From an uncultured Candidatus Saccharibacteria bacterium (GTDB lineage Bacteria; Patescibacteriota; Saccharimonadia; Saccharimonadales; UBA10212): DNA of 56,856 nucleotides. Below are positions 1 through 56,856 of this stretch, piece after piece; the first letter of the stretch is position 1, and each line of letters starts with the position of its first letter. The stretch spans positions 1-56,856 of the forward strand of contig CAZVAN010000002.1 of the NCBI GenBank assembly GCA_964625245.1, in the 5' to 3' direction. The notes beneath the pieces were generated by a model. The model made no database searches. It was given only the letters and a program-made list of their open reading frames with translations, and was not told the origin of the DNA. The translations under genes and the position numbers were made by a program.

Positions 1-95
1 GCTTTTTGAAGGACAACTACGTTTTCCCTCAACGCCGCTTCTGGAGTAAATCCAGATTCCGCATTCTGCGGAACCGCGGCTACTACCTTTCCTTC
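1..95 (-). repeat. Structured repeat element, copy 1 (candidate ncRNA, truncated by window edge)
   Basis: About 75% identical to the reverse complement of 7556-7647. Hairpins 40-45/51-56 and 57-63/67-73 are enclosed by gccgc 34-38/gcggc 76-80. Stem 6-13/25-32 has a G-U pair only on the minus strand. Confidence 0.5.
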
Positions 96-150
96 TCGTT
101 TTAATATTCGGGGACGGGGTTAACCGTTACTATTTATAATATCACAAACT

Positions 151-173
151 GGCACTCTCATGTCAAGAGTGCC
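151..173 (-). terminator. Hairpin downstream of the nusA-orf99 operon (possible terminator)
   Basis: 8-bp stem ggcactct/agagtgcc with a 7-nt loop, 28 nt after the orf99 stop. The U tract on the minus strand is only partial (AGUUUGUGAU). Confidence 0.35.
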
Positions 174-200
174 AATTTATTTAGGTGGAGATTGTTTAGG

Positions 201-500
201 CTATCCCTTTGCCCACAGTCGCTCGTATATTGAACTGGCTGAATCATCCAGCATTTGGGCTCTAGTTACCAACGTGCCGATATGGCTTCGAATGGTATCG
301 TCATCGGCTGTCATCTCGCTGACTTTACAATCTACCATGACACCTAGCCACTGGGCCTCAATACGGCAAAGCGCGGCGTTAAACCGATCATCAACCGCCC
401 GGTCGGACATACTATTGTCCGATAGCGCTCCGTCCGGATGTACTTGGGACCGGAAAAAATTCAATCCGCTCTCTTCGTCTCGCGCCCTATATACGGTCAT
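201..500 (-). CDS. Hypothetical 99-aa protein translationally coupled to nusA
   Basis: Its ATG shares one base with the nusA TAA (TAATG). I recognise no family. Confidence 0.45.
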   Translation of the reverse strand: MTVYRARDEESGLNFFRSQVHPDGALSDNSMSDRAVDDRFNAALCRIEAQWLGVMVDCKVSEMTADDDTIRSHIGTLVTRAQMLDDSASSIYERLWAKG

Positions 501-1666
501 TATTGGCCGTGTTCCTCAATAGCTTTGAGCAAGCTGTCTTCCAGCTCAGTCTTCTTCTTCAGCTTCTGTACAACCGGCTTAGACTCAACGTTATCGGCCT
601 CTGGTTTTGCTTCAACTTCGGACTCGTCCTTCTCGGCTTCAACATCCAGTTCGTAACCAGTTAACTTGCCCGCCAGGCGGACGTTTTGGCCGGCCTTACC
701 AATGGCGATACTGAGTTGGTCTTCAGCAACTATGACTCGAGCTTTTTTGCCGTCCTTGTTAATCACAACTTTGGTGATGTTGGCCGGTTTCATGGCATTG
801 CTGACATAGGTCTCGGGCTTTTCGTCCCATACTACGATGTCAATCATCTCCTGGTTGCCAATTTCATCGCGCACGGCGTTGATCCTGGTGCCATGGCCAC
901 CCACAAAGGTGCCAACCGGGTCAACCCCCGGCACGTTGCTAGCTACGGCTATCTTACTGCGAACACCGGCCTCGCGGGCAATATCTTTAATCTCAACTGA
1001 GTTATTTTCCATCTCCGGCACTTCACCGCGGAATAGCTGGTCTACAAATTCTTTGTTGCCACGGCTAACAATTAGCTGCGGACCGCGAAAGCCTTTTTCA
1101 ACGTCTTTTAGGAAAAACTTCAGGCGTTGACCGGGGTAGTAACGCTCCCCCTGAATCTGCTCGCTGACTGGCATAATGCCCTGAGCGCGGCCCAGTTCAA
1201 CCCGGACCAAGCGGCCCTCAACCCGGTTAATTACACCGTTAACTAAGGTGCCGATTTTATCTTCATACTCGGCCAGTACAATTTCGCGCTCGGCTTCACG
1301 CAAGCGCTGCAAAATGACCTGCTTAGCGGTTTGAGCTGCCACCCGTCCAAAATCTTCCACTTTTTGAGTCACTTCAATTTGTTCACCAACCTTAATGTTC
1401 TTCTGTCTGACTTGGGCGGCCGACAAAGATATTTGGGACCGCTCGTCCTCTACAGTATCCACTACGTCTTTAGTTACAAAAGCTGTAACTTCCCCAGTGT
1501 TGAGGTTCATTGTTACCCGCACTTCTTGTTCGCGGTCTCCGTAGTCACGGCGCCAAGCGGCGGCCAGTGCCTGCTGCACAACATCTTGCACCTGGTCTTC
1601 ACTCAGGTTTTTTTCCTCAGCTATCACTTTGATTGCCTGGGCTAGTTGTTTAAAATCCATTTCCAT
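500..1666 (-). CDS. nusA: Transcription termination/antitermination factor NusA
   Basis: 388 aa with the N-terminal domain, S1 and KH layout. Motifs include GEQIEVTQKVEDFGRVAAQTAKQ and SIAIGKAGQNVRLAGKLTG. Confidence 0.93.
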   Translation of the reverse strand: MEMDFKQLAQAIKVIAEEKNLSEDQVQDVVQQALAAAWRRDYGDREQEVRVTMNLNTGEVTAFVTKDVVDTVEDERSQISLSAAQVRQKNIKVGEQIEVTQKVEDFGRVAAQTAKQVILQRLREAEREIVLAEYEDKIGTLVNGVINRVEGRLVRVELGRAQGIMPVSEQIQGERYYPGQRLKFFLKDVEKGFRGPQLIVSRGNKEFVDQLFRGEVPEMENNSVEIKDIAREAGVRSKIAVASNVPGVDPVGTFVGGHGTRINAVRDEIGNQEMIDIVVWDEKPETYVSNAMKPANITKVVINKDGKKARVIVAEDQLSIAIGKAGQNVRLAGKLTGYELDVEAEKDESEVEAKPEADNVESKPVVQKLKKKTELEDSLLKAIEEHGQ

Positions 1667-1705
1667 ATTTGCTACCTTTCAAAATTATTTTCCACCCTAT
1701 TTCAT

Positions 1706-1730
1706 CAAAAAATCCGACCTGACGGCCGGA
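1706..1730 (-). terminator. Intrinsic terminator-like hairpin upstream of nusA
   Basis: On the minus strand it reads tccggcc-gtca-ggtcgga followed by TTTTTTGA. The stem has one mismatch. Confidence 0.45.
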
Positions 1731-1773
1731 TCGATACAAGCATAAGTATACCTTAGGTTTATACTAATGGCAA

Positions 1774-2205
1774 GTGAGCAGTAGAAAATCAATTCCGAAG
1801 TTCAAGCCCAGTATTTATAAAATATCCGTTAAGCCCGGGCGAGAACTGGCCGAACTAGAAATAACTGGCCAAAAATTTGGGGCGCCCAATAAGCGGATAG
1901 AACTCTGCCAAAAGGGACTTAAAGTCCGTAGCGCCAAGATAACTTATCATCAAAAAAATACGGTGGTTGAGCATGAAGTAATCCGTATAAATCACCTGCC
2001 AACCTTTGAGCAGGTTAGACTGCACACCAACTCCCCTCTCTACCCCGGCAATTATCAAATCGTGCTCGAGTTTAGCCCCTATGACGCCGCTAAACTGAAG
2101 CAACTGGAAGGCGGTGATCTGTCTTCGCAAGCTCTGCGGGAGCTGCTGCCGTCGTTCGACAAGCAAGCGGCCCGGATTGATGCAAAAATAGAGATTACTA
2201 ATTAA
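1774..2205 (+). CDS. Orphan 143-aa protein resembling only the N-terminal beta-domain of M1 aminopeptidase N (possible gene remnant)
   Basis: GTG start. The pattern YKISVKP...ELEITG...IELCQKGLKV...GNYQIVLEFS resembles the M1 N-terminal domain. There is no HEXXH catalytic domain. The 3' end overlaps convergent yraN by 8 nt. Confidence 0.4.
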   Translation: MSSRKSIPKFKPSIYKISVKPGRELAELEITGQKFGAPNKRIELCQKGLKVRSAKITYHQKNTVVEHEVIRINHLPTFEQVRLHTNSPLYPGNYQIVLEFSPYDAAKLKQLEGGDLSSQALRELLPSFDKQAARIDAKIEITN

Positions 2206-2545
2206 TTTCCACAAGTTCTTCTAGCTTTAGTCGGCCGTCTTCACTGCTTACAGAGGCTACGCCTAATCTGTAATCGCCGGACCAGTTATGCTCAGAAGTC
2301 CAGATTTCAGCCGCAAATTTCATTTGTTTTAATTTCTTAGGCGTAATATATTCCAGCCCACTGCCCTGCGCCGCCTGGCTGCGATATTTGACTTCAACAA
2401 AAACTATAATCTTGTCTCGACAAGAAATAATGTCAATTTCGCACAGACGGCGCTTCCAGTTGCGGGCCAGTATTTTGTAGCCTAAGCGCTCCAACTCCTC
2501 AGCCACAAATTGTTCAGCCTGAACTCCAAGGCTGGTCGTATTCAT
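2198..2545 (-). CDS. yraN: YraN family (UPF0102) endonuclease-like protein
   Basis: 115 aa with GVQAEQFVAEELERLGYKILARNW..CEIDII....IVFVEVKYR, the typical YraN signature. Confidence 0.85.
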   Translation of the reverse strand: MNTTSLGVQAEQFVAEELERLGYKILARNWKRRLCEIDIISCRDKIIVFVEVKYRSQAAQGSGLEYITPKKLKQMKFAAEIWTSEHNWSGDYRLGVASVSSEDGRLKLEELVEIN

Positions 2546-3108
2546 GCCTCATTAGCCATTTCTTTAAAAGGGGCGAAGCTGAGGCGGTGCAGTTCATCGA
2601 TAGAGCCCAGTAATTTTATGGCTGCCAGGTGAGAAGCTGTGCCGTAACCAACATGCTTATCGAATCCATACTCCGGATAGGCCCTAGCGACGCCTTGCAT
2701 GTACCTATCCCGGGTAACCTTGGCATAAATACTGGCTGCCGAAACTATCGCCACCAGCTCATCGGCGCCAATAATCGTCTCCACATTTTTGAACTTGTCT
2801 GGTGCGTAGTTTATATGACCGTCTATTATAAGTTTCTCTGCTGGCAAAGCACCCAAAGCACTCAGTGCTCTCTTAACACCCAGTTTGGTAGCTGTTGTTA
2901 GTCCGTGTTCATCAATTTCGGCCGGCGATACCCAGCCCTCGCCAAGCTCACAACTGTTGGTTATTGATAAGTAGAGTTTTTCGCGTTGAGCTTTGCTTAG
3001 TTTTTTAGAGTCCCTTAACCCGAGCGGGAGTTCAGATATCTTCCTAGCTGCTACAACCAGCATCGGACCCGCCAAGCACCCCCGGCCAACCTCATCAATC
3101 CCAACCAT
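2542..3108 (-). CDS. rnhB: Ribonuclease HII
   Basis: 188 aa starting MVGIDEVGRGCLAGPM. There is a 4-nt overlap with yraN. Confidence 0.9.
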   Translation of the reverse strand: MVGIDEVGRGCLAGPMLVVAARKISELPLGLRDSKKLSKAQREKLYLSITNSCELGEGWVSPAEIDEHGLTTATKLGVKRALSALGALPAEKLIIDGHINYAPDKFKNVETIIGADELVAIVSAASIYAKVTRDRYMQGVARAYPEYGFDKHVGYGTASHLAAIKLLGSIDELHRLSFAPFKEMANEA

Positions 3109-3193
3109 GCTAGTAGCATAGATTAATTAAAGACATAAATAAATCAGTCTGCGTTATTTTTCACAGCCAACCAGGTAGCGCTTTTGCTAATTT

Positions 3194-3787
3194 ATGGGCG
3201 TGGGAGAACAACAGCGTAAGTCCCGAGACGACTTCGAGGTGGGTCTCCTCTTTGAGGACGAGGCCAGGCGGCTGAGGGTGCCGCTTCACGAGCTGCAGAT
3301 TGAGGCAGCTTCTATCTATTTGTCCCCAACCTACCCTAAATTACGAGATATTGGAGAAAGAAGACAAGCGTTAAACCTAAGTCTCGAAGCTCTGGACCAA
3401 CCACCCGAAAATAACTCTACTGTAATAGGTTTTAGGGTAGCTGAGGGAGCCTTTTTGATTGTCGACGAAGAAGAAATCCCCTACACCTCCTACCTGCAAA
3501 GTGGTCACAGCGGGTTTCCTGAGTTCTCAGGCTCCGGTATAAAGAAGCCAGACGATATTGTGGTGTTCAGTGAGTTTAGACTTTGCAGTCGTGAAGTTAA
3601 CAGGCTGGTGGTAGTAGAAATGGAAGTTGTCGAATTTCCTGATAAGAACTTTGCTGAAATAGTAGTCTCCCTACCCCCTCGACCAGAAGACAGTAAGTAT
3701 CTTACCTACAACAAACTTGTCCTTGACCCGCAGCATCATAGGATTGGTTTTATAGACTACGATGACCCCAAAATCGAAGTATTTTAA
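3194..3787 (+). CDS. Hypothetical protein (197 aa)
   Basis: Long ORF on the opposite strand to its neighbours. I recognise no family. Confidence 0.5.
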   Translation: MGVGEQQRKSRDDFEVGLLFEDEARRLRVPLHELQIEAASIYLSPTYPKLRDIGERRQALNLSLEALDQPPENNSTVIGFRVAEGAFLIVDEEEIPYTSYLQSGHSGFPEFSGSGIKKPDDIVVFSEFRLCSREVNRLVVVEMEVVEFPDKNFAEIVVSLPPRPEDSKYLTYNKLVLDPQHHRIGFIDYDDPKIEVF

Positions 3788-3810
3788 GAACCGGGCTGGG
3801 TTTATTTTTG

Positions 3811-4329
3811 TTATGCGGGTTCGGTTGGAGTTTCGGCGGTCGCGGCCTTGGCCTCAGCTTCTTCGGCTACTTTTTCGGCCTTGGCGGCCTCGGGATCATA
3901 GGATTCTAGTTTTTCTTCGTGGATTTTAGCTTCCTCTAGCTCAGCAACTTCGTCGTGGATGGTGTTAACAGCTTGGCGGTCAAAATCGATACTGCTCAAG
4001 CGAGCGCTTTTACCGGTTAGTTCGCGCATGTAGCTAAGATAGTTACGGCGCACACGGCTTCTTCGGACAATTTCAACTTTCAAAACGTTGGGTGAATGTA
4101 TTAGGTAGGTTTTTTCTACGCCAACACCGCTAGCTACGCGCCTAACGGTAAAGGTTTGGGTTAGGCTGCCACCGCGGCCAACTTTTATAACCAGCCCCTC
4201 AAATACCTGCACTCGCTCTTTGCCGCCTTCAACAATTTTTTGATGTACTTTAACGGTATCGCCGCTTTTTATTGCCACGACGGCCGATTTCTTCTGCATA
4301 TCACTAATTTGTTGGGCCACGCTCTTCAT
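3811..4329 (-). CDS. rplS: 50S ribosomal protein L19 with an acidic/Ala-rich C-terminal tail of about 55 aa
   Basis: L19 core GDTVKVHQKIVEGGKERVQVFEGLVI...RRVASGVGVEKTYLIHSP. The tail is rich in E, A and K. Confidence 0.9.
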   Translation of the reverse strand: MKSVAQQISDMQKKSAVVAIKSGDTVKVHQKIVEGGKERVQVFEGLVIKVGRGGSLTQTFTVRRVASGVGVEKTYLIHSPNVLKVEIVRRSRVRRNYLSYMRELTGKSARLSSIDFDRQAVNTIHDEVAELEEAKIHEEKLESYDPEAAKAEKVAEEAEAKAATAETPTEPA

Positions 4330-4380
4330 AATTCTCGGAGTATTCTACCTTATAACACCTTTGCTTGCAAGTCTCCTAGG

Positions 4381-5985
4381 CTAGCCAACTACTCTATAAA
4401 CTTCCTCTAGCGTGGTTAGCCCAGCTATGGCTTTTAGGATGCCATCCTGAAGCATAGTACGCATTCCCTCGCTGACGGCTTTCTCCTGGAGCATTTCGGC
4501 CGTGATCTGATTGGGCGGCAACTTTAGCAACTGTTGTACGCCCGGCGTCATAACCAACTGTTCACGCAAGGCCAACTGTCCGCCATAACCAAAGGGGTTG
4601 GCTTCTGACTTACCGGCTTTATACAGTGTAATTTGGTTAATGTCGGGCCTTGGAACATTGGGCGGCATGCTGGCAAGCACCATTTGCAGTTGTTGCTTCA
4701 ATGCCTCATCGGGCTGGTAGGCCTGCTTGGTGGAATCGTCCAGCCGGCGGACCAGGCGCTGGGCCATTACAAGGTGCATAGCACTGGCAAACAGTGGGTT
4801 CACTCCTACCATATCTAGCAAGCGTGTCAGGGCCGCGGCGGCGTTGGCGGCGTGAAAGGTACTTAGCACCAAATGGCCGGTCAGGGCGCCTTGCAGAGCT
4901 GTACGGGCCGTGTCTTGGTCGCGTATTTCACCTACCATCACTACATCCGGGTCAAGACGTAGCACGGCGCGCAGTTTTTCAGCAAAATTCTGATTGTCCA
5001 GCTGGCCCTCAACCGGTATTTGGACAATGCCGGCCATATTATATTCCACTGGATCCTCTAAGGTTATAATTTTGCGCTCCGGAGTGTTGAGGGTATTGAT
5101 TATCGAATAAAGAGTGGTGGTTTTACCAGAACCGGTTGGCCCAACCACCAGTACCATGCCGGTTGGGTGAGCTATAACATCGTTGACTACATGTGCTTCG
5201 TCAGCGCTTAAGCCGAGATTTTCAAGTTTGAAGAGCTCTAATTTTAGGTTAAATAGTCGCATCACGGCATCCATACCGTAAACCGTCGGTACTGTTTCAA
5301 CGCGCAGATTTAGAGTCACGTCTTCACCGGTAGCCAGCTTATACTGACGGCTGATATGGCCGGTTTGGGGTTCTTTGACGTTCAGCGATACATTAGCGGC
5401 GCTGGCCAGCGCCGCACTCAGATGACGGTATTTTTCCGGGGCAAGATAAGCTACCGGGTGTAGCACGCCGTCCACCCTAAACCTGATGCGGACATTCTCG
5501 CGTTGATTTTCTAGATGAATGTCGCTAGCTTTCAGTTGGTAAGCCTGCTGTACCAGGTAGGCCAGCATGTCGTCCGGGCGCACTCTATCAAGCGTGGCAC
5601 TAACCTGATCAACGAGGGTCTGGGCCGCCGCACCACTGGAAGTTATTGAAATATCCTGATACTCAACTTTTTTGGGTGGGTCGTAGAGCTTCATGTAGTC
5701 CATGTAGCCGCTCTCACTTATGATCGAAAAGTTCAGGCGCTGGTCGGTGAAACGTTTTTCTAGGGTATTAATTGTCTGCTGCGAAGTGTTTGTGGTGATA
5801 CCGAAGTGAATATAGTGAGCATCGGCTACAATCGGCACGGTTTTAAGTCTATAAAGCTCTTCGGTCGTCAGAATGTTTGGATATAGCTGCTTTTGGACAA
5901 TGTTAGTATCAATATATGGCAACCCCAGCACAGCCGCCCGGCGCTGCGTTGTTTGTTCCTCATTTTGGCGGACATCTATTGCCAT
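4381..5985 (-). CDS. pilB: Type IV pilus assembly ATPase PilB (GspE family)
   Basis: Walker A GPTGSGKTTT, plus the GspE N-terminal domain and Asp/His boxes. I trimmed the start to the MAIDVRQ ATG at 5985. The longer ORF to 6066 overlaps the divergent trmH-like gene. Confidence 0.88.
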   Translation of the reverse strand: MAIDVRQNEEQTTQRRAAVLGLPYIDTNIVQKQLYPNILTTEELYRLKTVPIVADAHYIHFGITTNTSQQTINTLEKRFTDQRLNFSIISESGYMDYMKLYDPPKKVEYQDISITSSGAAAQTLVDQVSATLDRVRPDDMLAYLVQQAYQLKASDIHLENQRENVRIRFRVDGVLHPVAYLAPEKYRHLSAALASAANVSLNVKEPQTGHISRQYKLATGEDVTLNLRVETVPTVYGMDAVMRLFNLKLELFKLENLGLSADEAHVVNDVIAHPTGMVLVVGPTGSGKTTTLYSIINTLNTPERKIITLEDPVEYNMAGIVQIPVEGQLDNQNFAEKLRAVLRLDPDVVMVGEIRDQDTARTALQGALTGHLVLSTFHAANAAAALTRLLDMVGVNPLFASAMHLVMAQRLVRRLDDSTKQAYQPDEALKQQLQMVLASMPPNVPRPDINQITLYKAGKSEANPFGYGGQLALREQLVMTPGVQQLLKLPPNQITAEMLQEKAVSEGMRTMLQDGILKAIAGLTTLEEVYRVVG

Positions 5986-6057
5986 AATTCTTACGTTTAA
6001 GTATAAAGCATTATCATTATCGTAACTACGACGAGATAGGCTATAGTGGCAGCAAAG

Positions 6058-6579
6058 ATGAAGCACTCAATTTACTTGATTATCCATAATGTCCGCTCCT
6101 GTTATAACGTCGGGAGTTTGCTGCGCAGCGCTGACGCCTTCGGTGTGAGCAAGGTCTACATGAGTGGCTATACTCCCTACCCACGTCTAAAAAATGACCC
6201 CCGTCTGCCGCATATCGCCGATAAAATGACCCGTCAAATACATAAGTCAGCTCTGGGAGCCGAGACAAGCGTTAGCTGGGCTTGGGAGCCAGACATTTTT
6301 GCACTCCTAGCCCGACTGACCAAAAATGGGGTTGAAATAGCTGCCCTCGAGCAAACCGAAACGGCCAAATCGTTGCCTGGCTATGGCACGCAAAAAGACA
6401 TCGCAATAATTGTTGGCAGAGAAGTTGAGGGCCTTGAGGAAGAAGTGCTTAAAGCAGTAGACGTGCACCTGCAAATACCGATGCTGGGCGCCAAAGAATC
6501 ATTAAACGTAGCCTCGGCCGGAGCGATTGCTCTTTATCAGTTGCGATTTAGTCTGCAAGAGATGGACAGATCTGGCTAA
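6058..6579 (+). CDS. TrmH/SpoU family RNA 2'-O-methyltransferase
   Basis: SpoU motifs NVGSLLRSADAFG, IIVGREVEGL and SLNVASAGAIALYQL. A GTG at 6046 is an alternative start. Confidence 0.85.
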   Translation: MKHSIYLIIHNVRSCYNVGSLLRSADAFGVSKVYMSGYTPYPRLKNDPRLPHIADKMTRQIHKSALGAETSVSWAWEPDIFALLARLTKNGVEIAALEQTETAKSLPGYGTQKDIAIIVGREVEGLEEEVLKAVDVHLQIPMLGAKESLNVASAGAIALYQLRFSLQEMDRSG

Positions 6580-6600
6580 TTTAGCTAAAATGTTTCTTAA

Positions 6601-7551
6601 ATGACCGCAAAAATAAAAAGTTCGCGCCAAAGCTCAACCAGCCACAAACATAAACCAAGTGGCACTAGCACTAAATCCTTTGAAAAGGTCTACTGGCCCT
6701 ATATCCCGCTTGTTTTGATAATGGGTCTGGTTGTGTTTCTGGCTTCCCAAAACGGCGTACTGGCTAGTGTTATAAAAAATCCGGCCGGAAACGTACTGGC
6801 TTACGCCACCAGTATCAGTCCTAGTGATTTACTGGCGGACACCAACTCGGCCAGAGCCGCTAGTAACATCAAGCCGCTTAAGACTAATCTGGAGCTGGCT
6901 AGAGCCGCCCAAGCTAAAGCCAATGATATGGCTAGCCGTAACTACTGGAGCCACAATACACCAGAAGGAAATCCGCCATGGGTCTTTGTGGAGGCCCAGG
7001 GCTATAATTACCAAAAAATCGGCGAGAACCTGGCGGCCGGCTTCAGCGACTCCCAGGCTACCATCAACGGTTGGATGGCCAGCCCAGAGCACAAAGCCAA
7101 TATGTTAGACCCGCTATTTAACGAGGTTGGCTTTGGTTTTGCCAATAACCCCAACTACACTTCGACCGGCAATAACGGCCCAATGACTATAGTTGTGGCC
7201 TATTACGGCGAACCGACTCCCGGAGCAGCTACGGTTGCCGCCGTAGCGCCATCTCAAATAAATGGCGCCTCTCAAGTTACCCCGTCTACCATTGGCCTAA
7301 GCCCACAATCAACCAGTCGAGCCCAGCTAGCCTTAGCCGGCTCACCGGTAGCTCGCTATAGCACTTGGCTGGCAGTTGTCGGTCTGACAGCTGTCATCTC
7401 AATCTGGCTGAGCCGCCACGTCCGAGCACTTCGACGGGTTGCTATAGAGGGCGAAAGTTTTGTGATTTCACACCCACTGTTTGACGTAGGTCTGCTGCTG
7501 CTTGGTTTTGCTTTTTATACATTGACTCGAACCGTCGGCCTGATTCTTTAG
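6601..7551 (+). CDS. Membrane-anchored CAP (SCP/PR-1, YkwD-like) domain protein
   Basis: N-terminal TM helix and a CAP core (NYWSHNTPEG...GENLAAGF...GWMASPEHKANML). The C-terminus is hydrophobic. Confidence 0.8.
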   Translation: MTAKIKSSRQSSTSHKHKPSGTSTKSFEKVYWPYIPLVLIMGLVVFLASQNGVLASVIKNPAGNVLAYATSISPSDLLADTNSARAASNIKPLKTNLELARAAQAKANDMASRNYWSHNTPEGNPPWVFVEAQGYNYQKIGENLAAGFSDSQATINGWMASPEHKANMLDPLFNEVGFGFANNPNYTSTGNNGPMTIVVAYYGEPTPGAATVAAVAPSQINGASQVTPSTIGLSPQSTSRAQLALAGSPVARYSTWLAVVGLTAVISIWLSRHVRALRRVAIEGESFVISHPLFDVGLLLLGFAFYTLTRTVGLIL

Positions 7552-7555
7552 TTTA

Positions 7556-7647
7556 GGGAAAGGGAGTAGCCGCGGTCAGCCTTTGGCTGATTCGGATTCA
7601 TTCCGAAAGCGGCGTTGAAGGAAAACCGTAGGTTGTCCTTCAAAAGC
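7556..7647 (+). repeat. Structured repeat element, copy 2 (candidate ncRNA)
   Basis: P1 7569-7573/7609-7613 encloses hairpins 7576-7581/7585-7590 and 7591-7596/7602-7607. A further hairpin follows at 7615-7622/7636-7643. It fills the gap between two convergent stop codons. Confidence 0.55.
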
Positions 7648-7648
7648 C

Positions 7649-10600
7649 TTAGCGCACTATCACATTTGTGGAGCCGAAGATTTTGGCTAGTTCTCGCACG
7701 CTCTCCTCATTGATAGCAATCGTTTGCGGCAGTTTTATAGCCTGCTTGCTGGAACTCGCTCCTGTGACCAAAACAACTTCATTGTCGCCGGCAAAACCGT
7801 CCAACTTTTCTTTAAGACTTAGGAGCATGGGCTGATTAGAGCTATCTTCCATTCTGATAAAGACTTTCGGCGGTAAATCTTTTTTAGGCATAGGCGGGGT
7901 TTTGGCCCGCCCACCTATATAGGCCGTCTGCTTAGTAATTGAGTACAGCTGTCCCTTTGGCTGGTAGTTTTTGGCCTCAGCAAGCTCAATCAAACGGGCT
8001 TCCTCAAGCATCAGCTTTGGTCCATCATCGCGCGATACATCAATCCGGCCACTGGCCAAGATAATTTTGTCTTTCTGCCATACCGGCCTGGTGCTGTCGA
8101 AAATTTTGGGAAAAACTACTACCTCCATTTCACCGGCGGCGTCGGCTATTTTAACAAAAGCCATCTTACTACCATTTTTGGTTGTTATCTCGCGAATATC
8201 GTTAATAAAGCCGCCAATACTGACGTTCTTCTCGGCTAAAGATTCGTTTATCTGGCTGATTGGCAGGGCAATTTCAGATAGTAGTACTTCATAGTCCTCT
8301 AACGGGTGGTGACTTAAATAAAGCCCCAGTAGTTCCCTTTCCCATGCCAGCTGAGTATGAGTCTCCACGTCCTGAGCCGGTACTGACAGAACCAATTTTG
8401 ACGGCGCCATATCAACCGATTCACCGAAAAGATCAACCTGCCCACTGCTGGCTGATTTTTGGTATTGGTTGGCTAGGTTAAGAATGTTATCAATATTGGC
8501 AAGCAGTACTACACGCTCCGAAAAATCGTCCATAGCCCCGGATTTTATGAGACTTTCCAGAGCCTTGCGGTTAACTATCCGGCAGTTCACATTTTTACAA
8601 AAGTCTTCAATGGATTTAAATTTGCCGCCAAGCGTTTGCCGAGCCCGGAGAATTTCTTCAACCGCACCGTGGCCAACGTTTTTTATGGCGTCCATGCCGA
8701 AGCGGATCTGAAATTTTTCCGGAACGACAGCGAACTCGTGAAATGATTCATTAACACTTGGCGCTAGAACTTCTATGCCCATGTGTTTACATTCGGCGAT
8801 TTCAATGCTCAAACGGTCAATATTGTCATAGTCGCTAGTCATAACAGCCGCCATGTAGGCGTCTGGGTAATTGGCTTTAAGATAGGCCGTTTGGTAGGCA
8901 ATAAGGCCATAGCAAGCCGAGTGCACTTTATTAAAACAATAAGCCGCGAATTCTTCCAGCTGCAGCCAGAGTTTTTCAATCAACCGGCGGTCGGCTCCGA
9001 CAGTTTTGATGGCGCCTTCGATAAATTCGTTTTTCATTTTGGCCATAACTTCTGGAATTTTTTTGCCGATGGCTTTTCGCAATGTATCAGCCTGTCCACC
9101 AGTGAAGCCGCATAAATCCTTGCTAATTTGCATAACCTGTTCCTGGTAGACAATAATGCCGTAGGTGTTTTCAAGCGAGGCTTTCATGGCCGGGTGCAGA
9201 TACTCAATTTTTTTAGTGCCATGTTTTCTAGCAATGAAGTCATCTATCCACTGCATTGGACCGGGACGATAAAGTGCCACCATGGCGATAATGTCTTCAA
9301 AAACCGTAGGTTTGAGTTGCTTGAGGTAACGCTTCATGCCAGCCGACTCAAGCTGGAAGACGCCGGTCGTATCACCCCGCTGAAGTAGCTCAAAAGTTCG
9401 CTTGTCGTCCAAAGGGATATCTTCAATCCGAATATCCTTGCCGTGAACCTTTTTTATAATTCGCAGCGTATTTTTAATGGTTGTTAGGTTTGAGAGTCCC
9501 AAAAAGTCCATCTTAAGCAGCCCCAGCTCCTCCACCGGGACCATAGAATATTGAGTGGCGACCACACCCTTCTGAGACATTTCCAGAGGTGTAAACTTGG
9601 TTAGCTTGTCGGGCGCTATAACTACACCAGCGGCGTGAACGCCGTGACTGCGAATCGTCCCTTCTAGCTTTGTAGCCAGGTCAAAAACCTTGGCCGACTG
9701 GGCATTGTTATTATTCTCAGCCAGTAGTTCCGGAATGGCTTTGAGTGACTTGGCCAGGGGTGTATGCCGGCCCTGAACCGGCGGCGGAATCATTTTTGCC
9801 AGCCGATCAGCATCGGCATAAGGCACCTGTAAAACTCTAGCTACATCGCGTACTGAGTTTCTAGCCGCCATCCGGCCAAAAGTTACGATATTGGCCACTT
9901 TGTCGTGACCATACTTGTCTAGACAGTATTCAATAACCTCATCGCGCCGGGTGTCTTGGATATCGATATCCATATCCGGCATGCTGATACGGTCGGGATT
10001 CAGAAAACGTTCGAAAAGTAGATCGTATTTAAGCGGGTCGATTTCGGTGATTCTAAGAGCGTAGGCCAAGATAGAACTGGCAGCGCTACCGCGTCCTGGT
10101 CCAAAAACAATTCCGTTATCTTTACCCCAGTTTATAAAATCTTGGACTATCAAAAAATAGCCGTTAAAGCCCATAGTATTAACCACGTCGAGTTCATACT
10201 CAGCTCTGGCTACGACTTCTTTGCTGAGTTTCTTCTTGGCGCTCGCAATAGTCAATTTACTAAGGTTATTTCTGGGCACTTCGGCATACCGCCAGGCCAG
10301 CCCTTGCCAAACTATGGTTTCCAGGAAATTTTTTTCGGTTTCGTTTTGGGGCGTCGGAAATTTAGGAATTAAGATTTTACCAAGCTCAATCTGGACATCG
10401 CAGCGGTCGGCGATTGCTCTCGTGTTTAATATTAGTTCCGGATTAGTGCTGCCCCAACGTTTGATAATCTCTTTAGGCTCAGCCACGTGTAGTTCAAATT
10501 GCTTTAAACTAAAACGGTTTTCGTCAGACAAAAAAGCACCCGTCTGAACGCAGAGCAATATTTCATGGGCTTCCTGGTCTTCGTGGTTTAGGTAGTGAGC

Positions 10601-11269
10601 ATCACAGGTGACAACAGCCTGAATATCCAGTTCGTGCGCTAGCTTTAACAATTTGTCGTTAACTCGGGTCTGGTCCTTCCAGGCTGTGGGGTGGTTGGGG
10701 TGGCCGTGGTCTTGGAGCTCAATATAATACCGATCACCAAGAAGCTGCTTGTACCACTGGGCGGTTTTTTTGGCCAAATCATATTGGCCCTGGCGCAGGG
10801 CATCACTGACTTCGCCGCCGATGCACCCAGATAGAATTATTAGACCTTGGTTGTACTTTTCCAGCAGCGCTTTATCAATTCTGGGACGGTAATAAAAGCC
10901 GTCAAGATTAGCAATGGAAGCCAGATTCATCAAGTTTTCATAGCCAATATTATCCATAGCCAGAATCGTTAGGTGGTAGTACTGCCGGTCGTGGGCCGGA
11001 TCTTTGTCGGTATGGCTCCGTGCTGCCACGTAGGCCTCCATGCCAATGACCGGCTTGATGCCTTTATCGCGAGCTGCTTCATAGAACTCGATAGCGCCGC
11101 TCATAGTGCCATGGTCAGTCACGGCAACGGCCTGCATCCCCAACTGCTTTACTTTTTTTACAAGCGCCGGCACTTTGGTTAAGCCATCGAGCAGACTGTA
11201 TTGGGTATGGTTGTGCAGATGCACATAATCACTAGCTTTTAGTTTTGCCCTCTCACTCATTAACTCCAT
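7649..11269 (-). CDS. dnaE: DNA polymerase III alpha subunit
   Basis: 1206 aa with a PHP domain (HLHNHTQYSLLDG), polymerase core and OB fold. Confidence 0.95.
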   Translation of the reverse strand: MELMSERAKLKASDYVHLHNHTQYSLLDGLTKVPALVKKVKQLGMQAVAVTDHGTMSGAIEFYEAARDKGIKPVIGMEAYVAARSHTDKDPAHDRQYYHLTILAMDNIGYENLMNLASIANLDGFYYRPRIDKALLEKYNQGLIILSGCIGGEVSDALRQGQYDLAKKTAQWYKQLLGDRYYIELQDHGHPNHPTAWKDQTRVNDKLLKLAHELDIQAVVTCDAHYLNHEDQEAHEILLCVQTGAFLSDENRFSLKQFELHVAEPKEIIKRWGSTNPELILNTRAIADRCDVQIELGKILIPKFPTPQNETEKNFLETIVWQGLAWRYAEVPRNNLSKLTIASAKKKLSKEVVARAEYELDVVNTMGFNGYFLIVQDFINWGKDNGIVFGPGRGSAASSILAYALRITEIDPLKYDLLFERFLNPDRISMPDMDIDIQDTRRDEVIEYCLDKYGHDKVANIVTFGRMAARNSVRDVARVLQVPYADADRLAKMIPPPVQGRHTPLAKSLKAIPELLAENNNNAQSAKVFDLATKLEGTIRSHGVHAAGVVIAPDKLTKFTPLEMSQKGVVATQYSMVPVEELGLLKMDFLGLSNLTTIKNTLRIIKKVHGKDIRIEDIPLDDKRTFELLQRGDTTGVFQLESAGMKRYLKQLKPTVFEDIIAMVALYRPGPMQWIDDFIARKHGTKKIEYLHPAMKASLENTYGIIVYQEQVMQISKDLCGFTGGQADTLRKAIGKKIPEVMAKMKNEFIEGAIKTVGADRRLIEKLWLQLEEFAAYCFNKVHSACYGLIAYQTAYLKANYPDAYMAAVMTSDYDNIDRLSIEIAECKHMGIEVLAPSVNESFHEFAVVPEKFQIRFGMDAIKNVGHGAVEEILRARQTLGGKFKSIEDFCKNVNCRIVNRKALESLIKSGAMDDFSERVVLLANIDNILNLANQYQKSASSGQVDLFGESVDMAPSKLVLSVPAQDVETHTQLAWERELLGLYLSHHPLEDYEVLLSEIALPISQINESLAEKNVSIGGFINDIREITTKNGSKMAFVKIADAAGEMEVVVFPKIFDSTRPVWQKDKIILASGRIDVSRDDGPKLMLEEARLIELAEAKNYQPKGQLYSITKQTAYIGGRAKTPPMPKKDLPPKVFIRMEDSSNQPMLLSLKEKLDGFAGDNEVVLVTGASSSKQAIKLPQTIAINEESVRELAKIFGSTNVIVR

Positions 11270-11279
11270 TATAAATTAA

Positions 11280-11307
11280 GAGTCGCGTTTGTGGTGCGAC
11301 TCTTTTT
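11280..11307. terminator. Bidirectional terminator-like hairpin between the ytxH-like gene and dnaE
   Basis: Stem gagtcgc/gcgactc with a 9-nt loop. It has TTTTT on the plus side and UUAAUUUAU on the minus side. Confidence 0.5.
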
Positions 11308-11327
11308 AACAACGCTTATGAACTTAG

Positions 11328-11744
11328 TTAGCTTTTCAGGTATTTACTAAGATTTTTTTGAGCCAGCTTAACTTGCTTAACTGCTTTTGCCAGTTCGGGG
11401 TCGCTGCTCTGACCGGCACGGAAGGCCTTTAGTACTTCGCTGGCTTTATTTTGGGCGTCACGCGCCTTAATTACGGTTTCGTCAAACTCTTCGCGAGCTT
11501 TAGCGCTCAAGCTAATAGATTTAGTCTTGGCAATCTTAATAGCCTCACTCAGCTCATCAACGCCGTTTTGGAGATGCTCAGCAGCCTCGTTTTTGAGGTC
11601 TCCGGCTTTATTGGCTAAATCTTTGCGGGTCTGGTTCCCGCTTTTTGGCGCGGTTAAGATTCCGGCAACGTAACCGGCTAAACCGCCAACAACGGCTCCG
11701 ACGGCTAATTTTTTCTTGGTATTCTGCTTTTTCTGGTATCTCAT
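11328..11744 (-). CDS. YtxH domain protein
   Basis: N-terminal GAVVGGLAGYVAGILTAPKSG followed by long helical repeats. Confidence 0.75.
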   Translation of the reverse strand: MRYQKKQNTKKKLAVGAVVGGLAGYVAGILTAPKSGNQTRKDLANKAGDLKNEAAEHLQNGVDELSEAIKIAKTKSISLSAKAREEFDETVIKARDAQNKASEVLKAFRAGQSSDPELAKAVKQVKLAQKNLSKYLKS

Positions 11745-11748
11745 ATTT

Positions 11749-12015
11749 CTAGCCTTTCCTACGGTTATATTTAGATGCCTGATTAACGATATTGCTAACT
11801 AGTTTTAGAAACGCTAGTGGTGACGCAACTTTTCCTATGTTATTTGCCGCTGTTTCCACCGATTCGGCCACAATCTCGGCGTGATCGGTAATCCGCCTTA
11901 GTTGTTTGATAAATTTAATAAAGTAGACCAGAGCGATAATCGCCGAGATTAAGAAAATTGCTAGAACCGTACTGACAATGATAACTAGAATTGAAGCAGC
12001 ATTATTTATATCCAT
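11749..12015 (-). CDS. DUF948-like small membrane protein
   Basis: 88 aa with one TM helix and a helical tail. The pairing with YtxH is typical. Confidence 0.6.
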   Translation of the reverse strand: MDINNAASILVIIVSTVLAIFLISAIIALVYFIKFIKQLRRITDHAEIVAESVETAANNIGKVASPLAFLKLVSNIVNQASKYNRRKG

Positions 12016-12030
12016 AAAGGTAGTATAGAA

Positions 12031-12927
12031 CTAATTTCCGAGTGTTTGCAAATATTCCCTGAAGTCGTCGCCCACCTCTTGATTGTCGAGAGCGAAATCA
12101 ACTAGCGTTTTTAGATACCCGAGCTTGTTGCCGGTATCGTAATACTTACCCCCAACAATGTTACACCCGTAAAATGGCAGACCGGCTCGTATCATAGGTT
12201 CCAGCACAAAAGAGGTTAAGTAAAACTCATCGCCTTCCTTGAGTAAATCTAGGCCCTTATTAACGTAAGAAAAGACGTCCGGCGTAAGTAAGTAGCTGCT
12301 CACAGTAGCCATGTTTGAAGGTGCGTTTTCACGGCCTGGTTTTTCAACCAATTCACCAATCTTAAGAACGCCCGGTTTAACCTCCGTGCCGGCAATTACT
12401 CCATATCGGTCAAAGTCTTGGTCGTCGTGGATTTCTATGCACGAGAGTATGGAGCCGTTCAGTTCGTTGTAGTGATCAATCATTTGTAAGAACCGGTTAG
12501 GCTTCGCAACAATCATATCGTCAGCAAAAGTGTAGATAAACGGTTCATCGCCAACCAGATGCGAGACATTCAGAATTGGCCTGGCGCTGCCATAAGGGCC
12601 TTTGGGTTGGCGGACATAGGCAAAATTGACCATGGTAGAAATCTTGTTCAAACTTTTGAGAAGTTCGTCTTTACCACTTTGTTTTAGGCTGGCTTTTAAG
12701 TCGGTATTGACGTCATCAAAATGATCCTCGATGGAGCGCTTATGATATCCGGTGACAATAATTACGTCCTGGATGCCCGCCTCGGCTAGCTCTTCAACCA
12801 CATATTGGATTATCGGTTTGTCTACTAGTGGCAGCATTTCTTTGGGCATGGCTTTAGTCTGAGGCAATAGGCGTGTACCCAGTCCTGCAGCCGCCACAAC
12901 CGCTTTTCTAACTTTTTTATTCGACAT
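12031..12927 (-). CDS. galU: UTP-glucose-1-phosphate uridylyltransferase
   Basis: AAGLGTRLLPQTKAMPKEMLPLVDKPIIQYVVEE. Confidence 0.9.
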   Translation of the reverse strand: MSNKKVRKAVVAAAGLGTRLLPQTKAMPKEMLPLVDKPIIQYVVEELAEAGIQDVIIVTGYHKRSIEDHFDDVNTDLKASLKQSGKDELLKSLNKISTMVNFAYVRQPKGPYGSARPILNVSHLVGDEPFIYTFADDMIVAKPNRFLQMIDHYNELNGSILSCIEIHDDQDFDRYGVIAGTEVKPGVLKIGELVEKPGRENAPSNMATVSSYLLTPDVFSYVNKGLDLLKEGDEFYLTSFVLEPMIRAGLPFYGCNIVGGKYYDTGNKLGYLKTLVDFALDNQEVGDDFREYLQTLGN

Positions 12928-12929
12928 TG

Positions 12930-14387
12930 CTAAACTGCTCCTAGCTGTTTCTTAATTAACTCAACGGCCACTCCGGGGTTAGCTTTACCGGCACTGGCGG
13001 CCATGACCTGCCCGACCAAAAAGCCTATGGCCTTTTGCTCGCCTTTTTTAACATCCTCAGCAGCCTTGGGATTATCGGCAATTACCTTAACTACGATTTT
13101 CTCAATTTCAGCCTCATCAGAAATCTGGATTAAGTTTTTCTCATTGGCAATAACTTCTGGATCCTGAGCAGTATTTAGCATTTCCCAAAATACGTCCATG
13201 GCGGCTGTGGAGCTGAGTTTATTTTCGCCAACCATTTTGGATAATTTTATGAAGTGGTCGGTGCTATGTTCAAGCTGACTAGATACGTCTTGGGTGCCGT
13301 CGTTAAGCGTATCGGTAGCGTGCACAAACCAGAGGGCTACGCGCCGGGCGTCCTCGGGCTCGGCCTTCTCCGCAATCTGCAAAACTTGCTTGACGATAAC
13401 CGGGGAGTCAAGGATATCCTCAGCCACCTTGTCGTTAAGCTTAAGCTTGGCAAGCTGCACGCGGATGGCCGGCGGTAGCATTGGTAATTCTTTTTTTATT
13501 CCGGCCAAATAACTATCTTCAAGCTGCAGCGGCGGAACGTCAGGTTCTGGCATGTAGCGGTAGTCTTCGGCCTCTTCTTTACTGCGCTGGCTGGTTGTCT
13601 TTTGTTTGGCTTCGTCCCAACCGCGAGTTTCCTGGACCACTTGCTCACCTTTTTCGCTCAGTTCAATTTGGCGGTTTATCTCATGCTCCACAGCGGCTTC
13701 AACGCTACGAAAACTATTCAGGTTCTTAGTCTCGGTTCGTTTGCCAAGCTCGCTGGATTTACTGACGCTGACATTAACATCAAAGCGCATATTGCCGTGG
13801 TACAAGTCAACATCGCTAACATCGGCGTATTTCATTAGAAGGTAAAGCTCCCTGGCAAATGCTTTGGCCTCGGCCGGACTGCTCATATCCGGCTCGCTAA
13901 CAATCTCCAGCAGTGGCGTGCCGGCCCGGTTTAGGTCTACCAGTGAGTAGTCGACGCCTGCCGGATGGATATTTTTACCTGCATCTTCCTCAAGATGAGC
14001 CCGGGTGATACCGATAGTTTTCTTTTGCCCGTCAACCGTAATTTCAACCTGGCCTCCCTTGATAATCGGGTTTGCGTACTGGGTAATCTGGTAACCCTTA
14101 GGTAAATCCGGGTAAAAATAGTGCTTCCGGTCAAAGTGGCTGAATTTCTCCGCGATGGTTCCAAGTGCATAAGCGGCACGAACTGCTAAGTGTATGGCGC
14201 CTTCATTGAGCACTGGCAAGGCCCCCGGCATACCCACGCAGATGTGGCTGATTAGCGTATTGGGCTCCGCCTCCCGGGCGTCATTACCTACTGCCGCGAA
14301 TAGCTTAGTCTTAGTTTTAAGCTGAACATGCGTTTCAATACCGATTGTCGCCTTATATTTGCTGCGTTTATCTTCTGAGACTGCCAT
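12930..14387 (-). CDS. gatB: Asp/Glu-tRNA amidotransferase subunit B
   Basis: 485 aa with IGIETHVQL and YFYPDLPKGYQITQ. Confidence 0.95.
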   Translation of the reverse strand: MAVSEDKRSKYKATIGIETHVQLKTKTKLFAAVGNDAREAEPNTLISHICVGMPGALPVLNEGAIHLAVRAAYALGTIAEKFSHFDRKHYFYPDLPKGYQITQYANPIIKGGQVEITVDGQKKTIGITRAHLEEDAGKNIHPAGVDYSLVDLNRAGTPLLEIVSEPDMSSPAEAKAFARELYLLMKYADVSDVDLYHGNMRFDVNVSVSKSSELGKRTETKNLNSFRSVEAAVEHEINRQIELSEKGEQVVQETRGWDEAKQKTTSQRSKEEAEDYRYMPEPDVPPLQLEDSYLAGIKKELPMLPPAIRVQLAKLKLNDKVAEDILDSPVIVKQVLQIAEKAEPEDARRVALWFVHATDTLNDGTQDVSSQLEHSTDHFIKLSKMVGENKLSSTAAMDVFWEMLNTAQDPEVIANEKNLIQISDEAEIEKIVVKVIADNPKAAEDVKKGEQKAIGFLVGQVMAASAGKANPGVAVELIKKQLGAV

Positions 14388-14803
14388 CAGATAGCCCCCA
14401 GGTCTTTTAAGCCCTGACGGAATCCCTGTAGGGCATTCTGAGCTTCAGATTTTTTGAGTTTTACCCCCGGCTCATGAACCAGGCGGTTCCGTAGTTTGTG
14501 AGCGTACCAAACGGCGTCGTTGTCGCTCAGCGAACGCTGGGCAGATACCAGCCGCTCACCAGCCGTTTTCCCTTTAAAATGACGCTTCTTCAAGGCTTCA
14601 TCAAGCAGCTTGTCGGCGTCAATGACCGCCAGGACCATGCCCTCCGGCGATGACTTAACCCGGGCCAGAAGTTCCATCCAGTGGTTTTGGAAATACTCCT
14701 GGTTGAGACCCCGTTTTTGACTGCCATATCTGGGACCAACTCTAGCTATGACGACCAAAACTACAATCCCGAATAATATGGCGCCAACTAAAAATAGTGT
14801 CAT
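14387..14803 (-). CDS. Membrane-anchored 138-aa protein with an RNxxxH (HEPN-like) motif, embedded in gatCAB
   Basis: ATGA overlap with the gatA stop and TGATG overlap with the gatB start. N-terminal TM helix, a predicted helical bundle, and the motif AHKLRNRLVHE. Confidence 0.6.
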   Translation of the reverse strand: MTLFLVGAILFGIVVLVVIARVGPRYGSQKRGLNQEYFQNHWMELLARVKSSPEGMVLAVIDADKLLDEALKKRHFKGKTAGERLVSAQRSLSDNDAVWYAHKLRNRLVHEPGVKLKKSEAQNALQGFRQGLKDLGAI

Positions 14804-16221
14804 TTGCCAAGTCCCTCAAAGGTCTTAGCCGCTGACAGTAACTGTCGATCACTCTTATAGTCAGCTATCATTTGCAGCCCAACCGGCAAGCCGTTGGCAT
14901 TGCCAGCCGGCAGGCTGATGCTTGGATTGCCAGAGATATTGGCGGCCACGGTCATTATGTCGGTTAGGTACATTTGCAATGGGTCCTGGGTGCGTTCGCC
15001 AATTTTAAAAGCCGTCATCGGGGCCGTAGGTCCAACCAAAAAATCATACTTCTTGAAGGCTTCGTCAAATTCCCGTCTAACCTTAGTCCGCACCGTCTGC
15101 GCTTTTTTATAATAGGCCTCGTAGTAGCCGCTAGATAGAACGTATGTGCCGATCATAATCCGTCGCTTGGCCTCGGCCCCAAAGCCTTTTTCTCTTGATA
15201 GCTCATAGCTCTCCTGCAGGTTTTTAGCCGCCGGGTCACTGAAACCATAGCGCTGGCCGTCATAGCGAGCCAAGTTACTGCTGACCTCGGCTGGGCAAAT
15301 AATATAGTAGGCGGCCAAGGCCAGCGGTACATTTGGCAGGCTAACTTCCTCAACCACGGCTCCACCAGCTACCAATTGACCTACAGCATCATCAATTCGC
15401 TGTCTTACCCCCGCGTCCAACCCCTCACCAAAATATTCTTTAATTATGCCGATTTTTTTGCCCCGAAGATCAAGCCCCTTATCAACGTAAGTCTTGCCGT
15501 CGCGTTCAATGGTTGTAGAGTCCAGTTCGTCGCGGCCAGCCATAACGTCGAGCACCAGCGCAGCATCATCAACCGTTCGAGCCAGAGGCCCAACCACATC
15601 AGTGCTGCTGGCCATGGCAATAACGCCGCTGCGGCTAACCAGTCCGTAGCTGGGTTTGTAGCCGACTACACCGCAAAAGCTGGCCGGCAAGCGGATAGAA
15701 CCGCCGGTATCAGTCCCCAGAGCAAACGGAACAATGCCCAGCGCCACGGCCGCGGCCGACCCACCAGAACTGCCCCCTGGTACACGCTGCTTGTCGGCAG
15801 GGTGCTTGGTCACAAAAAAGTCGCTGTTTTCGGTGCTGCTGCCGTGGGCAAAAGCATCCAGATTAGACTTAGCAATACAAATCGCCCCCTCGGCCTCCAG
15901 GCGGTTTATGGCCGTAGCCTGGTATGGTGATTCAAAGGGCTTAAGTATGTTGCTGGCGGCGGTGGTTTTGCCGTTAAACGTTAAGAAGTTGTCTTTGGCT
16001 ATAAAGGGTACACCAGCCAGCCGACCTACGCTCTGGCCTTTTTTAACCATCTCATCGATGGCTTGAGCGCGGGCCATAGCTCTATCGTTGGTTAAGGATA
16101 TGACGGCATCATACTCTTTGTTTTGCTCAACGGCCTTTAAGGCTTGCTCAACCAGCTTCGTGGCAAGCAGTTCCCCCGACTGGACCTTGGCAGCGATTTG
16201 CGAAATTGAGGGCCAGTCCAT
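14800..16221 (-). CDS. gatA: Glu-tRNA(Gln) amidotransferase subunit A
   Basis: Amidase signature GGSSGGSAAAVA. Confidence 0.95.
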   Translation of the reverse strand: MDWPSISQIAAKVQSGELLATKLVEQALKAVEQNKEYDAVISLTNDRAMARAQAIDEMVKKGQSVGRLAGVPFIAKDNFLTFNGKTTAASNILKPFESPYQATAINRLEAEGAICIAKSNLDAFAHGSSTENSDFFVTKHPADKQRVPGGSSGGSAAAVALGIVPFALGTDTGGSIRLPASFCGVVGYKPSYGLVSRSGVIAMASSTDVVGPLARTVDDAALVLDVMAGRDELDSTTIERDGKTYVDKGLDLRGKKIGIIKEYFGEGLDAGVRQRIDDAVGQLVAGGAVVEEVSLPNVPLALAAYYIICPAEVSSNLARYDGQRYGFSDPAAKNLQESYELSREKGFGAEAKRRIMIGTYVLSSGYYEAYYKKAQTVRTKVRREFDEAFKKYDFLVGPTAPMTAFKIGERTQDPLQMYLTDIMTVAANISGNPSISLPAGNANGLPVGLQMIADYKSDRQLLSAAKTFEGLGK

Positions 16222-16512
16222 TTAAAGCACCCTTCTAACCTTGAATTGACCGTCCTGAGTAGCCGGAGCGTTTTTTAAGAGGTCGTTTTGGCTGAGATTA
16301 TATTCCCTTACTACATCGCTACGTGTGATATTCGCCAGCCCCGTAACTTGGTAGGTGGGTTCAAGGCCAGTTGTATCAACGGCGTTGAGTTTTTCGACAT
16401 AGTCCAGTATCTCCGAGAGCTCAGTGCGGAATTTTTCAACTTCTTCATCAGTTAGCTTTAGCCGACTTAATTTGGCCAATTTCAAGACGTCTTCGCGAGA
16501 TAGTTTACTCAT
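16222..16512 (-). CDS. gatC: Glu-tRNA(Gln) amidotransferase subunit C
   Basis: 96 aa, directly abutting the gatA start, with the typical GatC N-terminus (V..LAKLSRLKLTDEE). Confidence 0.85.
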   Translation of the reverse strand: MSKLSREDVLKLAKLSRLKLTDEEVEKFRTELSEILDYVEKLNAVDTTGLEPTYQVTGLANITRSDVVREYNLSQNDLLKNAPATQDGQFKVRRVL

Positions 16513-16552
16513 GACTTATCCTTTAATTATAGCAAAGTAGAAGTGTTTTTAT

Positions 16553-18514
16553 CTAAAGCTTGGCTTTGATCTCGCCAATGAGGTCTCGCAGGTCGGCGGC
16601 TTTTTCAAATTCCAAATTGGCAGCGGCCAGATCCATTTGCGAAGTTAAGTCTTTTATAAGGTGCTTGTACTCGTCTTTAGGAATTTTCTTAAGATCAATC
16701 TTAGGCTTTTCTTCCTTTTCAACTGACCTGGGTAGCATCTCACCAATTTCGCGGCTAATGCCAGTGGCTGTGATGCCGTGCTTTTTGTTGTGAGCGGCTT
16801 GAATCTTCCGGCGACGGTTAGTTTCGTCAATCGTTCGCTGCATACTACCGGTAATTCGATCGGCGTACATGATAACGCGGCCTTCCTCGTGGCGGGCGGC
16901 CCGGCCAACGGTCTGGATTAGGGCCTGCTCGGATCTAAGAAAACCTTCTTTGTCGGCATCAAGTATAGCCACCAGGCTGACTTCAGGTAAATCGAGTCCC
17001 TCGCGCAGCAGGTTAATGCCGACCAGGGCGTCATAAACTCCAAGTCGCAGATCGCGCAGAATATCAGTCCGCTCTAGAGTATCTATTTCGCTATGGATAT
17101 AGGCTACCTTGAGGTTGAGCTCTTTGAGGTACTCGCTCAAATCCTCGCTCATGCGCTTGGTCAGAGTCGTGACTAAAACCCGTTGGCCCTTTTCAATGGT
17201 TGTCCGGATTTCAGCAATTAAGTCGTCTACTTGGCCTTCAACGGGACGGACTTCGATCTTCGGGTCAAGTAGGCCAGTTGGCCTAATTACCTGCTGGGCT
17301 GGGGCCGGGCTGCGCGAAAGTTCGTACTCAGCCGGCGTGGCGCTAACAAAGACCGTCTGGTTCATGTGACGTTCAAACTCCGTGAAAGTTAGCGGCCGGT
17401 TATCAAGAGCGCTGGGCAAACGAAAACCGTGTTCTACCAGGACTTCTTTGCGCGCTCGGTCGCCGTTATACATACCGCGGACCTGTGGGATGGTCATGTG
17501 TGATTCATCAACCACTAGCAGGTAATCATCTGGGAAATAGTCCATTAGCGTCGCCGGCTGCTCACCTTCCTCACGATTAGTTAGGTAGCGGCTATAGTTC
17601 TCAATGCCTTTCACAAAGCCGGTTTGCTCCAGCATCTCGATGTCGAACTTAACACGTTGCTCCAGGCGCTGAGCTTCAATTAGCTTCCCCTCGGATTTGA
17701 ATAGAGCCAAACGTTGCTCGGTTTCTTCGCGTATTTTTATCAGCGCCTTTTGCAGCTTTTCATTCGGCGTTACGTAGTGGCTGCCTGGGAAAATGGTTTT
17801 TTCTTCTAAGTTGGCTTCAATCTCGCCGGTGAGCGGGTTTATTTGGGTTATACGCTCAATTTGGTCGCCAAAAAATTCCACTCGGTAAGCCGCTTCTTCG
17901 CCGGCTGGGAAAATGTCGACCACATCGCCGCGCACACGGAAGGTGCTGCGATGGAAGTCTATGTCGTTACGGGTATATTGGATGTCGTTTAGTAGCCGCA
18001 GGAGTTTGTCGCGCAGACGGCGCTCGCCCCGCTTTAGCTTCACCGCCATGTTTCCGTAGTCTTCAACCGAACCGATGCCGTAGATGCAAGATACGCTAGC
18101 CACAATAATTACATCGTTGCGCGAAAGCAGTGAAGCCGTAGCGGCGTGACGCAGGCGGTCAATTTCCTCGTTTATGTCGCTGTCTTTTTCAATGTAGGTA
18201 TCACTTCTTGGAATGTAAGCTTCCGGCTGATAATAATCAAAATAACTTACAAAGTAATGGACGGCGTTGTCCGGGAAGAACATCCGAAATTCATTATAAA
18301 GCTGGGCCGCCAAGGTTTTGTTGTGGCTTAGTATTAGAGTAGGCTTTTGAACATTTTGGATTAGATTAGCAACCGTAAATGTTTTGCCGCTGCCAGTTAC
18401 GCCAAGCAGGGTCTGGTTTTTTTCACCTTTGTTTAAGCCGTCAGTAAGAGTGGCGATAGCGCTGGGCTGGTCACCAGTTGGTTTATAGTCGCTCTTAAGA
18501 TGGAATTTGGCCAT
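16553..18514 (-). CDS. uvrB: Excinuclease ABC subunit B
   Basis: 653 aa with [10 protein letters not shown], helicase motifs and a C-terminal UVR domain. Confidence 0.95.
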
Positions 18515-18530
18515 CTCCTAATTGTAGCAA

Positions 18531-19307
18531 CTATAGCGACTGTATGCTCTTTAGGACACCGGAAACGTTATCAAGCGTAGACTGGGTAATGCACGGCTGA
18601 GTAGATTCAGGCGACACTTTATTTTGAGAACAATCACCCGATACTTTTAAAAGTTCAAAGGCAAGATGGGCGGCGTCTACATTTATTGCTGGTAGTGAAA
18701 TAATTTGATACCCATCGAGCAAATCTGTTTCCCCCTCGCCGGGATTGGTAAGAATTGTTATATACGAAGAGTCGTCATTGTATATAACTGGTTGCATAGA
18801 GCCGTTGCTCTCAGATTTGCCTTTCATTGCTTGCAGGTTGGATCTCACATTTGCCGCCGTATTACTTGTGGGAACATCGGTGCATCCTCTAGAATCGTTG
18901 CAACCGCTAAAGACATAATCAGTTGAATCAAGTATTAAATTTGCAGTGACACCCTCTGCAACTCCAATCGGGGCGGAGTGGAAAGAAAGCCAGTAGCTCG
19001 ACCCCTTGGACCCGTCCGATTTAGAAAATTGAGGACTACCCCACGCATTTGGATAGGCTGCCTTAAATCCATATTGCGTGTCTACATACCATGTCCAATT
19101 ATCTGGCAATTTGAAAGGTGCTGGATTAATGATTTGAGGCGCACTTTTATTAGAGCTTAGTTTTGACGAAGTCACTAATGCGGTTTTTTTAACTGGAGTG
19201 GCATTATGATTATTGTGCCAGGCATACCAGCCGGTGCCGCCGATGATGGCAATTATCACCAAGATGAGCAGTCCTTCTAGAACTGCGAAACCTTTTTGAG
19301 TCTTCAT
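18531..19307 (-). CDS. Type IV pilin-like protein (prepilin N-terminal motif)
   Basis: QKGF/AVLEG gives G at -1, F at +1 and E at +5, followed by a hydrophobic helix. The C-terminal domain carries Cys pairs. Confidence 0.8.
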   Translation of the reverse strand: MKTQKGFAVLEGLLILVIIAIIGGTGWYAWHNNHNATPVKKTALVTSSKLSSNKSAPQIINPAPFKLPDNWTWYVDTQYGFKAAYPNAWGSPQFSKSDGSKGSSYWLSFHSAPIGVAEGVTANLILDSTDYVFSGCNDSRGCTDVPTSNTAANVRSNLQAMKGKSESNGSMQPVIYNDDSSYITILTNPGEGETDLLDGYQIISLPAINVDAAHLAFELLKVSGDCSQNKVSPESTQPCITQSTLDNVSGVLKSIQSL

Positions 19308-19324
19308 AGTTGTCCTGGCTCCAA

Positions 19325-19912
19325 TTAGTTGGGCAGTACCTGTAGTTTTGGTACAAGTGCCTGGACTTCGTTGCTTGCGGCATTTTGAGCATCAACGGTC
19401 ACGCTGTCTGAGCATGCTGCATGGTCGTGGGTGAATCTATAGTAGTAATTCCCGACATGAGTATAGGTAGTAGGATTTTGTGCAGCATCCTGTTGGGCGG
19501 TTAGACCTCCGGTGCCATCGGCGCTGACATCGTCGCTTGGAGCATATCTATCGATCTGGCCGGCGCCAAAATCCGTGCAGCCATAAGTATCGGCGAGGTA
19601 TTTTGAGGTAAATAAAGCAGCGGTACCACCACCTGCTGACATTGTATAGGTAAAGGTGTCCGTGCCATCATAAGGCGCTCTTACACCCCACTCTTTGATA
19701 GTTAGATATGGCTGGTTGGTGGGTGTGGTGGCTGATTTCTTCGCAGTAGTCTTTGCGGTTGGAGTTTGATTGGTACTAGCGGCAGCGGTAAGGGTTTGGT
19801 CAGTCTGATTTTTAGAATGTATTACATACCAACCCGTGCCGCCGATGATTCCGATGATGACTAAAATGAGCAGTCCTTCTAGGACTGCGAAGCCTTTTTG
19901 TGAGTTTTTCAT
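19325..19912 (-). CDS. Type IV pilin-like protein, tandem paralog
   Basis: I trimmed the start to MKNSQKGFAVLEG. The N-terminal ~30 aa are nearly identical to the neighbouring pilin, but the C-terminal domain is unrelated. Confidence 0.8.
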   Translation of the reverse strand: MKNSQKGFAVLEGLLILVIIGIIGGTGWYVIHSKNQTDQTLTAAASTNQTPTAKTTAKKSATTPTNQPYLTIKEWGVRAPYDGTDTFTYTMSAGGGTAALFTSKYLADTYGCTDFGAGQIDRYAPSDDVSADGTGGLTAQQDAAQNPTTYTHVGNYYYRFTHDHAACSDSVTVDAQNAASNEVQALVPKLQVLPN

Positions 19913-19960
19913 AATTACTCTGAATATAAGCTGGGTTGAGCCAAAACACAAGCGCTTTGA

Positions 19961-20524
19961 TTATTGGTAGATGTCTCGGTATTGTTTATTGATGCCATCG
20001 AGTAGCTTGGTCAGTTTTTCAACTAGAGCTTCAGCGTCGGTTTCAAAAATAATTAGCTCCTTATGGAGATCGGGCAGTACCCCCACTATGGTCTGTATCT
20101 CTTCGCTGATTCCGCCAGCACCCTGCAAAAAACCAATGGGAGTCTTGGTCTCCATGGCGATTGTAAATTCATGCAATGTGCCAATTCGGCCACCAATGCT
20201 AACTACAGCATCCGCCGAGTTGATTAAAAGGGCATCACGCCCAACATAGTGGAGACCGGTATAGAGAATGGTGTCGTAGTTTTCGGTGGGTAGGCGGTAT
20301 TTTACTACGTGCTCGACTTTGGTGGCCGCGGGCGATAGGCCCAAACTCATTTTGCCGTGAGCCTGTTTGTAGCCAATAGCGGCGTAGTTTGGCAAACCGG
20401 TTGTAGCACCGGTCATGATGCTGTGTCCTGCTTTGGCAATAGCCGCTCCGACTAATTTTGCCAGTTGCTTGCCTTCCTCTACACTTTCACCCTTGGCGGC
20501 TCCGGATACACAAAATTGATACAT
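19961..20524 (-). CDS. TIGR00725/LOG-like (SLOG superfamily) Rossmann-fold protein
   Basis: GAAKGES...IMTGATTGLP...ADAVVSIGGRIGTLHEF matches the LOG/DprA-like pattern. Confidence 0.6.
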   Translation of the reverse strand: MYQFCVSGAAKGESVEEGKQLAKLVGAAIAKAGHSIMTGATTGLPNYAAIGYKQAHGKMSLGLSPAATKVEHVVKYRLPTENYDTILYTGLHYVGRDALLINSADAVVSIGGRIGTLHEFTIAMETKTPIGFLQGAGGISEEIQTIVGVLPDLHKELIIFETDAEALVEKLTKLLDGINKQYRDIYQ

Positions 20525-20542
20525 CTACCCCACCCTCGCCAT

Positions 20543-21739
20543 TTAAATTAAGCCCGCTTCAAGTTCTGATCCAATCAACTGCTCGGCCGTCGCCGGCTCC
20601 AGCACCGAATTAGTATCATCCAGTTGAGAGTGAAAATAATTAGCTACGTTCTGATGCGGCAGATATTTTTTGAGTAATGAGCTTTTAAGGGATGATGTTC
20701 CGCTACTTAGCTGCCTGGAATTAAAGCTAGTGCTTCCGAACATATTGCTGAGTACATCCGCCAGATGGGCAGAAACCAGCTCGCCACCAGCAGACACCGT
20801 ATGCCCGGCATCCTTCCACCAACTAAAGGTTGGGTGCAAAGACGTGAAGGCTTTTAACGGGTCGCTGTGTGAACCAAACATATGCTTGAGATTCTGCCAA
20901 TCAAAAAACGGCTGGCCGTCGATTTGCAGTGTCTGTTGCTCCCCGGTTTCATAGAGTTTGCCAGCCAAAGCGCCGAACTCGGGTTGAAACTGGTAATTTT
21001 TTAGGTAGAGACTATCGACCTCCAGTATTTCGGCGGCTTGCAGCACCAATATGGAAAAGCAGGCGCTTTCCGGCCTGCTGAGCGATTCTACCGGCCATAC
21101 CGCAACCGCACCCGAGAGTGGAGCGTAACTTACAGGTTGGTTTGTTATAAAAAGCTCTCCCCACTTCTTAGCGGCCATGACGTGGTAACTAATGTCTCTG
21201 GTTTCAAAATCTGAGGCTTTCAGCCCAGTAAGTTTTTTTGCGAAGGTTTTCTGCCAGGAGTGGCTTTCAGTTACCGGCAGCACGGCATAAAGCTCGCAGA
21301 TGTCTTCGCGTTTAAGCATTGATTCCAAACTGCGATAATTTAATTTTTTCATTAGACGAGTTGGCACGCTACTCCGAAGTAAATTCTTAGCGGCTGCATT
21401 TTTTATGGCGAAAACTTCTGTCATTGGACTGGCGGTTATAGCCAGCTCAACTACCTTAGCCGCCCGTGCTTCGTTGCTACCACGATCATAATTTATGGCT
21501 TTGGCGAACTGCTTCGCATCACTTGCAAGTTTTACCTGCAGTGTCTCATAGAGTTCTTCAGCTGTGGTGTCGAGCGGATCAAGGCCTAGGGAGGCGATTT
21601 TCCGAAGAGCGTTTTGTTGATACTCGGCGGTCAAACGTACGTCCTCGCTAGCAAAACCACTGAGCTGCTCCAGTTTATTAACTATAGCTTTGGTATCCTG
21701 CTCTGACTCGTCTGTTAACTTGGCCAACGTAGCGCTCAT
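20543..21739 (-). CDS. Hypothetical protein (398 aa)
   Basis: Long ORF with tight spacing inside the operon. I recognise no family. Confidence 0.6.
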   Translation of the reverse strand: MSATLAKLTDESEQDTKAIVNKLEQLSGFASEDVRLTAEYQQNALRKIASLGLDPLDTTAEELYETLQVKLASDAKQFAKAINYDRGSNEARAAKVVELAITASPMTEVFAIKNAAAKNLLRSSVPTRLMKKLNYRSLESMLKREDICELYAVLPVTESHSWQKTFAKKLTGLKASDFETRDISYHVMAAKKWGELFITNQPVSYAPLSGAVAVWPVESLSRPESACFSILVLQAAEILEVDSLYLKNYQFQPEFGALAGKLYETGEQQTLQIDGQPFFDWQNLKHMFGSHSDPLKAFTSLHPTFSWWKDAGHTVSAGGELVSAHLADVLSNMFGSTSFNSRQLSSGTSSLKSSLLKKYLPHQNVANYFHSQLDDTNSVLEPATAEQLIGSELEAGLI

Positions 21740-21742
21740 TAT

Positions 21743-22747
21743 CTATAGCCTTTCGGGGTGATAGTTAGCTGGCGCTTCTCGCAGGTATCTATCTATTTGC
21801 GATTCGCTTAAAAGTCCGGCCTGTGCCCCAACTTGCTGAACAACACTCATGGAGTTGATAGGTGCCCAGAGTAGCGCGCCCTGGAGATCGGCGCCTTTCA
21901 TAATGGCTGCTACGAAAGTACTGGTGAAGGCATCGCCGGCACCGGTGCGCTCAAACGGCGGTTTAGGATCGGGATAAATAGGCATCTTGTATCGATTAGT
22001 ACCGTCAGATGCATAGGCCCCGGCATGGCCATCGCTTACTAAGACTATCTTTGGGCCAAGCGCATGTAGCTTATCTAGTAAATCGTTAATGTCGGCATGG
22101 TTGCCTCCGGAAATAGTTGCGGCTTCCTCGCGGTTGACGGCCAGGATGTCAGCCCGGGCATAAATGCGCTTCAGGCGGTGAACACCGGCTTCTATCTGAA
22201 AAGTTCCTGGTTGAAAGGCCAACTTAACGGGAGGATGTGCTTCCAGCCAGTGAGCCAGTTCGTCGTGGTACTCCATGGCGTGTTTGGAAATAGAACTAAA
22301 ATAAATCCACTGCGGAATATCAATTATCCTGAAGCGCGGCCAGTGGTAGTCATACTCTTCGTGTTTTATTAAAATTGTGCGCTCTTCTTTATACCAAAGC
22401 ACGTAGTGGTAGTTGCTGACTTTGTCCGGATTGATATGAGTAAAACGACTGTCCACTTTTTGGTCGTGCAGGGCGCGTAGGATATCCCGACCCCAGTCAT
22501 CACCGCCAACATTGGCGACCAATCCCGATTTTAAGCCTAGTTTGGCGAAAGATACGGCGGCGTTGGCCGCGTTGCCAACTCCTGGAATAACCGTGGCGTG
22601 ATCAAATGGTACCTTTGTGCCATAAGCCATTTCTAACATTGGACCTTTGGTGGTCTGACGAACATCGGCTTCATCGTCTAGCAGTTTTATAAAGGCATCT
22701 GTAACAACGTCACCCACCGACAAAACATCCAGTTGTTTTTGAGCCAT
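21743..22747 (-). CDS. PfkB-family carbohydrate kinase
   Basis: C-terminal TGAGDAF motif and a ribokinase-like N-terminus. Confidence 0.85.
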   Translation of the reverse strand: MAQKQLDVLSVGDVVTDAFIKLLDDEADVRQTTKGPMLEMAYGTKVPFDHATVIPGVGNAANAAVSFAKLGLKSGLVANVGGDDWGRDILRALHDQKVDSRFTHINPDKVSNYHYVLWYKEERTILIKHEEYDYHWPRFRIIDIPQWIYFSSISKHAMEYHDELAHWLEAHPPVKLAFQPGTFQIEAGVHRLKRIYARADILAVNREEAATISGGNHADINDLLDKLHALGPKIVLVSDGHAGAYASDGTNRYKMPIYPDPKPPFERTGAGDAFTSTFVAAIMKGADLQGALLWAPINSMSVVQQVGAQAGLLSESQIDRYLREAPANYHPERL

Positions 22748-22805
22748 ATTTATTATTTACCCATCTTGATAATGCTTAGGCTTATTGTAGCAAGCAAAAG
22801 CCATT

Positions 22806-23729
22806 TCAAGAAGAGTTACTGGGCTGGGCTTTACCAGCGCTAGCGAAAGTATCAATCTTTGACTCTACCACCACTTGCACAGAATCAATCACCGTCCCCA
22901 TAAGTTTGACTACGGCATATTCGGTTTCGTTTTCAGCTAGCACTTTTTCCAGGGTGTCGCGGTAGGCTTTACGCATATCGCTATTGATATTAATCTTGCT
23001 TACGCCTATTTTGACTGCTTCTATAAAATAATGCCCTGGTGTGCCGCTGCCACCGTGAAGCGAGATGTTGCAAGTAATGGCATCGCGAATGCGCTGAAGT
23101 AGCTCCAGATCTAAGACTTTTGGAACCGGGTAAAGACCGTGAAGGTTACCTATGGCCGCAGCGTATGTATCTATGCCGGTGGCATCGACAAAAGTTTTGG
23201 CGCCTTCCGGTGTAGAGAAAGTTTTCTTAATTTCTTCGTAGTCAATTTGCTCAAGGTGGACGTTGCTGCTGCCGCCAAAATAATGCGGTTCAGCCTCCAC
23301 TATCGCGCCGGTTAGTTTGGCGGCTTCCACTACTTGCCGAGTTTTAGCAATAATTTCCTCGTCGGTAGCTTCATGATTAGCCTGCGATATATCAATATGA
23401 ATACACTCAAAGCCAGCTTCAATACCGGCAACAGCATCCTCTACCGTGGGGCTGTGATCGAGGTTAATATACATCTCGATTGCGTATTCGGCTTTATAAT
23501 TATCGACTAAATCGCGGACATTATCGAGGCCAAGAGCATCAACTTCGCCCTTACTAACTTCCACCAGCACCGGGGCGTTTTTATTTTTGGCGGCTTTAGC
23601 AACAGCAATCAGAGTTTCTTGATTATCCAAGTTAAAAGCCCCCAGGGCAAAGTGTTCCTGCCGGGCACGAGCAAAGGTAGCCCGGGCATCTTCGCAGTTA
23701 TTTCTGATTTGTCTAAGCGTAAGCGGCAT
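22806..23729 (-). CDS. fba: Class II fructose-bisphosphate aldolase
   Basis: LDHS, LHGGSGTP and INSDMR motifs. Confidence 0.9.
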   Translation of the reverse strand: MPLTLRQIRNNCEDARATFARARQEHFALGAFNLDNQETLIAVAKAAKNKNAPVLVEVSKGEVDALGLDNVRDLVDNYKAEYAIEMYINLDHSPTVEDAVAGIEAGFECIHIDISQANHEATDEEIIAKTRQVVEAAKLTGAIVEAEPHYFGGSSNVHLEQIDYEEIKKTFSTPEGAKTFVDATGIDTYAAAIGNLHGLYPVPKVLDLELLQRIRDAITCNISLHGGSGTPGHYFIEAVKIGVSKININSDMRKAYRDTLEKVLAENETEYAVVKLMGTVIDSVQVVVESKIDTFASAGKAQPSNSS

Positions 23730-23734
23730 TACCG

Positions 23735-24493
23735 CTAATTATAGTGTTTTGAGGCGATAGTACCAACACTTTGCTGACGCGCTGCTTTGATAATATCGTT
23801 CATCCTTAGTTCGGCGTCGCTTAATTGCTTCAAGATTTTCTGTTTAGCCTCTGGGTTAAATGGATAGGTGTCCTGATTAATTAAATCCCGATAAAACGGT
23901 ACCAAGGGCAGGTATTTGTAAGACAATTGATGTTTCTTATCTTCGCCAATGGTCCAGAAGATACCTGCTGCGTTGTCGGCAAAGTCTGAAATTTTAACTG
24001 GGGTAGCATCTGGCTCACCCAGTAGAGACTGGCGCACGTGCTCGTCATATTGTTCCCGGCTAATATCTCCGGGAGGGTTGGTAAGTGCTTTTAGGATAGC
24101 AGCGACTCTGGGATTATAGGTTTCAGTAACAACGGCTAAGGCTTCTTCTACTGTCGAGCCTTCGTGGCCGACGATTTTATCGCGCTGATCTTCAATAGAA
24201 TCGTGCAGCAACGCTGCCGTCAGAATATCTGGGTCGTCGATGCCGTAGTGGCTGATGACCCTTAGCATAACCCTTAAAATGTGGTCGATATAGGGACCGT
24301 TAGTGCGTTTTTGATCTTTATGCCATTCGGCCGCCGACAAAAAAGCTTGATTCAGTTGCCATTGAGATTCTTCGGGTAGGCTTGCGACTTCCAAATTATA
24401 GCGGCCGATTAACCCAGCGGTCCCATAAGTTATTGTTATTTCGTGTAGGGGCATCCCAGCTAGAGTTTCGGCAGAGGGCAGTTTTTCTGTCAT
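23735..24493 (-). CDS. HD-domain protein, RelA/SpoT-hydrolase-like
   Basis: H...PYIDHILRV...AALLHDSIED is an HD hydrolase signature. There is no synthetase domain. Confidence 0.7.
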   Translation of the reverse strand: MTEKLPSAETLAGMPLHEITITYGTAGLIGRYNLEVASLPEESQWQLNQAFLSAAEWHKDQKRTNGPYIDHILRVMLRVISHYGIDDPDILTAALLHDSIEDQRDKIVGHEGSTVEEALAVVTETYNPRVAAILKALTNPPGDISREQYDEHVRQSLLGEPDATPVKISDFADNAAGIFWTIGEDKKHQLSYKYLPLVPFYRDLINQDTYPFNPEAKQKILKQLSDAELRMNDIIKAARQQSVGTIASKHYN

Positions 24494-24528
24494 AACTAAT
24501 CTATAGCGTATAAATTAACTATTATCAA

Positions 24529-25512
24529 TTAGTGCTTGTGGTGGGTGTGGTCCAAGAGCATATGGTGAGCTGCCATAGCTATGTGGTTAGCATCGAGCCC
24601 AAAATGGCGCAGCAGCTCATCTGGCTTGCCCGATTCTCCAAAATGGTCATTCATGCCCATGCGTTTCATCTGAGTAGGCAAATATTCGCCCAAAAGTTCG
24701 GCTACGGCACCACCTAAACCACCGTTAATTTGAGCTTCTTCAACAGTTATCACGTGCCTGGTCTTGGCGGCGCTGTCTAGAATGGTTTTGCCGTCCAGCG
24801 GCTTGATAGTCGGCACATGAACAACTTCGGCATGAACGCCGTCTTTAAATAGCGCTCTGGCCGCCGCCATGGCCTGCGGCGTCATAGTTCCGGTAGAAAC
24901 GATAGTAACGTCTGCCCCTTCATGAAAGACGTAGGCCTTACCAATTTCAAAGGGTGTTTGCTCGCTAGTAACAATCGGCGTAGCTTCACGGGCAACTCGC
25001 ATATAGGCTGGACGAGTGTCTGTAGCCAAGGCCAGAGTGGCCTTTTGGGCTTCAATACTGTCACACGGTGCCAGCACTACCATATTTGGCAGAGCCCGCA
25101 TCAAAGCTATATCCTCCAGCATTTGATGGGTAGCGCCATCGGCCCCGGTATAAAGCCCGGCATGTGAGCCTATGATTCTGACCGGACGATTGTTTAAGGC
25201 AATTGTGGTACGTATCTGCTCCCAATTACGTCCCGGACTAAAGGCAGCGTAACTACTGACATATGGAATTTTGCCCATGGCGGCTAGACCAGAGCCAACT
25301 GTCACCAGGTTCTGCTCGGCCACGCCAATTTCTATAAACCGCTCCGGAAAAGCCTCAGCAAATAAGTGCATCTGGGTAGACTCGGTCAGGTCGGCGCAGG
25401 CGGCAACTACATTATCAAACCGCTTACCGGCCTCCAGCAGGCCCCTGCCAAAACCCTTGCGTATGGGCTCATCGGTAAGCGAGTGGGCCGATAGGTGCAT
25501 ATTCTCGTTCAT
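24529..25512 (-). CDS. tkt: Transketolase, C-terminal (pyrimidine-binding) subunit
   Basis: I trimmed the start to MNENMHL, which has an SD-like GGAG/AAGG upstream. GVAEQNLV motif and a His-rich C-terminus. Confidence 0.9.
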   Translation of the reverse strand: MNENMHLSAHSLTDEPIRKGFGRGLLEAGKRFDNVVAACADLTESTQMHLFAEAFPERFIEIGVAEQNLVTVGSGLAAMGKIPYVSSYAAFSPGRNWEQIRTTIALNNRPVRIIGSHAGLYTGADGATHQMLEDIALMRALPNMVVLAPCDSIEAQKATLALATDTRPAYMRVAREATPIVTSEQTPFEIGKAYVFHEGADVTIVSTGTMTPQAMAAARALFKDGVHAEVVHVPTIKPLDGKTILDSAAKTRHVITVEEAQINGGLGGAVAELLGEYLPTQMKRMGMNDHFGESGKPDELLRHFGLDANHIAMAAHHMLLDHTHHKH

Positions 25513-25549
25513 CCTTGATTGCTCCGTATTCGAGCTAGATAGAACAGGC

Positions 25550-25714
25550 TCATATAAGGCTCCAGGTACTAAAAAATGCAACCATAGCAAGGAGTAAAGC
25601 GGCAAATACGAAAATACCTACTACCACAAGCAGCAACGCCAGTACAGGAATCCCTGACGGCTTGCCCGCTTCTACCTCTCCGGCGAGCTTATCTAATTCT
25701 GGAAACTCACTCAT
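25550..25714 (-). CDS. Small (54 aa) single-pass membrane protein between the transketolase halves
   Basis: The ATG at 25714 overlaps the tktN stop by 8 nt. One strong TM helix (IPVLALLLVVVGIFVFAALLLAMVAFF). Confidence 0.45.
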   Translation of the reverse strand: MSEFPELDKLAGEVEAGKPSGIPVLALLLVVVGIFVFAALLLAMVAFFSTWSLI

Positions 25715-26573
25715 GTTCGCTCCGGATTTTACCGCCAAGTGTCCGCAACTCTTTGAGAGCTTTAACAGCCTGTTCGTGATTGGGTGTAACGCCGTGCCAA
25801 TGAAAATCGTACTCCATGAAATCCACACCCTTGCCCGGAACGTTATGGGCAATTATCATTACCGGCTGCTCCACAATGGCTTTGGCCATCTGTACAGCGT
25901 CTATTACGGCTTCCATATCATTGCCGTTAATCTCCAGCACATGCCAACCAAAGGCTTCCCATTTAGTTCTGAGGTCGCCCAGTGGCATGACCGTTTCCGT
26001 TGGCCCGTCTATCTGGATGTTGTTACGGTCAGTTATAGCGATGATGTTACTAAGGCGATATTTGCTGGCCAGCATAGCGGCTTCCCAGATGTTGCCCTCG
26101 TCCTGCTCGCCGTCACCAAGAATTACATAAACCCAGCGGTGCTGAGTCTTATCCATACGCATAGCTAACGCTATGCCAGCAGCTTGGCTAAGCCCGGAGC
26201 CAAGGGGACCGCTGGTATTTTCCAGGCCTGGTAGCCGTTCGCGCTCAGGGTGACCTTGCAAGCGGCTGCCAAATTGCCGAAGAGTCATAAGCTCTTTAAT
26301 GGGAAAGAAGCCGGCGTGGGCCATCGTAGCGTACTGAACCGGTACACAGTGGCCATTGCTTAGAAGTAATATGTCCCTCTCGTCCCAATCCGGGTTTTGG
26401 GGATCGTATTTCATAAGATGAAAGTATAGAGCCGTAAAAATATCTGCCAGGCCCAGAGGCCCGGCGGAGTGGCCACTGCCAGCGTGCTCCAACATCTTAA
26501 TAATGTCCTCGCGGATTTGATTGGCTTTTTTCTGCAACGCCTCCAGAGAATAAGTTTTTTGTTTATCAGCCAT
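25707..26573 (-). CDS. tkt: Transketolase, N-terminal (TPP-binding) subunit
   Basis: GSGHSAGPLG and GDGEQDEGNIWE motifs. Confidence 0.92.
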   Translation of the reverse strand: MADKQKTYSLEALQKKANQIREDIIKMLEHAGSGHSAGPLGLADIFTALYFHLMKYDPQNPDWDERDILLLSNGHCVPVQYATMAHAGFFPIKELMTLRQFGSRLQGHPERERLPGLENTSGPLGSGLSQAAGIALAMRMDKTQHRWVYVILGDGEQDEGNIWEAAMLASKYRLSNIIAITDRNNIQIDGPTETVMPLGDLRTKWEAFGWHVLEINGNDMEAVIDAVQMAKAIVEQPVMIIAHNVPGKGVDFMEYDFHWHGVTPNHEQAVKALKELRTLGGKIRSEHE

Positions 26574-26583
26574 ACTGCTTAAG

Positions 26584-26597
26584 ATTATAGCTCAAAA
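26584..26597 (-). promoter_or_regulatory. Candidate promoter of tktN: TTTTGAG-C-TATAAT
   Basis: On the minus strand it reads TTTTGAGCTATAAT, ending 10 nt before the tktN ATG. That implies a very short leader. Confidence 0.4.
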
Positions 26598-26612
26598 GAA
26601 TGTTTTTTGGGT

Positions 26613-26734
26613 CCCCGCGGCTTGAGGATAAGCCGTGGGGTTAAGCGTAAGGACATGCGCAAGCTGGAAGTAGTTTACGTTTAGAAAACTACGGAAGCTG
26701 AAGTTATGGCCTAAGCTGGTTGTCCTTCAAAAGC
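26613..26734 (+). repeat. Structured repeat element, copy 3 (divergent)
   Basis: 11-bp hairpin 26613-26640 with a G-U pair on the plus strand only, and an inner hairpin 26670-26676/26686-26692. It ends in the shared box gttgtccttcaaaagc (26719-26734), 8 nt before the rpe stop. Confidence 0.45.
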
Positions 26735-26742
26735 GTCAGCGG

Positions 26743-27387
26743 TTATGTCGTGCCGGTTTCGTCGGCGATACGGACCAAGTCATTGTAGGCTTTTCCTGGA
26801 TTTTCGGCAGTTTGCAGATAGCCGCCAACGTTAAGAACATCTACGCCGCCTTCAACCAAGCCGGCAACATTTTGCAGGTTTACGCCGCCATCCCAACCAA
26901 TTTCTAGTTCCGGTTTTTGATTTTTTAAAAACTTAACTTTGGCTAGCAATCCAAAATCGGCGTGGCCGCCAAAATTGCCTAAATCGCCAGAAAATATTAG
27001 AACGTGATCAATTTTTGGCAAGGCTTTTAAGATAATCTCAGGCGCTGTCTGCGGCAGCAGAGCTACTCCAATTTTTACTTTCCGGTCGCGGCAATAGTCC
27101 GCCAACTTGTCAAAGTCACCACCGGCTTCGGCATGAACAATAATCATATTGGGATTATGGGCCATAACCATCTCCACAACTGCTATAGGTTCTTGGTACA
27201 TTAAATGGATGTCGGCTTTGATGCCCACCGGCCACCAAACTTCCCTAGGGTTAATGGTAGCTGTCTTAGCAAATATGCCGTCCGTCAGATCTATCTGTAT
27301 CCTATGGCCTAAATGAGCCACTCGTTCAATTTGCTCGTCATAAGTCCCGCGCTCAGCAGCCAGTATCGTTGGGCAGATTAGGGGCAT
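26743..27387 (-). CDS. rpe: Ribulose-phosphate 3-epimerase family protein (divergent)
   Basis: 214-aa TIM-barrel pattern (ICPTILA...IQIDLTDG...). The context is rpiB and tkt. Confidence 0.6.
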   Translation of the reverse strand: MPLICPTILAAERGTYDEQIERVAHLGHRIQIDLTDGIFAKTATINPREVWWPVGIKADIHLMYQEPIAVVEMVMAHNPNMIIVHAEAGGDFDKLADYCRDRKVKIGVALLPQTAPEIILKALPKIDHVLIFSGDLGNFGGHADFGLLAKVKFLKNQKPELEIGWDGGVNLQNVAGLVEGGVDVLNVGGYLQTAENPGKAYNDLVRIADETGTT

Positions 27388-27881
27388 TAACTTTCCTTGT
27401 CCAGTTTAGCGATACGCCTGGCGTGGCGCTCCTCGCCGCCAAATTCAGTTTCCAGCCAAAGTCTTACGACTGACTTCATATCCTCGAGATTCACAAAGCG
27501 AGCGGCCAGACTAAGCATGTTAGCGTCGTTATGCAATCTTGAAAGGCGGACAATTTCGTACGGATCATGGCTAACACGACCATTAATATCAACCACACCT
27601 TTAGCTACTGCCGGTCCATAGAAGACAGCGCAGCGTATACCCTTAAAACGATTGGCGGCCATGGCCTCGCCCTGCCCACTCGCCCCCATAATTACTCCCA
27701 TTTGACACTCACCACTCGCTACGGCCTTAGCGGCCGGAAAAATAAAATCCGGATAATCGTCATCGGGCTTCAAGAAACCGGGTCCAAAATTATTACATGT
27801 ATGACCTAAGCTTTCCAGAAAAACTTGGAGTTCTTTTAGCTGCTCTAGGCCGGCGTGATCGGTGGAGATTGCGATGTTCAT
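27387..27881 (-). CDS. rpiB: Ribose-5-phosphate isomerase B
   Basis: MNIAISTDHAG... and RpiB/LacAB family layout. There is a 1-nt overlap with rpe. Confidence 0.88.
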   Translation of the reverse strand: MNIAISTDHAGLEQLKELQVFLESLGHTCNNFGPGFLKPDDDYPDFIFPAAKAVASGECQMGVIMGASGQGEAMAANRFKGIRCAVFYGPAVAKGVVDINGRVSHDPYEIVRLSRLHNDANMLSLAARFVNLEDMKSVVRLWLETEFGGEERHARRIAKLDKES

Positions 27882-27893
27882 TAGCGGCCTGCC

Positions 27894-29213
27894 TTATGAG
27901 TTATGCGTGTTCTCTGAGCCGAAGTCCGGTGAACCACTGGTAGGATTGTCGTCACTGCTGCGCTCGGCCGCCGTTTCCGGCTCGGCAGGTAAGGTAGTTG
28001 GCTCGTCTGGAGCTTCTAGCAGGGGCTCTTCAGGCTCTTTCATTAAATTGGGAAGTTCCGGCGAGGCCTCAGATTCCCCGTCGGGCTCTTCGATAGATGT
28101 ACTAGGAGCTTCTTCGGCGGTGTCTGAGTTGGTTGTGGGCGTTTCGTCGGCGACCACTTCATCGGTGCTAGTTTCGGAATCGGACTCCGAATTTGAATTT
28201 TCGTTTAGCAACTTGCCAGCGTCAGCCGTCAGCTCTACCAGACGGTTGGAGTAACCCCACTCATTGTCATACCAAGCCACCACTTTCAGCAGATTCCCAC
28301 CAATCACAGCTGTGAGTTTCAGATCGACTATAGCTGAGTGGCTGTTGCCTATGAAATCAGTACTAACTAATTCTTCTTCAGTTACAGCCACAATCCCTTG
28401 GTAGAAAGGTTCCTCCGCGGCTTTCTTGAAGACATCATTGACCTCCTCAACGGTCACATCTCGCTTAGTAACCACTACAAAATCGCTTAAAGAAACTACG
28501 GGGGTAGGAACACGTATGCTCATGCCGCCAAAAATACCCTCTAGGGCTGGCAGGGCCTTAGCAGCAGCAATACTGGCTCCGGTTGTAGTTGGCACAATGT
28601 TCTGAGCAGCAGCCCGGGCTTCGCGCAAATCTTTAGCCGGTGCGTCCTGCAAACGCTGGCTGGCTGTATAGCTATGAACGGTGGTCATCATGGCTTTCTC
28701 GATTCCAAAAGCATTCTCCAGAATATTCATGATTGGGGTAATGCAGTTGGTGGTGCAGCTAGCATTGGACAAGACTTGATGGTCGGCCGTTAACTTGTCT
28801 TCATTTACGCCAAGTACAAAGGTGTCGTGATAGTCATCGTCCTTTTCGGGTGCAGACAATATGACTTTTTTCGCGCCGGCATTAATATGTTTCAGCAAAT
28901 CTTCGTGCTTAGTAAATAAACCGGTTGATTCAATTACCACGTCAACGTCTAGATCTTTCCAAGGCAACTCGGTCGGGTCTTTTATAGCTAAGACCTTTAC
29001 TTTCTGACCGTCAACAATAATATTTTCGTCATCAAAGTCTACTTTGTTCTGGTAGGTCCCGTAGTTACTGTCGTGCTTCAGTAGATGTGCCAGAGTTTTG
29101 GTGTCGGTTAGATCATTTACGGCCACTACTTCTATGTCCGAACGAGCAAAAGCGATTTTAAAAGCGTTGCGGCCAATGCGCCCGAAACCGTTGATGGCTA
29201 TTTTGGTCTTCAT
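27894..29213 (-). CDS. gap: Glyceraldehyde-3-phosphate dehydrogenase with an acidic Pro/Ser/Thr-rich C-terminal extension of about 100 aa
   Basis: NGFGRIGR and SNASCTTN motifs. The canonical end WYDNEWGYSNR is followed by a low-complexity tail. Confidence 0.92.
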   Translation of the reverse strand: MKTKIAINGFGRIGRNAFKIAFARSDIEVVAVNDLTDTKTLAHLLKHDSNYGTYQNKVDFDDENIIVDGQKVKVLAIKDPTELPWKDLDVDVVIESTGLFTKHEDLLKHINAGAKKVILSAPEKDDDYHDTFVLGVNEDKLTADHQVLSNASCTTNCITPIMNILENAFGIEKAMMTTVHSYTASQRLQDAPAKDLREARAAAQNIVPTTTGASIAAAKALPALEGIFGGMSIRVPTPVVSLSDFVVVTKRDVTVEEVNDVFKKAAEEPFYQGIVAVTEEELVSTDFIGNSHSAIVDLKLTAVIGGNLLKVVAWYDNEWGYSNRLVELTADAGKLLNENSNSESDSETSTDEVVADETPTTNSDTAEEAPSTSIEEPDGESEASPELPNLMKEPEEPLLEAPDEPTTLPAEPETAAERSSDDNPTSGSPDFGSENTHNS

Positions 29214-29299
29214 AATGTACTGCCCACTCCCTCTTTAACCGTTATCGTTTCCTTGAGTCTAATTGTATATGCTAACGCTTTCCAGCTCAAGCAAAGCAA

Positions 29300-29713
29300 T
29301 TATATTAGGTTGTGCTTTATCACGTACTCAAAAAGTTCTCTGTGGATTGGATATTCTATTCGCTCTAATGCTTCTTGTGGCGGCAGCCATTCGTGCATAT
29401 CGTGCTCATAGCTCAACTTAACTTGCTCCTTGTACGCAGATCCAGCGAAGAATAGGAATATCACATTGCCCTCCGGCCGCATCTCGGTCTTTGTATATAC
29501 CAGTTCCAGCTCAGCCGCGGGAACTTCCAAACCAGTTTCTTCTTTTATCTCGCGGGAGACCGTTTCGGAAAAATCTTCCGCCTCCTCAACCAATCCTCCA
29601 GGTAGATCCCACTGAAGAGGTCTCCTGGGGTCGGTGTCACTTCTCCTAATAAGAAGGACTTGCTCTTTACTGCTCAAGATCGCTTTGGCGATAATTCTAT
29701 GGTTTCTGGCCAT
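29300..29713 (-). CDS. NUDIX hydrolase
   Basis: Nudix box GGLVEEAEDFSETVSREIKEETGL. I trimmed the start to MARNHR, which overlaps the ppa 3' end. Confidence 0.8.
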   Translation of the reverse strand: MARNHRIIAKAILSSKEQVLLIRRSDTDPRRPLQWDLPGGLVEEAEDFSETVSREIKEETGLEVPAAELELVYTKTEMRPEGNVIFLFFAGSAYKEQVKLSYEHDMHEWLPPQEALERIEYPIHRELFEYVIKHNLI

Positions 29714-30233
29714 TGGCGCGCTCAATGGATTCGGCAATGACTTTTTTGGCTTCTTCCACGTCTCCCCAGCCCAGAACTCTAGTACTGCCTGGTTTGTAAA
29801 GGTCTTTATAGTGGTTAAAGTGGTGCTCAATTTGCTGCTTCCATCGTTCGCCCAAGTCATCAAGCGATTTGACGCTATCCCCGGTATGGCGATCGTCAGC
29901 CGGCACTACTACCACTTTATGGTCCGCTTCGCCCTGATCTTCAAAATTTAGAATGCCTACAACTCTGGCTTTTAGCCAGACCCCAGTTGGTATTGGCTCT
30001 TCAGTTACTACCAGCGTATCTAGTTCGTCGCCGTCTTCGTCTAACGTTTGGGGGATGAAGCCATAGTTGCAGGGTTTCGCAAAAATAGCCGGCTCAACTC
30101 GGTCTACCGTGAAGGCTGCCCGCTCTCGGTCCCACTCGATTTTCATAGTTGAGCCCTTTGATACTTCTACGACAGTATTAACAAGCCCATTGTTATAATC
30201 ACCCGGCTCTAAAACTTTATTAAAATCAGCCAT
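29697..30233 (-). CDS. ppa: Inorganic pyrophosphatase (family I)
   Basis: YGFIPQTLDEDGDELD and the KIEWDRE region. Confidence 0.92.
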   Translation of the reverse strand: MADFNKVLEPGDYNNGLVNTVVEVSKGSTMKIEWDRERAAFTVDRVEPAIFAKPCNYGFIPQTLDEDGDELDTLVVTEEPIPTGVWLKARVVGILNFEDQGEADHKVVVVPADDRHTGDSVKSLDDLGERWKQQIEHHFNHYKDLYKPGSTRVLGWGDVEEAKKVIAESIERANGQKP

Positions 30234-30279
30234 TACTTCTCCTTAGTCTTTAGACTTATTCTACAAAAGTTCCGCCGCT

Positions 30280-31260
30280 TTAACCATAGAGGGCTGGGTC
30301 CATATGCGGACCGTGACCTTCCAGATACTCCCTGATCATTAGGGCAGCGGTGGCACCCTCTCCAACGGCGCTGGCAATTTGCAGCGTAGCACCGGAGCGA
30401 ACATCGCCAGCCACAAAGACACCGGGCATAGCAGTCATTAATTTAGTGTCGGACTTTATAAACCTGCGCTCATCGAGCTCCACCGGGCTACCATCCAAAA
30501 ACTTCGTGTTGGGGTCTAGGCCCACAAACACGAAGACGCCGTCTGTTTCAAAATCTACTTTTTTACCACTTATCTTATCCGTTCCAATAACTTTTGTTAC
30601 TTTGTTGTCTGCCCCCACAATTTCATCGGTAGTGGTATTAAAATGTACGGTTATTTTGTCTTTATGATTTTCCAGCTCATGCTCCAGTACATCACTCGCG
30701 CGGAGTTTATCACTGCGAACCAGAATGTCGATGTGGCTTGCGAAACGCGTTAAGAATATTCCTTCTTGGATGGCTGAATTGCCGCCGCCTACCACCACCA
30801 ACCGCTTATCGCGGTAAAAGGCTCCGTCGCAAGTAGCGCAGTAGTGCACGCCGCGGGCATAGTATTCAAGTTCACCCGGTACTCCAATTTTGCGGTATTC
30901 GCTACCAGTGGCAACCAAGACAGCCTTAGCAAGCAAGTCGCCATCGCTGGTGCTAATTTTTTTCAAATCCTTTTCTTGAGTGATGGAAAATACCTCCCCA
31001 AGTTCAATCTTGGCACCAAACCGCTCGGCTTGAATGCGCATAGCCTCAGATAGCTCCAGGCCGGCAACCCCTTTAGCAAAACCCGGGTAGTTGTCCACCC
31101 AATCGGTAACTGCCGCCAAGCCGCCGATGGCGCCTTTTTCATAAAGAGTAGTGTCGATATCCTCGCGCGAGGTATAAATAGCGGCACTAAGCGCTGCCGG
31201 TCCGGCCCCCACGATAATGAGGTCATGGACCTTCTTCTTGTCTTTAGTTTTCTCTTCCAC
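30280..31260 (-). CDS. trxB: Thioredoxin-disulfide reductase
   Basis: GAGPAA and the CATCDG redox centre. GTG start. Confidence 0.92.
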   Translation of the reverse strand: MEEKTKDKKKVHDLIIVGAGPAALSAAIYTSREDIDTTLYEKGAIGGLAAVTDWVDNYPGFAKGVAGLELSEAMRIQAERFGAKIELGEVFSITQEKDLKKISTSDGDLLAKAVLVATGSEYRKIGVPGELEYYARGVHYCATCDGAFYRDKRLVVVGGGNSAIQEGIFLTRFASHIDILVRSDKLRASDVLEHELENHKDKITVHFNTTTDEIVGADNKVTKVIGTDKISGKKVDFETDGVFVFVGLDPNTKFLDGSPVELDERRFIKSDTKLMTAMPGVFVAGDVRSGATLQIASAVGEGATAALMIREYLEGHGPHMDPALYG

Positions 31261-31402
31261 TCAGTCTCTCTTCCCGAAAATTTATTAGCTATTTAGGTGG
31301 ATGCAGTACAAGGCAAGGCTGAGCACTGCAGTGAACTTTCATTTAACAACACTACGAATGAAGCGCGCAAGCTTTTGCAGCAGCAATGCGCCGCATAGAT
31401 AG

Positions 31403-31651
31403 CTAAGCCACGGCTGGGGCGAGTTGGGATAGATTATAGCCCACTACCACCTGCCTCGAATCGTCTTCTTTTGTAACGATAGTAATTGGCACGGTTAGGG
31501 CGCCACTCATGGCCAGCGCCTCTTGCTGACGCTCCGGATGTTCGTCCAGATTGACTACATCGTAGCTGTGGCCTTTCATATCCAGGAAACGCTTCACCAT
31601 AACACAGTAAGAGCAGGTGTTAGTAGTAAAGATGGTAATATTCTTAGCCAT
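31403..31651 (-). CDS. Glutaredoxin-like protein (NrdH-like)
   Basis: 82 aa with a CSYC active site, a thioredoxin fold, and an AAAGGAGGG SD upstream. Confidence 0.8.
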   Translation of the reverse strand: MAKNITIFTTNTCSYCVMVKRFLDMKGHSYDVVNLDEHPERQQEALAMSGALTVPITIVTKEDDSRQVVVGYNLSQLAPAVA

Positions 31652-31688
31652 TTGATTCCCTCCTTTTTTTGGGTTTTTGTTTAATAGC

Positions 31689-31735
31689 GGCTAAACTCTG
31701 ATGTTAGTTTAGCCTAGTGCCTGGAACTACGTCAA
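31689..31735 (-). promoter_or_regulatory. Candidate promoter (TTGACG-18-TAAACT) with a 9-bp inverted repeat overlapping the -10
   Basis: On the minus strand, the -35 is at 31730-31735 and the -10 at 31706-31711. The inverted repeat GGCTAAACT-N8-AGTTTAGCC spans 31689-31714. Confidence 0.4.
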
Positions 31736-31819
31736 TACCGCTACATATTGTGCTTTTTACTCCACATATGCACAATTTCTTGACTTGCATAACCCGCAAA
31801 TGCGAGTATTTTGGGCCTT

Positions 31820-32356
31820 TTACTTAACGTTTAAGAGGGTGATATCGAATACCAGATCGGCGTTAGCCGGAATGCCGGCACCGGCGGGAGGGTTAGCGCC
31901 ATAAGCCATTGCGGCTGGAATTAACAGCCGCCTGGTGCCGCCGACTTTCATGCCGGGCACGCCTTCTGTCCAGCCCTTTATGACTTGGCTTAGGCCGAAT
32001 GTTACTGGCTGTCCGCTATTATCAAGCGAACTCTGAAAGACTATGCCAGTCGCGGCTACCGCGCCCGTGTAGTTGACCGTAACTGTTGAACTTGCACTGG
32101 CTTCAGCTCCCGTACCGGGAGTTGTATCGATTTTTTGAAGGCTACTTATGCTAGCAACCGGTGTAAAGTTGGCGAGTGGTTTTCCGGCTAATTTGTTCAC
32201 GTTGTTGTCCTTTGTTGTATTAGTTGATTGTGTGCTTGCTTGATCGGCTTTACTAGGATGGGTATTGACCCAAAAAGACCAAACTCCCAGGCCCACGCCC
32301 GTAAAAATAAATAACCCTGTTATCAGTAGCCAGACGGCCCTTTGCCATTTGCTCAT
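31820..32356 (-). CDS. Membrane-anchored FKBP-type peptidyl-prolyl isomerase
   Basis: N-terminal TM helix and the FKBP core VNYTG...FQSS...VIKGW..G..GMKVGG.R.L.IP. Confidence 0.88.
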   Translation of the reverse strand: MSKWQRAVWLLITGLFIFTGVGLGVWSFWVNTHPSKADQASTQSTNTTKDNNVNKLAGKPLANFTPVASISSLQKIDTTPGTGAEASASSTVTVNYTGAVAATGIVFQSSLDNSGQPVTFGLSQVIKGWTEGVPGMKVGGTRRLLIPAAMAYGANPPAGAGIPANADLVFDITLLNVK

Positions 32357-34846
32357 TTAAATCCTTTCCGCGTTAAGGTTGGTTTTGGCGTCACCTGCCA
32401 TTCTATCAAATATATTATTTACTTCCTCGGTAGTTAGAGTTCTATCAGGGTGCGCCAGCTCAATATGCCAGGTGGTTTGCTTGTGCTTAAGCTCTCCGGT
32501 CTTTTGGAAGATATCCAGCGGCGAGATTTCATATATGTAGCCATGCTGCGAGGAAATCTGGCTGAGGCTTTTTGCCAGAAAGTCGGTTAGCGTCTGATAG
32601 GGCAAGTCGGCCGAAGTCCTTAGACATAAATCCTGCGACAGCGCTGGATAGCGGTTGAGGGGGAGGTAGACTTTCGGCTTAGCAGCCTGCAAGAGTTGGT
32701 GAAGACTTATCTCAAAACCGGCTGCAAAGCTGGGCAGTTTTAAGCCGAGCGCCGCCGATGGTTTGAACTCACCTACCACCCCGGCTATCTTCTCATTGCC
32801 GGCAATGTAAATATGCGCTGAACGCTCAACCTCAAATGGTTTGCCTGGCTGGGCCTTAGGTTCTTCCTGCAGGGGCTGATATTTCAGCTCAACTCCAAGG
32901 TGGGAAGCCAAAGCGTCCAGATAGTTTCGCGCCTGGAAGTAAGCACTCCCGGCTTGCTTATGAGTTTTATCCTGACCGGCTACCGCTAGAGCCAGCGTCT
33001 CAATCTCTCTGGGGAGCTCTTTTTCTACCTCGTCCTTCTGCGTCTTGTCATGGGATTTATTCATCTCAAAAATTGCAAACCCGTCGAACCCAAGTTTGAT
33101 GTTAGGATGCACTTTTTCCAGTAAACTCGGCATCAGACTCAGCCGGTAGTACTGCAGTTCTGGGCTCAGGGCATTGCGGATATGATAGGCCTGCGCCGGG
33201 TCTTGGCCGGCTTTCTTTATAAGTGACTCGTGGACAAAACTGTAGGTAAGCAGCTCGTTAGCGCCGGCTGCCGATAGATAATTCCTAATCCTGGATTTAA
33301 GTTCCAGCATTCCATCGAGCGGGCTTGGACTAATTGTCCTCTTTGGGAGATCTAGCGGCAGATGGTCGTAGCCGTAAAGCCGGCCAACTTCCTCAACAAT
33401 ATCTTCCGGAATTTCAATATCCGTGCGCCAAAATGGCGCTTTAATACTTAGCTCGTCACCTGAGGTTTCCACATCAAACTCAACATTCGTAAGTATTCGC
33501 TTCATCTCAGCAACTGTTAGGTTAAGCCCGAGTCGCTCGTTAATGAACTGCCGCTTAACACTCACGTGGCCAACCGCACCCTTAAGATTCTTGTCGTCAA
33601 TTAATGGGCTGGCCCCCCGACCGCCGGCTAGCCGCTTAACGTCCTCCAATGCCTTCACAATTACCGCTCGGTTTTGCAGCGGTGACTGATTTTTAGTAAA
33701 CCGCGTCGCGGCATCGGTAAATAGCCCATAAGTCATAGCCGTCCGGCGAGTGGTGTTCATGTCAAAAGTGGCAACTTCCAAAATAATATTTTTTGTGTGC
33801 TCGTCTACTTCAGTGCTGGCGCCGCCCATAACGCCGCCCAGGCCAACCGGCTTGTTGCCGTCAGTAATAACAATTGCTTCGTGGTCCAGCTTTAGGTTCT
33901 TGCCGCCAATCAGTTGCACAGTCTCGCCCTTTTTGCTCATCCGCACGCCCAAGACGCCGGTTTTTAACTTGTCATAATCATAGGCGTGCAGGGGCTGAGC
34001 CGTCTCCAGCATGTAAAAATTAGTTATATCAACGATATTGTTAATTGGCCGTACGCCGACACTAGCTAAACGGACTCGCAGCCAAACCGGGCTGGGCTGA
34101 ACTTTTATGTCCTTGATGGCTATCGCGCAAAACCTTGGCGTTAACTTTGGCAACTCATTTTTAACTTCAAGTTTTAAGACGTTTTTGCGGCCGTCGTTCA
34201 TAAGAGCAGCGTCTGGTTTGTACCAGCTCGGGCTCTTGAACGGCTTGCCGGCAATCCCTGCCAGCTCGCGGGCGATGCCCAACATACCAAACAGGTCCGG
34301 ACGGTGAGTGAACATTTTATTTTCAATATCTATGACGTAATCATCCAGGTCATAAACTGCCGTCAGAAGCTCCCCAGGCTTAGCGTCCTGATCGATTTCC
34401 AAAATACCGTCGTGGTCATCGCCAAGAGCTAATTCGCGGGCCGATGCTAGCATCCCATGGCTAGTTTTACCCCTTATGTCACGGGCTTCTATAGTAAATG
34501 GGTCTTTCTCAAAAGTACTTGGTATGGTGGTTCCTGGAGGTATCCAAGCCGCTAGCATGCCGGCTTTGACGTTGGGCGCGCCGCAGACAATTTCTATAAG
34601 GCTGTTTTTATTGCGCTTAACTTTTTTGTTAACACCGTTATCATCAACTTGGCAGAAGCTTAGTTTATCGGCATTAGGATGCTTCTCCGATGCGACGACT
34701 TTAACGACTAAAATGCCTTCGTATTTTTTACCAAGATCGACAACTTCCTCGACCGCGCCCAGCTGGGCGCCAATTTTTTCCACCAACGCATCAACGGGCA
34801 GGTTTACGTGGGTGAACTGCTTTACCCAATTAAGGCTTACCTTCAT
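32357..34846 (-). CDS. pheT: Phenylalanine-tRNA ligase beta subunit
   Basis: 829 aa with tRNA-binding, B3/4, B5 and FDX-ACB-like regions. Confidence 0.93.
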   Translation of the reverse strand: MKVSLNWVKQFTHVNLPVDALVEKIGAQLGAVEEVVDLGKKYEGILVVKVVASEKHPNADKLSFCQVDDNGVNKKVKRNKNSLIEIVCGAPNVKAGMLAAWIPPGTTIPSTFEKDPFTIEARDIRGKTSHGMLASARELALGDDHDGILEIDQDAKPGELLTAVYDLDDYVIDIENKMFTHRPDLFGMLGIARELAGIAGKPFKSPSWYKPDAALMNDGRKNVLKLEVKNELPKLTPRFCAIAIKDIKVQPSPVWLRVRLASVGVRPINNIVDITNFYMLETAQPLHAYDYDKLKTGVLGVRMSKKGETVQLIGGKNLKLDHEAIVITDGNKPVGLGGVMGGASTEVDEHTKNIILEVATFDMNTTRRTAMTYGLFTDAATRFTKNQSPLQNRAVIVKALEDVKRLAGGRGASPLIDDKNLKGAVGHVSVKRQFINERLGLNLTVAEMKRILTNVEFDVETSGDELSIKAPFWRTDIEIPEDIVEEVGRLYGYDHLPLDLPKRTISPSPLDGMLELKSRIRNYLSAAGANELLTYSFVHESLIKKAGQDPAQAYHIRNALSPELQYYRLSLMPSLLEKVHPNIKLGFDGFAIFEMNKSHDKTQKDEVEKELPREIETLALAVAGQDKTHKQAGSAYFQARNYLDALASHLGVELKYQPLQEEPKAQPGKPFEVERSAHIYIAGNEKIAGVVGEFKPSAALGLKLPSFAAGFEISLHQLLQAAKPKVYLPLNRYPALSQDLCLRTSADLPYQTLTDFLAKSLSQISSQHGYIYEISPLDIFQKTGELKHKQTTWHIELAHPDRTLTTEEVNNIFDRMAGDAKTNLNAERI

Positions 34847-35151
34847 ACTTCACCATCCTTAAAACGCTGATCCAGCTCACCCATAGTTGTCCAAAAGGCG
34901 CGTTCTAAGTCAATCTCGAGTTTATGAGCAATAACTAGCACACTCCACAGGCAATCCGCCAGTTCGTGGTTGAGCTTTTTTTGGTCCATTTGTTTAGCCT
35001 CTAAGATAGTGATTAAGTCCGCCACGTCTTTCTTAAACCCGTGAGCCAGTTTTTGAGTGCTCCATGACTGGCCTTCACGAGCCTTGTTTAGCTGATCGTA
35101 TTTACGACGAATTTCCATGGCCCGTTGTTCCAAAACTTTAATATCGCTCAT
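34843..35151 (-). CDS. MazG-like nucleotide pyrophosphohydrolase domain protein embedded in pheST
   Basis: 102 aa with 4-nt overlaps on both sides. Motif EL.DCLWSVLVIAHKLEIDLE. Confidence 0.65.
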   Translation of the reverse strand: MSDIKVLEQRAMEIRRKYDQLNKAREGQSWSTQKLAHGFKKDVADLITILEAKQMDQKKLNHELADCLWSVLVIAHKLEIDLERAFWTTMGELDQRFKDGEV

Positions 35152-36179
35152 GAGAATTGCCTCAGGAATTTAAGATTTCCGGAGTGGAAGTTGCGAACGT
35201 CTTCAATTCCGTACTTCATCATTACCAGCCGGTCAATGCCGCCGCCCCAGGCAAAGCCGGTGTATGTAGCCGAGTCAATGTCGGCCTCTTTTAGAACGTT
35301 CGGATGAATCATGCCGCAACCCAGTAATTCAATCCAGCCAACGTAGGAACAGACACCGCAGCCCTTCTTGTCGCAAAATGGACAGCTCAACATAAATTCA
35401 AAGCTTGGCTCGGTGAACGGGAAGTAGAACGGGTTGGTTTTTACTTCCAGAGTCTTGCCGTAATATTCTTCTAAAAATGCTTTGAGGGTGGCTATCAAAT
35501 GACCGGCATTGATTCCTTTATCAACGTAGATGCCCTCCAGCTGATAGAAAGTGTGCTCATGGCGAGCATCAACGTCTTCATTGCGAAAGACTCGGCCCGG
35601 CACCACGGCGGCAATTGCCTGTCCGGCTTCTAAATCTTTTTTATGAGCTTTTAGAAAGCGGTTTTGCATAACGGATGTATGCGCCGGCGCCACCAGCCCT
35701 TCGTCGGTTGTGAAAGTATCGTATTCATCGCGCGCCGGGTGGTCCGGCGGGAAATTCAGGCTGGTGAACATGTGATAGTCATCATCCAGTTGGCGCGATT
35801 CTACCGCCGTAAAACCCATTCGCCCAAAAATGTTCAAAATCTTGTCCAGCTCGCTCATTAGCGGATGACTACTCCCGTCTGTAACGGGCAGCAGTTTTGG
35901 CTTAGACTGGTTAACGTCAAAGGGCGATGTTACGTCTATGGCTGGCAGTTCTACTTTTGGAACAGAATATTCACGCACCATTTGTTCAAGCTCATTCTTC
36001 AGCTGGTTAACTTCCTTACCGAAGGCTGCCCGCTGAGCGCTGTTAGGCAAAGTTTTTAAGCGGTCATAAAGAGCGGCTAGTCCCGGGGCGCGCAGAACCG
36101 ACCGTTTGTCGTCGGTTTTTTCAAACAGCTTCCTCAGTGCAGTCGCGGCTGCACTCACCTCTTTATTGTGGTACTCCAT
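35148..36179 (-). CDS. pheS: Phenylalanine-tRNA ligase alpha subunit
   Basis: Class II motifs, including FRNE and GFAWGGGIDRL. Confidence 0.95.
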   Translation of the reverse strand: MEYHNKEVSAAATALRKLFEKTDDKRSVLRAPGLAALYDRLKTLPNSAQRAAFGKEVNQLKNELEQMVREYSVPKVELPAIDVTSPFDVNQSKPKLLPVTDGSSHPLMSELDKILNIFGRMGFTAVESRQLDDDYHMFTSLNFPPDHPARDEYDTFTTDEGLVAPAHTSVMQNRFLKAHKKDLEAGQAIAAVVPGRVFRNEDVDARHEHTFYQLEGIYVDKGINAGHLIATLKAFLEEYYGKTLEVKTNPFYFPFTEPSFEFMLSCPFCDKKGCGVCSYVGWIELLGCGMIHPNVLKEADIDSATYTGFAWGGGIDRLVMMKYGIEDVRNFHSGNLKFLRQFS

Positions 36180-36242
36180 AAACTGCTGCCATTATAGCAA
36201 CCAGGAGCCCTCTCTTACCACCCAGGTAACACTGGTATACTT

Positions 36243-37574
36243 ATGCTTATGCCCAAAGAGGACGAAGAAAAACTTGTCCACGACCTTAGAAGAGTCTTAA
36301 AAGCCAATGACCGCGGTGCCTGGACAGTTCCGGCTGGCAATCTATACCCCCATCAGTGGCTATGGGACAGCTGTTTTATTGCTATTGGCCTGCGTCATTT
36401 TAATGTCAAGCGCGCCCAAACAGAACTAGAGAGTCTGCTCCGCGGCCAGTGGACTAACGGTATGATGCCTAACCTAATTTTTATGAACGGCCCAGAATAT
36501 AAGCGCGACCGAGAAATTTGGCGGAGCTACTTGAGCCCCTATTCGCCGGAAGATGTATCCACTACCGGCTTAACTCAACCGCCAATGTTGGCCGAAGCCA
36601 CCCTTCTTGTGGGCAAAAAGCTATCCAGGACTGAGCGACGCAGTTGGTATAAAAAAATGTATCCGGCGATCCTCAGCTACCATGAGTGGCTTTATAATGA
36701 CCGCGATCCGCACGGCGAGGGCTTGGTGCTACTGCTGCATCCCTATGAATGCGGGTTAGACAGTACACCGCCCTGGATTAGCGAGCTACGAAAACACAGC
36801 ATGCCATGGTGGATACTAGCCATTGAACGACTCCATCTTGACGGAGTTGTAAATCTTGTGCGCCGCGATACCCGTCATGTGCCGCCCGGGCAGCGCATGA
36901 GTAACATTGAAGCCATGGCTTATTGGGCAGCCCTTCGCCGCTTGCGCCGCAAGGCCTATAATTCCGAGGCTATTTTGCCACGGTCGCTTTTTGCCGTCGA
37001 AGACCTGACTTTTAACTGCATCCTGATTAGAGCAAATACCTGTTTGTCTGAAATTGCCAAAGAGATTGGAGCGGAGCTGCCTAAAGAGCTAGTAGAAAAC
37101 GCTAGCCGGACTCGCATGGCTCTAGAAAAACTCTGGGATGACAATACCAGCCAGTACTACTCGCGGAGTTTTATAAGCCATAAACTCATAGAAGAACCGA
37201 GTATAGCTACCTTTATGCCGCTTTATGCTGGAGCTATAACAAAAGAAAAAGCCCAGCATTTGGTTAATCTGCTCAAGAAGCGCCGGACTTTTGCTACCGA
37301 CTGGCCAGTACCTAGCGTGCCGCTAAATTCTTCTTATTTTGAGCCATATAGATATTGGCAGGGCCCGACCTGGATAAATACCAACTGGCTAATAATTGAA
37401 GGTTTGAAGCGCTATGGATTTTCCGATGAAGCCGAAAAATTAGCCGTTAGCAGTGTTAAGCTGGTTACCCAGAGCGGTCCGTGGGAATATTTCAACCCCC
37501 TAGACGGCTCGCCGGCCGGCGCCGAAAACTTCAGCTGGACCGCCGCCCTAACTATTGATCTATTGAAAGGTTAG
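36243..37574 (+). CDS. (alpha/alpha)6-barrel glycoside hydrolase, GH63/GH37-like (mannosyl-/glucosylglycerate hydrolase-like)
   Basis: YPHQWLWDSCF, GPTWINTNWL and ENFSWTAA are motifs typical of this fold. Confidence 0.6.
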   Translation: MLMPKEDEEKLVHDLRRVLKANDRGAWTVPAGNLYPHQWLWDSCFIAIGLRHFNVKRAQTELESLLRGQWTNGMMPNLIFMNGPEYKRDREIWRSYLSPYSPEDVSTTGLTQPPMLAEATLLVGKKLSRTERRSWYKKMYPAILSYHEWLYNDRDPHGEGLVLLLHPYECGLDSTPPWISELRKHSMPWWILAIERLHLDGVVNLVRRDTRHVPPGQRMSNIEAMAYWAALRRLRRKAYNSEAILPRSLFAVEDLTFNCILIRANTCLSEIAKEIGAELPKELVENASRTRMALEKLWDDNTSQYYSRSFISHKLIEEPSIATFMPLYAGAITKEKAQHLVNLLKKRRTFATDWPVPSVPLNSSYFEPYRYWQGPTWINTNWLIIEGLKRYGFSDEAEKLAVSSVKLVTQSGPWEYFNPLDGSPAGAENFSWTAALTIDLLKG

Positions 37575-37588
37575 CGTGAGACAGATCT

Positions 37589-37825
37589 CTAGGTCTTCAC
37601 TAACTTCAGGTGGCGTAGGTCAATGGGCTCAGGATTATCCCACACTAGCCTAAGAGCCATCGCCCCAGCCTTGGGGCCTAAGTCGCGGGGATCTTTTGCA
37701 AACTCTCTGACCCCAGAGTCGGGCGGAAACAAATCGTCCACGCCTACAACTCCGCCCAAAAAATTAACGAACCTATCCACCCTTTCATCGGCGGTTAGTC
37801 CATCAATTTCGCCTAGCTGTTCCAT
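37589..37825 (-). CDS. Hypothetical protein (78 aa)
   Basis: ORF only. Confidence 0.35.
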   Translation of the reverse strand: MEQLGEIDGLTADERVDRFVNFLGGVVGVDDLFPPDSGVREFAKDPRDLGPKAGAMALRLVWDNPEPIDLRHLKLVKT

Positions 37826-37896
37826 GCCTCAACCATAGAGTTGTATTGCTATAACATCTAGACGTAGAGATTTGACTCAAATAGAATTGACTAATC

Positions 37897-38562
37897 ATGC
37901 ATCACATCCAAAAAGATATAGTCTTGAAACTTGCCCACAAAGAAAACGCCCGCTTTGCTGATTTAAAGCCCGCTAATCTGGACAGTAACACCTTCACTTA
38001 TCACCTTAAGCAGCTGATGGGTACCAAGCTGGTCATCAAGTCAGACGAGGGTCGCTATAGCCTTAGCCAGAAAGGCAAGCTGGCCGGCATTAATATAAGG
38101 CTGGATGCCAAGTCTGAGCTGGAGCAAGCACATTCAGTTCTTTACCTTGCGGCTCGCAATCCCGAGGGTAAATGGCTGCTTAGGAAGCGGTTGGTCCATC
38201 CGGCATATGGCAAGATTGGTTTCCTCCACGGAGAGCCCAATGCGAACGAAACTATCTACGAGACCGCTGCTAAGCTATTTAAGACGCGTACTGGCCTGGA
38301 TGGAGATTTTAAGGTCAGAGGTGGAGGCTACATAACGCTGATGAGGGATGATGAGTTAGAGAGCTTTTCGCACTTCACCTTGCTTTATGCAGAGAATGTT
38401 GAGGGCGAGCTAAGCTCTCCAGGCGAAAGCGGGCAAAACCTGTGGTACGGCGGCGATTTTAAAGACCCTGAGATGTTCCCTAATATGTCAAAGCTGATTG
38501 AGCTTGTAGAAGAGCCGGCTCAACTTTTCTTCGCGCTGCTTAATGACAATCTAGAAAATTAG
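37897..38562 (+). CDS. Winged-helix DNA-binding domain fused to a degenerate Nudix-like domain
   Basis: N-terminus: IVLKL....ARFADL......TFTYHLKQL. C-terminus: GEPNANETIYETAAKLFKTRTGL keeps the Gx5Ex7 spacing but lacks the REUXEE glutamates. Confidence 0.55.
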   Translation: MHHIQKDIVLKLAHKENARFADLKPANLDSNTFTYHLKQLMGTKLVIKSDEGRYSLSQKGKLAGINIRLDAKSELEQAHSVLYLAARNPEGKWLLRKRLVHPAYGKIGFLHGEPNANETIYETAAKLFKTRTGLDGDFKVRGGGYITLMRDDELESFSHFTLLYAENVEGELSSPGESGQNLWYGGDFKDPEMFPNMSKLIELVEEPAQLFFALLNDNLEN

Positions 38563-39629
38563 TCGTCTAGAATCGGGCGGTCGATTAGAGTCGGCTCAAC
38601 CGACGGTTTTGTGTCGGCGATTTTTACTATATCTTTATCAATCTTGCCGAGCTCTTTGTAGGTGGTGTTAAAGTGTCCCACGGTTGTACCTAGGCTGCTG
38701 CCGAGTTTTTGCATATAGCCGTTATGGGCCAAGAGATGTTTACTTAATTGCTCGATGTTTTTTCTAATTTTGTCGGTATCTTTTTGAATCTCTACACCAC
38801 GCAGTTGCTGTACCACTACCTGCAGCATGGCGCTCAGTGTACTAGGCCCAACAATGGTTACCCTTTTATCTTTAGCGGCATACTGCATCAAGTTGCGGCC
38901 AGAGACTCCCGCCGCCCCGATTTTATTGGCCAATAAATCATAGTAAATTGCCTCGCTTGGTATGAACATGAAGGCAAAATCCAGCGTGCCCTTGTTGGTT
39001 TGAATGTATTTGGCTGTTTCATCAACGCGGCGTTTTAAATCTTCTTTAAAGGCTCGCTCTAGCGCTGGTCGCTCGGCTTCTTTAGCATCAATCAGGCGAT
39101 TGTAGTTTTCCAGCGAGAATTTACTGTCAATTGGCAGAAGTTTGTCGTCAAGTTTAATAACAGCATCCACAGTCATACCAACGCCCATTTTGTACTGCAG
39201 CTCATAACTGCCCGGCGGCAACAAGTTTTTCAAGATCTGCTCAAGGTAATATTCTCCAAGTACTCCGCGTTGCTTGGGGTTTTGCAGGACATTCTGCAAA
39301 GTTTTAAGCTCGGCAGCCACATCACCAACGCTTTTATTGGTGCGGTCGAGCTCGGTCAGTTTTTGGGTAACGTCAGCAATGATTTTAGCGCTGGCCTGAA
39401 ATTGGGCCGACATCTGCTTATTGCTTTGGCCTAGCTGGTCGCTGAGCTGCTTTTGCAAGCCCTGCTGAAGCTGGCCCATAGCCTTAGTTAGCTCCGTCAT
39501 GTCGGCTTTGAGTAGCATAGTGGCATCGGTCTCAGTCGAGTCTTTTTTCTTTGGATTGAGAATAATCCAGACAACAAAACCAGCTAGGCTTATAACCAAA
39601 ACCGCCAAAATAATAACTGCCGCAATCAT
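38559..39629 (-). CDS. rmuC: DNA recombination protein RmuC
   Basis: N-terminal TM helix, coiled coil, and the RmuC nuclease-like C-terminus (FMFIPSEAIY). Confidence 0.88.
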   Translation of the reverse strand: MIAAVIILAVLVISLAGFVVWIILNPKKKDSTETDATMLLKADMTELTKAMGQLQQGLQKQLSDQLGQSNKQMSAQFQASAKIIADVTQKLTELDRTNKSVGDVAAELKTLQNVLQNPKQRGVLGEYYLEQILKNLLPPGSYELQYKMGVGMTVDAVIKLDDKLLPIDSKFSLENYNRLIDAKEAERPALERAFKEDLKRRVDETAKYIQTNKGTLDFAFMFIPSEAIYYDLLANKIGAAGVSGRNLMQYAAKDKRVTIVGPSTLSAMLQVVVQQLRGVEIQKDTDKIRKNIEQLSKHLLAHNGYMQKLGSSLGTTVGHFNTTYKELGKIDKDIVKIADTKPSVEPTLIDRPILDD

Positions 39630-39665
39630 GTCTCTATTGTACAGGTTTGTAGCGTGATTAATCCC

Positions 39666-39833
39666 CTACTTACTGCAGTTGGGATCGGTCCATAGTAACG
39701 TTCCTGTTTTTGTGTATGTATTTACAGGCCCGCACGATTGGTGGGAGCGATTATAGGTAAACCAACCGCCGGCGGCTAATAATACGACAGTGACTATCAA
39801 TAAGCTAAATAGCCTCTTCTTACTTACTTTCAT
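39666..39833 (-). CDS. Small (55 aa) membrane-anchored protein with two Cys
   Basis: This ORF is not in the supplied track. My manual translation is MKVSKKRLFSLLIVTVVLLAAGGWF...CGPVNTY...DPNCSK. Confidence 0.35.
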   Translation of the reverse strand: MKVSKKRLFSLLIVTVVLLAAGGWFTYNRSHQSCGPVNTYTKTGTLLWTDPNCSK

Positions 39834-39852
39834 ATGCTAAATCTTACTACAG

Positions 39853-40431
39853 CTAGTCTTGGACAACTACAGTAGTGCCTACGGGGGCCCAGGCGTAAAG
39901 CCATTTCATAGCAGCCAAAGGCATTTCTACGCAGCCGTGGCTGGCCTCTTTGCTGTTAGGGTCTATCTTGCCAAAGTCGCCGCCAGCCCGCCAGGTAGCA
40001 TCATGGAAGCCGTAGGTACCGTATTGATTATCCAAAAACGGCATCCAGTAACTAACCGAGTCGCTCCAGCTGCCGCTGGCGTCCGAGCCCTTTAAGACTG
40101 TGTCCGTGGCTTTAGCGTAAATCTTATAGGTTCCGCGCGGTGTAAGGTCGGCCGGGTACATTTCCATTCCCGTGATTACCGGATTGTCATAAACCGTCTT
40201 GGCTGACTGGCAAGCCCACATATGCCGTTTACTAACGCTGACAACAACCTCCTTATCAAGAAGGCTTTTCTTGCAGTGGCTGGCTAGTTCATCGGTGGCT
40301 GCCTTTGCCGCCTCAGCGGCGGCTTTTTGAGTTGCTGCCACATACATCTGCGCGTTGTGGTGGTTTTTATAAACGTAGCCGCCAACCGCCAGAACCATCA
40401 ATACTAGAACCGCCAGTTTTATTTTTAGCAT
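39853..40431 (-). CDS. L,D-transpeptidase (YkuD domain)
   Basis: SHGCVEMP catalytic motif and an N-terminal TM helix. I trimmed the start to MLKIKLA. Confidence 0.85.
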   Translation of the reverse strand: MLKIKLAVLVLMVLAVGGYVYKNHHNAQMYVAATQKAAAEAAKAATDELASHCKKSLLDKEVVVSVSKRHMWACQSAKTVYDNPVITGMEMYPADLTPRGTYKIYAKATDTVLKGSDASGSWSDSVSYWMPFLDNQYGTYGFHDATWRAGGDFGKIDPNSKEASHGCVEMPLAAMKWLYAWAPVGTTVVVQD

Positions 40432-40450
40432 GTTCTTTATTATAGCCCGC

Positions 40451-41176
40451 TCAGGCAAAGCGAGTAACGACGAACATAAAAAGCGCGCCAAGTACAGTCA
40501 AACCGATAGTTACGCGGGAGCTATCTTTACTGTGAGCTTGGGGTAGAATATCGCTGGCACCGATATATAACAAAAAGCCCGCGAAGAAGCCCAGGTAAAG
40601 AATCAGCCCGTAGGAAGGCAGCGTAAACAATAGGGTAGATGCGGCGCCCACTACCGGCGCAAACGCGTCGAGCAGCAACATTTTTTTGGCACGAGCGGTA
40701 GTATTTTTATTGTGCAGCATCAATATCACTGTGTTCATCCCGTCGGTGAAATCATGGGCAATAACGGCAATAGCTACGGCGATGCCTACGGCATTGCCAG
40801 CTTGGAAGCCCAACCCAATACCAACACCGTCCAGAAAACTATGGCCGGACAGCGCCAGCGCACTAGCTATGCCAACGTGGGGATGAACATGCTGGCCATA
40901 GTGTCTTTCGTGGACAGAATGAAGCAAAATCGATTTTTCAATAATATGAAAAACCAAGAAGCCTAAAACGAGAGCGACCATTGGTCCGGTAGGGTTGAAA
41001 TTTCCCTCGCGCATACGGTCGAAGATTTCCGGCAGAAGATCAAAGGCTACTACGCCCAGAAGTACGCCAGCCGTATAGCCCATGATGCGGTGAATTATCT
41101 TCTGGTTTTTAAGAGCTGTTATGCCGCCTAGGAACGTAGAAAAGAAGGTGGCGATAGATAAAACTATGGGAAGCAT
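40451..41176 (-). CDS. ZIP family metal (zinc) transporter
   Basis: Polytopic with HSFLDGVGIG and AHDFTDG motifs. I trimmed the start to MLPIVLS. Confidence 0.85.
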   Translation of the reverse strand: MLPIVLSIATFFSTFLGGITALKNQKIIHRIMGYTAGVLLGVVAFDLLPEIFDRMREGNFNPTGPMVALVLGFLVFHIIEKSILLHSVHERHYGQHVHPHVGIASALALSGHSFLDGVGIGLGFQAGNAVGIAVAIAVIAHDFTDGMNTVILMLHNKNTTARAKKMLLLDAFAPVVGAASTLLFTLPSYGLILYLGFFAGFLLYIGASDILPQAHSKDSSRVTIGLTVLGALFMFVVTRFA

Positions 41177-41240
41177 TGCTCCAAAATAACTGCTTGCGTA
41201 AATATTTGCAAATTTGTCGCAATTATCTATAATTTTGCAT
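41177..41240. promoter_or_regulatory. Divergent ZIP/zur control region with AT-rich TTGCA repeats (candidate Zur operator)
   Basis: Imperfect palindrome TTGCgtaaatatttGCAA plus further TTGCA/GCAA half-sites. Confidence 0.3.
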
Positions 41241-41654
41241 ATGTATGACACACTCAGCGCCGTTCTAAAACAAAAGGGCTATAGCCTAACTTCCCCCCGT
41301 AAACTAATCTTTGAGCTAATGCTGAATAGCGGGCCTCTGACTATTGCTGAGCTAATAGCCAAAGCTGGGGACACAATAGACCGAGCCACGGTCTACCGGA
41401 CGACCGAATTGTTTGAAGAACTTGGTATTGCCCACCGTTTGAATATCGGCTGGAAGTACAAGTTGGAACTCAGCGACGCGTTCGTTGGACATCATCATCA
41501 CCTGCACTGCACTAACTGCGGTAAAACCTATGATTTACCAGCAAATACGATGCTCGAGACAATGATAGATTCAGTAGCCGCTAAGGAAAGTTTCTCGCCC
41601 CGTGGCCACCAGTTAGAAATTTATGGACTGTGCGCTCAGTGCTCTAAGAACTAA
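41241..41654 (+). CDS. Fur family regulator (Zur-like)
   Basis: wHTH region, the HHHHLHC..CG metal site and C..C at the C-terminus. It is divergent from the ZIP transporter. Confidence 0.82.
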   Translation: MYDTLSAVLKQKGYSLTSPRKLIFELMLNSGPLTIAELIAKAGDTIDRATVYRTTELFEELGIAHRLNIGWKYKLELSDAFVGHHHHLHCTNCGKTYDLPANTMLETMIDSVAAKESFSPRGHQLEIYGLCAQCSKN

Positions 41655-43123
41655 GCCCCGCCTGTTATGGCTCCACTGGGGTCGACGATTTCGTTCTTTA
41701 CAAGGAAAAATACTGCTACGGCCGCAACCAGCGCCAGACCAGCGCCTACATGCAGCGCTGATTGGTAGCCATGAACCTGGGCATACTTGGCGGCGACTCC
41801 CGCGTGAGTCTGGGTTTTAACGGTGGAAAATGCTACAGCCGACAGGACCGCTAGGCCAATGGCTCCACCGACTTGCTGAGAGGTATTTAGGACTCCGGAA
41901 GCAATACCCGAAAGTCGCTTGGGTACTCCAGAAGTGGCCGCTAATGTGCCTGAAACGAACGTCAAACCCATACCCGACGCCACTAGAGCCAGACCGGGAA
42001 AGACATTGTGCCAATAGTTACCGCCAACCTTCATGGTGTGGGCAATTACAAACAGCCCCAGCGCCAAGACAAGCGGGCCAAGATTCAGGGTTGGCTTATA
42101 GCCAATTTTAGGTACGATCTTGGATACGACACCGGAAAGAGTCGCAATCACCAGCGTTACCGGCAAGAAGCAGACACCGGTTTTAACTGGTGAAAAGCCA
42201 AGAACTTGCTGAACGTAAAGCGTCATGAAGAAGAACATAGAAAATAACGTGCAGGATATTGCCAAAAATGCGGCGTTACCACCAAGCACGTTGCGTATCC
42301 GGAACAAACTGAGCGGCAGCATTGGCTGTTTAGACTTGCGCTCGTTAATCACAAACCCAATCAGCAGCACGATCCCGGCAGCGATAAACTCCCACACGAT
42401 TTTGGAATTCCAGCCGTCTTTAGGCGCTTTAGAAAGCCCGTAGACCAAACTCATAAGTCCGGCTGTGGCCAGAGCTGCGCCTGGCAAGTCGAGTTTCAGC
42501 TTCTTATTATCTTCCCCGATGTGATGGGGTAGCATACGTATCGATGCCAAAAGCACAAAAATACCAACCGGAACATTTACGAAGAAGTTCCAGCGCCAGT
42601 TGAGGTATTGAGTCAATATACCGCCCAGCAGCAGCCCCACGGCAGCGCCGCCAGCTGATACTGCTGCCCAGATACCAAGGGCTGTATTGCGTTCTTGGCC
42701 CTCTTTAAACTCACTAATAACGATTGATAGAGCCGCTGGGGACATAAATGCGCCCGCCAGACCTTGAGCTGCTCGGGCGATAATAACTTGGGTATCAGTA
42801 GCAGCCATCCCGCACAAAAATGACATCAAGGCGAAGAAAAAGACCGAACCTATAAATATATTTCGGCGGCCGTAAATATCGGCCGCGCGACCTCCGAGCA
42901 ACAAGAATCCACCAAAGGTCAAGGTATAGGCCGTGACGACCCATTGTAAATTATTAGAGGCAAAGTGTAGGGCGCTAGCCATGCTCGGCAAAGCAACATT
43001 AACCACGGTGACATCGAGAACGACCATGAATTGGGCGATTACCAGCAGTGCTAGGATTAACCACTTATTTTCAGCGTGTTTTGAGAGATTTCGATTTCGT
43101 TCTGCGTTTTTAGTATTAGCCAC
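41651..43123 (-). CDS. MFS transporter, DHA2 (EmrB/QacA, 14-TMS) family
   Basis: 490 aa with the motif GGRAADIYGRR. Confidence 0.85.
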   Translation of the reverse strand: MANTKNAERNRNLSKHAENKWLILALLVIAQFMVVLDVTVVNVALPSMASALHFASNNLQWVVTAYTLTFGGFLLLGGRAADIYGRRNIFIGSVFFFALMSFLCGMAATDTQVIIARAAQGLAGAFMSPAALSIVISEFKEGQERNTALGIWAAVSAGGAAVGLLLGGILTQYLNWRWNFFVNVPVGIFVLLASIRMLPHHIGEDNKKLKLDLPGAALATAGLMSLVYGLSKAPKDGWNSKIVWEFIAAGIVLLIGFVINERKSKQPMLPLSLFRIRNVLGGNAAFLAISCTLFSMFFFMTLYVQQVLGFSPVKTGVCFLPVTLVIATLSGVVSKIVPKIGYKPTLNLGPLVLALGLFVIAHTMKVGGNYWHNVFPGLALVASGMGLTFVSGTLAATSGVPKRLSGIASGVLNTSQQVGGAIGLAVLSAVAFSTVKTQTHAGVAAKYAQVHGYQSALHVGAGLALVAAVAVFFLVKNEIVDPSGAITGGA

Positions 43124-43251
43124 TGGTGATACCCGTCCTTTCTAACTCCTCCATTTTGAACTTTAAGTTTTAAATATATAACAACGGCTAGCGATTTGAC
43201 AGTAAAATTTTGTCTCGCCAGCCAAAATGCTTTAGGTTAAACTGAACGAGG

Positions 43252-44430
43252 ATGCATAAAAAAGAAAAGGTCATAATTGCGGGCGGCGGCTTTGGTGGGA
43301 TTAAGGCGGCCTTAGAACTAGCCAACAAGCCAGAGTTTGACGTAACCCTTATTTCAGATCAGCCAAATTTTCGCTATTATCCTACCCTCTATCACGCCGC
43401 CACCGGTGGCAAAGTAGCGGCTTCGTCCATCCCGCTTGACGAAATCTTTAGAGACAAGGGTGTGCAAGTCGTCACCGATTCAATCAAACACATTAATCGC
43501 GACAAAAAAACCGTAATTGGTAAAAAGTCTTATGAGTACGACACTTTGATACTGGCGTTGGGCGTCGTTACTAATTTCTTTGGCATTAAGGGTCTGAGTG
43601 AATATGCTTATGGCATAAAGACTATTGAGGAGGCTCAGCGACTGCGAGACCACATCCATAAACACCTGGTTGATGAGCGCAAACCTGACCTGAATTACGT
43701 AGTCATTGGCGGTGGCCCAACCGGCGTGGAACTGGCCGGAGCCTTGCCCAGCTATATCCGCCACATCATGGCCCGCCACGGTCTAAAAGACACTCGTGTC
43801 CACGTAGATCTAGTCGAAGCTGCTCCGCGGCTGATGCCGCGCATGCCGCGAGCCTACTCCAAGGCTCTAGCTCGCCAACTCAAAAAAATGGGTGTCAAAC
43901 TCTATCTTGGCGAAACCGTTGAGGCTGAAACCGCTGACTTTCTCAATTTCTCCGAGCATACCCTGGAAAGCCACACCGTAATCTGGACAGCCGGCGTTAC
44001 CAACCACCCGTTTTTTAAAGACAATAATTTCACCTTAACACCGCGCGGAAAAGTACTAGTTAACGAATATCTGGAGACCGAGCGTCATATTTACGTGGTG
44101 GGTGACAACGCCGACACTACCTATTCCGGAATGGCGCAAACAGCCTTGCATGACGGTAAGACCGTGGCTCACAACTTGATCCGCCAGTTTAATGACAAGC
44201 CAAGACTCGCCTACGAAGCGGTTAAGCCAGCTTATGCCACGCCAGCCGGACCGCGTTGGGCGGCATTACTTTGGGGGCCATTCCATACTTACGGCTGGTT
44301 GGGTTGGGTTTTGCGTAGCGCCGCCGATTGGATAGCCTATCACGACCTGGAACCGGTCTGGCAAGCTACCAAACACTGGATGGCGGAAATCGGCGAAGAA
44401 GAAACCTGTCCGGTTTGCAAGTCTGACTAA
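43252..44430 (+). CDS. ndh: Type II NADH dehydrogenase (NDH-2)
   Basis: Two dinucleotide folds, GGGFGG and GGGPTGVE. Confidence 0.85.
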   Translation: MHKKEKVIIAGGGFGGIKAALELANKPEFDVTLISDQPNFRYYPTLYHAATGGKVAASSIPLDEIFRDKGVQVVTDSIKHINRDKKTVIGKKSYEYDTLILALGVVTNFFGIKGLSEYAYGIKTIEEAQRLRDHIHKHLVDERKPDLNYVVIGGGPTGVELAGALPSYIRHIMARHGLKDTRVHVDLVEAAPRLMPRMPRAYSKALARQLKKMGVKLYLGETVEAETADFLNFSEHTLESHTVIWTAGVTNHPFFKDNNFTLTPRGKVLVNEYLETERHIYVVGDNADTTYSGMAQTALHDGKTVAHNLIRQFNDKPRLAYEAVKPAYATPAGPRWAALLWGPFHTYGWLGWVLRSAADWIAYHDLEPVWQATKHWMAEIGEEETCPVCKSD

Positions 44431-44481
44431 GACGACCTTAAGCCGCCTCTCAGGCTTTAAGCTGATATTATTAGGTATAAC

Positions 44482-46005
44482 GTGAAGCAACTAACTTTAT
44501 TTATACAGAAGATGGGTGATGGCTTGGATGCCCAGCTGGACAAGCTGACAACTTACCGGCTGGTTCTATATCTTTTATGCATCTATGTAGGCGTGGCTAG
44601 CCTGCTGGGCTTTGCTGGTAAGTTGGGCTTTAGCGGTTTGTCGATTCTGGGCTCGGTCGTATGGTTAGTGGCGGTTTGCCGGGCAACTAACTGGTCGATT
44701 AGCAAGTTTTTTAAATTGCCCCGCAACCATGAATCCGACCTGATATCGGCCTTGATATTGTCATTAATTCTAACACCGGCTAGTGACCTTCATAGCTATG
44801 TGGTTCTGGCCGGAGCCGGCGTGGCGGCCATGGGCTCTAAGTATTTGCTGACATTTTACAGACGCCATATTTTTAACCCGGCTGCTCTTGGCGCCTTTAT
44901 ATCGGGAATTTTGTTCCACCAATACGCCAGCTGGTGGGTGGGGACTCATACTCTGGCTCCGTTTCTGCTCATTGGCGGTCTGCTAATCTTACGTAAAATG
45001 AAACGAACCCAGATTGTCGGCCTGTTTGTTTTTATTTATCTGGCATATCTAATTCTGCATAGCTCTACCGGTATTACCGGTCACCTGATATGGGTCGGTC
45101 TGGTTTCCACTCCCCTGTTATTCTTTACCACCGTCATGTTGACCGAGCCGCTTACTTCGCCAACTTCCTTCAGGAAAGGCCTGGTATATGCCGCGGTGGT
45201 GGGGCTGCTATATTCAGTTGCCGCCGCTCACTTTTCGCCGGAGAAAGCTTTGCTAGCTGGTAACGTCCTGGCCTTTGCTATGACGCCTAGCCGCAGCCTG
45301 CTCTACAAACTCATTAATCGGAGCAAAGAGGCGGAAGGCATCTATAGTTTTACCTTTGAGTCACCGCGTAAAATCAATTTTCAGGCTGGTCAGTACATGG
45401 AGTGGACCTTGCCGGGAGTAGCCGCCGATAGCCGCGGCAACCGCCGCTATCTGACTGTGGCCAGCTCGCCGACCGAGGAAAATCTAATGTTTACCGTCAA
45501 AATCCCGAGCCAGTCTAGCAGCTTCAAGACTAGTCTTATGAACATGAAACCAGGTGATCAGATTCTGGCTTCTCAGTTGGGAGGGGATTTTACGCTGCCC
45601 AAAGATAATACCCAGAAGCTGGCCTTCATTGCCGGCGGAGTTGGTATAACTCCTTTTCACAGCATGCTCAAATATCTGGTAGACACCAACCAGAAAATCG
45701 ACGCCCATTTATTTTATTCGTTGAATTCGCCGGCCGAACTGGCATATAAAAACTTGCTGGTGACGGCTCAGGGCCAGGGGCTAAAGAATCATATCGTTAT
45801 CAGTAAGGACGCTCCGGCTGGCTGGAAGGGTTTGACTGGATATATCGACGAAAGGTTAATTGGTGTCAGCCTACCTGATTACATGCAGCGCCACTTTTAC
45901 ATATCCGGCCCACAGGGATTTGTCTCCGCGGTGCACCAATCTCTGCTCCGACTCGGCGTTGAGCACGCACACATCAAGACAGACTTTTTCCCGGGCTACA
46001 ACTAA
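44482..46005 (+). CDS. Polytopic NqrB/RnfD-like membrane domain fused to an FNR-type FAD/NAD(P)-binding reductase
   Basis: N-terminal multi-TM region (LLIGGLLILRK). The C-terminus has RRYLTVAS (RxYS-type) and GGVGITPF. GTG start, with an alternative ATG at 44512. Confidence 0.7.
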   Translation: MKQLTLFIQKMGDGLDAQLDKLTTYRLVLYLLCIYVGVASLLGFAGKLGFSGLSILGSVVWLVAVCRATNWSISKFFKLPRNHESDLISALILSLILTPASDLHSYVVLAGAGVAAMGSKYLLTFYRRHIFNPAALGAFISGILFHQYASWWVGTHTLAPFLLIGGLLILRKMKRTQIVGLFVFIYLAYLILHSSTGITGHLIWVGLVSTPLLFFTTVMLTEPLTSPTSFRKGLVYAAVVGLLYSVAAAHFSPEKALLAGNVLAFAMTPSRSLLYKLINRSKEAEGIYSFTFESPRKINFQAGQYMEWTLPGVAADSRGNRRYLTVASSPTEENLMFTVKIPSQSSSFKTSLMNMKPGDQILASQLGGDFTLPKDNTQKLAFIAGGVGITPFHSMLKYLVDTNQKIDAHLFYSLNSPAELAYKNLLVTAQGQGLKNHIVISKDAPAGWKGLTGYIDERLIGVSLPDYMQRHFYISGPQGFVSAVHQSLLRLGVEHAHIKTDFFPGYN

Positions 46006-46730
46006 GCTAGTAGTGCTTGCATGCCGGCAGTCATAGAAATTTTGCCGGTTTTGTCTACCGCGTAGGCTTCATAGCCACGGGCTTGACCTCCAACGAAATT
46101 GAGGCCAAATTTACCTTGCACGAAAGCGGTGGTGGCCAGTACATCAGCGTTGATAATATCCGGGCCAACAACACTAATACTCAAAATTGAATCCGCTGGC
46201 TTACCTGTTTTTGGGCTAACAATATGTAGACCTCTCTCGTAATTCCCACTAGTTGCAATTGCCATATTTTTAACTGCAACGCCTGCGAGTATGGCGCCCC
46301 TGTTCTGCGGGTTTTGGATACCAATTTTCCAAACTTTATCGGAATCACTGGCTGCCAGGATATCGCCACCTATAGCTATACAAAAAGTATTGTAGCCGCC
46401 CTTTTTGATAATTTTAGCGGCCTCGTTTATCGCCCAGCCCTTGACATAGCCGGATGGGTCAAAAGAACCAGTGGCCCATGCCGAAAAAAAGCCTTGAGTC
46501 GCTTGCTCGGCTGCTTTACAGGCTTTAATTATGGCCTTTAGGTCCCGGCTCACGTTCGGTTCGGCAATCTCTCCCCTGCCGTAGCGTGAAACTTCGCTCT
46601 CTGGCTTATATGTACTAAATTGACTATCGATTTCTCTCAGCCGCGCAAAAACTTTTTCAAAGATAACTTCTTTGGCCCCCGGAATATCAATACTGACTCC
46701 CGTGCCCATTATGATTCGGCTGACTCTCAT
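46002..46730 (-). CDS. apbE: ApbE-family FAD:protein FMN transferase (no obvious signal peptide)
   Basis: MGT..SI, FDPSGYVKGWA, GGD and ATSGNYERG motifs. Confidence 0.85.
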   Translation of the reverse strand: MRVSRIIMGTGVSIDIPGAKEVIFEKVFARLREIDSQFSTYKPESEVSRYGRGEIAEPNVSRDLKAIIKACKAAEQATQGFFSAWATGSFDPSGYVKGWAINEAAKIIKKGGYNTFCIAIGGDILAASDSDKVWKIGIQNPQNRGAILAGVAVKNMAIATSGNYERGLHIVSPKTGKPADSILSISVVGPDIINADVLATTAFVQGKFGLNFVGGQARGYEAYAVDKTGKISMTAGMQALLA

Positions 46731-46744
46731 ATCTAAATTGTAGC

Positions 46745-47209
46745 TTAACTCTGCGCAGCTTGATCAAGCGCCGCCTGCAATGATTGCTGAAAACCAAAGC
46801 TGGTACTGGTAGCCCCCGACACAAAATCGATGTTTGAAGCGTTTTGTTTATCTATTGCGGTCTGCTTTAGAAGCGGTTTGGAGAAAGTGGTTACCTCCAC
46901 CGAGTGGTTCTGGTCGCTCGGCATCTGCAAAAATTTAACGTCGGTTATTTTACCTCCGCTTATAACTGCAGCTACCTGTACTGTTCCGTACGGCGTATCC
47001 GTAGCATCGCCCGTGTAGGTGCCGTCTTTATATGTAACAGGCGTATTTTGGCTGGCCGAAGTGACACTACCCGAACTATTTGTTTGAGTAGAAGCCGCTG
47101 AGGAAGCCGGCGTAGTTAGATGGAAGTTTGAAGACTTTTTATTATTGGAATAGAGAACCATGGCCCCTAATATGGCTACGGCAAGGATTATAATTACTGC
47201 TTTTTTCAT
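46745..47209 (-). CDS. Membrane-anchored FMN-binding domain protein with a flavinylation motif
   Basis: N-terminal TM helix, Ser/Thr linker, YKDGTYTG and DFVSGATSTS (DxxSGAT). Confidence 0.85.
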   Translation of the reverse strand: MKKAVIIILAVAILGAMVLYSNNKKSSNFHLTTPASSAASTQTNSSGSVTSASQNTPVTYKDGTYTGDATDTPYGTVQVAAVISGGKITDVKFLQMPSDQNHSVEVTTFSKPLLKQTAIDKQNASNIDFVSGATSTSFGFQQSLQAALDQAAQS

Positions 47210-47377
47210 TGACCTGCTCAGTTTACCAAACCATAACTGAATTTACGCTGAGCTTGTCTTTTAATTAATTGCTTGCTATTTTTTGCGCCGTAATTCAAAC
47301 CACAAGCTTTTTAACCTTTATGGGTGTATATTTAGCAATATAAACGAATAATCTGCCTAAAAACACTAGTCAACAAA

Positions 47378-48745
47378 ATGCCAACTAAAAAACCTCTTAT
47401 AAGTTCGCTGCGTAACCTGATGATTCAAGAGGTGCCGGCCTACGCCAATAAATTCTATTATTCGCTTGGTTTTCTATCTATGATTTCGTTTGTGCTGCTG
47501 CTGGCCACCGGGCTAGTTATGGTTTTTTACGGACCAGACTGGTGGTTAACAGATAGCGTTGGTAAATATGTTAGAAGTGTTCATCTATGGGCCACCCAAG
47601 CCTTTGTGCTCTTTATCTTGCTGCATTTGATGGTCGTTTTCTTTACTTCCGGGTTTCGAAAACCCAGGCGCACTACATGGGTACTTGGCTCCCTGATGTT
47701 CTTGTTTGTTATAGCCGAGGCCGAATTCGGCTATGTACTTAGGGATGATTTTTCTTCCCAGTGGCGAGCTCTTCAAGGCGCCGATTTTTATAATGGCAGC
47801 GGATTAGGTTGGTGGATCAACTCACTTAATTACCGTCAGATTTACGGAATCCATGTTGTCTTGATACCAGCCATTATTATCGGCCTGCTGTTCATGCACT
47901 ATCTTCTAGTTCGGGTACTGGGTATTGCTAAGCCTTACCGAAAAGACAAAATAGCAGCGACAGTTAAGGCTGACCACGGCAAACTTTTTGCCAGAGGCGG
48001 CGTGTTAGCAATTCTGATACTTATCCTGGCGGTTATCTTCCCATCACCGTTCCTTAAACCGACGACTACTAAAGAAATCGCTCAAAACGATCCCAAACTA
48101 ATGGGCCAAACCCTAGTAAAGGAATTTGACCATAGCAGCGATACGGCCGGCTATATGGACAGCATTCAACCCTATAAGTTTGACACCCGGGCGGTTTTCG
48201 TCGAGCAGCCGTACGCCCAGCTGGCGGCTCTACAAAGTTCGCCTAACTTCCTGACAAAATACAACTCTGAGCCTGCTAGTCTTCAGGCTTCGCAACTATC
48301 AGCTGCTCGGGATTACTTTGATAATACTTACCCTCATATAGATAAGACCGCCAACCCCCTAATAACAGCTGTCGGTTCTTTAATAGATATGGGGTCTGCC
48401 GGTTTTTACCAGCCTGCCCTGAATGCCGCCAATCCCGAAGGTGCTTATGCCACTCGCTTTTTGGCCGATACTGGCGTACTTGATGATCGAGCCCAGGCTC
48501 TGAACATCACTACCGAACAATATGGCATGCTACGCGAAGAGCAAGGCCGAATTCCACCCGGCGCCTGGTGGTTGGCACCAATCGGGCTGCTGAATCACAC
48601 AGTTTTAAGTAATGACGAAAATGGCGATCGGGATGGCGCCGCGATATTGGGCGGATTATTGCTACTACTTGTCGCCTTTCCGTTCATCCCAGGTCTAAAC
48701 AAGCTACCCGACAAACTTAAAATTTATAAGCTCATTTGGCGTTAG
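47378..48745 (+). CDS. Di-haem cytochrome b-like membrane protein with a large extra C-terminal region
   Basis: H-x13-H (HLWATQAFVLFILLH) and H-x14-H (HVVLIPAIIIGLLFMH) sit in predicted TM helices. About 200 further residues and a terminal TM helix follow. Confidence 0.7.
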   Translation: MPTKKPLISSLRNLMIQEVPAYANKFYYSLGFLSMISFVLLLATGLVMVFYGPDWWLTDSVGKYVRSVHLWATQAFVLFILLHLMVVFFTSGFRKPRRTTWVLGSLMFLFVIAEAEFGYVLRDDFSSQWRALQGADFYNGSGLGWWINSLNYRQIYGIHVVLIPAIIIGLLFMHYLLVRVLGIAKPYRKDKIAATVKADHGKLFARGGVLAILILILAVIFPSPFLKPTTTKEIAQNDPKLMGQTLVKEFDHSSDTAGYMDSIQPYKFDTRAVFVEQPYAQLAALQSSPNFLTKYNSEPASLQASQLSAARDYFDNTYPHIDKTANPLITAVGSLIDMGSAGFYQPALNAANPEGAYATRFLADTGVLDDRAQALNITTEQYGMLREEQGRIPPGAWWLAPIGLLNHTVLSNDENGDRDGAAILGGLLLLLVAFPFIPGLNKLPDKLKIYKLIWR

Positions 48746-48835
48746 TCAGTTCCGGCCATTCTATCTTTATAGTTTGTGCCGAGGTTGCTTAAGTTGAACG
48801 TTGCCTATTAACACTAATAAGACTAGGCTTAGTCG

Positions 48836-49234
48836 GTGCAGGTAAAGGTACTAATAGTTGACGATGACGATTACATGGTCCGCCTCTATAGGCGTCTATT
48901 TGAGTATGAAGATTTTGTGGTCTTTGTTGCTCAGGATGGACAGGCTGCTATCGAGCTAGTCAATGAGCTGCAACCCAACCTTATAATGTTAGATATCATG
49001 ATGCCGGTTATGAACGGTCTGGAGGCTCTTGAGATATTAAAGGGAGCGAAGCTCACCAAGGAAATCCCTATAGTAATGCTCACCAATCTGAACGACGCCG
49101 CCAATATTGAAAAAGCCAAGGCACTTGGAGCTGACGATTACCTACTTAAAAGCAACTTTGAAGGGGATTACATCATGGGCGTGGTTCGCAAATATATTCC
49201 GAGCCCTGCCCCGTTACCTTTGATAGGACGTTAG
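48836..49234 (+). CDS. Stand-alone response-regulator receiver domain (CheY-like)
   Basis: DDDD acidic pocket, LDIMMP phospho-Asp and a conserved Lys in DDYLLK. GTG start. No kinase gene is nearby. Confidence 0.85.
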   Translation: MQVKVLIVDDDDYMVRLYRRLFEYEDFVVFVAQDGQAAIELVNELQPNLIMLDIMMPVMNGLEALEILKGAKLTKEIPIVMLTNLNDAANIEKAKALGADDYLLKSNFEGDYIMGVVRKYIPSPAPLPLIGR

Positions 49235-50412
49235 CCGACGCGGTAGTCGTCCGGCAGCATGGTAATGGCGTAGCCAACTTCATTAACCCGGCCGGCCCGG
49301 CCAATACGGTGAACATAATCTTCGTAGCTTTGAGGCACGTCGAAATTAATTACGTGGGTGATGCCAACTACGTCTATGCCCCTAGCCGCTACATCGGTAG
49401 CTACCAAGATGTTAGAGCGGTCTTCGCGGAAAGTATCCAGCGCCCGTTTGCGTTGGCCTTGATTTTTGCCGCCGTGCAAAGATACGCTTTTAAAACCACG
49501 CTCGTTGAGTTCTTTGCTTAGCCGCTCCACCCCGTATTTTGTACCACCAAAAATCAAAACTTTCTTAACTTCTGGCTTAATCAAGATATCGTGCAGTTTA
49601 TCAAGCCGTCCGGTTTTGCCGGAATAATGGACTACCGCCTGGTGGACATTTTCGCTGGTTTCGCCTACTTTGACATTGATAGTCACTGGTTCGTGAGTAA
49701 AACTCTGGATAAGGCGGTTAATCTCCGGACTGAGTGTGGCGCTGAAGAAGAACGATTGCTTATTTGCCGGCATTTTCTCGAGTATGAAGCTGACATCGTT
49801 GATGAAGCCCATATCCAGCATGCGATCTACTTCATCCAGAACTACCATACCGCAGTTCCCCAGATGTAACGTGCCTTGGCGCAAATGGTCTTTGATACGC
49901 CCCGGCGTACCTATAATGACTCGGGCGCCGTTTTTTAAATCACGAATCTGCTTGCTCAGCGGCATACCGCCAATCAGCAGCGCGCCAGTAAGGCCGGAAT
50001 TGCGGGCAATTAGTCGGCACTGCTCCTCTATCTGGATTGCCAGCTCGCGGGTTGGCGCAATAATCAGCGCCTGACCACCGCCATGCAGTAACCTATTAAG
50101 AATCGGCAGCGCAAAAGCCGCCGTTTTGCCAGTACCAGTGTTGGCGATACCAATAACGTCACTGCCGGCCAGGCCGTGCGGAATTGTTTTGTCTTGAATT
50201 TCAGACGGTGTTTTATAGCCTTTGGCAGCAATATTATTTTTTAGAAGCGGGTGTATAGCAAAGCTAGAGAACTGGTTGTCGGCTACGTAGTCGCTGGCCT
50301 CTACCGGGTTGGCTTCTTTGACGAATCGGCTGGGGTGAATGGTTGACTTTGCACCACGCGGCTGACGCCTGGTTTGGGGCCGCGGTTTTCGGTTAAATGT
50401 ATAGTTTGGCAT
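49231..50412 (-). CDS. DEAD-box RNA helicase (motif II reads DEVD)
   Basis: Q motif, TGTGKT, PTRELA, DEVD, SAT and HRIGRAGR. Confidence 0.9.
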   Translation of the reverse strand: MPNYTFNRKPRPQTRRQPRGAKSTIHPSRFVKEANPVEASDYVADNQFSSFAIHPLLKNNIAAKGYKTPSEIQDKTIPHGLAGSDVIGIANTGTGKTAAFALPILNRLLHGGGQALIIAPTRELAIQIEEQCRLIARNSGLTGALLIGGMPLSKQIRDLKNGARVIIGTPGRIKDHLRQGTLHLGNCGMVVLDEVDRMLDMGFINDVSFILEKMPANKQSFFFSATLSPEINRLIQSFTHEPVTINVKVGETSENVHQAVVHYSGKTGRLDKLHDILIKPEVKKVLIFGGTKYGVERLSKELNERGFKSVSLHGGKNQGQRKRALDTFREDRSNILVATDVAARGIDVVGITHVINFDVPQSYEDYVHRIGRAGRVNEVGYAITMLPDDYRVG

Positions 50413-50523
50413 AAAAAAATAGATCCTTATTGGTTAGTTGGTTAACTCTGGTTACTACTTGCTTGAATGAAACCTGAGTATTAACGCTTAACTAAACCCG
50501 GATCCATTTGTAACAGTAACTAT

Positions 50524-50553
50524 ATTTTAGCATAAGTAAAATTATTTGTCCAA
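50524..50553 (-). promoter_or_regulatory. Candidate promoter of the helicase gene (TTGGAC-18-TAAAAT)
   Basis: Minus strand. It would give a leader of about 105 nt. Confidence 0.35.
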
Positions 50554-50659
50554 CTATGGTGGGGTTTTGTACCCCGGTTTCTGCTAGTTGAAAATTTTAC
50601 TACAAGAATTTCTATATTTTTATCTGTAAACCACATAAGCGTAATGGTGTAAAAAATAC

Positions 50660-50688
50660 TTGACAAGCTATGGCAATTGGAATATCAT
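50660..50688 (+). promoter_or_regulatory. Near-consensus sigma70-type promoter (TTGACA-17-TATCAT)
   Basis: Exact TTGACA at 50660-50665, a 17-nt spacer, and TATCAT at 50683-50688. No plus-strand CDS lies downstream. Confidence 0.55.
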
Positions 50689-50694
50689 GAGAGT

Positions 50695-50775
50695 AACCAT
50701 CGTGAGGTGGCTAGGTCAAGTGCCTACTTGTAGGTAACTAACCGAGCAAAGAGGACTTCTTCGGAAGTCCTTTTT
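50695..50775 (+). ncRNA. Candidate ~80-nt small RNA (promoter to intrinsic terminator)
   Basis: It contains hairpin ccauc-GUGA-ggugg, hairpin ugccua-cuug-uaggua, and terminator aggacuuc-uucg-gaaguccu + UUUUU (50752-50775). There is no ORF. Confidence 0.5.
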
Positions 50776-50811
50776 GCTTGCCGCCATATATTTTGCACTG
50801 ATACAGAGGTG

Positions 50812-51924
50812 TTATTTTGAAATTTGTTCCCAAGGCAGGCTGGACTTGCCGAAATGGCCGTAGGCCGAGGTCTGCGAGTAAATTGGACGGCGCAGGTTTA
50901 ACTTGTCAATAATGCCTTTAACGGACGTGTCTATTAACTTATCTTTAAAGTCCTCTAGCTCCTTCTCGCTGACTGTGGCCGTTCCGAATGTATCAATGGT
51001 TTGCATCAGAGGCAGCGGTTGCCCAATCACGTAGGCTAGGCCTACTTCGCACTTGCTGGCCAAGCCGGCAGCCACAATATTTTTGGCAATATAGCGGGCG
51101 GCGTAGGCACCGCTTCTGTCCACTTTGCTGGGGTCTTTGCCGGAAAATGCTCCGCCGCCAACGCGGGCATAACCGCCGTAGGTATCAACCACAATTTTGC
51201 GCCCCGTCAGCCCGGCGTCGCTCTCCGGACCAGGAATGTGCCAGAGTCCCGTACCATTTACTGTTATGGCCTTGGCCACCGGCAGTTTAAATTTGAATTT
51301 TTCAAATACCGGAGTAAATATGGTCTTTATAACGTCTTGCTTTACCTGCTCAGCGGAAGTTTGTTCATCGTGAGCCACGGCGGCTACCAGTTTCTCGACT
51401 GCTACCGGCTTACCGTCTTCGTAGCGCACGGTAACTTGGGCTTTGCCATCCGGGCGGAGCCACTTTAGCTGACCCTTATTCCGGGCTTCGTCAATCCGGG
51501 CGGCGATGGCGTGAGCCAGAGCAATAGGTAGTGGCATTAGCTCTGTGGTTTCATTGCAGGCAAAGCCAAACATCATGCCTTGGTCGCCGGCGCCATCGGC
51601 ATCAACGCCCATAGAAATTTCCGGCGATTGTTCATGAATATCATTGCTAAATGCCGATTCCTGGCTAAAGCCCCAAGCCGGGATGTTATAGCCCAGTTCT
51701 TCAACTTTACTTCGCACAATTGACTCATAATCCAGCTTGGCGGAAGTTTTTATTTCCCCGAACAGAGCAATCTGGTTAGCCCCGGCCACAGTTTCTAGGC
51801 CTGTACGGCTAAGCGGATCTTGCTTGAGCGCAGCATCCAGGATGGCGTCGGATATGGCGTCACAAATTTTATCCGGGTGGCCGGCACAAACACTCTCTGA
51901 GGTGAAGAACGTTATTTTGGGCAT
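50812..51924 (-). CDS. metK: S-adenosylmethionine synthetase
   Basis: Starts MPKITFFTSESV..GHPDK, with GAGDQG and GGGAFSGKD. The longer track ORF to 51969 runs into the riboswitch. Confidence 0.95.
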   Translation of the reverse strand: MPKITFFTSESVCAGHPDKICDAISDAILDAALKQDPLSRTGLETVAGANQIALFGEIKTSAKLDYESIVRSKVEELGYNIPAWGFSQESAFSNDIHEQSPEISMGVDADGAGDQGMMFGFACNETTELMPLPIALAHAIAARIDEARNKGQLKWLRPDGKAQVTVRYEDGKPVAVEKLVAAVAHDEQTSAEQVKQDVIKTIFTPVFEKFKFKLPVAKAITVNGTGLWHIPGPESDAGLTGRKIVVDTYGGYARVGGGAFSGKDPSKVDRSGAYAARYIAKNIVAAGLASKCEVGLAYVIGQPLPLMQTIDTFGTATVSEKELEDFKDKLIDTSVKGIIDKLNLRRPIYSQTSAYGHFGKSSLPWEQISK

Positions 51925-52066
51925 AAAAAAATCCTTTCTTAACAAGGAAAGGACTGCATTCTCACGCATATCTTTCCCTTGCGGGCGAGACTTGGCACCT
52001 TGCTTATGTAATAGGTAGGTTGTCGGCAGCTTAACGGGCTCGATCCCTAGCTGCTCTCTTGATATT
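51925..52066 (-). promoter_or_regulatory. SAM-I (S-box) riboswitch with terminator expression platform
   Basis: On the minus strand the aptamer 51968-52066 reads AUAUCAAGAGAGCAGCUAGGGAUCGAGCCCGUUAAGCUGCCGACAACC...GGUGCCAAGUC...GAUAU. The terminator is uccuuuc/gaaagga + U7 (51925-51953). Confidence 0.85.
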
Positions 52067-52114
52067 TAAATTAAATTGTTAACGACGTTATTGTACCACG
52101 GCCCTTTTTCTCTA

Positions 52115-52147
52115 GTGCTTATTTTGAGTCTGCTTATGCTTGCAAAA
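52115..52147 (+). repeat. Array junction repeat J1 (core GCTTATTTTGAG + TCTGCTTATGCTTGCAAAA)
   Basis: 52117-52147 is identical over 31 nt to 53064-53094. Confidence 0.9.
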
Positions 52148-52174
52148 TGATTTTTTTGTAGTCAAGATTATTTA

Positions 52175-53047
52175 ATGCCTGAGATACAACGTCCAAGTGT
52201 AGGCGCGGGCCAACCGGAAACAAATTTGCCGGTAGACCTCTCTACTCTAGTTTTTGGTACTGCCCGCTATGGTGCCGCCAAAGTGGATGGTATCATCGTG
52301 CCAACCCCCGGTCCACATGATGACCAAGTACGTCTTATCCAGGAGGCAGTAAGCCTGGGGTATAACTTTTTTGATACGGCACAGGGCTACGGTGATTCCG
52401 AAGTGGTTGTTGGCCAGGCGCTGAGCGGACACTTGCGGGATGAGGTATTTATTGCCACCAAAGTCGGGATGCAACCTGATTCAGATATAGACACCTCAAT
52501 TGCAAAAAGCGTAGATCGGCTCGGCACCGAACCCGATGTACTTTATATACATAACCGCTGGGATGGGATTTTGGATGGCTCGATGGATGACTGCTTGGAA
52601 GCGGTGGACAATGCCATAGATGCCGGTCTGGCTGGTCATATCGGCATCAGTAATTTTAGATTAGATGAGCTTAATTACGCGCTCGGTTCCCTGCGCAACC
52701 CAGTTTTGTTTTATCAAGCCAAGGTTAACTTGCACGCCCCTCGACCCGATGCGGCTGAACTGTTTGAACTCTGCCAGGCAGAGAGAATTCAGTTTACAGC
52801 CTCCTCGACTCTGGACCGCGGCGGTGTATTTGAAGTTGATAATCCAGCACTTGTAGAAATGACTAGGCGCTACGATCTAACACTAGCCCAGCTAGCAATC
52901 CTGGGAGTCAGTTCGCTTGGCATTCTGCCAGTGGTCCAGACGCATAATTTAGAGCATATGGCCGAAAATATGCGTAGCCTAAACACCGAACTAGACAAAC
53001 AAGATGAGCAATACCTAGCCGATATTCTTCTAAGCAGAACCAGCTAG
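52175..53047 (+). CDS. Aldo/keto reductase
   Basis: GYNFFDTAQGYGDSE and the AKR fold pattern. Confidence 0.85.
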   Translation: MPEIQRPSVGAGQPETNLPVDLSTLVFGTARYGAAKVDGIIVPTPGPHDDQVRLIQEAVSLGYNFFDTAQGYGDSEVVVGQALSGHLRDEVFIATKVGMQPDSDIDTSIAKSVDRLGTEPDVLYIHNRWDGILDGSMDDCLEAVDNAIDAGLAGHIGISNFRLDELNYALGSLRNPVLFYQAKVNLHAPRPDAAELFELCQAERIQFTASSTLDRGGVFEVDNPALVEMTRRYDLTLAQLAILGVSSLGILPVVQTHNLEHMAENMRSLNTELDKQDEQYLADILLSRTS

Positions 53048-53057
53048 ACCAAAATTA

Positions 53058-53094
53058 CCGCTCGCTTATTTTGAGTCTGCTTATGCTTGCAAAA
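53058..53094 (+). repeat. Array junction repeat J2
   Basis: ccgctcGCTTATTTTGAGTCTGCTTATGCTTGCAAAA. Confidence 0.9.
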
Positions 53095-53120
53095 AACTGG
53101 CTCTGATTCAGAATATAATA

Positions 53121-53651
53121 ATGCCTAAACCAGAATTTACTATTGAAAGATTGACCGCTTACTCCCCGGCTGATGCCGCAGAACTGGGAATATTACTGCA
53201 CTATGAAAGTCCAAGCCGCCCATCATCACCACTACCGGAGCGAGTAATGCGTGATGCCGTAGACGATCCGGACGACAGAACTATAATTGTGGCCCGTGAG
53301 GCTCTCAGCTACCGGATTGTAGGTTCGGAGAGTCTCAACCTCATAAAAAGTCCTGACGTGGGCGAGGCCGGAATTGGCCGAATTGCGTGGCTTGGTTTTG
53401 TGTGCACCCATCCGTCATACAGGAATCGGGGCATTTATAGCAGGGTTTGGCGGGCCGGTCTTGAATGGTGTGCTGAGCGCGAAGCCGCAACCCTAGATTT
53501 TACTTCAAACCCCAACGCCCCCGATGGCCTTCGGGATGATGCAATTGGTTTTTATGAATCCCACGGCGCAGTCCGGCTTAACACCAATCCCTACAAGCTT
53601 AAAATTAAAGAGGCTCTGGAAGCCGAGCGCCAAGCAGATTCGTCGACCTAA
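53121..53651 (+). CDS. GNAT family N-acetyltransferase
   Basis: WLGFVCTHPSYRNRGIYSRVW is an acetyl-CoA binding motif. Confidence 0.8.
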   Translation: MPKPEFTIERLTAYSPADAAELGILLHYESPSRPSSPLPERVMRDAVDDPDDRTIIVAREALSYRIVGSESLNLIKSPDVGEAGIGRIAWLGFVCTHPSYRNRGIYSRVWRAGLEWCAEREAATLDFTSNPNAPDGLRDDAIGFYESHGAVRLNTNPYKLKIKEALEAERQADSST

Positions 53652-53669
53652 CTGCCCGCATATTTTGAG
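53646..53669 (+). repeat. Array junction repeat J3 (includes the GNAT ACC-TAA stop)
   Basis: ACCTAACTGCCCGCATATTTTGAG, directly followed by gg-TATAAT. Confidence 0.85.
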
Positions 53670-53684
53670 GGTATAATTTAACGG

Positions 53685-54203
53685 ATGAAATATGTAGCAC
53701 TTCTGCGCGGCATCGGCCCTGGCAACCCCAACATGCACGGCTCTAAGCTGAAGAGTGTTCTTGAAGATTTGGGATTCAGTAATGTAGCGCCTGTTATCTC
53801 TAGCGGTAATGTAGTTTTTGAATCCGACTCGAAAGATATCGCCAAATTAGAAGATGTTATTCAGCAGTCATGGCCTAAAAAACTAGGCTTCAACAGTGCC
53901 ACGATTGTGCGCAGCCGCGAGCAGCTGCAAGCCCTGGTAGATAAAAACCCCTACGGAAGTGCCGACCACAACAGGCAATCTTATTTGCTGGTAACTTTCT
54001 TTAAGCATCCGCCCGACCGTGCCATAACCAGCCAACCCAACTTCTATACAGGCACCGGCGTTAATGCCCTATGCAGCACCATTGATACCACTGCGTCCAA
54101 GACACCCGATTTTATGTCCAAACTGGAAAGGCAATTCGGCAAAGATATTACTTCGCGTACATGGCTGACAATTCAGCGAATCCTCGCCAAGATGGAGCGG
54201 TAA
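53685..54203 (+). CDS. DUF1697 family protein
   Basis: MKYVALLRGIGPGN...L...GF.NV...ISSGNVVFES. Confidence 0.8.
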   Translation: MKYVALLRGIGPGNPNMHGSKLKSVLEDLGFSNVAPVISSGNVVFESDSKDIAKLEDVIQQSWPKKLGFNSATIVRSREQLQALVDKNPYGSADHNRQSYLLVTFFKHPPDRAITSQPNFYTGTGVNALCSTIDTTASKTPDFMSKLERQFGKDITSRTWLTIQRILAKMER

Positions 54204-54221
54204 CCGCCCGCTTATTTTGAA
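54201..54221 (+). repeat. Array junction repeat J4 (includes the TAA stop)
   Basis: TAACCGCCCGCTTATTTTGAa. Confidence 0.85.
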
Positions 54222-54366
54222 CGGGGGCTAAAGGTGTTAAAATTAGCTTAACGCGGCAAGTCACTTAGAAATGCTATGCGCCTTCCGTTTTGGCGAACAA
54301 TCGTAGCAGCGACACGAAAAGCCGCAACTAAGCGGATCTTTAACAAATTTAAAGAAAGGATTCGTT

Positions 54367-54537
54367 ATGGCAAAGGATGTTAATCCGGAGCATGCCAAAT
54401 ACTACGAAGACCACATGAAGCACTGGCGTTCATGGGGTTCGTGGTTTAGTTGGGGATCACCAGTCGGACTGGGACTGTTCTTTATTGCAGTCTGTTTTTC
54501 GATTTGGCTGCTGGGCAAAACCTTCAACTGGGGTTAA
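54367..54537 (+). CDS. Small (56 aa) Trp-rich membrane protein
   Basis: Manual ORF MAKDVNPEHAKYYEDHMKHWRSWGSWFSWGSPVGLGLFFIAVCFSIWLLGKTFNWG. AAGGA SD 7 nt upstream and a terminator downstream. Confidence 0.55.
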   Translation: MAKDVNPEHAKYYEDHMKHWRSWGSWFSWGSPVGLGLFFIAVCFSIWLLGKTFNWG

Positions 54538-54550
54538 TCCCAAGCAAAAG

Positions 54551-54585
54551 CAGCGCGGCTGGCAAGAACCAACGCGCTGTTTTTA
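54551..54585 (+). terminator. Intrinsic terminator
   Basis: Stem cagcgcg/cgcgctg with a 15-nt loop, followed by TTTTT. Confidence 0.65.
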
Positions 54586-54587
54586 TT

Positions 54588-54603
54588 CCTCGCTTATTTT
54601 GAG
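54588..54603 (+). repeat. Array junction repeat J5
   Basis: cctcGCTTATTTTGAG. Confidence 0.8.
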
Positions 54604-54648
54604 CGGCGTAGACTATAAATAAGTCTAATTTATGTTATAGTATGCTCC

Positions 54649-55338
54649 ATGTCAGAAAGCCGTTTTTCCGGTAGCTCTCGCTCGCCACTTAGCACTGCTC
54701 AGACGGCGGAGAGTTTAAGGATGCAATTGGCTTTAGAGGAATTTGGGCAGACACTCCCCCGTAACGTTCTGCAGTCTGCACCTCGGACCCCAGAATACAA
54801 ACAAAGAAGTCCTAGAACTTGTTTTTACGCCTCCTTAATAGCGGCACGCCTGTCGCTCGGATCCAGGATGCTGCCGTCTGAGGGACATATCGCCGCACAG
54901 GCCAATCGCGCCGGGCTGCTGGGTGAACATGGTGCCGAAACTTTTTCCGAACACCGCGATGACCAAGCTGCCTTTGTAGACAAGGTATTGGGGCTACAAA
55001 TACGTTTTATAGACCAGAAATATGATGATGAGCGCATAGATGCCCTAACCCGAGGGTTAAGAGATGAGGGCAAACCTGTGCTATTTGGTACTTATCGACA
55101 TTGGGTTGTGTTGGATGGTTTTAAACGTACCCGAAAAGCAGGATGGATAGGAATGAATCCGGCCAGCGGCCGCAGGTTGGAAGATACCGGCGAAGAATTA
55201 TACCCGCCATATATCGCCAGCAGATTGGTTGCGTCTGGTATGCCGCTGGTAGTAATAGAGAATTCTCATGAGCCAGCGGCCCGATTCCGCCCTGCACACC
55301 ACAGCACTGCCCGCTCTATCCCCGCAGTCCAAACCTAA
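54649..55338 (+). CDS. Predicted papain-fold (C39-like) cysteine peptidase
   Basis: Q-x5-C (KQRSPRTCFYASL) and HWVVLDG....WIGMNP match the Gln/Cys/His/Asn(Asp) order of C39-type peptidases. Confidence 0.5.
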   Translation: MSESRFSGSSRSPLSTAQTAESLRMQLALEEFGQTLPRNVLQSAPRTPEYKQRSPRTCFYASLIAARLSLGSRMLPSEGHIAAQANRAGLLGEHGAETFSEHRDDQAAFVDKVLGLQIRFIDQKYDDERIDALTRGLRDEGKPVLFGTYRHWVVLDGFKRTRKAGWIGMNPASGRRLEDTGEELYPPYIASRLVASGMPLVVIENSHEPAARFRPAHHSTARSIPAVQT

Positions 55339-55356
55339 CCATCCGTTTATTTTGAG
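55333..55356 (+). repeat. Array junction repeat J6 (includes the ACC-TAA stop)
   Basis: ACCTAACCATCCGTTTATTTTGAG. Confidence 0.8.
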
Positions 55357-55385
55357 CGTAGCGTAGTATTGTATTTATAGCATAA

Positions 55386-56108
55386 ATGTTGTATGATATG
55401 TCAATGGAATTATCTGGAAGCGAAGGTTTGCCAAATCCAGTTTTTAGTCAATCAATGGCCGAGCGTCTGGACAAAGAGACGTCATTTGAGTCTGTCGGAA
55501 AAAGCCAGCAAGACCGACAGGAAGAAATCAGGCATGCCAGGGAATTTAGACGAAGCTTGATTCAAGACGCGCTGGCTCAAATCGCTGTGCTGAAAGAATG
55601 GCCCGTCGAATACTTAGACTCTGAGAGAGACAAATTTTATACCACGGAACGCCGGCGACAAAATTATGTAGAAAAATACGAGGCAAGGGATCAGTTAGAA
55701 GTCGAAGAACTGCTGTCAGGCCTCGATTTAGATAACACTGAGCACTTTTATCAATTAATGGAGAAGTTGAGGCAGGTCTATACGGATTTAAAGATGCGTC
55801 TGATGATAGTTGAAATGGAAACTAGGCGGTTGGTCTTCAAGCTTTATGGTCAGTCTACCCACACTAAAGAGACACGAGAAGAGCGCATCGTTAGATTGCT
55901 TAACAACGAAGAGGGAGAGGTAGATATAGCCGATGTTGTGCTTGCAGAAATTGATGGAATGCGCGAAGAAGGTAAAGACGAAGTTAGCATTTTTCGTGCC
56001 CTGATGCGCAAGTACCATCCCGATGTATCCGAAATAGAAAAGGCCAAAGAAATAACTCGACTTATAATCTCCCTCTACGACAGTAGGTTAAAACACTTCG
56101 TCATTTAA
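55386..56108 (+). CDS. Coiled-coil protein with a C-terminal J-domain-like segment (HPD motif)
   Basis: IFRALMRKYHPDVSEIEKAKEITRLIISLYD resembles J-domain helices II-III. An alternative start is at 55404. Confidence 0.5.
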   Translation: MLYDMSMELSGSEGLPNPVFSQSMAERLDKETSFESVGKSQQDRQEEIRHAREFRRSLIQDALAQIAVLKEWPVEYLDSERDKFYTTERRRQNYVEKYEARDQLEVEELLSGLDLDNTEHFYQLMEKLRQVYTDLKMRLMIVEMETRRLVFKLYGQSTHTKETREERIVRLLNNEEGEVDIADVVLAEIDGMREEGKDEVSIFRALMRKYHPDVSEIEKAKEITRLIISLYDSRLKHFVI

Positions 56109-56130
56109 ATACTTAACGAGTTAGGTATTC

Positions 56131-56173
56131 CCTGCCCGCTTATTTTGAGCGTGCTTATGCTTGCAATGCAAGC
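56131..56173 (+). repeat. Array junction repeat J7 with palindromic extension
   Basis: cctgcccGCTTATTTTGAGCGTGCTTATGCTTGCAATGCAAGC. The palindrome spans 56159-56173. Confidence 0.85.
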
Positions 56174-56214
56174 TCTTCAGGAGTAGTTTTACTTCTTAGC
56201 AAGAGATTGAAATT

Positions 56215-56808
56215 ATGGACTTTGGTGAAAAAGGTGAACTTATATTTGAAGATGAACTCGAGGCCAGAGTTGCGGTTGAGTTATTGAATGGAGCTGGCCG
56301 GTCCGATTTAGTTGACCATGTGAGACCGCCGCTAAACAATCCAGGTATTGGCTACTTTGAGTTTTCCAGAAGAATGCGAGATCTTAGGCATGGACAAGTC
56401 GAAGAAGGCGTACATAGAGTTGAGGAACCCGACGCATTAATCGAGATAGTTAAGACCCTAGTCAAAACGTCTAATATGCACTACACCTTTAGGACGAATC
56501 GGGCCGGTACCAGACGGGACTTTATGGGTGCCAAACTTCGAGAGCTACATAAAAAAAACGAGGATAGGCAGGCCGAGTCAAAAATAGCATCAACCGATAG
56601 GCGTATGACTAAAGTCGAGTTGGGCGACGCGATGATCCTTGGTTATATGACCGCAGAGGAGGCGGATTCAATCGCTAAAAGAAGAGCCTTTGTCGAACAA
56701 TATTTGGCCGAACGTGGCTGGGATGCCACCAACCTAACAATTGAGCAACTTATCGAAGTAAGGTCGCAGCCAGGCTGGAAGTTATCTGACGAAGCGTCAC
56801 CAAGCTAA
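56215..56808 (+). CDS. Hypothetical protein (197 aa)
   Basis: ORF only. I recognise no family. Confidence 0.5.
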   Translation: MDFGEKGELIFEDELEARVAVELLNGAGRSDLVDHVRPPLNNPGIGYFEFSRRMRDLRHGQVEEGVHRVEEPDALIEIVKTLVKTSNMHYTFRTNRAGTRRDFMGAKLRELHKKNEDRQAESKIASTDRRMTKVELGDAMILGYMTAEEADSIAKRRAFVEQYLAERGWDATNLTIEQLIEVRSQPGWKLSDEASPS

Positions 56809-56835
56809 GAATTTCAGATTGTGCAGAAAGTTAAG

Positions 56836-56850
56836 ACCTAACCGCCCGCC
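56836..56850 (+). repeat. Array junction repeat J8 (5' part only)
   Basis: ACCTAACCGCCCGCc is in frame with the preceding ORF. The sequence then diverges from the TTATTTTGAG half just before the window ends. Confidence 0.5.
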
Positions 56851-56856
56851 CCACAC

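Follow-up and report, generated by a model that had tools for sequence, protein, structure and literature searches.

We identified a previously uncatalogued family of structured elements of ~90-100 nt that is interspersed in the genomes of Saccharimonadales (Saccharibacteria, CPR). On balance, and with some reserve, we interpret it as a structure-constrained interspersed element, non-autonomous and copied at the DNA level, that behaves like REP, BOX and RPE repeats and has an architecture distinct from theirs. The element is not a dedicated ncRNA gene at a single locus, because it is multi-copy, occurs in both orientations, is polymorphic in presence and orientation, is inserted both sense and antisense into 23S rRNA, and includes a decayed copy. 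A role at the RNA level is possible. The first-pass annotation had posed a structured RNA and a REP/MITE-like repeat as alternatives; the fold and its covariation hold, and the either/or does not, as both sets of properties coexist in this family.

Two intact copies of the element lie in opposite orientations in the window, the 56,856-nt stretch of Saccharibacteria DNA that was analysed as a whole (Table 1). Each copy consists of a 14-nt purine-rich tail (AAGGGAAAGGnAGUA), a 5-bp helix P1 enclosing hairpins P2 and P3, one linker G, and the 13-bp hairpin P4. Copy 2 occupies the whole 97-nt gap between the stop codon of a CAP-domain gene (7549-7551) and that of dnaE (7649-7651), in a neighborhood that encodes, according to Pfam, NusA, RNase HII, a type IV pilus ATPase, a SpoU methylase, the CAP-domain protein and DnaE. 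The DnaE homologues with a source name (69-85% identity) nearly all bear a Saccharibacteria or Saccharimonadales label. Copy 1 precedes a clpB-like gene that begins just left of the window, and the AUG follows its P4 by 6 nt, as the identical locus L111 and also L133 show.

The observation of two related, structured copies in the first-pass annotation is confirmed. An end-to-end alignment at the same positions was returned by MAFFT, and P2 and P3 differ in sequence between the copies while keeping their pairing as had been described (tcagcc/ggctga versus ttccgca/tgcggaa, and ttcgga/tccgaa versus tctgga/tccaga). The G.U pair in the 3' hairpin (P4) of copy 1 is indeed present on the minus strand only, the plus strand having an A-C mismatch. 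The conserved blocks GGAAAGGnAGTAGCCGCGG and AAGCGGCGTTGARGGAAAAC occur exactly twice each in the 56.9-kb window, compared with expectations of 0.06 and 0.00. A covariance model built from the homologues described below assigns 109 and 94 bits to the two copies, and the next full-length match scores 11.7 bits. The two-copy count was incomplete: both copies are real, and a third, decayed copy at ~26650-26733 on the plus strand had been missed. This copy retains the P4 3' strand and tail GGTTGTCCTTCAAAAG as an exact 16-mer at 26718-26733, plus scattered upstream similarity, and can no longer form P4. It was found by an exact-block search (three matches versus 0.01 expected) and is missed by the covariance model at E<=10.

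Table 1. Coordinates of the element copies and associated features in the window
Feature	Position	Strand	Basis or remark
Copy 1, whole element, in 5' UTR of clpB-like gene	4..94	-	cmsearch 94.3 bits
Copy 1, hairpin P4 with strand-specific G.U pair	6..32	-	
Sigma-70-type promoter TTGACA-17-GATATT, TG-extended, would transcribe copy 1	138..166	-	Conserved in L133-L135
CIRCE-like inverted repeat TTGGCACTC-N9-GAGTGCCAG, overlaps copy 1 promoter	149..175	-	Conserved in L133, L134, L135
Copy 2, whole element	7555..7645	+	cmsearch 109.3 bits, sequence, Pfam for neighbors
Copy 2, single-stranded purine-rich 5' tail AGGGAAAGGGAGUA	7555..7568	+	Nearly invariant across 77 copies
Copy 2, P1 5' strand GCCGC, partner 7609-7613	7569..7573	+	All 5 pairs covary in family
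Copy 2, hairpin P2 UCAGCC-UUU-GGCUGA	7576..7590	+	Folding and family covariation
Copy 2, hairpin P3 UUCGGA-UUCAU-UCCGAA, semi-conserved loop AUUYAYU	7591..7607	+	Folding and alignment
Copy 2, P1 3' strand GCGGC	7609..7613	+	Family covariation
Copy 2, hairpin P4 UUGAAGGAAAACC-GUA-GGUUGUCCUUCAA, 13 bp, one A.G mismatch, sequence-conserved	7615..7643	+	Folding and alignment
Decayed third copy, rpe-tkt gap, antisense to both genes	26650..26733 (start approximate)	+	Aligned with intact L031 and L066 copies at same site

Homologues exist in large numbers (>100 copies). A pattern search of one genome per species recovered seven true homologues, mostly in Saccharibacteria MAGs, its other 29 matches being chance matches in unrelated, mostly GC-rich, genomes. 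A second scan with a looser pattern, in which P1 was left free, yielded 95 metagenome stretches. The two scans combined give 104 instances with 88 distinct sequences, nearly all of them in Saccharibacteria/Saccharimonadales DNA. Contigs of two MAGs labelled Babeliales (L007) and Binatia (L031), and the protein P0082, carry Saccharimonadales-type sequence, with a DnaE 70% identical to that of the window; these contigs and their DnaE are probably mis-binned or mislabelled. Across the family the purine-rich 5' tail UAAGGGAAAGGUAGUA is almost invariant, the invariance of GGAAA, AGTA, GG and GTTGA-G-AAAAC being partly imposed by the search pattern. Helix P1 is free in sequence and always paired, and closes either a three-way junction with P2 and P3 or, in minimal forms, a single hairpin.

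Covariation, on which the first-pass annotation had based its case for selection on structure, proves very strong in each of the three variable helices of the family. RNAalifold predicted 28 pairs from 77 distinct full copies. In these, pairing holds in 97.0% of stem cells, compared with 84.2% after shuffling, and double-sided changes number 285 versus 82; in neither case did any of 500 shuffles reach the observed value. When partners were slid by 1-3 columns, only 33-56% remained paired. Covariation was found in 5/5 pairs of P1, 5/6 of P2 and 5/6 of P3 (15/17 in P1-P3), P4 being conserved in sequence, and mutual information picks out the same pairs as the fold. Both window copies adopt the same fold shape, with z-scores of -3.7 and -4.1. 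Their complementary strands fold comparably (z-scores of -4.7 and -4.8), and the strand of the element is therefore not chosen by folding energy. This equality is what might be expected if the similarity were due to chance, or if the element were just a palindrome of the DNA whose structure is not under selection. That reading is refuted by the conserved blocks occurring exactly twice each in the window, by the >100 homologues with compensation in 15 of the 17 P1-P3 pairs, and by the non-palindromic character of the conserved 5' tail.

The fold, which had not been recognised in the first-pass annotation, matches no family in Rfam 15. At the gathering threshold there was no Rfam match at the window copies, and at E<=10 the only match within 7500-7700 was a 13-bit miRNA that lies 3' of the element and overlaps just its last bases; 12 related loci matched only rRNA and tRNA. 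The comparison included hammerhead, twister, pistol, hatchet, HDV-like, SRP, 6S and Y RNA. As had been stated earlier, the element is not a tRNA: ARAGORN detected no tRNA or tmRNA gene in the window, and Rfam gave no tRNA match at the copies. A suppressor tRNA, considered because the P3 loops AUUCAUU and AUUUACU look like stop-reading anticodon loops, was rejected on the varying length and sequence of the loop and the pyrimidine at position 37. A hammerhead was also rejected (its 'CUGA' falls within a covarying stem and is missing from copy 1), as were fragments of SRP, 5S, 6S and RNase P RNA (no Rfam match), a small ORF (no start codon, variable length), and an attC-like site, for which the GTTRRRY/RYYYAAC resemblance in P4 is weak and cassette arrays are missing. 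Mimicry of the 16S helix 18/530-loop rests on AGCCGCGGU, CGUAGGU and UUGUCC, which are common to both; the order of these motifs differs, and the idea found no other support. Literature searches for a Saccharibacteria RNA motif or repeat retrieved only lysM-TM7, a different motif, and a survey of rRNA insertions.

Copies vary in ways that separate a conserved core from a flexible periphery. The P4 purine strand is repeated in the tail, and the two co-vary between subtypes A and B: by mutual information, the tail variant GGGAAAAAGAGUAG is linked to the P4 variant GAGGAAAAACC...GGUUUGUCCUC in 8/8 sequences. The P3 loop varies among copies in both length and sequence. In minimal variant L067 (2007-2068), one hairpin takes the place of the three-way junction. 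Divergent copies recovered with the covariance model have the basal P4 pair flipped from U-A to A-U and AGUAG changed to AGCAG. A copy of a divergent single-hairpin subfamily lies between ytxH and dnaE in L137 (7203-7282, minus strand), and the model is too narrow for all subfamilies, because this copy scores just 20.9 bits. The edge of conservation at the 5' end is sharp, at -2/-1, where A and G each reach 92%; the upstream U-A-A-G could be either an insertion target or a part of the element. The P4 loop of two copies (L037, L129) contains a nested 25-nt palindrome. This belongs to a second palindromic repeat, CCCCGCAAAA-N5-8-TTTTGCGGGG, observed at L037 398-422, L129 757-780, L089 500-523 and L105 1138-1165, which is thus nested in P4 in two cases and beside the element in the other two; it was not found in the window.

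Many copies fill short intergenic gaps and border directly on a stop codon, at one end or at both, and no copy was seen inside a coding sequence. Relative to the flanking genes, 23 copies are opposite/opposite, 14 opposite/same, 11 same/opposite and 11 same/same. In protein operons the element is more often antisense (roughly 16 vs 8, in our reading of the gene contexts). Approximately one quarter of the copies lie directly upstream of a tRNA gene on the same strand, and 20 of these 21 sense copies end 2-8 nt before the tRNA +1; the tRNA species are Met, Pro, Asn, Gly, Tyr, Arg and Trp. Antisense copies near tRNAs are 18-140 nt distant, mostly beyond the tRNA promoter. One copy is 23 nt upstream of a 5S rRNA. 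Hexamers of the -10 type are concentrated at -35 to -21 of the element (26 matches in three bins vs ~2-3 per bin elsewhere), and many of these upstream promoters have a GC-rich discriminator as well as TTGACA at a spacing of 17 nt. The order most often seen is thus a promoter, ~15 nt, the element, 2-8 nt, and the tRNA. A promoter within P4 itself (TTGAAG-17-CTTCAA) was dismissed, as its -10 is poor and the real promoters are upstream of the element.

These tRNA leaders give substance to a rival explanation, which we regard as a genuine but minor possibility. The family would be a functional multi-copy structured RNA that strong stable-RNA promoters produce as a 5' leader on tRNAs (and ahead of 5S rRNA). 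Cleavage by RNase P at the tRNA 5' end would set it free to act via its invariant tail and P4, and the other copies would be duplicates or by-products. Its role could possibly be that of a protein-binding or sequestering RNA, or of a cis-acting folding or stability module. The very strong covariation combined with invariant unpaired nucleotides is as expected for such an RNA, and the promoter enrichment, the regular spacing to the tRNA and the linked changes in the tail and P4 purine strand (8/8 sequences) point in the same direction, as do a mild sense-strand excess of G.U and single-step differences that are G.U on the element strand. Against this reading, copies in protein operons are more often antisense, many copies are without a promoter (none was found around copy 2 of the window), and the same tRNA species exists with the element sense, antisense or absent, depending on the contig. 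The antisense insertions in 23S rRNA, the decayed window copy and, as described below, the empty dnaE/CAP gaps and the lack of detected copies in syntenic DNA of relatives also speak against it.

The element also occurs inside rRNA genes. Locus L037, which is entirely 23S rRNA, carries at least four copies, two antisense (one at the tip of helix 79) and two sense (one in helix 45). The helix-45 copy sits between complementary flanks (AGUAAUGA/UCAUUACU), a setting reminiscent of the 23S rRNA IVSs, which occur at helix 25 or 45, are closed by a long stem and are removed by RNase III; the other copies are in helix 79, in the 5' domain or outside rRNA. Unlike IVSs and other short rRNA insertions, most copies of the element lie outside rRNA, and some of those within it are antisense. 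Of 66 reported Saccharibacteria rRNA insertions, 64 are short (<=250 bp) and lack an intron or endonuclease; the survey describes no common fold and no extra-ribosomal copies (PMC11270868).

In two other loci, L061 and L093, a group I intron of ~390 nt interrupts the 23S gene at about E. coli position 2593, and the element forms its final ~95 nt. The intron P1 (ACGU/GCGU with a U.G pair), AAGAUAUAGUCC and the terminal G are all accounted for by the ~300 nt upstream of the element, which is a 3' passenger of the intron and is not itself a group I intron, its free-standing copies having no intron core. These 23S genes (L061 8684-10008, L093 83-1402) contain two insertions, one of ~835 nt at E. 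coli 2500/2501 in addition to the ~390-nt intron. Overall, copies in stable-RNA transcripts are mostly sense and those in protein operons mostly antisense, and this context-dependent orientation bias hints at RNA-level effects; taken together with the regular placement of sense copies, it points to them.

Two further explanations start from the same association with stable RNAs. The element could be a new small self-cleaving ribozyme or a dedicated RNase site that defines transcript ends near stable RNAs and spreads like small ribozyme motifs. We consider this very unlikely. A conserved core with a variable or dispensable periphery, in which the junction is replaceable by one hairpin, would suit such a processing module, as would the sharp 5' edge at -2/-1, the association with tRNA, 5S rRNA and an intron, and an orientation bias that varies by context. 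Yet no ribozyme family in Rfam matches even at E<=10, antisense copies are common, and cleavage in the clpB 5' UTR, where the element ends 6 nt ahead of the AUG, would cut the message off from its promoter-proximal end. The second explanation, a processive antitermination or leader signal (nut/boxA-like) of stable-RNA operons with the P4 3' strand and tail GGUUGUCCUUCAAAA serving as boxA, strikes us as highly improbable. It would account for copies that lie between strong promoters and tRNAs or 5S rRNA, and GGUUGUCCUUCAAAA may resemble the Gram-positive boxA (GUUCUUUGAAAA). However, boxA of rRNA-operon leaders is single-stranded and bound by NusB-NusE, and the boxA-like stretch of the element is predicted to pair within P4. 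Many copies are antisense, occupy the ends of convergent genes or lie within rRNA loops, and syntenic relatives do without the element; no copy was seen at a 16S leader, a region outside the loci compared. The element thus does not appear to be a boxA/nut site.

Comparison of orthologous sites revealed that the element is polymorphic in presence and in orientation. Synteny around dnaE is conserved among relatives. The dnaE/CAP gap, filled in the window, is filled in the same orientation in L108 (DnaE 76% identical to that of the window) and L095 (70%). In the closest relative, L133 (85%), it is filled by an inverted copy with different P2 and P3. The gap is empty in the P0006 contig (79%; 4 nt, by gene coordinates), L134 (73%; 16 nt), L137 (73%; 13 nt), L135 (71%; 0 nt), L138 (70%; 8 nt) and L139 (70%; 5 nt). 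Six syntenic relatives, searched with the model over ~136 kb, gave no match at E<=1 except the L137 copy of 20.9 bits; the absence of a copy by the model means that none is detectable, and the gaps of 0-16 nt are independent of the model. Both the empty gaps and the undetected copies count against a functional RNA. In L136 (69%) the gap measures 612 nt (13628-14239) and is filled by other long inverted repeats, and it seems that insertions of various kinds tend to collect at the convergent dnaE/CAP site.

The rpe/tkt gap tells a similar story. It holds an antisense element in L031, L047 and L066, a sense element in L069 and the decayed copy in the window, where the gap spans 26574-26742 and a tkt promoter (GCTATAAT) adjoins the decayed copy. 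Elsewhere, near-identical variable cores (0.92-0.98 identity) are found between unrelated flanks. No filled/empty pair with identical flanks was found among the loci compared.

In the clpB leader, L133 has a copy that matches copy 1 in location and orientation. The two share a rare AAGGAAAGG start, their P2 and P3 differ with compensation, and they are probably orthologous. L134 and L135 have no element in the clpB leader and possess an ordinary Shine-Dalgarno sequence. Carriers of the element have no Shine-Dalgarno sequence in the 6-14 nt between element and AUG (window 1-6, L111 124-140, L133 20643-20657), and element-free relatives have AAGAGGAAAC or TAGAGGG ahead of the AUG; the element thus appears to have been inserted in place of the ribosome-binding region. 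An RNA thermometer at clpB was rejected: P4 does sequester the Shine-Dalgarno-like GAGGGA in a helix, but ~30 nt separate this motif from the AUG, and the relatives lacking the element have a normal Shine-Dalgarno sequence. The inverted repeat that overlaps the promoter of copy 1 resembles the CIRCE consensus and suggests HrcA-type heat-shock control of the clpB-like gene in these Saccharimonadales.

The hallmarks of several classes of mobile DNA were sought in the family. Terminal inverted repeats are lacking: the 5' end matches the reverse-complemented 3' end at best at 6-7 of 16 positions in 72/87 copies. No target-site duplication was detected, the mean longest direct repeat of the flanks being 3.18 compared with 3.20 for shuffled partners. 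The element therefore has neither of the two features (TIR and TSD) of a classical MITE derived from a DDE transposase. Nor is it a short palindrome of 20-40 nt like REPs and REPINs; it is 90-97 nt long, with a three-way junction and a non-palindromic tail. No gene for RAYT, Y1/HUH or another transposase was seen in the 57-kb window, which encodes only housekeeping genes. A split or autonomous gene-carrying version was rejected, as no orphan 5' or 3' halves around an insert were found in the loci examined, and carriage by viruses or plasmids was dismissed on zero matches to the element in IMG/VR. Within one GC-skew domain the two window copies are oppositely oriented, and there is therefore no strict replication-strand rule. 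Only two head-to-head doublets were seen, each of which forms a long composite palindrome: one in L095 (4719-4811 on the minus strand with 4818-4907 on the plus strand) and one in the 5' domain of L037 (an antisense and a sense copy, about 2510-2700).

The closest parallels are with small structured repeats of other bacteria. Like pneumococcal BOX, RUP and SPRITE, enterobacterial ERIC/IRU and the Correia elements of Neisseria, the element is ~100 nt in length, with tens of copies per genome at intergenic, co-transcribed sites in both orientations, stable predicted RNA folds, modular variants, and unknown or borrowed mobilisation. BOX, RUP, SPRITE, ERIC/IRU and Correia repeats either form long imperfect palindromes or, in the case of Correia and RUP, have TIRs and duplicate a TA. 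In contrast, our element is without TIR or TSD, combines a non-palindromic conserved 5' tail with a sequence-free three-way junction, is inserted in rRNA genes and is regularly placed in tRNA leaders; Rfam searches gave no sequence relationship to any curated family.

With REPs and REPINs (mobilised by RAYT transposases) and the IS200/IS605-derived PATEs, which are single-strand elements recognised by their hairpins, the element shares the lack of TIR and TSD, a structure partly conserved over sequence, a mild strand asymmetry, the occasional head-to-head doublets (L095, L037) and an end in ...TCAA. It differs in that REPs are 20-40-nt palindromes with hundreds of copies and PATEs have similar sub-terminal hairpins at both ends, along with a fixed target of 4-5 nt 5' of the left end, whereas the conserved hairpin of the element is at the 3' end only; it also differs from these systems in the opposite orientation of the window copies within one GC-skew domain and in that no Y1/HUH gene accompanies them in the window. 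The Rickettsia palindromic elements (RPE) are likewise old, small structured repeats of reduced, host-dependent genomes that are retained at orthologous sites and tolerated inside functional genes. RPEs insert in frame in protein-coding genes; the element instead invades rRNA genes and an intron. Small covarying motifs that adjoin rRNA or tRNA genes, such as Bacillaceae-1, are also similar, but the element has no Rfam match, occurs at protein-gene ends and antisense as well, and is polymorphic. Among small structured interspersed repeats, the family stands out by its unusual three-way-junction architecture and its affinity for stable-RNA transcripts in CPR bacteria.

One strand of the element seems to matter. 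Counts on the strand of the element give 43 G.U pairs against 23 A.C mismatches, and near-identical copies differ by single steps that are G.U on that strand. The ratio is about equal in sense, antisense and convergent contexts; strand selection that depends on context was rejected on this ground (G.U:A.C ~2:1 in sense and antisense gene contexts alike). The bias is mild and would fit RNA or single-stranded DNA alike. The pattern of an invariant tail and P4 with drifting, always paired P1-P3, both within one genome and when the window and L133 are compared at the clpB leader, looks as if purifying selection had acted over a long time on copies already in place. This mosaic resembles paralogous RNA genes and is unlike neutral decay after a burst. 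The interpretation of the first-pass annotation, a candidate structured RNA, is partly supported.

An alternative view, which we judge unlikely, takes the fold to be selected in RNA. The family would then be a mobile RNA module whose invariant tail docks on P4 or alternates with it (as a triplex or switch), which is abundant as RNase P-trimmed tRNA leaders, and which binds a dedicated protein or processes itself. It would be a bacterial counterpart of SINE-like or ribozyme-like elements that colonises stable-RNA transcripts in CPR bacteria.

We return to the non-autonomous interspersed element as our preferred reading. We infer that new copies arise from DNA and enter further sites of the genome in either orientation, with no TIR or TSD, and that copies would persist in the few non-coding slots of compact genomes, namely tRNA leaders, rRNA loops and spacers, the periphery of an intron, 5' UTRs and the gaps between stop codons. 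The invariant tail and P4 may be the parts recognised by the acting factor, with P1 keeping both side by side, and the constraint would act on a single strand. The P1-P3 module would be a spacer that needs only to fold, which would explain its drift in sequence under strict compensation. A sense transcript is predicted to form a self-contained domain, and about one quarter of the copies would be so transcribed, as tRNA 5' leaders; some of these may have been taken over as such.

The genomes of Saccharibacteria and other CPR bacteria are tiny and tightly packed, and hardly anything has been learned about what their non-coding DNA contains. The family described here is large, structured and well supported but has no entry in Rfam; left undescribed, its copies would be taken for intergenic noise or for rRNA insertions of unexplained origin. 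Some of the short rRNA insertions without introns that have been reported from Saccharibacteria may be copies of the element. It also provides a marker of gain, loss and inversion in lineages thought to be poor in mobile elements. If the tRNA-leader copies are functional, they would represent a rare conserved structured 5' leader on bacterial tRNA precursors.

A minor observation concerns the gene next to copy 2. For dnaE (7649-11269, minus strand), the longest ORF is 1206 aa and the called gene 1203 aa, and translation probably begins three codons into the longest ORF.

Follow-up and report, generated by a model that had tools for sequence, protein, structure and literature searches.

Genes in the 43252–48745 region

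The analyzed stretch of DNA, hereafter the window, is 56,856 nucleotides in length. Its host was assigned to Candidatus Saccharibacteria/Saccharimonadales from the names of homologues found by a database search, in agreement with the CPR-type genome of the original prediction. The ORF list and a Pfam profile scan confirmed five ORFs between positions 43252 and 48745 with all the domains previously assigned to them, and chance was excluded for the five genes because the ORFs were long and the profile matches were highly significant.

The gene at 43252–44430 (+ strand) encodes a type II NADH dehydrogenase-like flavoprotein (NDH-2) of 392 aa with a Pyr_redox_2 domain (1.8e-46). Its best PDB sequence matches were true NDH-2 enzymes (9pxk, 4e-37; 4nwz, 6e-33; 5na1, 3e-31), the solved relatives being those of B. 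subtilis (YjlD, 4e-37), C. thermarum (4nwz), and S. aureus. The protein contained the motifs GGGFGG (43282–43299), GGGPTG (43708–43725), and AQTALH (44134–44151), the last of which is a variant of the quinone motif AQxAxQ.

On the same strand, 51 nt downstream, the gene at 44482–46005 encodes a fusion protein of 507 aa, consisting of an NqrB/RnfD-like membrane domain (residues ~1–268; PF03116 NQR2_RnfD_RnfE, 39.8 bits against a cut-off of 27.7) and an FNR/NqrF-like FAD/NAD(P)H domain (residues ~270–507; PF00175 NAD_binding_1, 5e-15). The RxYT, GGxGxxP, and SGP motifs were all present in the FNR domain (RRYLT, 45442–45456; GGVGITP, 45634–45654; YISGP, 45898–45912), and a conserved MLTEPLTSP was encoded at 45136–45162. 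The FNR domain matched the NqrF FAD domain 7qu3 (2e-18) in a PDB profile search, and Foldseek with the AF2 model (pLDDT 86.6) retrieved NqrF FAD domains with a target-normalised TM of 0.7. The profile of the N-terminal domain matched only RnfD in the PDB (8ahx_D, 1.3e-3). Alignment with RnfD indicated that a counterpart of RnfD residues ~100–221, which lie between two aligned blocks and presumably hold the flavinylated periplasmic Thr loop, was missing from the fusion.

The following two genes are on the − strand. That at 46745–47209 encodes a membrane-anchored FMN-binding (NqrC/RnfG-like) protein of 154 aa (FMN_bind, 6.3e-9) composed of an N-terminal TM helix, a Ser/Thr-rich linker, and the FMN_bind domain, in which DFVSGAT was found at residues 128–134 (46808–46828) with Thr134 as the predicted attachment site. 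Starting 15 nt past its stop, the gene at 46002–46730 encodes a compact ApbE-family FAD:protein FMN transferase of 242 aa (ApbE, 1.1e-41) and converges on the fusion gene with a 3' overlap of 4 nt. The alignment of this ApbE to Listeria FmnB (7esa) begins at residue 27 of the 7esa chain, and an internal stretch of ~50 residues is deleted. It is leaderless; a hydrophobic N-terminal segment was impossible in the window ORF and likewise in 73 of 73 homologous ORFs. By motif scan, D..[ST]GA[ST] was present in 51 of the 73 homologous FMN_bind ORFs, whereas DxxSGAT was found neither in the window fusion nor in any of 80 fusion homologues, which agrees with Huang 2024 (PMC10979944). The predicted flavinylation-centred module of ApbE, an anchored FMN-binding protein, and a membrane redox protein was borne out.

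The fifth gene (47378–48745, + strand) encodes a di-haem cytochrome b of 455 aa (Cytochrom_B_N_2, 1e-18; Cytochrome_B, 7e-12). Its four haem-ligand histidines, H69, H83, H159, and H174 (codons 47582–47584, 47624–47626, 47852–47854, and 47897–47899), were invariant in an alignment of 27 homologues. Residues 1–225 resembled QcrB/cytochrome b6 (PDB phmmer, 1e-15), and the AF2 model (pLDDT 72.7) retrieved QcrB with Foldseek (9e-9). The remainder (~229–455), for which no match was obtained in Pfam, NCBIfam, or the PDB, showed a TM helix, a helical extracytoplasmic domain of ~190 aa, a PPGAWW motif (48554–48571), and a final TM helix.

The five genes are preceded by genes for a ZIP transporter (−), a FUR-family regulator (+), and an MFS transporter (−) at 40451–43123, and followed by one for a stand-alone response-regulator receiver domain (48836–49234, + strand; Response_reg, 1.8e-26), which lies 3' of cytochrome b only in the window and its nearest relative, L086. 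In Pfam scans of 50 ORFs of the window, no genes for the biosynthesis of quinone or haem, no oxidase, and no other respiratory genes were detected. The description of the gene set as respiration-poor therefore holds for the contig rather than for the genome, because the window appears to be the whole 56.9-kb contig.

Conservation of the gene order

The gene order was compared among 80 species-level fusion loci. FMN_bind→ApbE→fusion formed a same-strand three-gene operon in ~71 of them, spanning Patescibacteria, Chloroflexota, Mesorhizobium and other Alphaproteobacteria, and Actinomycetota, and a database search gave at least 598 such fusion loci with ApbE and FMN_bind. Méheust 2021 (PMC8238504) defined NQR/RNF-like systems by PF03116 and PF00175 in one protein within an apbE/FMN_bind cluster, and exactly this combination was found in the window. 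The fusion, ApbE, and the anchored FMN-binding protein are the "NQR/RNF-like" flavinylation system already described mainly from Actinobacteria and CPR (Méheust 2021, PMC8238504; Huang 2024, PMC10979944), and the combination, originally regarded as unusual in a CPR genome, is not. No experimental study of this system turned up in our literature search.

NDH-2 was located directly upstream of the fusion gene in all six scorable relatives (L001, L081, L082, L083, L084, and L172), whose fusions were 49–72% identical to that of the window. The gap was 9–52 nt in L081–L084 and L172, with the same position in L001, and the pairing held although the FMN_bind/ApbE pair was rearranged. In the broader set, NDH-2 lay within 6 kb of the fusion in only 2 of the 80 loci. 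NDH-2 and the fusion are thus a clade-specific pair within a narrow Saccharimonadales clade.

Cytochrome b was found in none of the 80 fusion loci. Conversely, flavinylation genes were near it in 5 of 86 cytochrome b loci, leaving it unlinked in ~94%, and in 23 of the 24 loci where each flank extended for 3 kb or more. It stood alone in L087–L091 and was absent next to the NDH-2, fusion, ApbE, and FMN_bind genes of L081, L082, L083, and L172. Cytochrome b is therefore a Saccharimonadales family of its own, highly conserved and usually stand-alone, lying outside the conserved module. It occurred near FMN_bind/ApbE/fusion genes in four arrangements: divergently adjacent to FMN_bind in the window, L086, and L163, and in other forms in L133, L142, and L092, in the last of which it is preceded by a gene for VKOR, a quinone-dependent family. 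Since four juxtapositions exceed chance for a genome of ~1 Mb, some functional coupling to the flavinylation genes may exist.

Co-conservation of the five genes, on which the original prediction of one cluster depended, was accordingly observed for three of them, NDH-2 being linked only in the narrow clade and cytochrome b only rarely. We consider it rather likely that the region comprises three separable things, namely an NQR/RNF-like export core, a clade-paired NDH-2, and an independent cytochrome b, and not one five-gene machine.

Proposed electron flow and alternative readings

In this three-part reading, the fusion and the FMN-binding protein would form a two-subunit "NQR/RNF-like" complex, with ApbE attaching FMN to Thr134 of DFVSGAT. 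Along the lines of Méheust 2021 and Huang 2024, we infer that electrons would pass from cytoplasmic NAD(P)H to FAD in the FNR/NqrF-like domain, and then to a non-covalent flavin site in the shortened membrane domain. On the outer face, they would then reach the FMN covalently bound to the NqrC-like subunit, and after it an extracytoplasmic acceptor. Such one-way flow could serve as an NAD(P)H sink for a fermentative epibiont. The NDH-2 of classical size, probably co-transcribed with the fusion gene in the clade, would be a second NADH-oxidising entry needing scavenged quinone, and the retention of the pair suggests that the two are more than independent entries. Cytochrome b would be an independent membrane cytochrome, its position beside FMN_bind in this lineage being probably happenstance.

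A quinone-dependent export chain of the Listeria kind would instead unite these parts: NDH-2 would reduce host-derived menaquinone, from which cytochrome b or an NqrB-like quinone site would deliver electrons to the flavinylated surface protein and onward to an acceptor that is extracellular or belongs to the host. The retained NDH-2/fusion pair, the divergent FMN_bind/cytochrome b neighbours, and the other juxtapositions, including that with VKOR, are consistent with this chain. Cytochrome b is also closest to the menaquinol-oxidising QcrB of Actinobacteria, the usual hosts of Saccharibacteria, and NqrB carries a quinone site in Na+-NQR. However, cytochrome b is mostly unlinked and does not adjoin the other four genes in close relatives, the window lacks quinone biosynthesis and Eet/Dmk genes, the PplA model is far under its cut-off, and an entry for NAD(P)H already exists in the fusion itself; we regard such a chain as unlikely. 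We would give equally little credence to an assimilatory metal (ferric) reductase, in which the external FMN would serve metal uptake by reducing Fe(III) or some other metal, controlled by the neighbouring FUR-family regulator. The ZIP-FUR-MFS block also adjoins NDH-2/fusion in L081, L083, L084, and L001, VIT1 iron transporters occur in six NQR/RNF-like clusters (Méheust 2021, PMC8238504), and a VIT1-like gene was present in 7 of the 80 fusion loci. Against this, most of the 80 loci had no nearby metal transporter, FUR was missing from the block in L172, and the ZIP and FUR genes appear to be a divergent unit complete in itself, with a conserved operator-like promoter of their own, promoter alignments having revealed no operator shared with the NDH-2 upstream region.

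The side on which the FMN domain lies bears on any export. Other ApbEs without a leader are known to act on substrates in the cytosol (PMC12052999), which makes the flavinylation of an externally exposed FMN domain harder to account for. If the system faced the cytoplasm, the FMN domain would be flavinylated inside and the complex would be an internal NAD(P)H:quinone or ion-motive oxidoreductase, as the leaderless ApbE in 73 of 73 operons might suggest; the window anchor, flanked by KK on both sides, is ambiguous in charge. But in most FMN_bind homologues, positive charge is greater on the N-terminal side of the anchor, after which come long S/T/P-rich linkers typical of surface tethers, and the part that the fusion lacks presumably carries the periplasmic FMN loop in RnfD. 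In addition, the FMN domain is docked at the extracytosolic face in an AlphaFold-multimer model from the literature (PMC10979944). We consequently find a cytoplasm-facing system very improbable.

Comparison with known systems

The original analogy was with the Listeria monocytogenes EET locus (Ndh2, EetA, EetB, DmkA/B, FmnA, FmnB, and PplA). As in that locus, an NDH-2, a transferase of the ApbE family, and a membrane-tethered FMN-binding protein are encoded together in a cell of monoderm type. The identification as a Listeria-type locus was nevertheless rejected: no EetA, EetB, DmkA, or DmkB candidates were found in the window, the single-domain FMN protein scored 32 bits with the PplA model (cut-off 325), and the ApbE has no secretion signal, whereas that of Listeria is a lipoprotein. 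Transmembrane transfer would here presumably proceed via the NqrB-like fusion.

In the soil Saccharibacterium of Starr 2018 (PMC6031116), an NDH-2 whose model was based on the enzyme of C. thermarum and a "novel protein" with NqrB-like and NqrF-like domains were noted, as here. Quinone biosynthesis was missing or incomplete, with scavenging suspected or implied (Starr 2018, PMC6031116; Nicolas 2021, PMC8407418). Those genomes differ in having a cytochrome bo3 oxidase operon, none being present within the 57-kb window, and those papers neither connected the fusion to flavinylation nor reported the cytochrome b family.

Cytochrome b shares with bcc/b6f cytochromes b (actinobacterial QcrB, b6) the four-helix di-haem core with all four histidines, the H-x13-H and H-x14-H spacings, and PRR..W after helix B. 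It lacks the PF00032 C-terminal domain and the PEWY motif, its TM helix, ecto-domain, and further TM helix belong to no known family, and a Rieske/cytochrome c partner was absent nearby in seven annotated contexts.

Homologous NqrB/RnfD-like, NqrC/RnfG-like, and NqrF-like FAD/NAD domains and ApbE-dependent maturation are shared with Na+-NQR/RNF. The present module, however, lacks the NqrA/D/E or RnfA/B/C/E subunits and the 2Fe-2S domain, its membrane domain is ~270 aa without the covalent-FMN loop, and its flow is presumably one-way rather than semicircular and ion-pumping. The module corresponds to the NQR/RNF-like system in the membrane domain joined to PF00175, the anchored FMN_bind protein with its flavinylation motif, apbE in the cluster, the loss of the NqrB/RnfD flavinylation site, and the CPR host. 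It differs in its rearranged gene order: in place of the FMN_bind→ApbE→fusion operon, the fusion comes first and a convergent FMN_bind-ApbE pair after it, with NDH-2 directly upstream of the fusion in the clade and cytochrome b beside FMN_bind in the lineage.

The fusion protein and its FMN-binding partner

ORF listing gave five genes with coordinates identical to those of the original prediction, and the earlier domain calls were accurate, as Pfam assigned all five proteins accordingly. The genes encode NDH-2 (43252-44430, + strand; Pyr_redox_2), a fusion protein (44482-46005, +; PF03116 NQR2_RnfD_RnfE and PF00175 NAD_binding_1), ApbE (46002-46730, -; ApbE), an FMN_bind protein (46745-47209, -; FMN_bind), and cytochrome b (47378-48745, +; Cytochrom_B_N_2 and Cytochrome_B). 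The other ORFs found in a scan of the 57-kb contig were housekeeping, glycolysis, and pentose-phosphate genes. These remaining ORFs included no respiratory, quinone biosynthesis, or haem biosynthesis gene, which confirms for this contig that the gene set is respiration-poor. Homologues of the fusion protein and cytochrome b carried the names Candidatus Saccharibacteria or Saccharimonadales in their sources. A promoter and terminator scan of 41000-50600 gave counts close to those in shuffled sequence.

In the fusion protein, PF03116 at the N-terminus (39.8 bits, cut-off 27.7) and PF00175 at the C-terminus (56.4 bits, cut-off 22) were found in a single polypeptide, with the ApbE and FMN_bind genes immediately 3' of its gene. 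Méheust et al. (2021, PMC8238504) described flavinylation clusters with this combination of an N-terminal NqrB/RnfD-like PF03116 and a C-terminal PF00175 domain and named them "NQR/RNF-like systems". A soil Saccharibacterium with NDH-2 and a "novel protein" joining NqrB-like and NqrF-like domains was reported by Starr et al. (2018, PMC6031116). A search of the literature turned up no experimental study of the NQR/RNF-like system.

The FNR half retained the RxYT, GGxGxxP, and SGP motifs and resembled NqrF FAD domains both by sequence (E 2e-18) and in predicted fold (model pLDDT 86.6). For the N-terminal domain, a single-sequence phmmer search of the PDB gave no match, and a profile of the membrane half gave RnfD as the sole match (E 1.3e-3). 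In the profile alignment, residues 161-257 of the fusion protein corresponded to RnfD 221-320, and a weak second block paired residues 99-156 with RnfD 43-100. Approximately 120 RnfD residues between these blocks (about 100-221) had no counterpart in the fusion profile; we infer that this absent stretch is the one holding the flavinylated loop. Foldseek with the full-length model was dominated by FNR-domain matches and thus provided no independent test of the membrane fold.

The motif D..[ST]GA[ST] was found in none of the fusion homologues at the best 80 of at least 598 loci and in 51 of 73 FMN_bind partners. The partner in the window has a hydrophobic N-terminal helix as an anchor and carries the ApbE motif DFVSGAT at residues 128-134. 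Huang et al. (2024, PMC10979944) modelled a two-subunit complex in which the NqrB/RnfD flavinylation site of the fusion protein is not conserved; the flavinylation threonine was likewise not conserved in the fusion protein of the window.

Gene neighbourhoods of the core operon, NDH-2, and cytochrome b

Scanning one genome of each species with a degenerate pattern yielded at least 598 fusion loci, distributed over many Patescibacteria classes, Chloroflexota, Mesorhizobium and other Alphaproteobacteria, and Actinomycetota. The core module is therefore far more widespread in species-representative genomes than the 127 clusters first reported. Neighbours were counted around the best 80 of these at least 598 loci: FMN_bind, ApbE, and fusion genes followed one another in this order on the same strand in about 71, an NDH-2 homologue lay within 6 kb of the fusion gene in 2, and a cytochrome b homologue lay within 6 kb in none. 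Counting from the cytochrome b side, a metagenome scan combined with individual look-ups gave 86 loci, only 5 of which had a flavinylation gene nearby (L086, L092, L133, L142, and L163); when only loci extending 3 kb or more to each side of cytochrome b were counted, the number was 1 of 24. These counts make the adjacency of cytochrome b to flavinylation genes an exception. Co-conservation of the five genes in relatives was thus rejected from both sides, with only the FMN_bind/ApbE/fusion core being kept together, and the proposal that the five genes make up a single, unusual redox cluster was not borne out by the gene-order surveys.

The three-gene operon was present in several Mesorhizobium species and other Alphaproteobacteria (loci L004, L010, L016, L019, L029, L043, L046, and others), which extends the system past the "Actinobacteria and CPR" range first reported; the FMN_bind proteins of these alphaproteobacterial operons were much longer (ORFs of approximately 270-350 aa). 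A cytochrome b561-like gene was near the operon in 5 of the best 80 of at least 598 loci, for example L019. Within approximately 5 kb 3' of the fusion gene, the same 80 loci (L001-L080) had sporadic neighbours, namely histidine kinase (24), MacB-like ABC transporter (22), OmpR-type response regulator (19), and VIT1-like transporter (7) genes, none of which was general. The clustering of neighbouring ORFs was noisy owing to shadow ORFs in high-GC genomes.

NDH-2 of the window contains two dinucleotide motifs, GGGFGG at residue 11 and GGGPTG at residue 153. Its top PDB matches were all NDH-2 enzymes, including B. subtilis YjlD and those of C. thermarum and S. aureus (E 4e-37 to 1e-30), and the SQR match was weaker (E 6e-14). 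The quinone-site motif of NDH-2 is AQxAxQ; the corresponding sequence in the window is AQTALH, in which the last Q is replaced by H.

The position of this gene was constant in the closer relatives of the window (L001, L081-L084, and L172; fusion proteins 49-72% identical), where the order was ZIP, (FUR), MFS(-), NDH-2(+), and fusion(+), with a gap of 9-52 nt between NDH-2 and the fusion gene where gene calls exist. Locus L085, whose fusion protein is 74% identical, was left out of this scoring as it is incomplete. The constant order in closer relatives and its rarity elsewhere (2 of the best 80 of at least 598 loci) indicate that the NDH-2/fusion pair is a conserved feature of one Saccharimonadales clade and not of the system at large. 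The two genes are probably co-transcribed. The FMN_bind/ApbE pair in these relatives was either convergent, as in the window, or co-directional; the genes 3' of it in L081, L082, L083, and L172 were MetK, DEAD helicase, or unknown genes and not cytochrome b, and L084 ends before this point.

A FUR/Zur operator common to NDH-2 and the upstream ZIP-FUR genes was considered and rejected, because a strongly conserved element appeared in the alignments of the ZIP-FUR intergenic region only. Upstream of NDH-2 the alignment contained only a conserved -10-like block, and the promoter alignments gave no sign of co-regulation of NDH-2 with ZIP-FUR. The element, TATTTGCAAATTTGTCGCAA followed by TATAAT, lies in the divergent ZIP/FUR intergenic region at 41203-41233 and recurs in L081, L083, and L084 with near-identical TATTTGCAAATTTGTCGCAA and identical TATAAT. 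It is likely the autoregulated promoter/operator of a Zur/Fur-type regulator. Since the TTG annotated as the start codon of the FUR ORF (41214) falls inside the element, the true start is probably further downstream.

Elsewhere in the window, the pentose-phosphate and glycolysis gene run (21743-29213) includes a 439-aa GAPDH ORF (27894-29213, -), whose Pfam GAPDH domains stop at residue 315, leaving a C-terminal extension of approximately 120 residues without assignment. Consecutive ORFs of 197-398 aa without a Pfam match were present in 18531-21739 (-; 18531-19307, 19325-19951, and 20543-21739) and in 54649-56808 (+; 54649-55338, 55386-56108, and 56215-56808).

Four histidines of cytochrome b (H69, H83, H159, and H174) were invariant in 27 homologues and aligned to the haem-ligand positions of QcrB and b6, consistent with a di-haem protein; the similarity to QcrB and b6 covered the N-terminal 225 residues. 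The C-terminal half consists of a helical ecto-domain, modelled with confidence, and the PPGAWW motif, in this order between two TM helices; searches of Pfam, NCBIfam, and the PDB, profile search included, gave nothing similar to this predicted module (48062-48742, +). Only 66 representatives of it were found among 1.84 billion clustered proteins, and in other lineages it is also encoded on its own, as a protein of 250-360 aa. The presence of PPGAWWLAPIGLL followed by a TM helix, together with the split stand-alone versions, had suggested to us that the C-terminal half is an equivalent of subunit IV/PEWY helix F with a large ef-loop insertion; Pfam, NCBIfam, and PDB profile searches gave no support for this idea, no PF00032 match was found by Pfam in cytochrome b of the window, and Foldseek with the whole model against QcrB gave a TM score of only approximately 0.4.

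Within Saccharimonadales the cytochrome b family was 60-87% identical, compared with approximately 50% for the less conserved fusion protein. The nearest relative, at locus L086 (87% identical), has the same layout of FMN_bind(-), cytochrome b(+), and response regulator as the window, where 168 bp lie between the divergent FMN_bind and cytochrome b genes, and at L087-L091 cytochrome b occurs alone in unrelated contexts. At L092 (6291-13468, NCBI GCA_040959485.1), the genes are VKOR, cytochrome b, PfkB, AdoHcyase, FMN_bind, ApbE, and fusion, and 2.4 kb separate cytochrome b from the canonical FMN_bind-ApbE-fusion operon downstream of it; a flavokinase gene follows soon after the fusion gene on the opposite strand. 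VKOR enzymes are quinone-dependent, and the VKOR gene beside cytochrome b in L092 is thus a hint that these quinone-auxotrophic bacteria use quinones. Cytochrome b is probably a membrane redox protein in its own right, although the adjacency recurs in four different arrangements and a loose functional link may exist. The role of this conserved orphan cytochrome b of Saccharimonadales is a testable gap.

Site of flavinylation and the proposed electron path

ApbE of the window belongs to PF02424 (143.6 bits, cut-off 25.6), with FmnB and ApbE as PDB matches (E 1e-18 to 3e-8), and scored below the NCBIfam equivalog cut-off (60.6 vs 498 bits), which is consistent with a compact variant. It aligned to Listeria FmnB (7esa) from residue 27 of that chain, starting right behind the FmnB leader, and had an internal deletion of approximately 50 residues with the GGD, TSG.Y, H...P.TG, and D...T blocks kept. 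The ApbE gene begins 15 nt beyond the stop of FMN_bind, and the N-terminus of the protein has no hydrophobic stretch. Among the ApbE ORFs beside fusion genes at 73 loci, homology started from residues 1-8 in nearly all, no hydrophobic segment was found in the in-frame sequence 5' of the homology in any of the 73, and no signal peptide, lipobox, or TM segment was found at any locus. ApbE of the NQR/RNF-like operons was uniformly compact, at approximately 240-250 aa (window and L001-L080).

Leaderless ApbEs are known for cytosolic substrates (PMC12052999). The FMN_bind partner, the presumed substrate here, looks like a type II anchored protein with a linker-tethered external domain. Attachment of FMN may precede export of this protein; alternatively, its FMN domain may lie inside the cell, or ApbE may get out of the cell by other means. 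The way in which a leaderless ApbE would mature an exported flavoprotein is a testable gap in a known system.

The best-supported reading of the locus is a modular one. The fusion protein and the flavinylated FMN_bind protein would work as a pair that oxidises NAD(P)H and passes electrons outward, and ApbE would mature this pair. In our own reading of the helix pattern of the model with the positive-inside rule, the FNR domain is predicted to be cytoplasmic and the loop that would have borne covalent FMN to be on the outer side. This placement fits the suggestion that the covalent FMN of the partner occupies that site (Huang et al. 2024, PMC10979944). NDH-2 would be a second NADH sink and would need a quinone; scavenging of quinones by soil Saccharibacteria has been suspected (PMC6031116, PMC8407418).

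A bolder reading, which we consider improbable as a whole, joins these parts into a minimal respiratory-like electron-export chain running on host-derived menaquinone in this Saccharimonadales clade. Electrons would pass from NDH-2 and the FNR domain to the NqrB-like membrane module and/or the orphan di-haem cytochrome b with its ecto-domain, and from both of these to the surface-tethered flavoprotein, to which the leaderless compact ApbE would have attached FMN in the cytoplasm before export, so that a flavin exporter would not be needed. Such a chain, if real, would mean that extracytosolic flavoproteins can mature by a new route, and it would give an epibiont a means of dumping reductant onto its host or oxygen.

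In this locus, the predicted NAD(P)H-to-external-flavin module of a soil or environmental Saccharimonadales lineage lies beside NDH-2. Saccharibacteria and other CPR bacteria are regarded as fermenters without electron-transport chains. A route of NAD(P)H re-oxidation matters for understanding the host dependence of CPR bacteria.

Comparison with known systems

The likeness to Listeria-type extracellular electron transfer that had originally been proposed did not hold. None of the fifty scanned ORFs of the window was EetA, EetB, DmkA, or DmkB, and none encoded a prenyltransferase or polyprenyl synthase; the genes of the cluster and its surroundings all fell into other families. The window FMN_bind protein scored only 32.3 bits against the Listeria PplA model (NCBIfam NF041941, cut-off 325) and, unlike PplA, is single-domain without a lipobox cysteine. 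The leaderless ApbE also differs from the Listeria lipoprotein FmnB, as its ORF leaves no space for a signal peptide.

The six-subunit set of Na+-NQR/RNF was represented only by NqrB-, NqrC-, and NqrF-like parts in the window and related operons, with neither NqrD/E or RnfA/E nor NqrA or RnfC. A Rieske/cytochrome b complex (bc1, b6f, or bcc) did not fit with respect to an adjacent Rieske protein, the subunit IV domain, and PEWY; the gene lists of the window and of the seven annotated cytochrome b contexts L086-L092 contained no Rieske family member.

The window locus agreed with the NQR/RNF-like system in every testable feature. It belongs to this known system and is no new kind of system, and it differs from it in local peculiarities, namely the pairing with NDH-2, the rearranged gene order, and the occasional cytochrome b neighbour.

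Follow-up and report, generated by a model that had tools for sequence, protein, structure and literature searches.

What kind of element places a row of unrelated accessory genes beside metK in a soil Saccharibacteria bacterium (Saccharimonadales, CPR), with a shared junction of about 30 bases between successive genes? In the window, by which we mean the whole stretch of DNA analysed (56,856 nt), an earlier note had recognized a motif copy in every intergenic gap at the right-hand end and had likened the layout to integron-type or Xer-module cassette arrays. Our analysis supports that reading, identifying the feature as a chromosomal array of single-gene cassettes in a hyperplastic Saccharimonadales site, flanked by the riboswitch region 5' of metK on one side and, in relatives, by the mgsA/rarA 3' end on the other. 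No published description of such an array was found in the literature. The features of the window are, from left to right (HMM E-values refer to the junction profile described below):

50812-51969, minus strand: metK, Pfam-confirmed
51965..52068, minus strand: SAM riboswitch of metK (Rfam RF00162, full-length match, 40.5 bits, E 7.7e-7)
52117..52147, plus strand: junction 1, array start; right half CTTATTTTGAG only, plus a 'class II' extension TCTGCTTATGCTTGCAAAA; no left half CCTAACCGCCCGC
52175..53047, plus strand: cassette 1, aldo/keto reductase, 290 aa (PF00248, E 6.8e-38)
53052..53094, plus strand: junction 2; degenerate left half ACCGCTCGC, right half and class II extension (HMM E 0.0023)
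53121..53651, plus strand: cassette 2, GNAT acetyltransferase (PF00583, E 2.2e-7)
53646..53677, plus strand: junction 3, canonical short form, ACCTAAC TGCCCGC ATATTTTGAG GG TATAAT (HMM E 3e-4)
53685..54203, plus strand: cassette 3, DUF1697 protein, 172 aa (PF08002, E 7.7e-28)
54198..54221, plus strand: junction 4, GGTAACCGCCCGC TTATTTTGAA; internal TAA is the stop of cassette 3 (HMM E 2.8e-5)
54222..54587, plus strand: cassette 4, a complete transcription unit of leader, ORF and intrinsic terminator
54222-54366, plus strand: conserved leader of cassette 4, about 145 nt, with covariation
54367-54537, plus strand: ORF of cassette 4, 56-aa membrane peptide
54551-54587, plus strand: intrinsic terminator of cassette 4
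54589..54603, plus strand: junction 5, CTCGC TTATTTTGAG, immediately 3' of the cassette 4 terminator (HMM E 0.07)
54649..55338, plus strand: cassette 5, 229-aa protein of unknown function (no Pfam and no PDB match at E<=1)
55333..55356, plus strand: junction 6, ACCTAAC CATCCGT TTATTTTGAG; internal TAA is the stop of cassette 5 (best HMM match, E 3e-7)
55386..56108, plus strand: cassette 6, 240-aa protein of unknown function (no significant Pfam or PDB match)
56131..56168, plus strand: junction 7, CCTGCCCGC TTATTTTGAG with class II extension CGTGCTTATGCTTGCAATG (HMM E 0.001)
56215..56808, plus strand: cassette 7, 197-aa protein of unknown function (no significant Pfam or PDB match)
56836..56856, plus strand: junction 8, left half only (ACCTAACCGCCCGC), cut by the window end

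The riboswitch, also recognized previously, scores slightly under the Rfam gathering threshold (40.5 vs 44.4 bits) and forms the conserved left flank of the array. Pfam bore out the earlier labels for the first three cassettes; those of 'papain-like peptidase' and 'J-domain-like' protein found no support in Pfam or PDB sequence searches. The longest ORF of cassette 2 encodes 176 aa, and the later start chosen by the gene caller in the related contig L001 gives 134 aa. Homologues of cassette 3 (60–80% identity) are common in Saccharimonadales in ordinary contexts lacking a junction. The gene for the 56-aa membrane peptide is present as described; it is no exotic cargo, a point missed in the earlier note, and its family (570 clusters) is widely conserved in Saccharimonadales and has a native locus elsewhere. 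The protein of cassette 7 recurs identically on four contigs from four samples. Junctions 1 and 2 are identical across 31 nt, and the class II extension of junction 1 also heads the first forward cassette of L029. The array continues beyond the window edge in L001 (99.93% identity to the window), where a 26-nt insert and then the right half, CTTATTTTGAGCGTATAAT-N7-ATG, complete the partial copy at 56836. Three further junction/gene units extend the array to at least ten cassettes, with Pfam assigning a GNAT (191 aa) and a 2'-5' RNA-ligase-like protein (188 aa) past junction 8, followed by a small membrane ORF.

Allowing at most one mismatch, CTTATTTTGAG matches the window ten times against 1.46 expected, a count reached by none of 100 shuffles. 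Seven of these matches (52118, 53065, 53659, 54211, 54593, 55346 and 56139), all on the plus strand, fall one to each of the seven intergenic gaps of the 52.1–56.2 kb region, in agreement with the earlier claim; the other three (18618, 37333 and 43064) lie inside ORFs without the flanking consensus. A profile HMM trained solely on junctions from other contigs, and therefore an independent test of the window, returned six array gaps as its top six matches (E 3e-7 to 0.07), the best match outside the array gaps having an E-value of 0.13. Neither the motif search nor the HMM found an intergenic copy in the remaining 52 kb of the window, and the motif was likewise absent from about 155 kb covering eight array-less Saccharimonadales loci. 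A search of 185,579 species genomes gave four single matches, a chance-level count, all in unrelated organisms. Considering its absence from array-less relatives and from the rest of the window, the motif is not a generic promoter, a possibility that the earlier note had proposed to check.

The site itself is a hot spot, and its content is far from invariant among relatives. In L032/L033, mgsA and metK are adjacent with 117 bp between them, representing the empty site, while L159, L160 and L031 carry one or two genes there and no motif. At the same position, L029 has three copies of the junction and a completely different set of four cassette genes, its array adjoining a GC-rich reverse gene that is also present in relatives without the motif. 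The mgsA gene marks the array end in L009, L013/14, L023, L028 and L029.

Cassette content is polymorphic at the level of strains and species, and the breakpoints lie within the junction, as the cassette reading had predicted. Three strains of one species (L013, L022 and L014), with shared parts 99.4–100% identical, have three different cassette orders, and all the switches fall within junction elements. An 86-aa cassette has a different successor in each of L011, L012 and L013, and the neighbours of the 56-aa unit differ in five contigs, L014 having the unit twice. This unit (cassette 4) shows 83–90% nucleotide identity to cassettes in L013, L014, L019, L024 and L028, with homology bounded by 54201 and 54604/5, and four other contigs have a different next gene at the point corresponding to junction 5. 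The same cassette was found with different neighbours in at least six independent comparisons, the switch always being inside the junction; the neighbour changes of a 70-aa cassette also have their breakpoints in the repeat. Cassettes common to different species are 83–97% identical, compared with 65–77% for the flanking core genes. It is at the junction that the array acquires, drops, duplicates and rearranges cassettes.

The canonical junction reads AAnCC-TAA-CCGCCCGC-TTATTTTGAG-CG-TATAAT-N6-8-ATG, with 33 nt from stop to start, and junctions range from 24 to 33 nt. The suggestion that the repeat starts at or in the stop codon holds for three of the seven window junctions (53649, 54201 and 55336); in the others, the stop lies 21–59 nt upstream. 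Junction 3 illustrates the complete arrangement, its internal TAA being the stop of cassette 2 and an ATG following 7 nt downstream. More widely, this same TAA, 8 nt 5' of the right half, ends the upstream ORF in 17 of the roughly 36 junctions for which such an ORF could be identified, and TATAAT lies exactly 2 nt 3' of GAG with ATG 6–8 nt further on in 22 of 37 listed sites, which include a few chance matches. That the right side of the junction runs into a -10 box spaced for a leaderless start had been overlooked in the earlier note. From sequence, we predict that the junction acts as an expression adaptor, providing a stop codon for the left gene and a putative -10 box for the right gene, whose spacing would put the transcription start at or beside the ATG and so yield a leaderless mRNA. 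TATAAT-N6-7-ATG also occurs at other Saccharimonadales genes that have no other part of the junction, which makes the -10 box commonplace and sets the TAACCGnCCG...TTTTGAG core apart as an additional feature. In 22 short-form junctions drawn from several species, this core is 82–100% conserved against 55–73% for the -10 box.

Our best explanation as a whole, combining the array, the adaptor junction and site-specific exchange, has a probability of about 0.4, the same figure that we give to exchange by a trans-acting site-specific recombinase. Under this proposal, exchange would be conservative recombination inside a core of about 28 bp, in which a GC-rich spacer CCGCCCGC separates the left arm AAnCCTAA from the right arm TTATTTTGAG. 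A recombinase encoded elsewhere in the genome, possibly in a tyrosine-recombinase/Xer-like manner, would excise circles of junction plus ORF, which it would then integrate at any copy of the junction; where inserts separate the two halves, the site would be dead and fixed, and toxin-antitoxin cassettes may help to stabilize the arrays. The sharply delimited, dyad-symmetric core argues for such a mechanism, as does the fact that right-half variants stay linked to the downstream cassette (TTTTGCG to the 86-aa gene, CCCTTTTRAG to the 70-aa gene) and the left arm and TAA to the upstream one. Xer/dif modules (Acinetobacter pdif modules, IMEX at dif) are among the closest known systems, with a short site of about 28 bp, A/T-rich arms of the form ...TAA / TTA(T)... 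around a short centre, small gene modules between site copies, tandem build-up at one chromosomal site and a recombinase supplied in trans from the chromosome, as proposed here. However, canonical XerC/XerD arms and a 6-bp spacer are not recognizable in the array, its spacer being 8 bp and GC-rich, and its copies are all direct, in contrast to the inverted sites flanking pdif modules. Nothing marks the locus as a dimer-resolution site, and no Xer gene was seen in the incomplete genome. Several points count against site-specific exchange. Arm symmetry is weak (about 5/8 positions), and the spacer varies across junctions (CCGCCCGC, CTGCCCGC, CCGTCCGT, CCGGCCGC and CCATCCGT), a variation with which a tyrosine recombinase should cope badly. 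Inserts interrupt many junctions, either separating the two halves or lying between GAG and the -10 box. In the few strain pairs that are informative, the switch falls at the left edge of the core, in its middle or at its right edge, with no single position demonstrable. Moreover, the junction-like TTCTTTTGAGCTATAAT upstream of the housekeeping transketolase gene raises the possibility of the right half being a promoter element.

A quite possible, if still tentative, alternative keeps the stop-plus-promoter adaptor and replaces the recombinase with homologous or microhomology-mediated shuffling between junction copies, new alleles arriving through natural transformation as in the 'minimal mobile elements' (MMEs) of Neisseria. 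No recombinase gene was found in the 52 kb of the window left of the array or in the flanks of L013/14/22, L028 and L029, as the earlier note had reported for the window, and the lack of a recombinase near the arrays counts against site-specific exchange and fits shuffling. The switch points, which share no one fixed position, fit it as well. Saccharibacteria are naturally competent (PMC10633639 / PMC10187176). A parallel is offered by the promoter/stem-loop (PeSL) mobile regulatory cassettes of T4-type phages, which run from an upstream stop codon through a promoter to a downstream start and form mini-circles; their GC-rich stem-loops vary in position, and indels that distinguish close relatives break at these cassettes (Arbiol et al. 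2010, PMC2839356; Comeau et al. 2014, PMC4122927). Shuffling of PeSLs in hyperplastic regions is homologous or microhomology-mediated. Both systems repeat a composite intergenic stop-promoter-start motif between small non-essential ORFs of a hyperplastic region, with variable GC-rich stem-loops and with indel or replacement breakpoints inside the motif. GC-rich palindromes occur at variable positions in the array junctions, CCTGCCTGCCGGCAGGCAGG between GAG and TATAAT in L014 and L025 and GGCGGG-N9-CCCGCC in L013/L022, which together fold at -17.8 kcal/mol (z -2.3), and the same stop/hairpin/TTTTGAGCTATAAT order recurs between rpe and tkt in the window. On the other hand, PeSLs belong to phage genomes and have a full -35/-10 sigma-70 promoter, a Shine-Dalgarno sequence and a constant stem-loop, whereas the array lies in a bacterial chromosome and no -35 box, hairpin or Shine-Dalgarno sequence was found in its canonical junction. 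Its best-conserved parts, TAACCGnCCG and TTTTGAG, exceed the -10 box in conservation and correspond to no known promoter or terminator element. Identity tracts between junction variants span only about 10–20 nt, short for RecA-type exchange, and the right half goes with the downstream cassette in the informative pairs, where no exchange was seen within the longest identical stretch, TTTTGAGCGTATAAT. Neisseria MMEs share the fixed site between two conserved genes, the strain-variable whole genes and a naturally competent bacterium, but they have no internal repeat between cassette genes and exchange through homology in the flanking conserved genes.

It is improbable that the repeat serves solely in cis-regulation, as promoter plus operator for co-regulated accessory genes, and has no part in recombination, the differences in gene content being due to ordinary indels that chance to end in intergenic DNA. 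The fixed distance of the -10 box from GAG and from ATG, a 14-bp dyad inside the core (TAAnCGnnCGnTTA) that could be the operator of a dimeric regulator, and the similar sequence at the transketolase promoter are all in keeping with regulation. Yet the left half is kept at the upstream gene's 3' end even where non-coding (window junction 8; L013 at 7272), the right half is retained beside reverse cassettes with no forward gene to drive (L014 at 10193), and in several window junctions it lies 30–146 nt from the next start with no fixed -10 spacing. Nor was the motif found in other promoters examined, and the consistent placement of the neighbour switches inside the junction also speaks against regulation alone.

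A degenerate classical integron array, that is, a CALIN (attC cluster with the integrase lost), is very unlikely, two of its defining features being absent. Resemblances to chromosomal integrons (e.g. Vibrio superintegrons) and CALINs are nonetheless extensive: long chromosomal arrays of mostly co-oriented single-ORF cassettes with a species-typical repeat, a stop codon often within that repeat (here in ACCTAAC, matching the attC R'' consensus RYYYAAC), occasional reverse, duplicated and toxin-antitoxin cassettes, and cassette content differing between close strains. The cargo of the arrays (GNATs, glyoxalase, AKR, SDR, MazG-like protein, methyltransferase, Doc toxin with antitoxin, small membrane proteins and numerous orphans) is similar to the gene content of chromosomal integrons, in which acetyltransferases, glyoxalase-type proteins and orphans abound. 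However, attC sites measure 57–141 nt against 24–33 nt for the junction, which has no GTTRRRY partner box and no R' or L'/L'' boxes. As the earlier note had judged, no attC-style palindrome is present, single-strand folding of short and long forms on both strands being no better than shuffles (z -0.6 to +1.3). Besides, intI was not found in any flank examined, each junction has a predicted -10 box for a leaderless start instead of a single Pc promoter serving the array, and most of the repeat appears to travel at the downstream cassette's 5' end, not at the upstream cassette's 3' end. The array host is also a CPR bacterium, and no report of integrons in CPR bacteria was found in the literature.

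Mis-joining at short repeats in the comparative loci, all of them short-read metagenome contigs, is scarcely credible as the source of the polymorphism, given that the canonical short junction is much shorter than the final k-mers implied by contig names (k141, k127), that the window order recurs at 99.9–100% identity in four independent samples and assemblers, that the L013-type and L014/L022-type orders each occur in several contigs (L018, L019), and that NCBI MAGs (GCA_016176605.1, GCA_019662075.1) are the source of both the empty site and the L160 variant.

The arrays also include duplicated and toxin-antitoxin cassettes and, a point overlooked in the earlier note, cassettes in reverse orientation. 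Beside the latter, the junction orientation is kept, and the stop codon of a reverse glyoxalase gene is the complement of the right-half TTA.

Seven ORFs, all on the plus strand, fill 52.1–56.9 kb of the window in a cassette array that starts at the metK riboswitch. As the earlier note had read it, each gap carries a copy of one motif, and the one-ORF-per-repeat layout holds. The features of this region are as follows.

Features of the array region in the window
51965–52068, minus strand: SAM riboswitch of metK, slightly below the Rfam threshold
52118, 53065, 53659, 54211, 54593, 55346 and 56139: CTTATTTTGAG or its one-mismatch variant
54551–54587: terminator stem-loop
56100–56130: inverted repeat ATACTTAAC-GA-GTTAGGTAT

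Allowing one mismatch, CTTATTTTGAG has 10 matches in the window against 1.46 expected, a number that none of 100 shuffles reached; the three matches outside the array are intra-ORF and have no flanking consensus. Repeat finding recovered the same families and added a 31-nt extension, GCTTATTTTGAG(T/C)(C/G)TGCTTATGCTTGCAA, common to junctions 1, 2 and 7 (the class II extension). A profile HMM built only from the junctions of other contigs had six of the array gaps as its six best window matches (E 3e-7 to 0.07), with no comparable match in the remaining 52 kb. Pfam backed the aldo/keto reductase, GNAT and DUF1697 assignments made earlier, while the 'papain-like' and 'J-domain-like' labels are unsupported, with Pfam and PDB sequence searches empty. 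The 56-, 229-, 240- and 197-aa products have no Pfam match, and PDB sequence searches with the three orphan cassettes were likewise empty. In an Rfam scan of the window no family reached the gathering threshold, and a relaxed threshold returned the SAM riboswitch and chance-level matches only. The perfect-ended inverted repeat lies just past the stop of the 240-aa gene, and each half fits the integron core consensus (RYYYAAC / GTTRRRY); this likeness is probably a coincidence, because the element occurs once and has no L boxes.

The array continues to the right. The protein of the last cassette was found on four contigs from four samples, all 99.9–100% identical to the window, and one of these contigs, L001, goes 1.9 kb beyond the window end with three further junction/gene units (a second GNAT, a 2'-5' RNA-ligase-like protein and a small membrane ORF). 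Its copies have the full junction, ...CC-TAA-CCGCCCGC-TTATTTTGAG-CG-TATAAT-N6-8-ATG, which spans 33 nt from stop to start, as does window junction 3. In two L001 copies the left half, with its TAA stop, and the right half, with TTTTGAG, are separated by an insert, CCCAyACyATAAAGCTACGGGGTAAAC..., which explains the copy at 56836 that had been called partial: its left half is genuine, and its right half is displaced by the insert.

In 17 of the ~36 junctions from all related contigs that have an identifiable upstream ORF, the same TAA, 8 nt ahead of the right half, is the stop codon of that ORF. At 22 of 37 listed sites, which include a few chance matches, TATAAT lies two bases past GAG and is followed by 6–8 nt and ATG. 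The consensus of 22 short-form junctions is AAnCCTAACCGcCCGCtTATTTTGAGCGTataaT, with TAACCG.CCG and TTTTGAG conserved at 82–100% against 55–73% for the -10 box; TAAnCGnnCGnTTA forms a 14-bp dyad, and the canonical junction, as read from its sequence, has stop codons in all three forward frames. Junctions measure 24–33 nt, or 58–96 nt with inserts. Folded as single-stranded DNA, both strands of short and long forms did no better than shuffles (z -0.6 to +1.3). A two-hexamer sigma-70 scan called no promoter at the junctions, since a -35 box is lacking; most of them have a -10 box, and strong stem-loops are confined to a subset that does not include the canonical form. The spacing of TATAAT-N6-8-ATG suggests a leaderless promoter; upstream of many other genes, in the window and in relatives, it occurs with no other part of the junction. 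We infer the junction to act as an expression adaptor, combining stop codon and leaderless promoter, and as a recombination point.

A second junction-associated repeat, GGGCTCTATTCCCCCGCC(CCCG), forms a GC hairpin with a preceding GGCGGG. In one species it stands in for the CCTAACCGCCCGC left half at several junctions, and the reverse-oriented cassettes of that species are flanked by it.

Sites of GGGCTCTATTCCCCCGCC(CCCG)
L013: 4955–4975, ~5888–5905, 4360–4385 and 4700–4720
L022: 2745–2725 and 2245–2225

Strains differ in which cassettes they hold and in what order, and the boundaries fall at the repeat; this was confirmed in three strains of one species (contigs L013, L022 and L014) and in comparisons of cassette neighbours. 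The shared parts of the three contigs are 99.4–100% identical and their arrays are different. Between the left flank and the right part common with L022, L013 holds a methyltransferase gene and an 86-aa gene; the same interval of L022 holds a reverse gene, a 70-aa membrane gene and a reverse glyoxalase gene, and in L014 the 70-aa cassette is preceded by a further, different gene. All these switches fall inside junction elements. Downstream of the 86-aa gene, L011, L012 and L013 each have a different cassette. The 56-aa unit (window 54201–54604) is 83–90% identical to copies in five other contigs, two of them in L014, and on both sides homology ends at the junction and the neighbours are different, with the caveat for its use as evidence of exchange that the family has a native locus. 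Some cassettes are reversed with junction orientation retained; the reverse glyoxalase gene takes its stop codon from the right half, as the complement of TTA. In contig pairs with one common neighbour the switch always lies in the core, the informative pairs being too few to fix one position; variants of the right half go with the downstream cassette and the left arm with the upstream one. Between species, shared cassettes are 83–97% identical against 65–77% for flanking core genes, which suggests either interspecies transfer or strong constraint.

The window is chromosomal, with NusA, DnaE, L19, GatAB, UvrB, PheST, MetK and glycolytic and pentose-phosphate genes. MetK homologues at 80–88% identity are labelled Candidatus Saccharibacteria or Saccharimonadales, and their contigs have the ancestral gene order, ...G6PD-ABC-ABC2-mgsA(rarA)-metK.... 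The site is empty in L032 (GCA_016176605.1) and L033, where mgsA and metK are 117 bp apart, and it holds one gene in L159 and two in L160 (GCA_019662075.1) and L031, in each case without the motif. L029 (MetK 88%) carries a GC-rich reverse gene and four forward genes, interspersed with three junction copies, of which one is of the long form and two have the class II extension; the forward genes (314 aa, SDR, 191 aa and 41 aa) are unrelated to the cassettes of the window. A metagenome scan with CTTATTTTGAGCGTATAAT returned 20 loci, 12 of them with full junction context. Because every array that reaches a flank (L009, L013/L014, L023, L028 and L029) stops at the convergent mgsA 3' end, the arrays all sit in a single conserved hot spot, within a subclade of soil Saccharimonadales.

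In four related species a reverse membrane-protein gene of 61–65% GC, in genomes of 48–53% GC, adjoins either the metK riboswitch or the beginning of the array. The gene matches no Pfam family and looks horizontally acquired. Saccharibacteria live on high-GC Actinobacteria, which are a possible source.

GC-rich reverse gene
L029: 9038–9541
L031: 8233–8811
L028: 2739–3338
L159: 9133–9714

The 117-bp mgsA-metK spacer of L032 (9884–10000) contains an inverted repeat, ACCAAAAACTTGAAGC...GCTTCGCTCAGGTTTTGGTA, which is also found inside one array junction of L013 (5905–5960); this element may terminate transcription in both directions or be left over from the ancestral spacer.

The motif might have lain upstream of most genes, as a generic promoter or UP element would; instead it is restricted to the array, and ~36 other gene starts of the window lack it, bar one partial match at tkt. 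The junction is also absent from ~155 kb of array-less relatives. Searched against 185,579 species genomes, the 19-mer CTTATTTTGAGCGTATAAT gave four single matches, consistent with chance, and the source lineage is therefore not among these representatives. On viral contigs a 15-nt junction pattern, too short for an informative result on phage origin, matched at least 120 stretches; among those listed all were single and none had junction context. A dispersed repeat of the REP/BIME or MITE type was rejected, with no hairpin, no TIR and copies confined to the array, as was a tRNA-linked island, the window having no tRNA gene. Across the window, GC skew tracks gene strand and points to no replication terminus or dif.

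The sole junction-like promoter found outside the array is the rpe-tkt intergenic region, which reads, in order, TAACCCC, a GC-rich hairpin (CCCCACGGCTT...AAGCCGCGGGG), TTCTTTTGAGCTATAAT, 10 nt and ATG. This region shares the layout of the long-form junction and hints that the right half derives from, or works as, a native promoter element.

Region of the junction-like promoter in the window
25707–26573: tkt, N-terminal subunit
26574–26650, minus strand: rpe-tkt intergenic region
26743–27387: rpe

Junction architecture, a hot spot and polymorphism located at the junctions are directly visible in these contigs, and the cassette logic proposed earlier, outside any described system, is supported. 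As to mechanism, we favour site-specific recombination by a trans-acting recombinase, at a probability of roughly 0.4. A recombinase encoded elsewhere in the ~1-Mb genome would act on the junction, a ~28–33-bp recombination site would double as universal stop codon and leaderless promoter, and bare ORFs would be inserted, expressed, excised and traded between strains and species. The ~28-bp core is sharply bounded and has dyad symmetry, with A/T-rich arms around an 8-bp GC-rich centre; it is conserved above the -10 box, and above core genes across species, and its two halves segregate with their respective neighbours. However, spacers are variable, many junctions carry inserts, the few informative pairs fix no single crossover position, and a recombinase gene was looked for and not found. 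Every Pfam-matched long ORF of the window falls in a family other than the recombinases, in agreement with the earlier reading; a few long ORFs have no match. Pfam scans also found no recombinase in the flanks of L013/14/22, L028, L029, L031, L032, L159 and L160.

Among known sites of this kind, dif has 28 bp, composed of an 11-bp XerC arm, a 6-bp centre and an 11-bp XerD arm, with inner ends ...ATAA / TTAT.... Set against canonical dif, the core AAnCCTAA-CCGCCCGC-TTATTTTGAG is similar in its inner ends, TAA/TTA(T), and its A/T-rich arms, but the junction centre is 8 bp and the arms agree at only ~5/8 positions. In pdif modules the flanking sites are oppositely oriented, and IMEX integrate at the dimer-resolution site of the chromosome. 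The array shares with pdif modules a short site and a proposed trans-acting enzyme, whereas every junction copy is direct, on one strand, and neither the arms nor the spacer can be recognised as canonical.

Homology-driven shuffling between composite regulatory junctions, supplied by natural transformation, is a serious contender that we hold to be quite possible. The nearest described analogue in anatomy is the PeSL, the promoter/stem-loop regulatory cassette of T4-type phages, for which the same process has been shown: PeSLs span from stop to start and contain a promoter together with a GC-rich stem-loop of variable position; indel breakpoints fall at them, and they give rise to mini-circles (PMC2839356, PMC4122927). 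Here too the indel and replacement breakpoints of close relatives fall inside the junction, some junctions carry GC-rich palindromes at variable positions, the rpe-tkt region resembles the junction layout, and the natural competence of Saccharibacteria is established (PMC10633639 / PMC10187176). In population behaviour the nearest analogue is the Neisseria minimal mobile element. Unlike PeSLs, hosted by T4-type phages, the array is chromosomal and flanked by NusA, DnaE, PheST, MetK and others, and its junction lacks a -35 box and, in the canonical form, a stem-loop. Shuffling by homology is further weakened by the shortness of the identity tracts, and the best-conserved positions correspond to no recognisable promoter or terminator element.

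A purely regulatory repeat is unlikely, considering that the left half is conserved in non-coding 3' tails, the right half is kept beside reverse cassettes and the distance to the next start is variable.

The array behaves like a sedentary chromosomal integron, and its cargo set is typical of chromosomal integrons. Integrons have intI, a tyrosine recombinase gene, next to the array with an attI site; their attC sites are 57–141-nt imperfect palindromes (R''-L''...L'-R', RYYYAAC...GTTRRRY) that fold as single strands, and their cassettes are promoterless single ORFs driven from a common Pc. The junction is not attC-style, as had been noted, with only an RYYYAAC-like box (ACCTAAC), no GTTRRRY partner and no fold; attC or another structured site was rejected, there being no significant ssDNA fold and no Rfam family at gathering threshold. 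Moreover, 22 of the 37 listed sites have their own TATAAT 6–8 nt before ATG, a putative promoter. Because attC and an adjacent IntI, both defining, are absent, the array is not a member of the integron family, and a degenerate integron, which fails on the same two components, is very improbable. An assembly artefact is less credible still: the same arrangements turn up in independent samples, and the assembly k-mers are longer than the canonical short junction.

The genomes of Saccharibacteria and other CPR bacteria are tiny, with few recognised mobile elements, and little has been described of how these bacteria gain and trade accessory genes. In the literature searched, coverage of which was incomplete, no cassette arrays or integrons were described for them. 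The locus is a dedicated, recurrent site for single-gene swaps between strains and species, with a junction that appears to supply both reading-frame termination and a leaderless promoter. The exchange system is of the cassette array or hyperplastic region type, with a realistic chance, short of even, that it is a new site-specific cassette platform; such a Patescibacteria cassette-capture platform would be functionally an integron built from other parts (no attC folding, no adjacent IntI, a promoter per site). Should a site-specific recombinase carry out the exchange, the array would amount to a second answer to the integron problem, built independently, and, considering that Saccharibacteria can now be transformed, a natural promoter-bearing 'landing pad' for their genetics. 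If exchange is homology-driven, it would extend to a bacterial chromosome the phage PeSL principle, in which regulatory repeats are the joints of modular evolution.

The cargo comprises two GNATs, a glyoxalase, an AKR, an SDR, a MazG-like protein, an LCM-type methyltransferase, a Doc toxin, small membrane proteins and many orphans. The last cassette of the L028 array (4144–4683) encodes a Doc/Fic-family toxin (PF02661, HPFxxGNKR motif) behind a 40-aa ORF, probably a toxin-antitoxin pair; toxin-antitoxin cassettes stabilise chromosomal integron arrays. The family of the 56-aa gene has ~570 clusters and a 'native' locus elsewhere in other Saccharimonadales, with a conserved leader, and homologues of the DUF1697 gene at 60–80% identity lie in ordinary contexts; it is thus mostly the order's pangenome that supplies the cassettes. 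The 56-aa cassette, at least, is a complete transcription unit and not a bare ORF.

The leader upstream of this membrane-peptide gene is conserved over ~130–160 nt. In a six-sequence alignment GCGAACAA...GACAC is invariant and a stem shows compensatory GC->AU, CG->UA and UA->CG changes, and with no Rfam match the leader may be an undescribed cis-regulatory RNA.

Leader of the 56-aa gene
Window: 54222–54366
L013: 6291–6455
L028: 3474–3602
L154/L156/L158: ~9850–10000

At the native locus of the 56-aa gene, the gene list of a 32,006-nt contig from another Saccharimonadales genome (JGI 3300056388) has a run of ~11 co-oriented accessory genes, among them NTP_transf_5, a metallophosphatase, two glyoxalases, 3-dmu-9_3-mt and DUF1697, with the peptide gene as the last; a second variable region may adjoin the peptide gene there.
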